From: Acaryochloris marina S15
GTDB taxonomy: Bacteria; Cyanobacteriota; Cyanobacteriia; Thermosynechococcales; Thermosynechococcaceae
Reading direction: 5' to 3'
DNA length: 32,000 nt
Assembly (NCBI RefSeq): GCF_018336915.1
Contig: NZ_CP064924.1
Location: 210,001 to 242,000, forward strand
Shown here: piece after piece, positions 1 to 32,000 of the stretch
How positions within the stretch are numbered: position 1 is the stretch's first letter
Layout of the letters: each line of letters starts with the position of its first letter
Made by a program: the position numbers and the translations under genes
The notes under the pieces: model-generated
The model's database searches: none
The model's input: the letters and a program-made list of their open reading frames with translations, nothing else
What the model was told of the DNA's origin: nothing

Positions 1-1141
1 TGCTGGTATAAATCTGGGGATTCGTACCTTCTTGGAACAGAACAATGATGTCAGATCCTCCAAAGAGGAAGTAACCAAACTCATCACCTTTGAGCATATT
101 GTTACCAACGGTGGCTGTCATATTTACGGATGAAACCTGACACATGCCAACGGGAATAACTGCCACAATGCCGACGTCACCGAATGCAGAACCCGTCGTG
201 TCAATGGTCACAATTCCACGAGCTTGGGCAAACTCATACCCCCCTTTGGAACTGTCAGGAGCATCAAATTGGTTGCCAGACAGATTCACATCCAGGTAAA
301 CAAGCCCCTTCACTGCACGACACTCGCGCAACAGACCCGCGACGGGCGTATGGAAACGGTGGTATGAGTAGGGGCCGAGAAAATAGTGGACGAATGTTCC
401 ATTGGCAAATGCGTCTGCATAAGGACTGCCGTGGAGGAGATCCTCGATACTGGCGAATTTATGAGTCTTCTTAATTGTGATTTCCGGGATCTTGGAATCT
501 GGCCCAATAGGAAACATATTACGGTAGGTGCAGTCTGCTGGCGATGTAATGACCGAATTGTCAGCAGGGCTAGCAATTGGGCGTAAACCAGGATTCAGTT
601 CCCGTGCGAAGAACTGATTAAAAGTCAGCCAGCCACTCGGGGAATTAGGCCGACCATTCACCATTGAATCCCCTACCCTATACTTGGGTGAGTCTTTAAT
701 GAATGACTCTAAAACATTCTCGTTAAAAGATTCGATTGTATCGAGGAAGCTACCCCACAAGTTGGCATAAGCAATCAGCCACTGACTAAACCACTCGTTG
801 TTCTCGACGATCTTGCTATCAGTACCAACCTTTTGGTCAATCAGCCAATAGAAGTGGCAGAGGCGATCATAGACTTCCTGCTGCTCATCGGTACCTGGGG
901 CTGTCCATGCTTTATCGGTGCTTTGCTGAGGAATCCACTGCGAAAACTCTTTCAGGTAAGTGAGATACTCAGGGATCTCCACTGGCCAAGAAAGCGCATC
1001 GAAAAGAACAGGGTCGAGTCCTGCTTGTGCTGACGCCTTTGCTAATTGCAATGATTCTTTAAGCAGCTTGGCTAAATCATGATCCTTTTCCAGCTTTGCA
1101 GCCAATTCTGCAATGGGATTAGTTGAAGTGGTTAATGCCAT
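1..1141 (-). CDS. phosphatidylserine decarboxylase-family (pyruvoyl-type) decarboxylase, long form; C-terminal end runs off the left edge
   Basis: Absent from the ORF track because it has no in-window stop. Reverse translation from the ATG at 1141..1139 is open for 380 codons: MALTTSTNPIAELAAKLEKD...FVHYFLGPYSYHRFHTPVAGLL...KGDEFGYFLFGGSDIIVLFQEG. The YHRxHxPxxG block and the FxFGGS self-cleavage-type motif are PSD-family hallmarks. Confidence 0.7.
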   Translation of the reverse strand, partial: MALTTSTNPIAELAAKLEKDHDLAKLLKESLQLAKASAQAGLDPVLFDALSWPVEIPEYLTYLKEFSQWIPQQSTDKAWTAPGTDEQQEVYDRLCHFYWLIDQKVGTDSKIVENNEWFSQWLIAYANLWGSFLDTIESFNENVLESFIKDSPKYRVGDSMVNGRPNSPSGWLTFNQFFARELNPGLRPIASPADNSVITSPADCTYRNMFPIGPDSKIPEITIKKTHKFASIEDLLHGSPYADAFANGTFVHYFLGPYSYHRFHTPVAGLLRECRAVKGLVYLDVNLSGNQFDAPDSSKGGYEFAQARGIVTIDTTGSAFGDVGIVAVIPVGMCQVSSVNMTATVGNNMLKGDEFGYFLFGGSDIIVLFQEGTNPQIYTS

Positions 1142-1200
1142 AATTTACCCCCTGCTTGATGTTGCCTGTTCAGACAGCCAACTTAGCTTAGTGCATAACT

Positions 1201-1533
1201 TTAAAGCCTATAAAAGGGTAAATAATCTTCGTACTTGGACTCGTTGATTCCTACCCTGCATCCCCGACCTCGTAACGTATTCATCGTCGGCAATTTCCTC
1301 AGCAATTCCTGAGTCGGTTGGATACCCAAATCAAGTGAGCATTTCGGGCACAGCCATTTGAAATTTGTCTGAATGGAATTGCCTATGGGTAAGGCCGCGA
1401 TTGCAACCTTGACCTCACGACATTTACAGCAGTGATTCAAATGAGGTGTTTTCAGTAGATAGAATCCTGCCTTCTTCTGCACATTCCAATCTCCAAGGTT
1501 GATCCGGGTCGGCATACTAATTTTGGTTTGCAT
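1201..1533 (-). CDS. hypothetical zinc-ribbon-like protein (two CxxC pairs)
   Basis: ORF 1201..1575. I prefer the internal ATG at 1533 (MQTKISMP...), which has GGAG about 10 nt upstream. CCKC and CPKC lie 24 aa apart. I recognise no family. Confidence 0.4.
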   Translation of the reverse strand: MQTKISMPTRINLGDWNVQKKAGFYLLKTPHLNHCCKCREVKVAIAALPIGNSIQTNFKWLCPKCSLDLGIQPTQELLRKLPTMNTLRGRGCRVGINESKYEDYLPFYRL

Positions 1534-1735
1534 GGTAAATTCTCCATTGAGAAATGGAAGCAATAGCTGCTTCAACTGAGGGCAATTCCTTTAACCGAGA
1601 GCCGCCTTTTTATTGGTCTATTTGCTCAGCAGCAAAAGATTGATAAACATCGAACAGATTATTTTGCTGCCGTGGTAAATTCTGGAGCGATTGTGGACAC
1701 CAATCATCTCAGGGCGATTTGCGCATTCCATGTCG

Positions 1736-1757
1736 CCCCTTCCCCTACCCCTACCCC
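1736..1757 (-). other. G-quadruplex-type motif GGGG-TA-GGGG-TA-GGGG-AA-GGGG (read on the minus strand)
   Basis: The plus strand reads cccc tt cccc ta cccc ta cccc at 1736-1757. This begins 13 nt downstream of the stop of the minus-strand gene 1770..2216. Confidence 0.5.
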
Positions 1758-1769
1758 TAACCAATCACC

Positions 1770-2216
1770 TCAAATCCCAAATTTCTTCTGAGTGGCGATG
1801 AACAAAGTGCTGGCCGCACACTTTATGGTCTCCTCACTTGCCCTATGCTTCTCTAGTTCCCTGGAGGCTTCCTGATAACAGAAGGAATACAGGGCTGCTC
1901 GGTGGGTGATGTAGCTGGCAATCGCATTCTTGGCCTCTCCATCCAGCTCTCCATCATCTAGAGGCACATCCTCAACCACTGGGACCTGACCTGGAACTAG
2001 GGCTTGCTCAACCAGGCTATATTTGCCTTTGCCATCTTTGGCAATCTGGATGGTTTGGCCTCTACGGAGAGCAAGCAAAGCTACATCACCGGGCGGTCCC
2101 CATAACTTGGCTTCTTCGCCATTGTTTACTTTGATTTTGGCGTTGAGGCGGGGACCATACTGGGTATCCCATTCTTTAGCAGGAAAAAGGACTTGTGCGG
2201 TCAATACCTGGGTCAT
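1770..2216 (-). CDS. hypothetical protein
   Basis: ORF 1770..2315. I chose the internal ATG at 2216 (MTQVLTAQVLFPAKEW...) because AAGGAG lies 8-13 nt upstream (plus-strand ctcctt at 2225-2230). I recognise no family. Confidence 0.5.
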   Translation of the reverse strand: MTQVLTAQVLFPAKEWDTQYGPRLNAKIKVNNGEEAKLWGPPGDVALLALRRGQTIQIAKDGKGKYSLVEQALVPGQVPVVEDVPLDDGELDGEAKNAIASYITHRAALYSFCYQEASRELEKHRASEETIKCAASTLFIATQKKFGI

Positions 2217-2423
2217 TGTTTTACTCCTTGCAATGCATCCACTAGAGACAGGATTGGGAGAATGGAAACGGGCATAAGGGTTTCCTCCTGTAGATACGCG
2301 AAACCCCCGACGCATAGGCCAGGGGTGCTTTTAGAAATGAGTTTTAGGTGGGAAGTGGGTTGCTATCCCAATTGCTTCCTGATCGAAGAACACACAACTT
2401 TGGATTGCTCCCATACGTTGGGT

Positions 2424-3245
2424 TTACAGACTCCCCTTGTTCATACGCTTGGTCAACCATGCGGCGACCTCCGTGTTCCCTGCATTCTCTGCATACCAAG
2501 CAGCCGTTATTTGGCTATCATCATGGTCGCACCGATTAACATCAGCACCAGCTTCTACCAAGTGTTGCACAATTGCCAGATTGCCCATGCCTGCAGCCGT
2601 CATGAGAAGTGTCTCGTTCTCTTCAGGGCATTCAGGCGGTAGACCATATCGGAGCAATAGATCCACTAAGCTAAGACTATTCCTCCTGATGGCATTGAGT
2701 AAATGGGTGGAGGTTGAGGGCATGTTGCGTTCAAGCAAAAGTTCTAACATTGGTGCATTATTATTCGCTATCTGACGCCCTACTAAATCGACACGAAAAC
2801 TGGATAAGACCTCTAAGTCTCGATCTGATTCAAGGAGCTTCAAGGATTGTTCAACTTCACCAGAAAGAATCGCCCGAGCGAGTTGCCCGATGTGTTCACC
2901 GTCCTTTCTTGCTCCAGACCGAAGTAACGATGCCTGAATCTTACTCCTTGGGGATTCATCAACTAAAGTGCTGGCTGTCCAGGGTGTCCAGCCGTTTTGA
3001 TCCTCCAGATTGGGATCAGCACCACATTCCAGCAGTTTGTCTACTGCCCTGAATGACCCTTCGTGGATAGCATGGGTTAGAAGTGTGCTCCCGGCTCGCA
3101 CGTATCCCCTTGGAGTGCTCCCTTCAGGACAGATTCCATTCGGGTCTGCACCAGCGGCACAAGATTTCGTAATCTGTTGCAGCGCACCGTCTTTCCTAGG
3201 TTCCAGAACTGAGCGCAACAATTCCTTATCAGCTTGGGTTGCCAT
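2424..3245 (-). CDS. ankyrin-repeat protein
   Basis: 273 aa with repeated ankyrin consensus blocks, for example GSTLLTHAIHEGSFRAVDKLLECGADPNLEDQNGWTP and ETLLMTAAGMGNLAIVQHLVEAGADVNRCD. Confidence 0.8.
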   Translation of the reverse strand: MATQADKELLRSVLEPRKDGALQQITKSCAAGADPNGICPEGSTPRGYVRAGSTLLTHAIHEGSFRAVDKLLECGADPNLEDQNGWTPWTASTLVDESPRSKIQASLLRSGARKDGEHIGQLARAILSGEVEQSLKLLESDRDLEVLSSFRVDLVGRQIANNNAPMLELLLERNMPSTSTHLLNAIRRNSLSLVDLLLRYGLPPECPEENETLLMTAAGMGNLAIVQHLVEAGADVNRCDHDDSQITAAWYAENAGNTEVAAWLTKRMNKGSL

Positions 3246-3249
3246 AGGA

Positions 3250-3405
3250 TCAAACTTTGCTCCAATACACCAGCCTCAAATCCATAGCAGCGACATATTC
3301 TCTAATGACCGCCCCAAGGCTTTCCTGAGTTTGGGCCTGCTCGAAGTCGATGAGTTGGAAGTTAAGGCCATTCCAAACCATAATTTTGGCAAGATGAATT
3401 TTCAT
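3250..3405 (-). CDS. small hypothetical protein (51 aa), possibly coupled to the ankyrin gene
   Basis: Its stop lies 4 nt before the ankyrin ATG. The ATG at 3405 gives MKIHLAKIMVWNGLNFQLIDFEQAQTQ.... There is no SD sequence and no family recognised. The longer 97-aa version looks non-coding upstream. Confidence 0.25.
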   Translation of the reverse strand: MKIHLAKIMVWNGLNFQLIDFEQAQTQESLGAVIREYVAAMDLRLVYWSKV

Positions 3406-3746
3406 GAAAAATAATTTTATCGATTCGGAAGGAAATCCAGATACCAATTCAGGATGCCCACTAGGTCTAGGGAAAAGAAAGAACCCCGACCAGGAGCAGT
3501 CGGGGTAATAGGGAGTAGCCGAAGATGGAGCCCTAAAAGCCAATCAATAAGGGGAGCGCACAGAAATCAATGGGGATGAGTATTGTTGAGCGCTAACTTT
3601 TCTATGGCTATTAAGTTACATCTCTAGCCAAAATCAAGTTGTAAATTTGGGTACAGATTGCAAAATTCTGGGCTAAAAGAGGGAAAGAGAAGAAAAAGTT
3701 GGGGGGAGGGGGGGTAGGGCAGCAGATCCATATTGAAACTAAACCA

Positions 3747-4604
3747 CTAGCTCAGAAATGCTTCAATCACCTTGGCTTGTTGCTTCTTACCATCAGGATC
3801 AAGGCCCGTCTTCAGACTGGCAAATTCTTCGCCCCACTGGGATGTCCTTGTGCGAATGGGTGGCTCTTCCGATTCTATACAATCCATGACAACAGCAGCC
3901 ACTTCATCAGGTGTTTGGTATATATCCGAGCCAGCCTGACGGTTCTGCGCTCCACCAATATACTTTTGCAGGATTGGGGAGTATTCATCATCCAACATGC
4001 CACCCGTTTCTTCAATTTTCTTAAGGGCATTAGCCGCAAATTCAGAGCTAATGCCACCGGGTTCAACGGTCGTAAAATTAATGCCAAAACCTGGCGTGAC
4101 ATAGGAAGCCAGGGATTCCATATAGCCTTCTACCGCAAACTTGGCACCACAGTAAATTTCGTTAAATGGCTGACCGACCAGACCACCGACAGAAGAAACG
4201 GTGATGATGTGGCCGCTACGCTGTTTACGCATATGTGGAATCACAGCCTTTGTGCAACGCACAACACCCATGAAGTTTACATCCATGACCCATTGAATAT
4301 CTTCTTCGCTAGCCTGTTCTGTTGAGCGAATAAAACCTGCACCTGCATTGTTAATCAGCACATCGATCTGACCTTCCTGAGCCATAATCTGATCAACCAC
4401 CGCGTTTACAGTTGTTGTGTCTTGAACATCAAGTCGCAGGACTTCAAGCGAGACTCCCGCTGCTGCTGCTGCGGCATCAAGGACATCACGCTTCTTGAGA
4501 TTTCGCATAGTTGCAAATACCTTGTGTCCCGCCTGGGCAGCTTGCACTGCGATGCTGATACCAAGGCCAGTGGACGTACCTGTAATCAGGATTGTTTTGG
4601 GCAT
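3747..4604 (-). CDS. SDR-family (short-chain dehydrogenase/reductase) oxidoreductase
   Basis: Contains TGTSTGLG (TGxxxGxG cofactor motif), NNAG, and the YCGAKFAVEG catalytic YxxxK motif. The length of 285 aa is typical of classical SDRs. Confidence 0.9.
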   Translation of the reverse strand: MPKTILITGTSTGLGISIAVQAAQAGHKVFATMRNLKKRDVLDAAAAAAGVSLEVLRLDVQDTTTVNAVVDQIMAQEGQIDVLINNAGAGFIRSTEQASEEDIQWVMDVNFMGVVRCTKAVIPHMRKQRSGHIITVSSVGGLVGQPFNEIYCGAKFAVEGYMESLASYVTPGFGINFTTVEPGGISSEFAANALKKIEETGGMLDDEYSPILQKYIGGAQNRQAGSDIYQTPDEVAAVVMDCIESEEPPIRTRTSQWGEEFASLKTGLDPDGKKQQAKVIEAFLS

Positions 4605-4733
4605 GAGGGGATACCTTCAATAGTTTCTGGCTAAAGGGATTGCATTGATTTTAGAAGACATGGGTTTTCTCCCAAAAAGGACATGGCAAAGCATCCCAGC
4701 CCGAAAGCCAGGGTGCAGCGGGAGGAGACGCTA

Positions 4734-5075
4734 TTACTCGCTGGAGTGCATCAGCGTTAGAACCCTGGTTGTTTTCGTTAAATCCCCTGAGTCTTCTGAA
4801 CCATGAATCAGGTTCGGGGCATAGTAATCGATTTTGAAGTTGTAGACTTCACCCTTAAATTCGATGCACCCAAAATTATGCTCTCCTCGTGGGTCATTAC
4901 TGAGATTGAAATCATCGAACGTGCGGACCAGCCTGAAGAGTTCCTGCTGATCGTCGGAGGAAAGACCATCAACTCTTGGGGTGGTGAAGATTCGACCAAG
5001 AGAATGATTGCCTTGGCGAAATTCATCATTGAATTGGGCGATGGTGGATACTTGAGTTGCTTCGATAGTTGCCAT
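4734..5075 (-). CDS. DUF3768-like small plasmid protein
   Basis: 113 aa. NDPRGEHNFGCIEFKGEVYNFKIDYYAP...SEDSGDLTKTTRVLTLM matches my memory of the DUF3768 pattern (DPxGEHDFG...KIDYY...TRVLTIM). GAGGA lies about 10 nt upstream of the ATG. Confidence 0.65.
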   Translation of the reverse strand: MATIEATQVSTIAQFNDEFRQGNHSLGRIFTTPRVDGLSSDDQQELFRLVRTFDDFNLSNDPRGEHNFGCIEFKGEVYNFKIDYYAPNLIHGSEDSGDLTKTTRVLTLMHSSE

Positions 5076-5143
5076 GATGTTGAGTCCTCTGAAATTATCT
5101 GAAACGAGCCAGGGGCAAGGGTGCCCCTCTGCGTTATCTGGAT

Positions 5144-5332
5144 CTAATTCCAGGTATCCTCTGGATGAACATCAGGGACGAAATGGCGTGAGTCTCCAGA
5201 ATCCAAAGGTTGGTGTTGGTAGCCGTCTTGGGTCGGGATATTGAGATGCTGCTTGGGAGCAATCCAAGTCTGCTCGTATCGCTCATAGTCAGTTTTTGTT
5301 TGCCAAGCTTCGGTTAGAGTATCGGTTAACAT
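5144..5332 (-). CDS. hypothetical protein (62 aa)
   Basis: An ORF with a GAGGT SD-like sequence about 9 nt upstream of the ATG. No family recognised. Confidence 0.4.
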   Translation of the reverse strand: MLTDTLTEAWQTKTDYERYEQTWIAPKQHLNIPTQDGYQHQPLDSGDSRHFVPDVHPEDTWN

Positions 5333-5363
5333 TTTAGTTACCTCGTATTGTTTGTACGTGGAC

Positions 5364-5404
5364 AGAGCCGCTGAGGATCTGCCAGGAAAGTCAGCGGCTC
5401 TTTT
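5364..5404 (+). terminator. strong hairpin followed by a T-run (intrinsic-terminator-like)
   Basis: agagccgctga (5364-5374) pairs perfectly with tcagcggctct (5391-5401), giving an 11-bp stem and a 16-nt loop, followed by tttt. No plus-strand gene lies upstream of it. Confidence 0.4.
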
Positions 5405-5569
5405 GAATGAAAGTTTTTTGAAATCATTTCAGTTTGTAGCACTGAAGGGCATCGGGCTATCCCCGGTGGCTGCGGTATCAGCAGTTTGACCAGCACTCAG
5501 CAGAACTCGCTTATTCAGTTGTCTGTTTGGGTAAGGGAACTTTTTGTTCGAGCGGTGTGTTCAACCGCT

Positions 5570-5739
5570 TATGCATACATAATACACTTAAATTTGTGTG
5601 TAGTAAATATATTCTTGTGTATTAATATATTTATATACAATCTATACACATCTAAATATCATTTATTAGCACTTTTCTTGTGTGCTATCCTCATAGCTAA
5701 ATATGGACACTACAAGATATTTATAAGAAGGAGTTTCTT
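5570..5739 (+). promoter_or_regulatory. AT-rich control region with repeated TGTGTA/TACACA half-sites upstream of the HTH gene
   Basis: By eye this is roughly 75-80% A+T. TTCTTGTGT occurs at 5612-5620 and 5675-5683. tgtgtat (5616-5622) and atacaca (5644-5650) form an inverted pair. AAGGAG at 5728-5733 precedes the ATG at 5740. Confidence 0.35.
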
Positions 5740-5961
5740 ATGGTTATTGCAGAGTTGGTTAAATGGAAGTTACGAGCGATCATGGCTGATCGCCAAATCA
5801 CTAACGCAGATCTAGCCCAAAGGGTTGGACTTCATGTAAATACCATCAGTAAATGGAAAAACGTGAATGAAATGCCTAGGATTAGTGGCCCTGAGTTAGA
5901 TGAACTCTGTGCTGCATTGCAATGCACAGTCTTAGATCTTCTTGGAGAAGGTAAAGTTTAG
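5740..5961 (+). CDS. XRE/Cro-C1-type helix-turn-helix transcriptional regulator
   Basis: 73 aa. ITNADLAQRVGLHVNTISKWKN is a classic HTH segment. A strong SD sequence precedes the start. The gene lies directly upstream of rep. Confidence 0.85.
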   Translation: MVIAELVKWKLRAIMADRQITNADLAQRVGLHVNTISKWKNVNEMPRISGPELDELCAALQCTVLDLLGEGKV

Positions 5962-6251
5962 CTTTTATCTTTCTCTTCTCTTTCTTCTGAAGAAGTAATT
6001 TCAGAATTTGCATACCATCCTTCCAAGATATGCAAGATGCAAAAAATAACTCTATCTAAATCTCTGTCCTAATGTTCGCTATGTAAGTTTTAGGAATAAA
6101 AACTTACCATCAACAAATAGCAGTGAGATATTTACCCAATAAGACTCTGAACGCATTCTTGAAACATCTCCACACTTATCCCCAGAAGCGTTCAATACAA
6201 AGTTATTCCAAGGTGAAAGTGAGGTGAAAGCCATGTAAGCCCATTAAACGT

Positions 6252-6286
6252 AAAAAACCCCACTGCTTGTAACAGTAGGGCTTTTA
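6252..6286. terminator. terminator-like hairpin flanked by an A-run and a T-run in the rep leader
   Basis: The sequence is aaaaaa-ccccactg-cttgtaa-cagtaggg-ctttt. The stem is 3 bp, one mismatch, then 4 bp. The flanking A6 and T4 runs would let it act in either direction. Confidence 0.35.
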
Positions 6287-6467
6287 AGCGTCCAAGCACT
6301 CCCAATATTTCGAGGAACTCGAACTCAATGCTATTTGACTGAGCATGGTTTGGGTCTCCAAAGGAGCCGTATGTCCATCTTAGCTCAAGATACATGCTGG
6401 TCAAGATTGCTATGGGCAATTTCTGACCAAATGGCTCCCTACGTCACATTTCTAGGGAACCCCAATC

Positions 6468-9400
6468 ATGCCCACACACCACTCATCCCAATCCTTCACT
6501 CCCACCCGCAAGGGCAACCCTTGCAACCTCTGCGGGGATATCCAAGGCAAGTGTAGACAGACCAATAAACTCAACCTCTGCATGACCCTCTCAGGTCAGA
6601 TTGCTGGCTATCGCTACCTGGGCCAGTCCAAAGATGGACTCTGGGGTAAGTACGTCCTCGATGACGGGCAAGATCTCAGCCAGGAAGACCGGGAACGTCT
6701 ATGGCAAGAGCAACGCATACTCAGAGAGCAACGTGCCCAAGCTGAGGCTCAACGCCATGCCCAATCCCTCCCTGCTCCTGAACGAGATCGTCTCTATCGC
6801 CAGCTCCTAGGCCAACTTACCCTCCACCCTGCGGATCGGGCAGACTTGCATCGTCGTGGATTTACCAATGAGCAAATCGAAGACTGGGGGGTGAAGTCCG
6901 TTGAACAGTGGCAACCGCTCACTATCGAACTGCCCCATACCTTGCCAGGGGTAAACCTAGATGGGAAGTCGCTCAATACTCCAAGACCGGGGTATCTCTG
7001 CCCCATCTTAAATACAGACGGTCTGATTGTCGGTTTCCAAGTTAGATCTCGTGACTCCAAGAATAGACTTAAATACTACTGGCTTACCGGGAAGACCAAG
7101 AAACGACCCAACGGACCTACGCCACACCTCCCCACTGGTGAACTACCCCTAGCAGTCCACCAACCAGAGCAGCCCCAAAGTGATGCCATCGCACTTGTTG
7201 AGGGAACTGGGGCTAAACCTCACCACCTCGCTCAGCGACTGGGACTCATCACCATCGGCGCGGCTGGTGGTTTATTTGCAGCATCCCCTGAAACCCTGAA
7301 AGCAGCTCTGGTTCAGTTCGGCACAACCACTATTGAGTTCTACCCAGATGCAGGGGCGATTCAGAACAAGTCAGTGTTGCGACAATACCGGGCAACTTGG
7401 GAACTTCTCAAAGATTGGGGCTACAGTGTCAGGGTCGCATGGTGGAAGCAAACAGATAAACGCATCCATCTTGACATCGATGAGCTGGAAGACCTTAGTC
7501 AGATTCAGTATTTGTCAGTGGCTGACTTTAAACGGATTGCAGCCCAGTGCAATCAGCTATTGCACAAGCTCCAAGACGCTCTCACAGCTTTTACCCATCC
7601 TTTATCGACCGCTCAAGGGTTTGCTAATTCTAATGAACAACAAACCCAGACCCCTAACCCTTGCGGAACGAAGCGAACTGCATCATATGACGAAAGTGCT
7701 GAAATACTACCTACAGCAAGTCGTCGAGTTAGACGATCCCATCCCCGTGTTGCACGACTGCTTAGAACCCATCGCAGACAGCAACATGTTTCCAGACTTC
7801 GACTGGAGAACTATCGAAGGCGCATTAGAAGACGTTCTGCAACATCGACAGACCATTCAGGGAGCAGCATCCATAGCCGCGCTGAAGATAACGGGACTCT
7901 CGATACAGCAACGTCTCTAGTCCACGAATACGAACCGGGCCAACGACTCCAGACCTGGCAAACTATCAGCGCATCAGGGTTTCCCTATATCCTCGACCAG
8001 TCCCAACCGGGTACAGGCAAAAGCTATGACTCTGGGAAGATTAACCCCATTGATTTCAAGGTATCTCAGGTCATCTACCTGTCAGACCAACACCGCAATC
8101 CCACCGTACCAACCCTAGAACGCAGTAACAGCTGGTGTGACTTAGAAGCTCGGCATGGGGGGCTAAGTCGGGTCGGTAATCGACTCCAGCGTTCTGCTAA
8201 GGGCGATGCCTATTCGGTACCTGCCAACTGTAGTCGGATTGGAGTCTTGAATGCCCTGCGGGACAAGAATATCCCCGGTGCAGATACAGCCAGTCTCATC
8301 TGTGGAACCTGCACTGCTCGGGAAGCCTGCATCAATGCAGAGGGACCGGGGTATGGATACTTGAACCAGCGGCGTACTGTCTTGGGTTCACCTCTATTAA
8401 GGGCACACCCTGATAGCTTGCCTGACCCAGAAGACTACCCCCTAGAAGAAGCTTTGCTGATTTGGGATGAGCCAGGGCAGAACTTCCAGGTCAAGCAATC
8501 GGTAGTTGTCACCTTCAACGACTTACAGCAGACCATCTCAACACTCATTCTTTATCCCGAAGTGTTTGCCTTAGTGCAGCCCTTGTTAGTAGCACTTCTA
8601 CCATTATTGGACGGGTCCGAAAACCTGGGAAAATATGGACTGAAGCATCTGGAGGTACAAGCGAAACTCCCCGATATGACTGGGGTAAAGCTAGGAGAAA
8701 TCGCACAAATCCTCATACCTAGCCTGGGGTTCCTGAATACCACTTCAGACTATGGGGTGGACCTCGCAGACTTACCCAAGCAACTCAGAAAGGCATTCTC
8801 TGAACGGGACTCTGAGATGGCAGAACAGGCCAGGGATAAAGTCATCAAGCAATGGCTAGTGCCCCTGATCCGAATACTGCAAGGTAGTGCAGGCTGTATC
8901 CAAGTCAGTCACTACGGCCTGATCCTCAACACCCCTAATCCAAGGCACCGGGACTTAGCACATGCAGCCCAAGCCAATGTGTTTCTTGATGCCACGCTAT
9001 CCCGTGAAGACTTAGCCCTGAAGCTGGGTTGTTCTCCAGATGAAATCCTAGTGGTGCGCCAAGCTGTCCCAGTTACGAACAACCTGGAAATCATTCAGGT
9101 CAAAGACATGGGGCGCATGGGCATGAGTCGTGGGGGTGATCAGGTGAAGCGGACTGCGGCTCTGGCTGGACATTACCGGGACATGGATCAAGAAACCACC
9201 AGGGTTCTAGATTTCAAGCGATTTGAAGAGGATGGGGCCTGGTGGCGGGATAGCCGAGGGGTCAATGATTTTCTCACCGTGCAGACATTGGTATTGGTAG
9301 GCACTCCCTGCCGCAATCTCAATGACCTCGCCGCTGAGTTTGCGATTGTCTGTGGCTATTACCCAGAAGACGATGATCCAGAGTTCACCGCATTTATAGA

Positions 9401-9971
9401 CCGTTCCATCCTCGCAGAAATTCACCAGGCCATTGGACGACTGCGGGCACATCGGCGTCCTGGGGAATCTCTACAAGTGGTGCTGATTTCCAATATTGAA
9501 ATGGATACCCCCATCCAGGTAGTCCAAGCAAAGGATCTAACGATTGAAGCAGCAAAGAAAACGGAGCGGGTGCAAATCGCTATCGAATCCGCGATTCTCC
9601 AGTTGCAGGCTAAAGGCGAGAAAATCACCCAGCAGATCGTTGCGGGCATGACCCAAATCCCAAGGGGCACGATTGCCCGATACTGGCGTCTGTTCAATTC
9701 GCTATTAGAAGGTCTAAACAGCAAAATGAACAATTTAAGTAATGGGCAAAATCCAGACCAAGAGACCCATCAAGCGATTGCTGGTGTATTAGATAAGTTG
9801 GCGGATCTGCCCATTAATGAGCTGCTACCGAGCCTGAATGAAGTGTTCTTTGACTGGCTCCAACCAAAAGAGTGGGGATCTGTCTGGAATGAGATTAGTG
9901 TGCCGGGTCAGATGGCGATTCTAGAAGGGTTAGCAATGACGCTGCCCGTGAAGATGCTGGAGAAGTGTTGA
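6468..9971 (+). CDS. plasmid replication protein, CyRepA1-like (N-terminal Cys motif + Toprim-like DUF3854 region + P-loop NTPase)
   Basis: 1167 aa. CNLCGDIQGKCR lies at the N-terminus. ALVEGTGAKPHHL...TIGAAGG is Toprim-like. The Walker A motif QPGTGKS is at about 8004-8024 and a Walker-B-like LLIWDEPG lies downstream. The architecture matches cyanobacterial giant Rep proteins such as pSYSA slr7037 (from memory). Confidence 0.75.
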   Translation: MPTHHSSQSFTPTRKGNPCNLCGDIQGKCRQTNKLNLCMTLSGQIAGYRYLGQSKDGLWGKYVLDDGQDLSQEDRERLWQEQRILREQRAQAEAQRHAQSLPAPERDRLYRQLLGQLTLHPADRADLHRRGFTNEQIEDWGVKSVEQWQPLTIELPHTLPGVNLDGKSLNTPRPGYLCPILNTDGLIVGFQVRSRDSKNRLKYYWLTGKTKKRPNGPTPHLPTGELPLAVHQPEQPQSDAIALVEGTGAKPHHLAQRLGLITIGAAGGLFAASPETLKAALVQFGTTTIEFYPDAGAIQNKSVLRQYRATWELLKDWGYSVRVAWWKQTDKRIHLDIDELEDLSQIQYLSVADFKRIAAQCNQLLHKLQDALTAFTHPLSTAQGFANSNEQQTQTPNPCGTKRTASYDESAEILPTASRRVRRSHPRVARLLRTHRRQQHVSRLRLENYRRRIRRRSATSTDHSGSSIHSRAEDNGTLDTATSLVHEYEPGQRLQTWQTISASGFPYILDQSQPGTGKSYDSGKINPIDFKVSQVIYLSDQHRNPTVPTLERSNSWCDLEARHGGLSRVGNRLQRSAKGDAYSVPANCSRIGVLNALRDKNIPGADTASLICGTCTAREACINAEGPGYGYLNQRRTVLGSPLLRAHPDSLPDPEDYPLEEALLIWDEPGQNFQVKQSVVVTFNDLQQTISTLILYPEVFALVQPLLVALLPLLDGSENLGKYGLKHLEVQAKLPDMTGVKLGEIAQILIPSLGFLNTTSDYGVDLADLPKQLRKAFSERDSEMAEQARDKVIKQWLVPLIRILQGSAGCIQVSHYGLILNTPNPRHRDLAHAAQANVFLDATLSREDLALKLGCSPDEILVVRQAVPVTNNLEIIQVKDMGRMGMSRGGDQVKRTAALAGHYRDMDQETTRVLDFKRFEEDGAWWRDSRGVNDFLTVQTLVLVGTPCRNLNDLAAEFAIVCGYYPEDDDPEFTAFIDRSILAEIHQAIGRLRAHRRPGESLQVVLISNIEMDTPIQVVQAKDLTIEAAKKTERVQIAIESAILQLQAKGEKITQQIVAGMTQIPRGTIARYWRLFNSLLEGLNSKMNNLSNGQNPDQETHQAIAGVLDKLADLPINELLPSLNEVFFDWLQPKEWGSVWNEISVPGQMAILEGLAMTLPVKMLEKC

Positions 9972-10192
9972 GGGTGCGGTGTCGTTTGCGGAACTGATCA
10001 AGACGCTGAATATGCCTGACATTAGCGATTGAGAACTCTTCGGCTTAGAGGCACCAAGTTTTACCGCTGCTTGCCGACAGAATAAAGTCGATCTGGATAT
10101 TCGAAGATATTTATTGCATACTGCCCTTTTAGGGCTTGTCTGCGGTTCAATATTGAAGGACAAGCTCTAAAAGTGAGTAAATTGGGATCGCT

Positions 10193-12589
10193 GTGGCATT
10201 AAAGAAATCAGAACTTTACAGCTCACTTTGGGCTAGCTGCGATGAGCTGCGGGGTGGCATGGATGCCAGCCAATATAAAGACTATGTATTGGTGATGCTG
10301 TTTATCAAGTACGTCAGCGATAAATACGCGGATGTCCCCTATGCTCCAATAACGATTCCACCAGGGGCTAGCTTTGCCGATATGGTCGCTCTTAAGGGCA
10401 CTAGCAACATTGGTGATGACGTCAATAAAAAGATCATTGGACCACTGGCATCCGCAAATAAGCTGTCCGATATGCCGGACTTCAACGATGCAACGAAGTT
10501 GGGCAGTGGCAAAGAGTTAGTGGATCGGCTTACCAACCTGATCGCCATCTTTGAAAATAAAGGGCTGGACTTTAGTAAAAACCGAGCCGATGGGGATGAC
10601 ATTCTCGGGGATGCCTATGAATACCTAATGCGCCACTTTGCGACTGAGAGCGGCAAGAGCAAAGGGCAATTTTATACACCGGCAGAGGTGAGTCGAGTGA
10701 TTGCCCAGATCATGGGCATCCGGGATACCGAGACCAGTCCCAGTACGACGGTCTATGACCCGACCTGTGGATCAGGGTCGTTGCTACTCAAGGTCAGCGA
10801 CGAGGCCACTACGTCCGTCTCCCTCTATGGGCAGGAGAAGGATGCGGCGACTTCTGGGTTGGCGCGGATGAATATGATTTTGCATGACAACCCTACAGCG
10901 GAGATTAAACAGGGTAATACCCTAGCTAACCCGTTGTATCTGTCAGAACAAGGGGCACTGAAGACCTTTGACTATGTGATTGCCAATCCGCCCTTTAGCG
11001 ATAAGCGATGGAGTAATGGCGTTTCCCCCGATCAAGATCCCCATGATCGCTTTATCTATGGAATCCCCCCCGATAAACAAGGGGATTATGCCTATCTACT
11101 CCACATTGTTAGATCGCTGAAAAGCACCGGCAAGGGAGCCTGCATTTTGCCCCACGGCGTATTGTTCAGAGGCAATGCAGAGGCAGAGATTCGCCGTAAT
11201 CTGATTCAGCGAGGCTATCTCAAAGGCATTATTGGCCTTCCTGCCAATTTATTCTATGGGACAGGAATTCCGGCTTGCATTGTGGTGATTGATAAGGCCC
11301 AGGCCCAAAACAGCCAAGGCATTTTTATGATCGATGCCAGTGCGGGCTTTATGAAAGATGGAAATAAAAACCGACTGCGGGATATGGATATCCATCGGAT
11401 TGTGGATGTGTTTAATCGCCAGGTTGAGGTGGATAAGTTCTCGCGTCTGGTGCCTTTGGATGAGATTGAGGGCAATGAGTTTAATCTAAATATTCCACGC
11501 TATATCGATAGTCAGCAGGCTGAAGATATTCAAGATATTGCGGGACACCTAAAGGGTGGCATTCCTGAAGTGGACGTGGATGCCTTGCAAAAGTACTGGG
11601 CCGTTTGCCCCCAGCTCAAACAGGCGCTATTCCAAGAGAATCGTCCAGGGTATTTGGATTTGGCAGTGACCAAGGATGGGATCAAGGCCGCGATCTTTGA
11701 GCATCCTGAATTTGTGGCTTTTGTGGAGGAGATGGCAGCGCTGTTTGAGGATTGGCGACAGCGCAGTGTGTTGATGTTGAAGGAATTAGAACTAGGCTGC
11801 AAACCGAAAACCGTGATAGGGAAACTGTCAGAGGATTTACTAGAGCATTATGTTGGCAAGGATTTAATCGATCGGTATGACGTCTATCAGCATCTGATGG
11901 ATTACTGGGCTGAGGTCATGCAGGATGACTGCTATTTGATTGCAGCAGAGGGTTGGCAGGCAGAGACCTACCGCATCATTGAGGTGAACAAGAAGGGGAA
12001 AGAGTCCGATAAGGGATGGGCTTGTGATTTGGTGCCCAAAGCGTTGATGGTGGCACGGTATTTCTCGGCAGAGCAGCTTGCCATTGATGAGCAGACGGCG
12101 AAACTGGAGTCTCTAACTGCACAGATGACAGAGTTAGAAGAAGAGCATAGCGGGGATGAGGGGGCATTTACTGAGCTGGAGAAGGTGAATAAGGCCAATG
12201 TGTCGGCGCGGATAAAGCAGATCAAGGGGGATGCAGAGGCAAAGGCAGAGGAAGCCGTTCTCAAAGCTTGGCTGAAGTTATGCAATCAGCAGGCAGATTT
12301 GAAGAAGGCCATTAAGGTGGCTGAAGCGAAGCTAGATCAGCAGGTCTATGACCGCTATCCATTGTTGAGTGAGGCTGAGATTAAGACCCTGGTGGTGGAT
12401 GATAAATGGCTGGCACGGATTGGGTCGGCTATCGCTGGGGAGATGGATCGGGTTAGTCAAGGGCTGACGCAGCGGGTAAAAGTGTTAGCGGAACGGTATG
12501 AGGTGGCATTGCCAGTATTGACAAATAAGGTGACAGATCTAGAAGCAACGGTGGCGGACCATTTGGTAAAGATGGGTTTCAAGCTATGA
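10193..12589 (+). CDS. hsdM: type I restriction-modification system, methyltransferase subunit M (with long C-terminal coiled-coil extension)
   Basis: GTG start. The N-terminal HsdM block is SELYSSLWASCDELRGGMDASQYKDYVL. The AdoMet motif is DPTCGSGSLL and the catalytic NPPF is at about 10985-10996. It overlaps the next gene by 4 nt. Confidence 0.9.
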   Translation: MALKKSELYSSLWASCDELRGGMDASQYKDYVLVMLFIKYVSDKYADVPYAPITIPPGASFADMVALKGTSNIGDDVNKKIIGPLASANKLSDMPDFNDATKLGSGKELVDRLTNLIAIFENKGLDFSKNRADGDDILGDAYEYLMRHFATESGKSKGQFYTPAEVSRVIAQIMGIRDTETSPSTTVYDPTCGSGSLLLKVSDEATTSVSLYGQEKDAATSGLARMNMILHDNPTAEIKQGNTLANPLYLSEQGALKTFDYVIANPPFSDKRWSNGVSPDQDPHDRFIYGIPPDKQGDYAYLLHIVRSLKSTGKGACILPHGVLFRGNAEAEIRRNLIQRGYLKGIIGLPANLFYGTGIPACIVVIDKAQAQNSQGIFMIDASAGFMKDGNKNRLRDMDIHRIVDVFNRQVEVDKFSRLVPLDEIEGNEFNLNIPRYIDSQQAEDIQDIAGHLKGGIPEVDVDALQKYWAVCPQLKQALFQENRPGYLDLAVTKDGIKAAIFEHPEFVAFVEEMAALFEDWRQRSVLMLKELELGCKPKTVIGKLSEDLLEHYVGKDLIDRYDVYQHLMDYWAEVMQDDCYLIAAEGWQAETYRIIEVNKKGKESDKGWACDLVPKALMVARYFSAEQLAIDEQTAKLESLTAQMTELEEEHSGDEGAFTELEKVNKANVSARIKQIKGDAEAKAEEAVLKAWLKLCNQQADLKKAIKVAEAKLDQQVYDRYPLLSEAEIKTLVVDDKWLARIGSAIAGEMDRVSQGLTQRVKVLAERYEVALPVLTNKVTDLEATVADHLVKMGFKL

Positions 12590-13626
12590 GTCAAGGACCA
12601 TTGGTGTTGCCACCAGATTATGGGGATTGGTTAGCCAGTCTGAAGCAGCGCATTCAGAGTGCGAGATCGCGGGCGGTGCTGGCAGCACATTCAGAACAAA
12701 TTCGTCTCTATCATTCAATTGGCTGCGATATTTTGGAGCGGCAGCGGCAGCAGGGATGGGGTGCGAAGGTCATTAACCGCTTATCGACTGATTTAAGAGA
12801 AGCTTTCCCAGAGATGAAAGGGCTTTCAGTCTCAAACCTGAAGTATATGCGCCGTTTTGCTGAGGAGTGTCCGAATTTGCAAATTGGTCAGCAAGCTGCT
12901 GACCAATTTCCTTGGTTCCATGTGGTGACTTTGCTGACAAAAGTTGCTGATCCAACAGTCCGGGAGTGGTATGCAGTTCAGGCATTGGATGAGGGCTGGA
13001 GTCGTTCGACATTGGAAAAGCAGATTAAGAATCATCTGCATGACCGGCAAGGGGCGGCACTGACCAATTTTGAGCAGCGATTAGCTCAGCCGCAGGCAGA
13101 TTTAGCGGTGCAGGTACTTAAGGATCCCTATCACTTTGATTTTCTGGGGTTGGGGGATGAGGCTCAGGAACGAGATATTGAAGGGGCATTGGTTCGCCAC
13201 ATTACGCACTTTTTGCTGGAGCTGGGGGCAGGGTTTGCGTTTGTGGGCCGTCAGGTGCGATTGGAGGTGGCGGGGGATGAGTTTTTTATTGATTTGCTGT
13301 TCTATCACACGCGACTGAAGTGCTATGTGGTGGTGGAGTTGAAGGCAACGGCGTTTAAGCCAGAACATGCAGGGCAGTTGAATTTTTATCTGAGTGCGGT
13401 GGATGCTCAGATGAAGGCGGAGGATGATCGGCCTACGATTGGGTTGCTGTTGTGTAAGACGAAGAATCAGTTGGTAGCTGAGTATGCGCTGTCGGGGATG
13501 GAGAAGCCGATGGGGGTGGCGGAGTATGAGCTGGTGAGAGCGTTGCCGGAGCCTTTGGATCGGAGTTTACCGAGTATTGAAGAGATTGAGGCTGAGCTGT
13601 CGCGGGAATTGGAGGGGGAAATATGA
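12586..13626 (+). CDS. YhcG/DUF1016-family PD-(D/E)XK nuclease embedded in the R-M operon
   Basis: 346 aa. The N-terminal block LYHSIGCDILERQRQQGWGAKVINRLSTDL...NLKYMRRFAE and the C-terminal block FIDLLFYHTRLKCYVVVELK (D...ExK-like) are typical of DUF1016. There are ATGA overlaps on both sides. Confidence 0.85.
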   Translation: MSQGPLVLPPDYGDWLASLKQRIQSARSRAVLAAHSEQIRLYHSIGCDILERQRQQGWGAKVINRLSTDLREAFPEMKGLSVSNLKYMRRFAEECPNLQIGQQAADQFPWFHVVTLLTKVADPTVREWYAVQALDEGWSRSTLEKQIKNHLHDRQGAALTNFEQRLAQPQADLAVQVLKDPYHFDFLGLGDEAQERDIEGALVRHITHFLLELGAGFAFVGRQVRLEVAGDEFFIDLLFYHTRLKCYVVVELKATAFKPEHAGQLNFYLSAVDAQMKAEDDRPTIGLLLCKTKNQLVAEYALSGMEKPMGVAEYELVRALPEPLDRSLPSIEEIEAELSRELEGEI

Positions 13627-14936
13627 GTAGTGAGAAATTACCAAAAGGTTATAAGCAGACTGAGGTTGGGGTTATTCCAGAAGATTGGGAATTAGATACG
13701 ATTGGACAATCTATGCGTCTGATAAATGGACGAGCATTCAAACCAAGTGACTGGACAGATCAAGGTACACCAATTATCAGAATTCAAAATTTAAATGATT
13801 CAAATGCTTCCTTTAATTATTGTTCTGACGCCACATACATTGAAGATAAGCATCGACTCGAAGTAGGTGATCTTGTTTTTGCCTGGTCAGGAACCAAAGG
13901 GTCATCTTTCGGAGCAAGAATATGGCCTGGGCCATGTGGAGTATTGAATCAGCATATATTTAAGATCATTGCAAATAAGGATAAACTCACACATCAATAT
14001 GCGTTTCTGACTTTGCTAAAGGTTCAAGAAGATATTGAGAAACATGCACATGGCTTCAAAGCATCATTTGTACATGTTAAAAAGGCAGATTTAGTTGGTG
14101 TTCAATTAGCTGTTCCTCCGATAAAAGAACAAAAAGCGATCGCAACTACTCTAAGCGACACCGACGCCCTCATCGAAGCCTTAGAACAACTCATCGCCAA
14201 AAAGCGCCACATCAAACAAGGCACCATGCAGGAATTGCTGACAGGCAAGCGGCGATTACCAGGATTTGGGGAGGGGAAAGGTTATAAGCAGACTGAGATT
14301 GGGGTTATTCCTGAAGATTGGGATTTAGAAAATTTTGGCAATTTAGTCGATTACACAAAAGGATATGCTTTTAAGTCTGAAGAATATACAGATTGTGGAG
14401 TTCGAATCGTCAGAGTTAGTGATACAACTTTTGACACAATTAATAATGATAATGCTGTTTTTATAAATGCTAATTCAGTCTACGAATATAGGAAGTGGAA
14501 ATTACGAGAGTACGATCTTATTTTCTCGACAGTTGGTTCAAAACCACCGATGTACGACTCTCTAGTTGGGAAGGCAATTTTAGTTACACAGCAGCATGCT
14601 GGTAGTTTATTGAACCAGAATGCAGTGTTGATCCGGGCCAAACGATACAGTGCAGAAACTCAGTGTTTTTTGCTGAATCATTTTCGAACCGAAAGATATA
14701 TAAACTATATTGAAATAATTTTTAGAGGTAATGCTAATCAAGCTAGCATCACGCTAGAAGACTTGTTTAAGTTCAAACTACCTCTTCCCTCTTCAGAAGA
14801 ACAAGAAGCGATCGCAACCATCCTCTCCGACATGGACACCGAAATCGCCACCCTCGAAGCCAAGCTAATAAAAACCCGCCAACTCAAACAAGGCATGATG
14901 CACAACCTACTCACCGGGAGGATTCGCCTCGTATGA
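13623..14936 (+). CDS. hsdS: type I restriction-modification system, specificity subunit S (two target recognition domains, TRDs)
   Basis: A GYKQTE[VI]GVIPEDW box occurs twice. Two conserved helices are present: EQKAIATTLSDTDALIEALEQLIAKKRHIKQGTMQELLTG and EQEAIATILSDMDTEIATLEAKLIKTRQLKQGMMHNLLTG. Confidence 0.9.
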   Translation: MSSEKLPKGYKQTEVGVIPEDWELDTIGQSMRLINGRAFKPSDWTDQGTPIIRIQNLNDSNASFNYCSDATYIEDKHRLEVGDLVFAWSGTKGSSFGARIWPGPCGVLNQHIFKIIANKDKLTHQYAFLTLLKVQEDIEKHAHGFKASFVHVKKADLVGVQLAVPPIKEQKAIATTLSDTDALIEALEQLIAKKRHIKQGTMQELLTGKRRLPGFGEGKGYKQTEIGVIPEDWDLENFGNLVDYTKGYAFKSEEYTDCGVRIVRVSDTTFDTINNDNAVFINANSVYEYRKWKLREYDLIFSTVGSKPPMYDSLVGKAILVTQQHAGSLLNQNAVLIRAKRYSAETQCFLLNHFRTERYINYIEIIFRGNANQASITLEDLFKFKLPLPSSEEQEAIATILSDMDTEIATLEAKLIKTRQLKQGMMHNLLTGRIRLV

Positions 14937-17900
14937 GCATCGGCAAACCTGAACGAGTCACCCAGAATCGAGTCGTTGACCTCTTCCGCGACGAACTCAG
15001 CTACGACTACCTTGGTAATTGGGAATATCGTGAAAGCAACAGCAACATCGAAGACCCGCTACTGACCAATTACCTCAATCAAAAAGGCTATACCCCCAAG
15101 CAAATCAGCTCAGCCCTCTACATTCTGCACATAGAAGCCGATAACCCCAACCGCAGCCTCTACGACAACAACAAAGAGATCTACAGCCTGCTCCGCTATG
15201 GCGTCCAGGTCAAACCCAGTGCTAGCGAGAATACCGAAACTGTTCAACTCATCAACTGGGAGAATCCTGAGCAAAACCACTTTGCCATTGCTGAAGAAGT
15301 CACCGTCTACGGTAACAAAGAAAAACGCCCCGATATTGTCCTCTACCTCAACGGCATCGCCATCGGCGTTCTAGAACTCAAAAACAGCCGCGTCTCTATT
15401 GGTGATGGCATCCGCCAAAGCCTCACAAACCAACGTCCTGAATTCATCGGAGCCTTCTTCAGCACCGTCCAGATCATCTTCGCAGGCAACGACACCGAAG
15501 GGCTTCAATACGGTGCAATCGGTACCCCCGAGAAATACTTCCTCAAATGGAAGGAAGACGAACAAGACAACAGCCGTTACAAACTCGACAAGTACCTGCT
15601 CAAAATCTGCAACAAACAGCGCCTCCTCGACCTTATCCATAACTTTGTCCTCTTCGACGCAGGTACTAAAAAACTGCCTCGCGTTCACCAATACTTCGGC
15701 ATCAAAGCCGCCCAAGACCATGTGCGTCGTTCAGAAGGCGGCATCATCTGGCACACCCAAGGCAGTGGCAAAAGCATTACGATGGTCCTCCTCGCTAAAT
15801 GGACCCTCGCCAATAACCCCAACGCCCGTATCGTCATCGTCACCGACCGTGACGAACTTGATAAACAAATCAAAAACGTTTTCAACGATGCCGGTGAAAC
15901 CATCTCCCGTACCCGCAGCGGTAAAGACCTGATGGCCCAACTCGGCCAAGCCAAGCCTCGCCTCCTCTGCTCCCTGGTTCATAAATTCGGCAAACGCAAC
16001 GTCAAAAACTTCGATCAGTTCATCACAGATCTAGAAGCGCAACCCAGTCCCACCGTGGGCGAAGTCTTTGTCTTTGTCGATGAATGCCACCGCACCCAAA
16101 GCAAAAGGGGTAAACTCCACCGCACCATGAAAGCCCTGATGCCCGACGCCACCTTCATCGGCTTCACCGGCACCCCCCTCCTCAAAAAAGACAAAGCCAC
16201 CAGCATCGAAACCTTTGGCAGCTATATCCACACCTACAAGTTCAGCGAAGCCGTTGCTGATGAAATTGTCCTCGATCTAGTCTACGAAGCCCGTGATATC
16301 AACCAAACACTCGGTTCTGAAGATAGAGTCGATGCCTGGTTCGAAGCCAAAACCAAAGGTCTCAACGACTGGCAAAAAGCCGCTCTGCGAGAACAGTGGG
16401 GCACCATGCAAAAAGTTCTCAGCTCCCGCTCCCGCATGAATCGGGTGGTCAGTGATATCGTCTTCGACTTTGGTGTCAAACCCCGCCTCAGCAATGATCG
16501 TGGCAACGCTTTCCTCGTTGCCTCCAGCATCTACGAAGCCTGCAAGTACTACGAACTCTTCCAAAAGACCGTCTTCAAAGGCAAATGTGCCGTCGTCACC
16601 TCCTACAATCCCCAAACTAAACACATCACCACTGAAGACACCGGAGCCAACACTGAAACGGATAAAGAGTTTATCTTCAACCTCTACACCGAGCTGCTCA
16701 CCAACATCACTGCCCAACCCAATAAGACTAAAACCGAAACCTACGAAGACCAATCCAAAGAGCTTTTTAAAGACCAGCCCGCCAACATGAAGCTGCTGAT
16801 CGTCGTCGATAAACTGCTCACCGGTTTTGATGCCCCGAGCTGCACCTACCTCTACATCGACAAAAGCATGCAGGACCACGGCCTCTTCCAGGCCATCTGT
16901 CGTGTCAATCGTTTAGATGGCAATGATAAAGACTTTGGCTACATCGTCGATTACAAAGACCTGTTCCGCAAAGTTGAAAACGCCATCTCGGTCTACACCT
17001 CCGACCTCGACCACGGCGACCTCGAAGGCGGTGACTCTGAAATTCTATTGCAAGACCACCTCACCAAAGGTCGCCATCGTCTGGATGATGCCATCGAAGA
17101 GATTGTCCTTCTGTGTGAACCGGTCCAACCTCCTCGGGACGAACTCGACTATATCCACTACTTCTGTGGCAATACTGAACTCCCAGAAGACCTCAAACTT
17201 CGTGAACCCCAGCGGGTTGCTCTTTACAAAGCCACAGCCGCCCTCGTCCGAGCCTATGCCAACATCGCCGATGCCTTAGAAGCCGCAGGCTACGGCCCAG
17301 CGGACATCGCCCGCATCAAAAAACGACTCGATGACACCCTCAACCTCCGGGAAATCATCCGCAAAGCCAGCAATGAAACCATCGATCTCAAAGCCTATGA
17401 AGCGGATATGCGCCACCTGATCGACACCTACATCGAAGCCAGTGAATCCCGCAAAATCTCACCCTTCGATGAGATGCCGTTACTAGAGATTATCGCCAAA
17501 GTTGGCATCGACAAAGCCATTGATGACCTACCTCCAGGTCTGAAGCGCAATAACCAAGCCGTCGCTGAAACCATTGAGAATAACGTCCGCAGCACCATCG
17601 TCCAAGAAAGCCTCCGTGACCCTGCCTACTATGCCAAAATGTCCGCTCTCCTCGACGAGATTATTGAAGCGCGCCAACAGAAAGCGATTGAGTACGAAGA
17701 CTATTTGCAGCAGGTTGCAGAACTGGTCAAACAAGTGGATGCAGGCCAATCTGAGGATACCCCGGAGCAACTTAACACCCCCGGTCGTCGAGCACTGTAT
17801 AACCTATTAAGACAAGATGCCCTCGGCATAGGTCCAGAGAATGACTCAGATCCTTCTACCTCCACCGACCAGTCACAGGAAGCCGACCTTCTGGAATGCG

Positions 17901-18064
17901 TTACCCAAATCGATGAGACGATCAGGAGAGTGCGCCCCGACGCATGGCGAGACAACGGGGGTCCAAAAGAGCAGCAGATTAAAACCGCACTTTATGGGAT
18001 TCTTCAAGATGTTGATAAAGTTGAACAGATTTTTCTGATTATCAAGGCGCAACTAGAGTATTAG
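14933..18064 (+). CDS. hsdR: type I restriction endonuclease subunit R
   Basis: 1043 aa. The Walker A motif is HTQGSGKSITM, the DEAH-box motif DECH is at 16079-16090, and TGTPL is present. It is coupled to hsdS by a 4-nt overlap. Confidence 0.9.
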   Translation: MSIGKPERVTQNRVVDLFRDELSYDYLGNWEYRESNSNIEDPLLTNYLNQKGYTPKQISSALYILHIEADNPNRSLYDNNKEIYSLLRYGVQVKPSASENTETVQLINWENPEQNHFAIAEEVTVYGNKEKRPDIVLYLNGIAIGVLELKNSRVSIGDGIRQSLTNQRPEFIGAFFSTVQIIFAGNDTEGLQYGAIGTPEKYFLKWKEDEQDNSRYKLDKYLLKICNKQRLLDLIHNFVLFDAGTKKLPRVHQYFGIKAAQDHVRRSEGGIIWHTQGSGKSITMVLLAKWTLANNPNARIVIVTDRDELDKQIKNVFNDAGETISRTRSGKDLMAQLGQAKPRLLCSLVHKFGKRNVKNFDQFITDLEAQPSPTVGEVFVFVDECHRTQSKRGKLHRTMKALMPDATFIGFTGTPLLKKDKATSIETFGSYIHTYKFSEAVADEIVLDLVYEARDINQTLGSEDRVDAWFEAKTKGLNDWQKAALREQWGTMQKVLSSRSRMNRVVSDIVFDFGVKPRLSNDRGNAFLVASSIYEACKYYELFQKTVFKGKCAVVTSYNPQTKHITTEDTGANTETDKEFIFNLYTELLTNITAQPNKTKTETYEDQSKELFKDQPANMKLLIVVDKLLTGFDAPSCTYLYIDKSMQDHGLFQAICRVNRLDGNDKDFGYIVDYKDLFRKVENAISVYTSDLDHGDLEGGDSEILLQDHLTKGRHRLDDAIEEIVLLCEPVQPPRDELDYIHYFCGNTELPEDLKLREPQRVALYKATAALVRAYANIADALEAAGYGPADIARIKKRLDDTLNLREIIRKASNETIDLKAYEADMRHLIDTYIEASESRKISPFDEMPLLEIIAKVGIDKAIDDLPPGLKRNNQAVAETIENNVRSTIVQESLRDPAYYAKMSALLDEIIEARQQKAIEYEDYLQQVAELVKQVDAGQSEDTPEQLNTPGRRALYNLLRQDALGIGPENDSDPSTSTDQSQEADLLECVTQIDETIRRVRPDAWRDNGGPKEQQIKTALYGILQDVDKVEQIFLIIKAQLEY

Positions 18065-18079
18065 CAGGGTTTGCAGAAT

Positions 18080-18802
18080 ATGGATGAAAGACAAACCATC
18101 GAACTGGGCGATATCACCGTAGACGTCGTGAAAAAGGACATCAAGAATCTCCACCTCAGCGTCTATCCCCCCAACGGCAATGTGCGGATCTCAGCACCGC
18201 AGCGAATGGATCTAGCCACCATCCGCCTCTTTGCTGTCTCTAAACTGCGATGGATTAAACAGGAACAGCGTAAGCAACGCGCTCAAGAACGGGAAGCCCC
18301 CCGCGAATACCTCAACCGGGAAAGTCACTATCTGTGGGGCAAACGCTATCTCCTAGACGTAGTGGAGAAGGATGCTCCCCCTAACCTCAATCACAACCAT
18401 AGCCAAATGACCCTGCAAGTCCGCCCAGGGGCCGATGCCGCTAAGAAGCGTGCCATCATTGATGAGTCCTATCGTCAGCAACTCAAGTCAGCCATCCCTC
18501 CCTTGATCGCTAAATGGGAACAGCTTATGGGGGTGACAGTGGCTGACTTCACCGTCAGGAAGATGAAAACTAAATGGGGAAGCTGTAGTCCAGAGTCAAG
18601 AACGATTCGGTTCAATCTAGACTTAGCGAAGAAGCCCCCTGCTTTTCTTGAATATGTGGTTGTTCATGAGATGGTTCACTTGTTAGAGCCAACCCATAAC
18701 TCCCATTTCATCGCATTGATGGATAAATTCATGCCCAAATGGAAGTTTTATAGAGACGTCCTGAACCGTCTGCCCCTCTCTTATAAACGTTGGGACAAGT
18801 AG
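18080..18802 (+). CDS. M48/YgjP-like (DUF45, COG1451) zinc metallopeptidase
   Basis: HEMVH (HExxH) is at 18666-18680, within WGSCS...IRFN...VVVHEMVHLLEPTHNSHF. The start is either the ATG at 18080 or the TTG at 18071. It begins 7-16 nt after the hsdR stop. Confidence 0.8.
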   Translation: MDERQTIELGDITVDVVKKDIKNLHLSVYPPNGNVRISAPQRMDLATIRLFAVSKLRWIKQEQRKQRAQEREAPREYLNRESHYLWGKRYLLDVVEKDAPPNLNHNHSQMTLQVRPGADAAKKRAIIDESYRQQLKSAIPPLIAKWEQLMGVTVADFTVRKMKTKWGSCSPESRTIRFNLDLAKKPPAFLEYVVVHEMVHLLEPTHNSHFIALMDKFMPKWKFYRDVLNRLPLSYKRWDK

Positions 18803-19024
18803 ATGATTTTAAGATGATAATATCTCGATAAACAGATAAAAGTAATTTAGATAGTGAAGTTATAAAGAAGAAAATCTAAGTTTAAAAAGAACAAATAAAT
18901 AGTAAATACTTTCAAGACTGATTTTCTAGAAAACTATATCTGTAGTTCAAATCTCTATTTTTGCGTGGGCACACTATAAATAGAATTCAATATTGACACG
19001 ATTAAATCTTTTGGAAGAGTAAAT

Positions 19025-19489
19025 ATGTCCCCACATAGCGGAAACCTATCTATTGGTGACTGGGTTGTTCTGACTAAGAAGGGTGCTAAAGCACACCGTG
19101 AGCATCATCAGAACATGTCGCTTACAACCGGTGCCTTAACTGGTGCTGTTATGCTTCCACTAGCTTTGCCTGGAGGATTTCTTGCTACTATTGGCATTGT
19201 CGGTGGCGGTGCTGGTATAGCAGTTGCTGGAACAACTCAGGCTGCGGTAGGAGCAGCAGGTGGAGCAGGAGTTCTATCACATATCAAACGCTATTTGGAG
19301 AATCATCCTGAAGCCCAAGCCATCGGGGTAATCAAAGACAAGCAAAGACGTTGGTTTGGACAAGACGGTCACGATTATGAAGTTGTATGGTCGAATGAAG
19401 AGCCTCTTGGTAAAAGTAGCTGGCACCTCAGCAAACATTTATTAAAAATTGATCCACCTTCAGGACCATCAGAAATACCTATCACCTAA
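19025..19489 (+). CDS. hypothetical membrane protein with Gly/Ala-rich hydrophobic core
   Basis: 154 aa. GALTGAVMLPLALPGGFLATIGIVGGGAGIAVAGTTQAAVGAAGGAG is followed by a soluble tail. The gene is preceded by a 220-bp AT-rich spacer. No family recognised. Confidence 0.5.
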   Translation: MSPHSGNLSIGDWVVLTKKGAKAHREHHQNMSLTTGALTGAVMLPLALPGGFLATIGIVGGGAGIAVAGTTQAAVGAAGGAGVLSHIKRYLENHPEAQAIGVIKDKQRRWFGQDGHDYEVVWSNEEPLGKSSWHLSKHLLKIDPPSGPSEIPIT

Positions 19490-19695
19490 CAGAATTGTGA
19501 AAAACTGATCTCTCTTGAATATATATCTCTGTCAGCAGAATTCGGCTGGGTTAGCTCATTAACCCGGAAAACAGACGGAAGTAGATCGGTCTGGTCATGC
19601 AATCTAAACACTGAGATCTCCAAGGATGGTGTCTGGAGAGACAGTGTTGCTAGGGGTTAGCCTGAACCTGTAGTGGATTTGGGGGCAGGGAAAAT

Positions 19696-19715
19696 CCTGT
19701 TAGCTGTCTAACAGG
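19696..19715 (-). terminator. short perfect hairpin downstream of the 126-aa gene
   Basis: cctgttag-ctgt-ctaacagg, a perfect 8-bp stem. On the minus strand it is followed by atttt, which is a weak T tract. Confidence 0.3.
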
Positions 19716-19765
19716 GATATAGGCAAATTGTAGGGGCAAGCCAAAATTTTAACTTCAAAGCTGAG

Positions 19766-20146
19766 TTATCGAGCCTGTTCCTGCTGCTGTTGCCTGAACG
19801 CTTGCTGGAACTTAGCAAGAACTTCAGAGCCAAGCCGTTCTTTGTAAACTGAAATTTCAGGATACGAACCCTCATGGAAGGACATGATTTTTTCACAGGC
19901 CCCGCTTGAGTCAGTACGGATAAAAACCGTTCCTTTAGGGTTTGGCTGAGGTCTTTTGTATGTCTCTCTTATTTCGTGGTATTGACTCCCCTCATGCTCC
20001 ACAGTCATTGCAACCACAGCGCTTTCTGGGCGTGCCTCTGGCCTTTCGATGAGTGAGTTATAGCACTCGTTAACGGCGGGATTTGCCTTAGCGGGCATAG
20101 CCGGGACTATGCTCATTAAAATTAGTAACGGTAAAAGTTTCTTCAT
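19766..20146 (-). CDS. small secreted protein (signal peptide), hypothetical
   Basis: MKKLLPLLILMSIVPAMPAKA is a signal peptide. A strong AAGGAG lies 8 nt upstream of the ATG, immediately after the stop of the hydrolase gene. Confidence 0.6.
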   Translation of the reverse strand: MKKLLPLLILMSIVPAMPAKANPAVNECYNSLIERPEARPESAVVAMTVEHEGSQYHEIRETYKRPQPNPKGTVFIRTDSSGACEKIMSFHEGSYPEISVYKERLGSEVLAKFQQAFRQQQQEQAR

Positions 20147-20163
20147 GGTTTTTGTCTCCTTTT

Positions 20164-23100
20164 TTATTGTGGTGTGTTAAAAGTCCCTACAGGGGGCAGA
20201 TTGAAATGTTTACGGGGATCTACCTCTACTCCCGAGTTGCGATCGCCAGTAACGTAGCCTTCGATTACGCCTAAATCAATGTGAGGCCCTGTTGATCCTC
20301 CTGTTGATCCAACTTCCCCGATTGGTTGGCCGGGATCTACAGTATCCCCCGCTTTTACGTAATTAACTTTGTTGTGGCCATACCAGGTAGCCAAGCCGTT
20401 CCCGTGGTCAATCAGGATCCAGTTTCCATAAAGGCCGTTCCATTTACTCTCGACAACTACCCCGCCATCCGCAGCGACAAAAGGTGTCCCCTCATAATGG
20501 GCAAGGTCGATTCCATGATGGAAGCTTTGCCTTCCTGTGGTTGGGCTAATTCTTGGGCCGTAATTACTTGTCAGCTTGTAATCGTACTTAGCCAAGGGAT
20601 CGGAAAGCCTACCTGACGCAACCCCCGAACCCTGTACAAAATTACTATTGTCAATGTTGCTCTGACCAGGGCCATTACTAGGTCTACAAGGCAACCTCCT
20701 AGACGCCACACCAACAGGCTCATTCGTTGAAGCATCCCCAGTCGGACCATATTTCTCAAAATTCGCTGGATTGCTCCAAACTGCACTTTGTTGAGGACCA
20801 CCCGGCAGCGAAGGCCACTGTAGTGGCCTCAACACCCGATCCGCCAGGGCAAAATCCCCTCTCTGAATCGCGGCCATCAGATCCACATTCTTCTCAGCAC
20901 CAATAATCTTGATCCACTCCACCGCTGCTTGAGCCGCAACCGCTCGGTCTCGTGTCCAGCCATCTATTCCTGTTCGTTGCAGAAGACTAGTTCTAGACTC
21001 TGGAGTGAACTGGTAAATACCGTAAGCGCCTGTCTCAGAATTGGGCTTCCAATTGGTCCCGTCAGTGCTTTCGCCTATTCTGATTCGGGCGAGATACTGC
21101 CTGAGATTATGGTCAGGATCAGCAGGGGTTGAGGTTGTGCTTCCCTGGCGACTCACTGAACCTGGTCTACCCGGAATACCCTGCAATTGCGGCGCACCTG
21201 ACGCTCCATCAATCGGTTGAAGGACGCCATTAGATGACGCAGTAGTACCTTTATTCTGACTCCCAGCCGCATTCGCAAAGGTCTGTTGCGCCTGACTTGT
21301 CCCCACAAACCGCCAGTGCCAAGGCTCAAATATAACGCCTTGGCTATTCCCCTGGGGAAATGACAACTCAAACCCGTACTTCCCGGCATTGGCTTGCATC
21401 CAGGCATATTCAGGTGTCTGTGCCCAAGACTCATTCAGGCTGGCATTCTGGTTGTTGCCTACATCCACCGCTAGACCCGTGTGGTGCTCACTATATCCAG
21501 GTGGAGCAACTGACTTGGCAACTTCTTCAGCAGATTGGTTCGCCAACTTTCTATCCCAATTAGCCTGCTGATGAGACACGGATCGGAAGCCTGATACTGC
21601 TTTAATATCCAACCCTTGAGCCGCTGCATCTGCTCTCAGTTGCTCAAAGGCTTGGGCTGCATCTGGGGCTAGGGTTTCCTGTACTCCATCGACGGAGATC
21701 ACGTTGACCAATTGACCCGTGTTTTCTGCATAGGCTAAGTGACCATATTTTGAATTCGATGGAGAGACATCACTCTGGCCCGACGCGGCAATAAGCTGAT
21801 TGGGGTCACAGTACACCTGACTGAGGCCCGCTGCCGTCAACGCCCGGTCTCTGAACTTGGCAATCTCAGCAGGCAGACTTCTTCGACTCGCCACTAGGAA
21901 CAAGCCCCCTTCCCGGACGGTGAACGGTGTGGGGATCACAATGAAGTGGGGGGTACACTGCTCTCCCAGAATCGGGATGGAGTAGCAGAACTGGATGGCA
22001 AGATGCAGCCTCGCCGTGCTGGGCTTATCAGGATATTCTTTAATATTCTTCAACACAAACTTAGTATTGGAGCCTGTACCAAAGGGATGGATGCCTGCAG
22101 GTTCCCAACCCCCATTCACCCACTTCATGAGTCCCTTACCACCCTTCACGCCTTGACCGTTCTTGCCCTTGGAGTGCCCCTGTACCCATTGCTTACCTTC
22201 AATATCATCATCCCCCGTTACTTGGGCGAGAGGAGAGCTAATAAACTTCCGCATCTCAAAGTGAGGACAGTTGTCTGCTCTCTGGTTTTTGGTTTTGCCA
22301 AGGGTGCATTTAATCGGTCTAAACTTCTGGTCTTCACTGCCACCCGATAAGGCATGTTGAACGGATGGCTCCTCTGGTCCTTCTACGCCACTGTAGGCGA
22401 TATCAAATCGGGCAAATAAGTCCCCAGCAAGGAAGCTAAAGGCCAAGCCAAAGGGCAGCTTATTGACTGGAATCTCAGACAGACCCGGAACAGAGTTGAT
22501 CAGTTCATCCTCTACCCCAGGTATTTCCTCAATCGCCAAGTCAGCAATCTTGGGTAGGGTCTGCTCAATGGGCTGATTGACGAGATCGGGAACCGCGCCC
22601 AAGGGTAAATCTTTCAGCTCTGGGACAGCCTTGATCACTTCCTTGACAGCAATATTCGTCCCCTTTGCCAGAATGTAGGCTTGCGCCCGCTTCCTCACCT
22701 GTTGCCAGTTGCCATTAATGACATCACCGACGAGAGGGACAATCTGATTGACGGGCAGCTTCTTGAGCGTTGGGCCAATCTTCTTACCAATGCCCGCTAA
22801 CTCAATCTGCTCAGCCTTAGAAATTACCCCCTGCCAGTTCCCCCGCGTTAGGTCTTGGAGAGGAATGCCTTTGAGAGCGGGAATCTTACTGAGCTTAGTA
22901 ATCAAAACTTTCTGGCCCGTGGACAGTGCCGCTTGCTGAAGGTGCTTCCCCGCTTGAGACGGGTCATGCAACACTCCTAATGCTGCTTGAATGGCAGGGG
23001 CGGCATCATCAACGGTGACTTTCTCGCCATTGTTGAGCTTGGTGTAGAGGTTATCGACTTCATCAACCGTCAGGCCATAAACGAGGGGCACATCTCCAAT

Positions 23101-23493
23101 GGGCACCCCAGCGATATTTGTCCCTTGCTGAGCGGAAATATCTCTCAAGGTGAGCTTGGTAAACCCAGCCGTGACAGGGTTCTGCTGCAAGTCTCCAAAT
23201 TTGAGGATTTGGTCAGGAGTTGCCCCCTGGGGCCATGCCCGATCAATCTGGTAGGGAAGCTGCACCCCATTGGGTAAGGGTGGGATTTCAACATACCCTG
23301 CCTGCTCTGCACTCGTGAGCTGCTGGAATGTCGGGGAAGGGCCAGGGTCTGGGTCATAGTAGAGGCCCGGTAAGTTGACTGGAGTATCCGGGCTGAGTGC
23401 AGCCGTCTGTTGCTGTTGCTGAGCAAGGACAGGGGCTATCTGCGTTAAGGAGGGCAGGCTAGCCAGGAAAAATGCAAGTAGTTTCTGTTTCAT
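20164..23493 (-). CDS. secreted multidomain peptidoglycan hydrolase: unknown N-terminal half + VanY/M15 D,D-carboxypeptidase + SLT-like lytic transglycosylase + M23 endopeptidase
   Basis: Signal peptide MKQKLLAFFLASLPSLTQIAPVLA. VanY block (about 21300-21640): SGFRS...PPGYSEHHTGLAVDV...FEPWHWRF. SLT-like block (about 20840-21108): IGESTDG...GAYGIYQF. M23 block (about 20167-20590): FHHGIDL...GNWILIDHGNGLATWYGH...GSTGGSTGPH. Confidence 0.85.
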   Translation of the reverse strand: MKQKLLAFFLASLPSLTQIAPVLAQQQQQTAALSPDTPVNLPGLYYDPDPGPSPTFQQLTSAEQAGYVEIPPLPNGVQLPYQIDRAWPQGATPDQILKFGDLQQNPVTAGFTKLTLRDISAQQGTNIAGVPIGDVPLVYGLTVDEVDNLYTKLNNGEKVTVDDAAPAIQAALGVLHDPSQAGKHLQQAALSTGQKVLITKLSKIPALKGIPLQDLTRGNWQGVISKAEQIELAGIGKKIGPTLKKLPVNQIVPLVGDVINGNWQQVRKRAQAYILAKGTNIAVKEVIKAVPELKDLPLGAVPDLVNQPIEQTLPKIADLAIEEIPGVEDELINSVPGLSEIPVNKLPFGLAFSFLAGDLFARFDIAYSGVEGPEEPSVQHALSGGSEDQKFRPIKCTLGKTKNQRADNCPHFEMRKFISSPLAQVTGDDDIEGKQWVQGHSKGKNGQGVKGGKGLMKWVNGGWEPAGIHPFGTGSNTKFVLKNIKEYPDKPSTARLHLAIQFCYSIPILGEQCTPHFIVIPTPFTVREGGLFLVASRRSLPAEIAKFRDRALTAAGLSQVYCDPNQLIAASGQSDVSPSNSKYGHLAYAENTGQLVNVISVDGVQETLAPDAAQAFEQLRADAAAQGLDIKAVSGFRSVSHQQANWDRKLANQSAEEVAKSVAPPGYSEHHTGLAVDVGNNQNASLNESWAQTPEYAWMQANAGKYGFELSFPQGNSQGVIFEPWHWRFVGTSQAQQTFANAAGSQNKGTTASSNGVLQPIDGASGAPQLQGIPGRPGSVSRQGSTTSTPADPDHNLRQYLARIRIGESTDGTNWKPNSETGAYGIYQFTPESRTSLLQRTGIDGWTRDRAVAAQAAVEWIKIIGAEKNVDLMAAIQRGDFALADRVLRPLQWPSLPGGPQQSAVWSNPANFEKYGPTGDASTNEPVGVASRRLPCRPSNGPGQSNIDNSNFVQGSGVASGRLSDPLAKYDYKLTSNYGPRISPTTGRQSFHHGIDLAHYEGTPFVAADGGVVVESKWNGLYGNWILIDHGNGLATWYGHNKVNYVKAGDTVDPGQPIGEVGSTGGSTGPHIDLGVIEGYVTGDRNSGVEVDPRKHFNLPPVGTFNTPQ

Positions 23494-23533
23494 AAGGGAA
23501 GGCTTTGATGCGATATAAGAATGTACCGCTAAG

Positions 23534-23616
23534 GAAAAACGGCCCCGATTGGAGCCGCTTTTTGAAGAACTAAATTGGGAAATTGAAGGCGATTTACTTA
23601 AGGGGAAAAATCTAGG
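23534..23616 (+). repeat. direct repeat copy A (pairs with 26009-26091)
   Basis: By hand, an ungapped alignment at a constant offset of 2475 nt gives roughly 75-80% identity over 83 bp: gaaaaacggcccc...tggagccgct...taaattgg...gcgatttactt...aaaat.c.agg. Weaker similarity continues to about 23680. Confidence 0.7.
23535..23563. terminator. bidirectional intrinsic-terminator-like hairpin inside repeat A
   Basis: aaaaa-cggcccc-gatt-ggagccg-cttttt. The stem is 7 bp with one C/A mismatch, flanked by A5 and T5. Confidence 0.5.
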
Positions 23617-23769
23617 GAATCATCACCCGGCAGCGCAAGGTGAGTAAGCAGAGGCACCGATCGAGTTGGCCGATCCATTGAGTGTATAGGTCAGAAGTTT
23701 TCGTGTGCTGACTCTCTCAAGTTACGATGCTGTGAGAAGTGGCCGTTTAAAGCATTATCGGGGTGTGGG

Positions 23770-25995
23770 GTGATTGCTGGATTGAATGACTGGAATACAA
23801 TGTCTTGGTTGTGGTTGCTAGCTGATACCGCAGCTAAAAAAGCAGATGACTCTAAAACCAAGCAAATTCTAGATTTCCTCAACAATATTCCGATGATTGG
23901 ATGGGGGATTGCAGGGTTTGCTGTAATAGCCCTAGCGACAGCAGCGATCGCTAAGTGGACAGGCAACCTAGATAAAATCATCGTCTTTGGTCAAAAGTAC
24001 TTCTCTCGCAAGAAACCAGAGATCACAGAAGCACAACGACTAAAAGCACGGCAAGATCTGATTGAAATCTTGCTCAAGCAGGTTGTAAAACGCTTGGAAG
24101 ACTCCCTACATCACAAGATTCGGATTGATTTGATGGGGGAGGTGCAAAGACAAAGGATTGGAAAGGGTAATTTACAACCTGATCAAGAAAAAGAAACCGA
24201 CAAATCTCCTGATAATTTCATCAACCGCACACTCAATCTTTTTAAGAAAACCACTCCACCCAAACCTGTTAGTGATCACACCTCAACGCTAGAACTCTTT
24301 GAAGAGGAAGATATTCAGGGGCGTTTATTGATTTTAGGTGAACCCGGTTCTGGCAAGACAAATGAGCTGCTAGTACTAGCTAAAGATCTACTTACTCAAG
24401 CAAAGCATTCCCCAGAAAAGCCAATTCCAGTGATTTTTGAACTATCTGAGTGGAATGCAGAACTGGAGTTTGCTGATTGGCTTAGTCAGCAACTGCTTAA
24501 AAAGTACAGCATTCCTTTGGTTATCTCAAAGCACTGGATCGAACACAAGCAGTTGCTTCCTCTTCTGGATGGCTTAGACGAATTGAGAAGAGTGGATAAA
24601 GACGATGAAGTCACATCAGAAGATCTAGATAAACGCCGAATAGCACAACAGATTCAATGTGTACGAAAAATCAATGCTTTTCTAGATAATTTCTCTTTAC
24701 CCCTTATTGTGTGTTGTCGGCGTAAGGAATATGAAGCTCTCGAAGCACAAAATGAATATCTAAAGCGCTTAAATGGAGCGATTTACCTACAAGCACTTGA
24801 AGATAAGCAGATCCAAGAATATCTTCAGAGATTAGACCGAGCCTCATTATGGGATGCACTTCAAAGTCAGCCTGAACTCCTGGAATTAGCTCATTCACCA
24901 TTATTTTTGATTATTTTGGTGGTTGCATATCAGGGGAAAAACATTCATAGCTCAGAAGATTTGCTTGATGAATATATCCATAAGCAAGTTCATGATCTAA
25001 ACAATCAAGGAGCATACCCTCCAGGGAAAGAACCTACACCAGAGGAAACACATTATTACCTGAGTTGGTTAGCGACCAAACTAGATTTTGAGGAAACAAC
25101 AGAATTTCTAATCGAGCAACTGCAACCTTCATGGGTTGATATCCCCAAAGCTCGTAAACAGTATCGCTTGATGGTCGGGCTGAGTTTCGGGCTGAGTGTC
25201 GGGCTGAGTGTCGGGCTGATTGTCGGGCTGAGTGTCGGGCTGATTTTCGGGCTGATTTTCGGGCTGATTTTCGGGCTGATTGGAGGGCTGATTTTCGGGC
25301 TGAGTGGAGGGCTGAGTGGGGAACTGAGTGGTATAAAAACAAAAGAGAAGCTAAGCTTCTCTTGGAGTAGTTCCTTTCGTGGGCTGAGTGTCGGGCTGAT
25401 TTTCGGGCTGATTGGAGGGCTGATTTTCGGGCTGATTGGAGGGCTGATTTTCGGGCTGAGTGGAGGGCTGATTTTCGGGCTGATTTTCGGGCTGAGTGTC
25501 GGGCTGAGTGTCGGGCTGATTGGAGGAATAAAAACTTCTGAAATTGATGTTCGAGATAAAATAAATCCTAATCAAGGAATTAAAGACTCTCTCAAAAATG
25601 GGCTGATTGGAGGGCTGAGTGTCGGGCTAATTTTCGGGCTGAGTGTCGGGCTGATTTTCGGGCTGATTTTCGGGCTGAGTGTCGGGCTGAGTGTCGGGCT
25701 GATTGGAGGGCTGAGTTTCGGGCTGATTGGAGGGCTGATTGGAGGGCTGAGTGTCGGGCTGAGTTTCGGGTTGATTGTCGGGCTGATTGGAGGGCTGATT
25801 GGAGGGCTGAAAACGGTTTTACAACACATTTCCTTGCGTATAGTCCTCTACCAATCAGGAGTAGCCCCCTGGAACTACGCAAGGTTCCTCGAACATGCAG
25901 AAAACCATCGGTTCATTCAGCGAACTGGTGGGCGTTACCGTTTTGTCCATGACCTGCTTCGCAAACGTTTCGCTGCAACTTTGAAAGAGAGTTAG
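23770..25995 (+). CDS. NACHT/STAND P-loop NTPase with an N-terminal TM helix and a C-terminal array of GxxxG tetrapeptide repeats
   Basis: 741 aa with a GTG start. The Walker A motif GEPGSGKT is at 24337-24360 and the Walker B motif is LLPLLDGLDEL. The C-terminal tail FLEHAENHRFIQRTGGRYRFVHDLLRKRFA is typical of cyanobacterial NACHT proteins. The three hydrophobic repeat arrays are listed separately. Confidence 0.8.
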   Translation: MIAGLNDWNTMSWLWLLADTAAKKADDSKTKQILDFLNNIPMIGWGIAGFAVIALATAAIAKWTGNLDKIIVFGQKYFSRKKPEITEAQRLKARQDLIEILLKQVVKRLEDSLHHKIRIDLMGEVQRQRIGKGNLQPDQEKETDKSPDNFINRTLNLFKKTTPPKPVSDHTSTLELFEEEDIQGRLLILGEPGSGKTNELLVLAKDLLTQAKHSPEKPIPVIFELSEWNAELEFADWLSQQLLKKYSIPLVISKHWIEHKQLLPLLDGLDELRRVDKDDEVTSEDLDKRRIAQQIQCVRKINAFLDNFSLPLIVCCRRKEYEALEAQNEYLKRLNGAIYLQALEDKQIQEYLQRLDRASLWDALQSQPELLELAHSPLFLIILVVAYQGKNIHSSEDLLDEYIHKQVHDLNNQGAYPPGKEPTPEETHYYLSWLATKLDFEETTEFLIEQLQPSWVDIPKARKQYRLMVGLSFGLSVGLSVGLIVGLSVGLIFGLIFGLIFGLIGGLIFGLSGGLSGELSGIKTKEKLSFSWSSSFRGLSVGLIFGLIGGLIFGLIGGLIFGLSGGLIFGLIFGLSVGLSVGLIGGIKTSEIDVRDKINPNQGIKDSLKNGLIGGLSVGLIFGLSVGLIFGLIFGLSVGLSVGLIGGLSFGLIGGLIGGLSVGLSFGLIVGLIGGLIGGLKTVLQHISLRIVLYQSGVAPWNYARFLEHAENHRFIQRTGGRYRFVHDLLRKRFAATLKES
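25177..25332 (+). repeat. tandem 12-nt coding repeat, array 1 (13 units: GLSF GLSV GLSV GLIV GLSV GLIF x3 GLIG GLIF GLSG GLSG ELSG)
   Basis: I counted the units gggctga[gt]t[gt][gt][ac] directly. Many neighbouring units are identical, for example gggctgattttc three times at 25237-25272. Confidence 0.95.
25381..25524 (+). repeat. tandem 12-nt coding repeat, array 2 (12 units)
   Basis: GLSV GLIF GLIG GLIF GLIG GLIF GLSG GLIF GLIF GLSV GLSV GLIG. A 16-codon polar spacer (IKTKEKLSFSWSSSFR) separates it from array 1. Confidence 0.95.
25600..25803 (+). repeat. tandem 12-nt coding repeat, array 3 (17 units)
   Basis: GLIG GLSV GLIF GLSV GLIF GLIF GLSV GLSV GLIG GLSF GLIG GLIG GLSV GLSF GLIV GLIG GLIG, followed by GLKT. 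It is preceded by the polar spacer IKTSEIDVRDKINPNQGIKDSLKN. Confidence 0.95.
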
Positions 25996-26008
25996 AATCA
26001 CTATCTAC

Positions 26009-26091
26009 GAAAAACGGCCCCTGGTGGAGCCGCTATCTGACGAATTAAATTGGCAACCTGGAAGCGATTTACTTCAGGAGCAAAATCCAGG
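26009..26091 (+). repeat. direct repeat copy B (pairs with 23534-23616)
   Basis: See copy A. Copy B overlaps the 3' end of the 36-codon micro-ORF and the terminator of the T4SS-like operon. Confidence 0.7.
26010..26032 (-). terminator. intrinsic-terminator-like hairpin ending the minus-strand T4SS-like operon (inside repeat B)
   Basis: aaaaa-cggcccc-tggt-ggagccg. On the minus strand the hairpin is followed by ttttt. On the plus strand, downstream of the NACHT gene, it is followed only by ctatct. Confidence 0.5.
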
Positions 26092-26179
26092 CGATAACCC
26101 CCAAAATCCAACCGATGGGGCCTGCAAGGAATAGGAAGGGCGTTAAGACGATCAGAACGATGACGAGACAACCTTTCAT
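26069..26179 (-). CDS. unannotated 36-aa hydrophobic micro-protein, translationally coupled to the VirB10-like gene
   Basis: This ORF is below the track cut-off. The ATG shares one base with the upstream TAA (TAATG). Its translation is MKGCLVIVLIVLTPFLFLAGPIGWILGVIAWILLLK. It ends just before the terminator hairpin. Confidence 0.4.
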   Translation of the reverse strand: MKGCLVIVLIVLTPFLFLAGPIGWILGVIAWILLLK

Positions 26180-27624
26180 TACACGCCCTCCATGAAATAG
26201 ATTTCAACTTCCTTGTTGAAGTGATAGAGGCCATTCCGAGAACCACTGGAGGAACGGCTAGGGGCTAGACTATTGACGACAGACGAGGCTCTATCTCCCA
26301 CACTGCTGGAGCGGAGCTGGTCAATCCCCACATTCAGGCCCGCCCTGAGTAGTTTGTTACCAAAGCCTTCACCCTGACCTTTGAGCTTGGCTTGCAGATG
26401 TGGAGACTGCTTGTACTGAATGACAGCAACAGGGGTCTTCCTGGACTCTGGTGACTCACCCGTTAGATCCATATGCTCAATGGGCTGTTGGTTGACTTCC
26501 ACGACTTGCATACTCAAAAAGTCACCCTCGGCACTAGTCACTTCAGCAATGACCTTGGAACCTTTCTTCGCCATTGTCCCTAAGTCTTCACTGAGGGTTA
26601 ATAGATACCGCTGACCGATGATCGCGTCACTGTTCTGGGGTATCCAGGTAATGGGATTGTCCAGCTTCGCCTTAGCCGTGGTGCCAGCAGCAATCAATCC
26701 TTTACCCAATGGGTTACTGGTTGCTGGGTATAGGGCCGTGGGTGAATCCGTGACGACTTGGTTATCCTCCAGCAAGTCACCCGTGAGGGAAGCGACCAGA
26801 ACGCCTTGGGGTGGGGCTGGTGGGGTTTGAGCAATGGGTTTCGTGGTTATCGGTTTACGGACGGGGTGAGAGGTGGAAACCTTGATGGGACGAATGGGTT
26901 TAGGTTGGACGGGCTTAGGGGCAAAAGCCGATTGTTTGCTGAGGCTGAAGTTACTAGCAGGCTGGGGGGCAGCTTGAGCAACGGGCTGAGGTTGTGGTCT
27001 AGGTGCTGGAGGTCTAGCCGCAACCACGGGTTGAGTCTTGGGTGCGGGTCTGTCCCTGTAGACGATTCGGGGCTTGGGCTGGGTCCGAGGAACGGCGCTT
27101 TGATAGCGAATCGGTCGGGTCACTCGATGGGTCGGACTGGGAGGTCTCCCTTGAGGCTTGGGAGTCGGGGGAACGGCTGCGGGCTTTGGCCCCGCCTTCT
27201 GAGCAGGAGAAACGGGCTGACCGTCCAAGGACTGCCGCAATGCCGCGAGTTCCACCTTCAGATCCGCATTCTCTTGGGTGAGTACTTCTTCTTGACTCTG
27301 GGCTACCGTAGAACCCGTCTCTTCACTTTGGGGGTTTGACTCAGCCTGTTGAGGGGCGCTCCCATACAGCATCCCCGTGGCGAGTAAGGCAAAGGGTGTC
27401 CCCACGACGGTGAGGAGCAAAAGCTGAAACCACAGCCGCTTATACAGCTTGTTCTTGGGGACGGTGGTCTTTGTCTCTGGCATCGCTAGGTTAGCGAGGG
27501 ATACCGCTGGTGTACGGGTCTCTTTAGGATCATCCTGCTTCGCGTTAGATGTTCCCTCGGATGGGGCGGGTTTGCGCTTGAGCAGTACATCTCTAGCATG
27601 TTTGGCTTTTTGGGTCGTGTTCAT
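26179..27624 (-). CDS. VirB10/TrbI-like bitopic protein (architecture-based call)
   Basis: The architecture is a basic N-terminus, one TM helix (LWFQLLLLTVVGTPFALLATGMLYG), a coiled coil, a Pro-rich region of about 130 aa (PKPAAVPPTPKPQGRPPSP...) and a C-terminal globular domain of about 190 aa. Its ATG overlaps the upstream stop (ATGA). Confidence 0.5.
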   Translation of the reverse strand: MNTTQKAKHARDVLLKRKPAPSEGTSNAKQDDPKETRTPAVSLANLAMPETKTTVPKNKLYKRLWFQLLLLTVVGTPFALLATGMLYGSAPQQAESNPQSEETGSTVAQSQEEVLTQENADLKVELAALRQSLDGQPVSPAQKAGPKPAAVPPTPKPQGRPPSPTHRVTRPIRYQSAVPRTQPKPRIVYRDRPAPKTQPVVAARPPAPRPQPQPVAQAAPQPASNFSLSKQSAFAPKPVQPKPIRPIKVSTSHPVRKPITTKPIAQTPPAPPQGVLVASLTGDLLEDNQVVTDSPTALYPATSNPLGKGLIAAGTTAKAKLDNPITWIPQNSDAIIGQRYLLTLSEDLGTMAKKGSKVIAEVTSAEGDFLSMQVVEVNQQPIEHMDLTGESPESRKTPVAVIQYKQSPHLQAKLKGQGEGFGNKLLRAGLNVGIDQLRSSSVGDRASSVVNSLAPSRSSSGSRNGLYHFNKEVEIYFMEGV

Positions 27625-28337
27625 AAGGTCACCTTTACGTCTCGGATTTCAATAATTTGCAGGCCATATTCCTGGCCCACGCGCATCAACTTGGCAAGCT
27701 GGGTCTGGTCTTGGTCTTCGGTTTTCACAAAATCAACCGCCTGGATCGTCAACTCTTGATTTAACCGCTCGATGAAGTCTCGTTCTTTATCTCGGTTATG
27801 GAGTCGGGTCGCAATCACCGTCACTTTCCACAGTCCCGGTTTGAGTTGTTCGACAACGATGTCCTTTTGCCGATCTAGAATCTGCACTTGAGCTTCCCAA
27901 TTGCCAGAGGTGTAGTTACGGAAGGGAAAGTCCTGGTCATACTTTTTGTGGATCGATTCCATCCACCCCACCCGGTAAGACAGGTCAATGGCGTAGGACA
28001 CGTCATAGAATTGAGCCGGGTACTCAATCTTGCCCTCGGTCTTCCCCTCTCCCTTGCTCCAGGAGAAGGCCGCACTCACCCACTTATGAGCAAAGTCTTG
28101 GATATGGGAGGTTTCCCGATGTCGTTTGTCTACGGACTTCGCTTCCACGGTCTGGTTGTTGGGAAGCTGCACGAACACATTGGAGAGTTCTCGTTGAGCG
28201 GCCTGCTTGCTGCTGAGGCCCACTCGAAAGAGCAGGCCGGTATTGAGTACCGTTAAACCGATGATCAGATAGGGCATCCACTTGCCTTTCTCCACGGCTT
28301 GCAAAGGGTTTTTCGGGATGGTGATTTTGGTGAGCAT
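27621..28337 (-). CDS. VirB8-like bitopic protein (architecture/position-based call)
   Basis: 238 aa with a single N-terminal TM helix (WMPYLIIGLTVLNTGLLF) followed by a soluble domain of about 190 aa. AGGAG lies 8 nt upstream. It sits between the polytopic protein and the VirB10-like gene. Confidence 0.4.
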   Translation of the reverse strand: MLTKITIPKNPLQAVEKGKWMPYLIIGLTVLNTGLLFRVGLSSKQAAQRELSNVFVQLPNNQTVEAKSVDKRHRETSHIQDFAHKWVSAAFSWSKGEGKTEGKIEYPAQFYDVSYAIDLSYRVGWMESIHKKYDQDFPFRNYTSGNWEAQVQILDRQKDIVVEQLKPGLWKVTVIATRLHNRDKERDFIERLNQELTIQAVDFVKTEDQDQTQLAKLMRVGQEYGLQIIEIRDVKVTL

Positions 28338-28348
28338 GGTGGTTTCTC

Positions 28349-29824
28349 CTAACGATTTCGCATCGCTCTGGTCTGCATAACGCTGTTGAGGGTAATCAGT
28401 CCCCCCGTCACAATGCCTGCCCCCGCTGTAGCGGCACTAGTAGCCTTGGAGCGGAAGGCATCTCCTGCTAAACCCACCCCATCGTTCACAGCTTTGTAGG
28501 CGATGTAGGGAGCAAAGATGCCGAAGAATAGGGGGAAGATTAAGGGGGTCGCAGCCACGCCCGCTAACATCACGGCCACAAACCCAATCAGGATGACGTA
28601 GGCGAGGCGCACAAGCAGGACGCGGGCGAAAAACAGCAGCCACTCCACGATGGCATTCTGGCCGTGGGGGATCGTGCCCAAGGCAAAGGCAACGGGGCCA
28701 AGTAAGGCGGCAAGTAGCAGGGACAATTCCTGACCCGCGATGAAGACCCAGGCCATCATCATGGCGATTTCCGTCAAGATTTGCTGCCAGTCTGGAGCAA
28801 TCATCTCCGCTAAGGCTAACCCTGGATTGATGGCGAATAGGGCCGTTTTGTAGGCGGCTGACGCGGCGATATCAAAGCCCTTGACGGCTAGGCCCTCCAT
28901 ATTCCTTTTAATGGCTTCTTGAGCCGTCTCCTGACTCCGCTCCGCTAATTCCAATGCGGTCTTACAGTCAGGACATCCTTCTTTAATGGTCTCTTTTTGC
29001 TCCTGAATAAAGACATCTAAAGACTGGAGGCACTGAAGCTGATTCATGGAGGCTTGTTTGTAGACCGTCGCGATTTCTTCTCCCGTCAGCTCTCGCCCCG
29101 CTTGCCGACGGGTTTCTAGTCTGCGGCCCAATTTCTTGAGGCCAATCAAGGTTTTCTCTTCTTCTGTCAGATTGACCCCAGGGAGATGGAGCTGGGCACA
29201 TTTCTTCGCTTCTTGGGAAATGACCGTCCGGGTCACTTGGGAGAACAGGGCATCATTAATGGCTAGACGGACATTAAAACCTGCGACTTGGGCCTTAGCG
29301 ACCACAGCAGGGGCCGCATTGACGATCTGCCGCATCCCATGAGCGGTATAGTAGATGGCTTGTCCTGAGTTGGCGAGGAAGAAGGACACTAAGACCACGG
29401 GGATGATGAACTTCACCCAGTCGCTGATATCACTCCCTCTTTCAAAGATCTTGCGACCAATCTTCCAGCTCCAGGTGATAAATCCCGCCAGTAGTACATA
29501 CCGGACGACATCCATAACGGCCCGGTTGTTGATGGTATTCCCCGCATTGTCAGGATCAAAGGTGCCATCCCACAGGTCATCCCACCAGGCAGCGGTTTTG
29601 GTGATGTTGTCCGTGATCCGCTGGAGGTAATCGAGGCCATTGTAATTGAGGGATTCCTTGCCCCATGCCGGGTGGGCAGTCAACAGCACCCAGCCTAGAG
29701 ACAACAGAAAAGCCAGTAGCAGAACCTTATTTTGATTCCGGTTCACCCAGTCCAGGGATCTGCGGGGTAAAGAAGGAGTATTTGGTACTCGCGACCTGGA
29801 TATCCTGCTTAAGGTCTTCTCCAT
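28349..29824 (-). CDS. VirB6/TrbL-like polytopic membrane protein (architecture-based call)
   Basis: 491 aa with about 7 hydrophobic helices and a large central soluble loop. The C-terminal TM cluster is MMMAWVFIAG...LLAALLGPVAFALG...VILIGFVAVMLAGV...IFPLFFGIFAPYIAY. The start may instead be the GTG at 29746. Confidence 0.5.
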   Translation of the reverse strand: MEKTLSRISRSRVPNTPSLPRRSLDWVNRNQNKVLLLAFLLSLGWVLLTAHPAWGKESLNYNGLDYLQRITDNITKTAAWWDDLWDGTFDPDNAGNTINNRAVMDVVRYVLLAGFITWSWKIGRKIFERGSDISDWVKFIIPVVLVSFFLANSGQAIYYTAHGMRQIVNAAPAVVAKAQVAGFNVRLAINDALFSQVTRTVISQEAKKCAQLHLPGVNLTEEEKTLIGLKKLGRRLETRRQAGRELTGEEIATVYKQASMNQLQCLQSLDVFIQEQKETIKEGCPDCKTALELAERSQETAQEAIKRNMEGLAVKGFDIAASAAYKTALFAINPGLALAEMIAPDWQQILTEIAMMMAWVFIAGQELSLLLAALLGPVAFALGTIPHGQNAIVEWLLFFARVLLVRLAYVILIGFVAVMLAGVAATPLIFPLFFGIFAPYIAYKAVNDGVGLAGDAFRSKATSAATAGAGIVTGGLITLNSVMQTRAMRNR

Positions 29825-30833
29825 TCTTCAATGCCTCTAACATGAAATTGGTCTGGGTACGCTGCTGGTTCCCCGATGCCTGAAGGAGTTCTAGCTTGCT
29901 CAATTTGCGGGTCTGCACGAGGTTCTGGCTGGCGATGGCCCCTAAGCTCCGGTTCTGATGGGCCGATGCTGCCGTCAGCCCGGTGAGCTGCTGGGAGGTC
30001 TGGGCACCAATGCTGGAGCTAAAGGCTTGCTGGAGAGAGAGGCGTTTCAAAATGCTTTGGGAGCTTTTATCTCCTTGGGCTTCGGCACCGAGCACTTGGA
30101 TTTCTTCAGCAGCGGAGACATTGGCACTCGCTTGTTCTTCACTCACCCCCACGATTTCCGTGATGCTATCTTGAGCGGCAATGGCCTCTTCTTGGGCGAG
30201 GGCAGCGGTGGCTTCCTCTGCTTGAATCAGTTCTTGGCCCTCGTCACTGAGGACTATCTGGGTCAGCTTCTCATGGAACTCTTCACCGATGGCCCGGACA
30301 TTACGGGCGATGGCATAGACTTCACGAGGGCTATTCGGCTCGATGTCCAACCGAGACGGATTATCTTCATAGGATGGCCCTTTATAGATGGGGCGTCCAT
30401 CCGTGGAGCTGCCCCCTTGAGCCGTGGTTTGGGGGGGATCGATGATGCCATATAGCACCAAGATATCGGTGACGCCTTTGAGGGCGGGCTGAAGTCGTTT
30501 ACCCGTGACGGCCCGGTAGACATTGCGGCCAATCTTGGCGGCTTTGAGGGCTTTAGACCCATGCTCAATCACTTTGAACAGGGATTTTTGGGCTTTCTTG
30601 CTCAAGATTCGGTCGAGCAGTCCTTTCGGTTGACCGTTGCCCTTATCCGAGCTGGAATAGATATCCCCGACGTTGTAAGGACTGTCACCGGGTTGACTCG
30701 CGGTGTTGCTAATCACACTGCTGTAGTCATAATCTGGCTGGGTAAAGCTCTGGGCATGAATCGGGGGGTTAACGGATACCCACAGAATCACGATCAGCAG
30801 GGGCTTCTTCAGACGCTGGGGGAAGGGGTACAT
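29727..30833 (-). CDS. secreted coiled-coil protein in the VirB5/TrbJ position
   Basis: I prefer the ATG at 30833 (MYPFPQRLKKPLLIVILWVSVNPPIHAQ), which gives a signal peptide. The C-terminal half is Q/A/E-rich and helical. The ORF-track start at 30926 would add 31 non-signal residues. Confidence 0.4.
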   Translation of the reverse strand: MYPFPQRLKKPLLIVILWVSVNPPIHAQSFTQPDYDYSSVISNTASQPGDSPYNVGDIYSSSDKGNGQPKGLLDRILSKKAQKSLFKVIEHGSKALKAAKIGRNVYRAVTGKRLQPALKGVTDILVLYGIIDPPQTTAQGGSSTDGRPIYKGPSYEDNPSRLDIEPNSPREVYAIARNVRAIGEEFHEKLTQIVLSDEGQELIQAEEATAALAQEEAIAAQDSITEIVGVSEEQASANVSAAEEIQVLGAEAQGDKSSQSILKRLSLQQAFSSSIGAQTSQQLTGLTAASAHQNRSLGAIASQNLVQTRKLSKLELLQASGNQQRTQTNFMLEALKNGEDLKQDIQVASTKYSFFTPQIPGLGEPESK

Positions 30834-32000
30834 ACTGTTCCTCTGTGATGGTGGATGGGCAGAGGCCCGCTCGGTGGGCGCGGGCGAGGAGGTCACCGTG
30901 GATGCGGTAGCCTGTAATCGGGTCATGGGGATAATGCTCTAAGATGCGGTCCCTCAATTCCACTTCTTTTTTGTCCGTGGCGACGAGGCCCATCAACATG
31001 CTGGAGGGGTTAAAGCTGACCTCCACATGCTGGTTGTCTCGTTTCCAATACCAGTAGCTCTCTTGCCGGGTATGGGAAATCCCTTTACCCACATATTTCT
31101 CTAAAATCTCTCGCCTAAATCCCAAATCGTTGCACAGGCGGTTAATGGAGATATCCTGCAATCCCCCACAAAAGATGTTTTGCAGGTTGGTGAAGATTTC
31201 ATTGCCGGCGACGGACTGATAGATGGTTTCCACTTCTGTGGCGGCAACAATATAGTTGCAGGCCCACTTGCGGCCCTCAGACGGCACTCGACCGGACAGC
31301 CGCGCATAGGAGGCAAATTTATAGATGCGGGTGCCTTCGTCGGTAATCAGAGCAGACCCTAATGTACTCATGGCCTTGCGGAGCAGCAGGTTAAAGCCCA
31401 CCATTGAGTAGATCAAGGAGTCAATGGAGTCGCTGACGTTGGTCATGGCGAGAACGAGGCATTGGACGTTGCTATCAAAGCTGGAGATGCCGTTGATGGA
31501 ACGACCTAGGGCTTTGGACAGGACGCCTTTAAGCTGGGTACGAATTAGGCCAATGGTATTTTTCTCCAGGTCGGAGATGTCCTCACGCATCACTTCTTGG
31601 ATAAACCAGTTCTCAGCAAAGCCGACGAATTCTTCATAGATGGGCATCTGCTGAGATTCAGGGGTGCCAAAGGCGGCTTCACTAGCGACCTGATAGCGGT
31701 GCTGAATCTCAGGGATGTGATGAAAGGCTTCATAGCAACGGGAGAGGAAGGAGCTGACCATTAACTCTGTGGTCGGATCATCCGTCGTGCCCATGACCAG
31801 CGCTTGCAGGATGGCGAGATGGTTGTTGAAGGCCGATTCAAACAGGTCTGCCCTCGTGGCGAGGGTGGATTTATAGCCCGGTTCACCGGGTTTGGGCAAG
31901 GCATCCACCCATCGCATATCGGGCAATTCTAGGATGTTGATGACATGCTCTTTGACGTTGTGGTAGGCCGCACTCACGCCAATCCGATTAAAGGTGTTGA
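30769..32000 (-). CDS. large conjugation/T4SS protein in the VirB4/TrbE position; N-terminal part lies beyond the right edge
   Basis: The frame stays open to position 32000; the GTG at 31977 is only the track start. GRKWACNYIVAATEVETI resembles the VirB4 RKxNxxxxxATQ block. Gene order supports the call, but no canonical Walker motifs are visible. Confidence 0.35.
   Translation of the reverse strand, partial: NTFNRIGVSAAYHNVKEHVINILELPDMRWVDALPKPGEPGYKSTLATRADLFESAFNNHLAILQALVMGTTDDPTTELMVSSFLSRCYEAFHHIPEIQHRYQVASEAAFGTPESQQMPIYEEFVGFAENWFIQEVMREDISDLEKNTIGLIRTQLKGVLSKALGRSINGISSFDSNVQCLVLAMTNVSDSIDSLIYSMVGFNLLLRKAMSTLGSALITDEGTRIYKFASYARLSGRVPSEGRKWACNYIVAATEVETIYQSVAGNEIFTNLQNIFCGGLQDISINRLCNDLGFRREILEKYVGKGISHTRQESYWYWKRDNQHVEVSFNPSSMLMGLVATDKKEVELRDRILEHYPHDPITGYRIHGDLLARAHRAGLCPSTITEEQYVPLPPASEEAPADRDSVGIR

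Follow-up and report, generated by a model that had tools for sequence, protein, structure and literature searches.

Integrative elements that insert at the 3′ end of a gene leave a replacement 3′ end and a displaced relic, which is their classic pattern. In the described cases, where tRNA, tmRNA or protein genes serve as targets, the target is intact on one side of the insert, a partial 3′ copy lies on the other side, and the direct repeats are tens of bases long. A second group of related systems comprises the indel or 'allelic' cassettes of defence islands and hotspots on plasmids and chromosomes, exchanged through homologous recombination of their conserved flanks; a variable gene occupies a fixed junction of conserved genes, filled, empty and alternative states occur, and the flanks are mosaic. 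Target-site duplications made by transposition measure 2–14 bp.

Here, we analysed a NACHT gene which is bracketed by direct repeats in an Acaryochloris plasmid; by the window we mean the whole stretch of DNA that was analysed (32 kb). The locus resembles the integrative elements in the intact target end, the partial 3′ copy and the length of the repeats. However, no integrase or excisionase was found, the insert consists of one gene of 2.2 kb, identity between the repeats is just 78%, the relic copy decays, and the NACHT family occurs elsewhere without such ends. With the indel cassettes the locus shares the fixed junction, the range of states (NACHT, nothing, or pentapeptide-repeat genes) and the mosaic flanks, but its filled state adds a 94-nt duplication of the operon end, which would record the first insertion, and just one other type of cargo is seen. 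We consider the two repeats to be the scar of one old insertion or illegitimate recombination, with a probability of roughly 0.6. The reading that the NACHT gene was inserted is supported, while that of a dedicated site for swapping cargo is not. The features of the locus are as follows.

20164–23493, minus strand: peptidoglycan hydrolase of 1109 aa, VanY plus peptidase M23 (Pfam)
23510–23529, minus strand: 'pre' motif between hairpin A and the hydrolase start codon, recognised by conservation; it reads GCGGTACATTCTTATATCGC
23534–23627, minus strand: repeat copy A, the relic (repeat search, blastn, folding, alignment)
23628–23769, plus strand: NACHT upstream region, with homology only among T4SS-linked NACHT loci
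23770–25995, plus strand: NACHT-type STAND NTPase of 741 aa (Pfam, homologues, Walker A)
26009–26102, minus strand: repeat copy B, the working copy (repeat search, folding, alignment)
26069–26179, minus strand: hydrophobic micro-ORF of 36 aa (ORF list), with the sequence MKGCLVIVLIVLTPFLFLAGPIGWILGVIAWILLLK
26179–27624, minus strand: proline-rich protein of 481 aa, VirB10-like according to the first-pass annotation (synteny)

The repeat pair and its anatomy

The first-pass annotation described direct repeats of ~83 bp with 75–80% identity and a weaker similarity over a further 60–90 bp. The repeats proved real. A repeat search of the window aligned copies A and B without gaps over 94 nt at 78% identity (73/94), and blastn with the copy A region as query and the whole window as subject returned an 83-nt core (23534–23616 vs 26009–26091) at 80.7% identity, again without gaps, with an E-value of 1.8e-17. 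The local-alignment score of A against B was 52, compared with 8.8 ± 1.4 for shuffled sequences (0 of 500 reached it); chance similarity is ruled out by these two results. The longest perfect block shared by A and B is ~15 nt. There are only two copies of the repeat within the window, where two of its sub-motifs occur exactly twice each against 0 expected by chance. The weaker outer similarity, on the other hand, is absent: to the right of 23627 and to the left of 23534 the local-alignment scores were no better than those of shuffles, and the diagonal identity outside 23534–23627 was only 20–50%. A flanking duplication of 94 nt is a trace that is also expected from an attL/attR pair or from Campbell-type integration.

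The repeat unit corresponds to the 3′ end of the minus-strand operon and comprises the last ~10 codons of the micro-ORF, a spacer of ~37 nt and a terminator hairpin. Copy B, with its hairpin at 26015–26032 and U-run, spacer, and intact last micro-ORF codons and stop, overlaps the end of the 36-aa ORF, which bears out its earlier assignment as the 3′ end of the operon. Copy A consists of a hairpin (23540–23557) with a U-run, the ~37-nt spacer, a relic stop codon at 23594–23596 and ~10 decayed codons of the micro-ORF 3′ end, which reach 23627. This remnant (ATT CCC TAG ATT TTT CCC CTT AAG TAA vs ATT GCC TGG ATT TTG CTC CTG AAG TAA) is still legible in other plasmids, as VVIAWILLLK-stop in pMB05 and AWILILK-stop in L016. 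The 26-aa ORF at 23598–23678, earlier taken for the remnant, translates as stated, but only its last ~30 nt are derived from the micro-ORF, and the true remnant lies in a different frame.

On the minus strand, both hairpins fold into a stem of 9–12 bp followed by U5, at −18.3 kcal/mol (z −2.7) for hairpin A and −19.7 kcal/mol for hairpin B. Folding thus gives a GC-rich stem-loop with a U-run on the transcribed strand at the operon end, i.e., a putative intrinsic terminator. Rho-independent terminators have the same build (GC-rich stem of 8–12 bp, 4-nt loop, U5–U10 tail on the operon strand); the differences are that copy A has no upstream gene to terminate here, and that, read on the plus strand, the hairpin contains a C-A mismatch and its tail is weak. 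The hairpin of copy A had also been described as carrying T5 on the plus side; the hairpin folds as described, but the T5 is specific to the window and is not kept in other copy A sequences. Among 13 related hairpin sequences 96% of the stem cells are paired; the stem sequence is kept and the loop varies, and no compensatory double changes in the stem were found across the alignment. A terminator and promoter scanner listed neither hairpin and no sigma-70-like promoter, and Rfam gave no family match in 23300–26400. The terminator and promoter roles that we assign to the hairpin and the motifs are predictions from sequence.

The NACHT gene and its neighbours

As had been noted, the NACHT gene is the sole gene between the copies and is oriented opposite to its neighbours, being the only ORF there and lying on the plus strand among minus-strand genes. 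Its product scored 26.1 bits against the Pfam NACHT model (PF05729; E 8.7e-6), just below the cut-off of 26.7. It has 2120 homologues, mostly with PF05729, the close ones being named NACHT domain-containing, and the Walker A motif GEPGSGKT is legible at 24337–24360. The C-terminal part is made of 12-nt tandem repeats (about 25160–25810), and the protein ends in hydrophobic repeats of four residues (mainly GLSV, GLIF and GLIG), which form an unusual array. NCBIfam held no informative family for this protein, PADLOC gave no meaningful defence match (best mad8 with E 0.0036 and PDC-M54A with E 0.0064, with partial coverage of the NTPase region), and a literature search on NACHT genes of Acaryochloris plasmids returned nothing relevant. 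The NACHT P-loop and the single-gene organisation are shared with the bNACHT and Avs-type antiphage STAND NTPases, from which the protein differs in its sub-cut-off Pfam score, the lack of a PADLOC model and the GLSV/GLIF/GLIG-type C-terminus; a defence role is putative. The window also holds a type I restriction-modification system (10193–18064).

The region upstream of the NACHT gene (23628–23769) is homologous in pMB05 and pREB1, and ~90 nt of it are gone in L016 and L017. It contains a conserved TACGAT (23723–23728), which may be a −10-like element. NACHT genes in other contexts do not share this region, and their homology starts only at 23750.

In uninterrupted loci the hydrolase gene (Pfam VanY 5e-41, Peptidase_M23 5.5e-27) comes immediately after the micro-ORF and terminator, and it adjoins the micro-ORF in L001, L003, L019, L020 and L022. 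The 'pre' motif accompanies every copy A and the closer empty sites, where it precedes the downstream gene, and it is present neither in copy B nor in the empty site L021; within it, TACATT (23520–23525) is a candidate −10 box of the hydrolase promoter. The micro-ORF is the last gene of its operon, and at least 10 Acaryochloris loci encode the same conserved protein. The VirB10-like gene precedes it in the same operon and is syntenic in all related loci. Its 481-aa product had no match in Pfam, NCBIfam or PADLOC, and neither did the 238-, 491-, 399- and 402-aa products of the operon in Pfam or NCBIfam. Genes for T4SS coupling proteins (PF02534, PF10412, PF12696) lie downstream in the syntenic loci L017, L019 and L020, and MOB-suite types pREB1 and pREB3 as MPF_T / MOBF. 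The operon would be of the T4SS/conjugation type, an assignment made by the context of related loci and not by HMM matches. In profile searches of genome contigs the VirB10-like protein alone found no match, and the VirB10-like alignment found only pREB1 and pREB3, both already known; the pattern of the micro-ORF end gave 0 matches in metagenome contigs.

Empty, filled and alternative loci

Related plasmids contain the empty site that the first-pass annotation had proposed to look for. The uninterrupted order of VirB10-like gene, micro-ORF, hairpin and hydrolase, with a single repeat copy and lacking the NACHT gene, was found in six loci: pMB01, pREB3, CCMEE 5410 and the more distant L020, L021 and L022. 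The flanks of pMB01 match the window at 93–97% identity. L020, L021 and L022, of lineages with a VirB10-like identity of 58–64%, have the same 36-aa micro-ORF, a 28–32-nt spacer, the hairpin and the hydrolase, which is the predicted pre-insertion layout. In pMB01, pREB3 and CCMEE 5410 the spacer is different and longer, and the micro-ORF is extended by 6–10 codons; thus, the closest empty sites are not a direct pre-insertion or excision state. The homology of the window to pMB01/pREB3 breaks off at 23566/23559, just past hairpin A, and picks up again at the micro-ORF stop (26073/26072). The long spacers of the empty sites do not resemble the filled loci in any part. The proposal that an insertion split a once-contiguous order therefore fits, the empty and filled loci being as predicted, but the duplication amounts to 94 nt, not up to 170. 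A search for the same repeats around other cargo gave none: the junction of pMB03 does hold another cargo, two pentapeptide-repeat genes, which no repeats bracket.

The NACHT gene is present in five loci, i.e., the window, pREB1, pMB05, L016 and NIES-2412 (L017). Both repeat copies are present in the first four, and in NIES-2412 copy A is visible and the contig ends inside the NACHT gene. Since all five have identical junctions and a homologous NACHT upstream region, they point to one event. The two copies have fared differently, with A-A identities between plasmids of 56–66% vs 73–87% for B-B (87% for copy B of the window vs pMB05). pREB1 no longer has hairpin A, pMB05 and L016 have strong but unrelated hairpins in its place, and NIES-2412 has lost the micro-ORF relic together with ~90 nt. 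Judged from these alignments, copy A evolves as a relic in free decay, unlike copy B.

The flanks common to the window and the empty pMB01 are 91–100% identical up to the junction. As A and B are only 78% identical, the duplication must be old and not a fresh insertion in this plasmid, and the present/absent difference seen today most likely goes back to homologous exchange among sister plasmids. Within the NACHT gene, the identity between the window and pMB05 rises abruptly from 78% to 94%, and the left flank is ~92% identical to pMB01 near the junction and 99% further off; the region is mosaic. Over their first 38 nt, the A and B copies of pREB1 reach 87% identity. Among sites compared between the window and pREB1, 5 pair A with B inside a plasmid and 2 pair A with A, and such mixed patterns, few as the sites are, need gene conversion or repeated events.

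Origin of the repeats and significance of the junction

The ancestral locus carried, on the minus strand, the VirB10-like gene, the 36-aa micro-ORF, a spacer of ~30 nt, the intrinsic terminator hairpin, the promoter-like motif and the hydrolase. A 2.4-kb segment (~140 nt of upstream DNA plus the NACHT gene) then became fixed in the opposite orientation between terminator and hydrolase. The event left a second copy of the operon's final 94 nt, which consist of 34 nt from the end of the micro-ORF (stop included), the spacer, and the hairpin through the U-run. Either an unequal or illegitimate crossover of two paralogous loci on co-resident plasmids, which needs one non-homologous joint at 23627/23628, or the repair of two breaks 94 nt apart could have produced this duplication, and one of these two routes is the most likely source of the duplication. 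Copy B is presumably kept under selection, because completion of the micro-ORF and termination of the operon depend on it, and the convergent NACHT transcript probably terminates there as well. Copy A would be a pseudogenised fragment of which the hairpin and the adjoining promoter-like motif alone tend to survive, likely because their position just ahead of the hydrolase would protect this gene from transcription that runs antisense through the NACHT gene. Filled and empty versions may later have been swapped between paralogous plasmids by homologous recombination in the hydrolase and VirB10-like genes, in line with the inter-plasmid recombination documented for Acaryochloris (PMC3156569), and gene-conversion patches between A and B probably arose as well.

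It is possible, though unlikely, that a RecA crossover between A and B excises the NACHT gene with one repeat as a circle, which re-integrates Campbell-style in a paralogous T4SS operon. Such traffic would account for the patchy occurrence of NACHT among otherwise close plasmids (window vs pMB01, pREB1 vs pREB3), for the single copy of pMB01, which resembles an A-left/B-right hybrid (loop GATT as in A, then TATCTGA as in B), for plasmid-specific bases common to A and B within pREB1, and for loop variants that are not sorted by A or B. Moreover, Acaryochloris carries many recA copies and inter-plasmid recombination is frequent in it (PMC3156569). However, an excision product should retain the short spacer and the 36-aa micro-ORF, which the close empty sites do not, the 78% identity with perfect blocks this short makes a poor RecA substrate, and the copy A of pREB1 and that of NIES-2412 are degraded or truncated. 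The single upstream region and junction set of all filled loci fits one event followed by flank exchange. We find it unlikely as well as speculative that the 94-nt repeat is a portable homology patch, i.e., a RecA-driven cassette system specific to multi-plasmid Acaryochloris genomes, in which the NACHT circle would need no dedicated recombinase to re-enter any of the cell's paralogous conjugation operons at their terminator regions.

That the sampled plasmids started from the filled arrangement, and that the empty sites arose later by deletion, seems quite unlikely. In favour of this reading, both states occur in close and distant lineages, so several state changes are needed under any scenario, and the extended micro-ORF of pMB01, pREB3 and CCMEE 5410 is derived, 36 aa being the common form. 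Nevertheless, copy A, as a truncated pseudo-copy of this kind of operon end, itself requires an earlier uninterrupted state, the three distant lineages show a clean single-copy layout, and the empty-site spacers resemble nothing in the filled loci and hence are not simple deletion products.

We hold it highly improbable that the repeats are attL/attR of a site-specific integration (integron attC-like, tyrosine or serine type) with a recombinase encoded elsewhere, even though the arrangement of replacement end and displaced relic is the one established for integrative elements and a hairpin sits within the repeat. Pfam detected no transposase, integrase or other recombinase among the window ORFs scanned, namely the genes that flank the repeats and the ten largest of the remaining ORFs, and none lies between the repeats; a trans-acting enzyme might be encoded elsewhere in the genome. 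Across 72,556 plasmids (PLSDB) there are no dispersed copies; the repeat occurs at 1–2 places per record, always at the T4SS junction, and NACHT homologues elsewhere (L013, L014, L015, L018) have only the coding sequence in common and no flanking repeat. Copy A decays freely, and the hairpin has the plain form of an intrinsic terminator, also in loci that never carried the insert. An integron attC site was rejected, with no recombinase in the scanned ORFs and the repeat absent with other cassettes. The earlier alternative of a recombination site for swapping cargo is not supported by the same homologues and ORF scan or by the unbracketed cargo of pMB03. Finally, direct repeats that bracket a single gene might suggest a transposon or IS target-site duplication, dispersed repeat/MITE copies or chance similarity, but these can practically be dismissed, as 94 nt at 78% identity is far above the 2–14 bp of transposition, no transposase and no inverted repeats at the insert ends were found, the two window copies recur across plasmids only at this junction, and the alignment statistics exclude chance. 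We infer that neither transposition nor site-specific integration gave rise to the repeats.

No new type of mobile element or mechanism is revealed here, and the locus is a well-documented but fairly ordinary rearrangement scar. As the scar of one old insertion, it provides a clean, datable case of a single STAND/NACHT gene lodging in a plasmid conjugation locus. Neither neighbouring transcription unit was destroyed, because the 3′ end of the operon was duplicated, which left a terminator and promoter context on both sides. The junction of micro-ORF and hydrolase varies among Acaryochloris plasmids, being empty or occupied by a NACHT gene or by pentapeptide-repeat genes, and is thus useful for tracing plasmid mosaicism or for seeking accessory and defence genes in Acaryochloris genomes.

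The repeat pair and its surroundings

The NACHT gene lies between a hydrolase gene and the end of an operon, in a region made up as follows.

Genes of the region (window positions)
20164-23493, minus strand: VanY + M23 peptidoglycan hydrolase gene
23770-25995, plus strand: NACHT-type NTPase gene (PF05729, 26.1 bits, cut-off 26.7; Walker A GEPGSGKT)
26069-26179, minus strand: 36-aa hydrophobic micro-ORF
26179-27624, minus strand: gene for a 481-aa proline-rich protein without HMM match, called VirB10-like in the first-pass annotation

A repeat search of 23000-26700 returned one long family of two copies, 23534-23627 (copy A, by the hydrolase gene) and 26009-26102 (copy B, at the operon end), which align ungapped over 94 nt at 78% identity (73/94 by direct count). 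When 23480-23800 was compared with the whole window by blastn, the sole non-self match joined 23534-23616 to 26009-26091 (83 nt, 80.7%, E 1.8e-17), all remaining matches having E >0.3. The A/B local-alignment score was 52, versus 8.8 +/- 1.4 in 500 shuffles, and each of two sub-motifs of the repeat has exactly two occurrences in the 32 kb (0 expected). Thus, the direct repeats of ~83 bp that the first-pass annotation had placed around the NACHT gene are borne out. The weaker similarity it described for a further 60-90 bp is absent, as alignment scores right of 23627 and left of 23534 are at shuffle level; its duplication of 80-170 bp stands as a duplication, with a length of 94 nt and not the upper part of that range. 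A search for further copies, which it had also proposed, gave these two only in the 32-kb window, and in PLSDB the hairpin and spacer were found at this junction alone, with no dispersed repeat family.

On the minus strand, the repeat unit takes in the final ~10 codons of the micro-ORF with its stop, then a spacer of ~37 nt and the stem-loop GCGGCUCC-loop-GGGGCCGU with a U5 tail; the left edge of the repeat falls where this U-run ends. The stem-loop folds well here; its plus-strand version contains a C-A mismatch and folds poorly. As all of these elements are present in copy B, it is the predicted intact 3' end of the operon, as had been proposed. Copy A, 40 nt upstream of the hydrolase start, holds a decayed in-frame relic of the micro-ORF (ATT CCC TAG ATT TTT CCC CTT AAG TAA). 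Its derivation from the micro-ORF is confirmed by the readings at the same place in plasmid pMB05 (VVIAWILLLK*) and Logan contig L016 (AWILILK*); the 26-aa ORF previously quoted as the remnant is mostly a chance reading frame.

The micro-ORF itself (MKGCL...AWILLLK) is conserved in many Acaryochloris plasmids, with matches near position 6000-6110 in the related loci L005-L008 and L010. Intact unannotated copies are found in the ParM/partition regions of pREB2, pMB04 and pREC1, at a place without a VirB10-like gene beside them, and in pREB7 (L009) there is a match at the DNA level from which no intact ORF was recovered. An 18-nt direct repeat (17/18 identity, 23213-23230 and 25855-25872), TCAGGAGT[T/A]GCCCCCTGG, has one copy in the hydrolase and the other in the NACHT coding sequence, in unrelated reading frames; it is probably due to chance, though slightly longer than expected.

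Empty and filled forms of the junction

By megablast against PLSDB, the window is Acaryochloris plasmid DNA with no identical record there. An empty site, which the first-pass annotation had suggested looking for, was found in six uninterrupted loci: pMB01 (strain Moss Beach), whose flanks are 93-97% identical to the window, pREB3 (MBIC11017), a CCMEE 5410 contig (L019), and the more distant L020, L021 and L022, with a VirB10-like protein about 59-64% identical. Homology of the window with pMB01 and pREB3 ends at 23566/23559, just past hairpin A, and restarts at 26073/26072, which is the micro-ORF stop. In pMB01, pREB3 and CCMEE 5410 the spacer is different and longer (63-102 nt) and the micro-ORF is extended by 6-10 codons, reading DSG(KNSG)NDQ. 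In the three distant loci the micro-ORF is of the common 36-aa form, and a 28-32-nt spacer and a single hairpin separate it from the hydrolase gene; this layout, judged from these sequences, is that expected before insertion.

The NACHT gene fills the junction in five loci, namely the window, pREB1, pMB05, L016 and a contig of A. marina NIES-2412 (L017) that ends inside the gene. All five have the same junctions and a homologous NACHT upstream region; pMB05 has a different left-hand gene and retains copy A and the 'pre' motif (described below). With six uninterrupted and five filled loci, the earlier proposal that a once-contiguous VirB10-like, micro-ORF, terminator and hydrolase arrangement was split by the NACHT gene is supported. 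The comparison shows this gene inside a formerly contiguous junction of a predicted terminator and a predicted promoter, between 94-nt operon-end duplicates.

The same repeats were not found around other cargo. The space between micro-ORF and hydrolase in pMB03 is taken up by two pentapeptide-repeat genes, oriented like the operon and free of bracketing repeats (L005 4609-5937), which shows that the junction accepts other cargo without a flanking duplication. In pREB4 the micro-ORF/hydrolase junction holds a small ORF.

Beyond the hydrolase in L017, L019 and L020, at least one small gene precedes a gene for a T4SS coupling protein (PF02534, PF10412, PF12696). At this place in the window (19000-20164) the hydrolase is followed only by a 126-aa gene (19766-20146) and then by an oppositely oriented restriction-modification island, and the conjugation locus appears, from this gene order, to be truncated. 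The island comprises a type I system (hsdM 10193-12589, hsdS 13623-14936, hsdR 14933-18064) that is interrupted between hsdM and hsdS by a YhcG/DUF1016 PD-(D/E)XK nuclease gene (12586-13626); after hsdR comes a gene for a YgjP-like metallopeptidase (18071-18802). A 1167-aa ORF adjoining it (6468-9971) had no Pfam or PADLOC match. The close relative pMB01 is typed as non-mobilizable, and the annotation splits its VirB10-like gene into two overlapping ORFs.

Unequal fates of copies A and B

Over the 94-nt region, copy B of the window is 87% identical to that of pMB05 and 73% to that of pREB1, the corresponding values for copy A being 66% and 56%. In pREB1 the copy A hairpin is gone, in pMB05 and L016 perfect, unrelated hairpins stand in its place, and in NIES-2412 the micro-ORF relic and about 90 nt are deleted; such loss, replacement and deletion are further signs of copy A decay. 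The comparison shows one apparently functional and one decaying operon-end copy. The pMB05 hairpin (L004 2149-2176) is a perfect 12-bp palindrome, GACAGCGGCTCC-AGCA-GGAGCCGCTGTC, with the right arm retained and a new, exactly complementary left arm, and L016 has a different perfect hairpin, CCCCGGTTTTGAAAACCGGGG, at the same position (716-738). It seems that a hairpin upstream of the downstream gene is wanted whatever its sequence. Among 13 hairpins, 96% of stem cells are paired and loops vary freely; since no compensatory double changes occur in these stems, the structure is backed by conservation only.

Between hairpin A and the hydrolase start codon lies the 'pre' motif (23510-23529, minus strand, GCGGTACATTC); all A copies and the closer empty sites have it, and L021 and copy B do not. 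We infer that it is a putative -10 region of the hydrolase promoter. Hairpin A and this motif may have been retained as the immediate upstream context of that promoter.

Origin and spread of the arrangement

Pfam, applied to the flanking genes and the ten largest other ORFs of the window, gave no transposase or integrase, the repeat search gave no inverted terminal repeats, and Rfam gave no family match in the region. NACHT homologues elsewhere (L013, L014, L018 and L015, which is pREB4) have only the coding sequence in common (23750-25996), with no flanking repeats. Neighbour-joining placed the T4SS-linked NACHT genes in one group together with L013, so the bare gene moved at least once without repeats.

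Three blocks of 12-nt tandem repeats, GGGCTGAGTGTC, GGGCTGATTTTC and GGGCTGATTGGA (25160-25810), encode the C-terminal third of the NACHT protein. They specify hydrophobic units of four residues by the dozen, mostly GLSV, GLIF and GLIG, and these units resemble glycine-zipper or membrane segments. This architecture is also present in homologues from other contexts (L013, L014, L015).

Between the window and the empty pMB01, identity is 91-100% all the way to both junctions, against a 22% difference between A and B; the duplication is therefore much older than the split of these two plasmids. The best explanation for their difference in NACHT presence is that homologous recombination in the flanks exchanged one old allele for the other. 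Within the repeat array of the NACHT gene, identity to pMB05 rises abruptly from 78% to 94%, which looks like a recombination breakpoint, and the left flank is about 92% identical to pMB01 in the 1.2 kb next to the junction and 99% farther out. Most recent Acaryochloris duplicates are reported to arise via inter-plasmid recombination, and these genomes to have many recA copies (PMC3156569). All of this agrees with flank-mediated allele replacement.

Informative sites are few in number, and their grouping is mixed. Some unite copies A across plasmids (for example TGTAG in pREB1 and pMB05, TTTTGA(A/T)GAA in the window and NIES-2412), and others join A to B inside one plasmid, as do the first 38 nt in pREB1 (87%). 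We read this mixture as a probable single origin followed by gene-conversion patches, a reading that leaves room for repeated events. The main rival, excision and re-integration through the repeats without a recombinase (the first-pass annotation had offered a cargo-swapping site as its alternative), is less likely, since none of the close empty sites is an A/B hybrid and since copy A decays.

That the arrangement is an ordinary rearrangement scar is well supported. In the founding event, paralogous loci may have recombined illegitimately or unequally, or staggered breaks may have been repaired; later spread would have proceeded by homologous exchange.

Follow-up and report, generated by a model that had tools for sequence, protein, structure and literature searches.

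The bacterial proteins closest to the locus described here are the clade-5 NACHT proteins of Kibby et al. (bioRxiv 10.1101/2022.07.19.500537; Cell 2023), which are characterized by "TM regions inserted into the NACHT module" and carry the label "68TM-wHTH". No clade-5 member is among the bNACHT proteins assayed in that study, actinobacterial members have REase or cyclase N-termini, and neither glycine periodicity nor DNA repeats are mentioned (10.1101/2022.07.19.500537). TM-inserted NACHT proteins form a large family that spans several bacterial phyla and is so far known from this catalogue. The window protein resembles clade 5 in architecture, in that its NACHT module is interrupted at the wHTH by several TM helices. 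The likeness extends to distribution (abundant in cyanobacteria, with further members in Actinobacteria, Proteobacteria, and Myxococcota) and to the presence of N-terminal effectors in some members. One family member (P0066, WP_008272595.1) is a paralogue of the Crocosphaera chwakensis clade-5 representative WP_008277957.1.

A second point of reference is provided by glycine-zipper proteins. The toxicity and membrane-depolarising action of TelE, EsxX, and CdzC/D reside in their zipper segments, and TelE and EsxX need the zipper to depolarise membranes or to be toxic. VacA and MscS are said to have been described as glycine-zipper proteins by Kim et al. in 2005. No paper linking NACHT proteins with a glycine zipper was found in the literature searched, and two traits of the present protein, its glycine-zipper periodicity and its 12-nt minisatellite encoding, appear to be undescribed so far.

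Gene, plasmid setting, and family

The window is a 32,000-nucleotide stretch of Acaryochloris marina S15 DNA. The NACHT gene within it resides on an Acaryochloris plasmid, as the initial annotation had claimed, and is bracketed by a direct repeat:

23770..25995, plus strand: NACHT-family gene, from the ORF listing, 741 aa from a GTG start
23534..23627, no strand assigned: left copy of a 94-nt imperfect direct repeat bracketing the NACHT cassette, from a repeat search, 78% identical to 26009-26102
26009..26102, no strand assigned: right copy of the 94-nt direct repeat bracketing the NACHT cassette, from the repeat search and comparison with pMB01

Comparison with the homologue P0002 suggests that translation probably begins at the ATG at 23800, which would yield a protein of 731 aa. 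The gene is flanked by a VanY+M23 hydrolase gene on one side and a five-gene operon, in which no T4SS domains are recognisable, on the other; 5 kb upstream, the window also contains a type I restriction-modification operon. Plasmid pMB01 has flanks 93-97% identical to those of the window plasmid, yet it lacks the NACHT gene and retains a single hybrid copy of the 94-nt repeat. On the syntenic plasmid pREB1, which is typed as conjugative (MOBF, MPF_T), an orthologue occupies the same site. The cassette is a presence/absence polymorphism between plasmids, and the gene is strongly indicated to be a stand-alone accessory cassette of the Acaryochloris plasmid.

The homologue search returned 3863 sequences at E ≤ 1e-3, almost always annotated as "NACHT domain-containing protein", and approximately 3,800 cluster representatives (50% identity) share the architecture. 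They are distributed over cyanobacteria, Chloroflexota, other phyla, and at least one archaeon. Members that share the insert may be fused to TIR or EAD1 at the N-terminus, and to WD40 or TPR repeats at the C-terminus. In the window protein and most of its close relatives, no effector or adaptor domain is recognised.

A conflict or defence role is plausible, judged from sequence relationships, because relatives carry N-terminal TIR or EAD1. The presence/absence polymorphism of the cassette and the nearby restriction-modification operon may point in the same direction. The proposal that the protein serves in defence draws support from these fusions and none from PADLOC, where no defence-system model matched and the window protein returned only weak, P-loop-level similarity to mad8 (E=0.0036) and PDC-M54A (E=0.0064). 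Homologues sit in unrelated chromosomal contexts, and no conserved partner gene was found in four contexts or among 126 neighbours of 71 family loci. The PADLOC matches of these 126 immediate neighbours were to caspase/CHAT (three), PbeA (two), AbiEi (one), and bSEFIR (one); even the most frequent neighbours, which code for CHAT, caspase, and EAD7 domains, are rare.

NTPase identity and the winged-helix domain

The N-terminal and central parts of the protein comprise a hydrophobic helix, the nucleotide-binding domain, and the beginning of the regulatory module; the end of that module is found at the C-terminus:

23890..23958, plus strand: N-terminal hydrophobic helix, predicted signal-anchor, residues 41-63; Kyte-Doolittle maximum 2.04, K/R-rich downstream
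24325..24831, plus strand: NACHT nucleotide-binding domain, residues 186-354; Pfam PF05729
24337-24360, plus strand: Walker A motif GEPGSGKT
24553-24582, plus strand: Walker B / NACHT signature motif LLPLLDGLDE
24832..25167, plus strand: helical domain 1 (SPLFL motif), then the winged-helix domain as far as the insertion point; NLRC4 alignment and AF2
25807..25992, plus strand: C-terminal half of the winged-helix domain; AF2 helix, strand, strand, helix

The assignment as a NACHT/STAND NTPase is well founded. Foldseek places NOD2 (5irm), NLRC4 (4kxf), and NLRP3 (7alv) at the top of the matches, with E values of 9e-7 to 1e-4 and a probability of 1.0, and the sequence DGLDE conforms to the Walker B plus D[GAS]hDE signature as defined by Kibby et al. 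Both nucleotide-binding motifs named in the initial annotation are present. In Walker A (GEPGSGKT, residues 190-197) the G, G, K, and T are invariant across 89 sequences, and in LLPLLDGLDEL (residues 262-272) the same alignment shows D267 and D270 to be invariant and G, L, and E271 to be at least 90% conserved. The Pfam search gave a divided answer: the full protein scores 26.1 bits against PF05729, 0.6 short of the gathering threshold of 26.7, whereas removal of the insert raises the score to 28.2 bits. A precomputed PF05729 match exists for nearly all homologues; NCBIfam has no match for the window protein. A profile of the family without the insert matches NLRC4 at E=1e-7, and the alignment ends at the first winged-helix-domain helix, just ahead of the arrays. 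A match of the full-family profile to H+-pyrophosphatase (E=0.0015) was rejected as compositional, with hydrophobic glycine-rich helices on both sides.

The proposed N-terminal TM helix at residues 41-63 exceeds the Kyte-Doolittle threshold and is modelled by AF2 as a helix at a modest pLDDT of about 60; it is conserved in close relatives only. Since a basic stretch comes after this hydrophobic helix, the NTPase is placed in the cytoplasm.

The first part of the winged-helix domain contains the YYLSWLA helix and EFLIEQLQPSW, modelled as helices (H414-431 in 731-aa numbering) and a short strand. The C-terminal half continues with LKTVLQHISLR, a helix, a beta-hairpin wing (RFIQRTGGRYRFV), the invariant His727, and DLLRKRFAA. 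The segment GGRYRF-V-H727 is invariant in the family alignment (GGRYRFxH), and His727 aligns as the conserved ADP-sensing NLR histidine, the probable equivalent of H443 in NLRC4. The six predicted helices are located after the first winged-helix-domain helix and ahead of the wing. The arrays are strongly predicted to be an insertion of approximately 230 aa that splits the winged-helix domain; they do not form a C-terminal repeat region, because the sequence behind them completes the NACHT winged-helix domain. When used as a query, the C-terminal tail matched 3788 cluster representatives. A PDB sequence search with a profile of the tail alone, which has low power, gave chance matches only (PTP-gamma, E=0.25) and no winged-helix domain.

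This arrangement revises two earlier assertions. The tail, which had been taken for an independent conserved soluble region, is the remainder of the winged-helix domain and includes its invariant histidine. Likewise, the arrays do not take the place of TPR, WD40, or LRR sensor repeats, as had been supposed: their place is within the winged-helix domain, and WD40, TPR, or pentapeptide repeats occur alongside them in some homologues.

Glycine arrays, membrane hairpins, and their 12-nt encoding

The insert is composed of three arrays separated by two polar loops:

25168..25332, plus strand: array 1, hairpin 1 (TM1, TM2, tip G490), residues 467-521, 13 units; AF2
25333..25380, plus strand: cytoplasmic loop 1 (IKTKEKLSFSWSSSFR), conserved "xEKLxFS", net positive; AF2 strand E517-520
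25381..25527, plus strand: array 2, hairpin 2 (TM3, TM4, tip GG557-558), residues 538-586, 12 units; AF2 and hydropathy
25528..25599, plus strand: cytoplasmic loop 2 (IKTSEIDVRDKINPNQGIKDSLKN), near-invariant PNQGI motif
25600..25806, plus strand: array 3, hairpin 3 (TM5, TM6, tip G643), residues 611-679, 17 units; longest arms, 32 + 36 residues

The array unit is G-L-[SI]-[FVG], repeated 13, 12, and 17 times (42 units). Glycine recurs at every fourth residue over 470-521 (12 GLxx units and one ELSG), 538-586 (12 units), and 611-679 (17 units), in i+4 runs of 12, 13, and 18 glycines, and the (G/A/S)xxxGxxxG pattern of a zipper is found within predicted hydrophobic helices. The spacers open with IKT (522-524 and 587-589), and LKT (680-682) comes after array 3. 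The unit counts, the glycine at every fourth residue in all three arrays, and the IKT spacers agree with the initial annotation.

On a topology drawn from hydropathy, charge, and AF2, the insert is strongly predicted to form three helical hairpins, that is, six membrane helices with glycine tips of one to two residues; both loops and both insert ends are likewise predicted to face the cytoplasm. AF2 models six long helices, at a pLDDT of 85.4 over the full-length protein and of 92.2 in the sub-model. Those of array 1 are H449-479 and H481-506 (731-aa numbering), with arms that lack any charged residue. Kyte-Doolittle values reach up to 2.7, the arms of the hairpins are uncharged, and the loops are K/R-rich. 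The proposal that the repeats are embedded in the membrane is therefore sustained by structure prediction, in which AF2 and hydropathy make the arrays membrane helices. Because the helices are written in the GLxx code, glycine forms a continuous i/i+4 stripe. An amyloid or beta reading of the glycine-rich repeats was rejected in view of the confident AF2 helices and the ordinary TM helices of non-repetitive homologues, which have two TM helices and a short loop per block. A Foldseek search with the sub-model of winged-helix domain plus insert returned nothing significant and no channel-like relative (best E 0.2, to MFS, ClC, NCX, and MotA), and Pfam glycine-zipper families do not match the window protein.

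The loop between arrays 2 and 3 is the most conserved part of the insert. Within PNQGI, N601 is invariant, and conservation reaches at least 90% at Q602, G603, and I604; the motif also occurs in members from Chloroflexota, Calditrichaceae, and Nitrosomonas and in TIR-fused members.

The protein is less peculiar than first thought: (GLxx)n is itself the family consensus, and the TM-in-NACHT class had already been catalogued by Kibby et al. In the family median, glycine is found at +4 after a glycine in 56% of cases versus at most 14% at other offsets. The three blocks measure 74/74/86 aa in the window copy versus family medians of 72/72/66. According to the homologue survey, unit numbers vary widely and the insert ranges from 183 to 309 aa among close relatives, and some homologues (for example P0016, P0019, L043, and L075) have ordinary, non-periodic TM helices at the same place. 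Most of the metagenomic arrays listed (at least 120) fall in the NACHT family: 71 by motif and about 10 more that run off contig ends.

At the DNA level, Tandem Repeats Finder reports periods of 12/24/36 across 25169-25810. About six dodecamers of the form GGGCTG-A[T/G]T-[TTC|GTC|GGA] build all 42 units, with a single codon per residue across the array units, and the 12-nt minisatellite GGGCTGAKTnnn is common to several genera. The regularity of the array is far above chance expectation, and the GLxx code of the window copy is strongly indicated to have been homogenised via tandem duplication or gene conversion of the 12-nt unit. Diversification by a diversity-generating retroelement, considered because the units vary at only 3-4 nt positions, was rejected: the variable positions are T/G and C/A two-state and not adenine-specific, and three founder units together with their recombinants explain the pattern.

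Readings of the membrane bundle and comparison with known systems

As a whole, the locus is tentatively best explained as a membrane-integrated bacterial NLR-type switch in which the bundle most likely provides a membrane-perturbing output. In NLRs, the winged-helix domain clamps ADP and swings away upon activation. Because this domain moves on activation, an insertion at this position would mechanically tie the membrane bundle to the nucleotide state. ATP-dependent oligomerisation would then collect the glycine-zipper hairpins into a membrane-perturbing assembly, the most likely output, and dissipate the membrane potential, with abortive infection or growth arrest as the consequence. The toxic zipper segments of TelE, EsxX, and CdzC/D and the STAND proteins with TM effectors (PMC13581612) offer precedents. 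The bundle could perhaps also serve as input by sensing perturbation inside the membrane; we infer its role to be that of sensor, executioner, or both. The GxxxG stripe, which had been put forward as a pore signature, is not indicative by itself. It would equally zip the two arms of each hairpin, and a stripe that may merely do so is no evidence of a pore. Several observations sit poorly with a membrane-perturbing output. The arms of hairpin 3 (32-36 residues) exceed what a bilayer needs, defence genes are few and no gene is conserved among the neighbours, and in TIR-fused relatives the insert is more naturally a sensor or anchor.

The last point leads to a somewhat unlikely alternative, in which the bundle is a sensor or anchor only, reporting an intramembrane cue (lipid state, a phage or conjugation channel, or membrane potential) and leaving the membrane undamaged. 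The conserved N-terminal helical region could then provide the output, as could a partner that is recruited (a CHAT/caspase protease, for example) or the TIR/EAD1 fused in relatives. The insertion is retained in TIR- and EAD1-fused relatives, and because TIR is fused in the former, the insert cannot be their sole effector. The REase or cyclase N-termini of actinobacterial clade-5 members, the location of the insertion in the regulatory winged-helix domain, and the strong conservation of the cytoplasmic PNQGI loop point the same way. However, the window protein and most close relatives lack a recognisable effector or adaptor domain, no adjoining partner gene is conserved, and some relatives have separate sensor-type WD40/TPR repeats. 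A periplasmic ligand-binding surface is also absent: the hairpin tips are one to two glycines, so nothing periplasmic is available to bind a ligand. It is improbable that the 42-unit array is a largely neutral by-product of the minisatellite, with slippage or gene conversion having overwritten ordinary TM helices, any hydrophobic helix of about the right length sufficing, and the zipper as such having no specific role. The use of one codon per residue and about six unit types fits this account, as do the variation in unit number and insert length (183 to 309 aa in close relatives) and the non-periodic TM helices of homologues such as those named above. Nevertheless, the i/i+4 glycine is a cross-phyla consensus even where the DNA repeat has decayed, block lengths stay near the family median, changes are always in frame, and the concentration of most of the metagenomic arrays listed (at least 120) in this one family suggests retention over random drift.

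The position of the gene between the VanY+M23 cell-wall hydrolase gene and the five-gene operon of a conjugative plasmid raises the possibility of a conjugation component or regulator, for example in entry exclusion or mating-channel control, and the orthologue at the same site on conjugative pREB1 (MOBF, MPF_T) accords with it. Such a function is nonetheless very improbable, given that pMB01 lacks the gene within flanks that are 93-97% identical, that homologues occupy unrelated chromosomal contexts with no conserved neighbour, and that the flanking operon has no recognisable T4SS domains. The most elaborate proposal, also unlikely, is a self-contained membrane-resident NLR whose bundle both senses membrane insult (phage or conjugative DNA entry) and executes. 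A pore would form upon assembly of the NACHT ring, while in-frame expansion, contraction, and unit shuffling would rapidly retune helix length and packing specificity; the founder dodecamer GGGCTGATT would be kept across genera by concerted evolution. If true, retuning by the minisatellite would be the membrane counterpart of LRR hypervariation.

The location of the bundle within the winged-helix domain suggests that nucleotide state and membrane are directly linked by mechanical means. Hyperactivating histidine mutations are already in use for soluble bNACHT proteins. The combination of glycine-zipper code and minisatellite invites the question of what influence repeat dynamics have on the form of a transmembrane domain.

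The window protein differs in part from each of the systems it resembles. STAND/Avs defence proteins with TM effector domains (PMC13581612) likewise join a STAND NTPase to TM segments and are defence-associated; in those proteins, however, the membrane-spanning parts serve as N-terminal effector modules exchanged between sensors and not as a winged-helix insertion. TelE, EsxX, Tde1, and CdzC/D share the repeated GxxxG stripes in hydrophobic helices, but their zippers comprise 2-4 GxxxG in a single helix, and the proteins are secreted or small. The window protein has 12-17 repeats per hairpin within an NTPase, and no sequence homology to these toxins was found. With the animal NLRs NLRC4, NOD2, and NLRP3 it has in common the fold, Walker A, D[GAS]hDE, helical domain 1, and the winged-helix ADP-sensing histidine. 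Those proteins are soluble, with an uninterrupted winged-helix domain, a C-terminal LRR sensor, and an N-terminal CARD or PYD effector, whereas the window protein has a six-helix membrane insert in its winged-helix domain and no LRR, CARD, or PYD. In plant CC-NLR resistosomes such as ZAR1, oligomerisation itself makes a membrane channel and an enzymatic effector is unneeded. ZAR1 belongs to the AP-ATPase/NB-ARC clade, is soluble until activation, and inserts an N-terminal helix; the window protein, in contrast, is predicted to be always membrane-resident via its winged-helix insert. Channel formation by oligomerisation is nevertheless the very output proposed for the window protein, and if the bundle is the executioner, the protein would be a bacterial analogue of the channel-forming plant resistosomes.

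Identity of the NACHT protein and its repeat code

The gene is an intact open reading frame at 23770-25995 (+) in the window's ORF listing and encodes 741 amino acids, although the ATG at 23800 is probably the true start, because the homologous protein P0002 begins at the equivalent position. Its product is a NACHT NTPase, as the initial annotation proposed on the strength of a P-loop. The Walker A motif GEPGSGKT occupies residues 190-197 and LLPLLDGLDEL residues 262-272, and the Pfam NACHT score is 26.1 bits for the full protein (cut-off 26.7), rising to 28.2 bits once the arrays are taken out. The D[GAS]hDE signature, the defining mark of NACHT in Kibby et al. (bioRxiv 10.1101/2022.07.19.500537), is present as D267-G-L-D-E and is invariant or almost so in an 89-sequence family alignment. 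A confident AlphaFold2 model built from this alignment (mean pLDDT 85.4, pTM 0.78) has NOD2, NLRC4, and NLRP3 as its best PDB matches (probability 1.0, E down to 9e-7), and a family profile without the arrays aligns with NLRC4 from Walker A to the first winged-helix-domain helix (E=1e-7).

Glycine recurs at every fourth position across residues 470-521, 538-586, and 611-679, and a recount of the tetrapeptide units gives the 13, 12, and 17 originally reported; of the spacers, each said to begin with IKT, two do and the remaining one begins with LKT. Tandem Repeats Finder detects a period of 12/24/36 nt across window 25169-25810. The 42 units comprise only about six different dodecamers, all fitting GGGCTG-A[T/G]T-[TTC/GTC/GGA], and their first two positions use GGG for 42/42 glycines and CTG for 40/42 leucines, versus 8/36 and 10/72 outside the units of the same ORF. 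The array is thus a tandem repeat at the DNA level, and chance is ruled out as the source of the pattern. Antisense ORFs of 74-102 aa (SARKSARH..., QPENQPSN..., SPPISPT...) at window 25034-25882 (-) are artefacts of the 12-nt repeat read on the opposite strand.

Arrays with one codon per residue (GGG-CTG-ATT/AGT-...)
Window 25177-25815
Homologous loci L004, L008, L009, L010, L024, L077, and others

The same code recurs across the family. In the GLxx runs of 71 family loci, 67% of glycines are encoded by GGG and 54% of leucines by CTG, versus 24% and 23% elsewhere in the same genes. Crocosphaera, Scytonema, Symploca, Nostoc, and Okeania likewise have GGGCTGATTnnn as their most frequent unit. 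Megablast matches between the window and NACHT genes on Crinalium and Nostoc plasmids are confined to the array. The founder dodecamer GGGCTGATTnnn dominates the arrays of many genera despite their differing genomic codon usage.

A metagenome scan with four consecutive GGGCTGAKTnnn units returned at least 120 stretches. Among the 120 listed, 71 are assigned to the NACHT family by motif, with another 10 or so being members truncated by contig edges; the others include a small 'FNKLKxY...GLIxGLIx' protein family and GLSY/GLST arrays. Rather than being equally frequent in housekeeping paralogues, the listed arrays lie mostly in the NACHT family, so the GLxx array is largely, but not exclusively, its hallmark. 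The small FNKLK[TR]Y family uses the same dodecamer and has no NACHT domain; on metagenome contigs L089, L158, L168, and L182 it consists of 142-198 aa proteins whose hydrophobic part opens with 'FNKLK[TR]Y...' and continues into GLIxGLIx arrays. Loci L087, L088, and L125, from the giant-virus MAG contig GVMAG-S-1101172-89, have a (GLSY)n array of GGGCTGAGTTAT repeats ahead of a hydrophobic segment. In a scan of viral contigs, the array of GVMAG-S-1101172-89 lies at the contig end, is unrelated to NACHT, and is the same GLSY array as the metagenomic one.

A membrane insertion in the winged-helix domain

The arrays had been taken for a C-terminal sensor-repeat region. They are instead an insertion of about 230 aa inside the winged-helix domain, with the rest of that domain following array 3. 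The NLRC4 alignment stops at YYLSWLA, in the first winged-helix-domain helix, some 30 residues ahead of array 1, and the segment downstream of array 3 (HISLRIVLYQSGVAPWNYARFLEHAENHRFIQRTGGRYRFVH727DLLRKRFAA) is modelled by AlphaFold2 as a helix, a beta-hairpin wing, and a helix. We take this tail, with GGRYRFVH727, to be the canonical ending of NACHT winged-helix domains (NLRP3 has the comparable YSFIHLSFQEFFAA). G-G-R-Y-R-F-x-H is invariant throughout the family alignment, and His727 is the equivalent of NLRC4 H443, which Kibby et al. discuss as the ADP sensor. Searched against the PDB, a profile limited to the tail retrieved no winged-helix domains; the tail is therefore assigned by topology, motif, and literature, and not by a significant sequence match.

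All available predictions agree that the arrays are membrane helices, as first suggested, yet the topology differs from the one then assumed, in that they are predicted to form a membrane bundle within the winged-helix domain. In both AlphaFold2 runs, on the whole protein and on the winged-helix domain plus insert (pLDDT 92.2, pTM 0.83), every array is a helical hairpin with a glycine tip of 1-2 residues.

Predicted hairpin helices (residues, 741-aa numbering, AlphaFold2)
459-489/491-516, array 1
532-556/559-586, array 2
602-642/644-695, array 3

The arms carry no charged residues (Kyte-Doolittle averages up to 2.5-2.7), while both connecting loops and the segment following the N-terminal helix are K/R-rich. 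Non-repetitive homologues (e.g., P0016 and P0019) have, per block, two ordinary hydrophobic helices and a short loop between them. Because the NTPase and the remaining winged-helix domain must share one side of the membrane, an even number of spans is needed, a requirement that six spans with loops 1 and 2 cytoplasmic would satisfy. A seventh would come from the N-terminal helix (residues 41-63), with about 40 residues left outside. Foldseek found no solved structural relative of the insert (best E-value 0.2).

The window protein is a typical rather than an unusual member of a large family. With a word-indexed search, 3863 relatives were detected. Cyanobacterial 'NACHT domain-containing proteins' of 600-800 aa make up nearly all of the best 120, and in about 110 of these 120 four or more glycines follow one another at i+4 in the equivalent region. 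Queried with the 63-aa winged-helix-domain tail, 1.84 billion sequences yielded 3,788 representatives (50% identity, E<=1e-3). The majority-rule consensus of the insert is GLxxGLxxGLxx; insert glycines are followed by another glycine at +4 in a median of 56% of cases (76% in the window copy), versus at most 14% at other offsets, and the anchor-to-anchor blocks measure 74, 74, and 86 aa versus family medians of 72, 72, and 66. Variation among close relatives is greatest in the insert (183-309 aa, 48-65% identity); the tail is 75-93% and the N-terminal plus NACHT part 60-77% identical. Family loci are mostly cyanobacterial, the rest coming from Chloroflexota, Calditrichaceae, Acidobacteria, Nitrosomonas, Syntrophobacteraceae, and the archaeon Methanocrinis; these share the anchors QPxW, PNQGI, and HxxLR...GGxYxFxH and often have GLxx arrays. 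In P0122 (1431 aa) and P0145 (1723 aa), two complete NACHT-plus-TM-insert modules are fused in tandem in one polypeptide.

Plasmid context and neighbouring genes

Features around the NACHT gene (window coordinates)
6468-9971 (+), 1167-aa ORF, no Pfam match
10193-18802, type I restriction-modification operon plus YgjP, 5 kb upstream of the NACHT gene
10193-12589, HsdM
12586-13626, YhcG/DUF1016 PDDEXK nuclease, embedded in the type I operon
13623-14936, HsdS
14933-18064, HsdR
18071-18802, YgjP-like metallopeptidase gene, after the type I operon
20164-23493 (-), secreted cell-wall hydrolase, 1109 aa, VanY and M23 domains
26179-31977 (-), operon of five ORFs (481, 238, 491, 399, and 402 aa), the first very proline-rich

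The window lies on an Acaryochloris plasmid. Its flanks match pMB01 from strain 'Moss Beach' at 93-97% identity; against pREB1 from A. marina MBIC11017, where an 845-aa orthologue of the NACHT gene occupies the same site, the region shows 75-79% identity. The five-ORF operon, with no Pfam or NCBIfam matches, is kept in pMB01 and in pREB1, which is typed as MPF_T conjugative, and may represent a diverged module for mating-pair formation. No copy of the 2.5-kb NACHT cassette is present in pMB01. A 94-nt imperfect direct repeat (78% identity) brackets the cassette at window 23534-23627 and 26009-26102, and pMB01 has a single hybrid copy (locus L001, 5881-5943), a pattern indicative of either gain with spacer duplication or loss through recombination between the repeats. 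In the NTPase-coding part (window 24001-25000) GC content falls to 0.40, versus about 0.50 for the plasmid around it, which fits a foreign origin. Since the cassette is missing from pMB01, repeat-bracketed, and in its NTPase-coding part lower in GC, the gene is accessory cargo and no part of the transfer machinery; of the proposed carriage on a conjugative plasmid, the plasmid location stands. In related plasmids, RGI labels the hydrolase orthologue a 'vanY glycopeptide resistance gene' on 33-34% identity, an apparent over-annotation.

The window gene stands alone, and nothing is common to four distant family contexts. The commonest of the 126 immediate neighbours of the 71 loci are CHAT (5), pentapeptide (4), caspase (3), Uma2 (3), and EAD7 (2), and only a few of the 126 match PADLOC models.

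Membrane output, membrane input, and known NLR-like systems

The protein is a NACHT switch whose winged-helix domain is strongly predicted to bear a six-helix membrane bundle. Activation would free the winged-helix domain from the nucleotide-binding domain, as in NLRs, and bundle and nucleotide state would for that reason be mechanically coupled. Candidates for the coupling surface are two loops, the cytoplasmic PNQGI loop, which is near-invariant, and the EKLxFS loop, which forms a strand in the model. The window copy has no effector domain. Its likeliest output would be membrane perturbation, with NACHT oligomerisation gathering the glycine-zipper hairpins, and the bundle may serve as an input too. 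Plant resistosomes, which form channels, are a precedent for membrane output. Others are STAND proteins with TM effectors (PMC13581612) and, for membrane perturbation, the glycine-zipper toxins TelE, EsxX, and CdzC/D. Identity and architecture are close to certain; the full reading, output included, is put forward tentatively.

Its main rival, in which the bundle is a sensor or anchor only, is somewhat less likely; it is favoured by the suggestion of Kibby et al. themselves and by relatives that carry the same tail and PNQGI loop and have TIR fused at the N-terminus (P0171, P0201, and P0235). Sensing of a periplasmic ligand is improbable in the modelled window copy, because the predicted hairpin tips expose essentially nothing to the periplasm. 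The stripe of glycines, which could do no more than zip together a hairpin's two arms, is no evidence for a pore. Other relatives with this tail and loop combine EAD1 with WD40 and peptidase S26 (P0202) or have C-terminal WD40 (P0239 and P0087), TPR (P0180), or pentapeptide repeats (P0023), and signal peptidase fusions occur in P0117 and P0200. Together with TIR, these domains are the vocabulary of NLR-like conflict systems. Signal peptidase I (S26) recurs C-terminal to the winged-helix domain (P0117, P0200, and P0202), once with a SecA wing/scaffold domain, which hints at a link to secretion or membrane-insertion machinery.

The TM-inserted NACHT architecture is known in outline, and the family is already catalogued. 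Kibby et al. ('Bacterial NLR-related proteins protect against phage') classified the C-terminal regions found in NACHT proteins of bacteria, and their Table S1 places cyanobacterial (Tolypothrix, Crocosphaera chwakensis), proteobacterial, and actinobacterial members in clade 5, the last annotated 'NACHT+68TM-wHTH'. No clade-5 entry has a bNACHT number, so none was tested there. The family likely belongs to this clade, because P0066 (WP_008272595.1) is a C. chwakensis paralogue of the listed WP_008277957.1. No paper in the searched literature joins 'NACHT' and 'glycine zipper', and the GLxx periodicity and its minisatellite encoding appear to be previously undescribed. The repeat is real and striking and sits in a genuine NACHT protein; what appears undescribed is the glycine-zipper code together with its basis in a minisatellite, as is the testable idea that an NLR has its winged-helix domain wired into the membrane.
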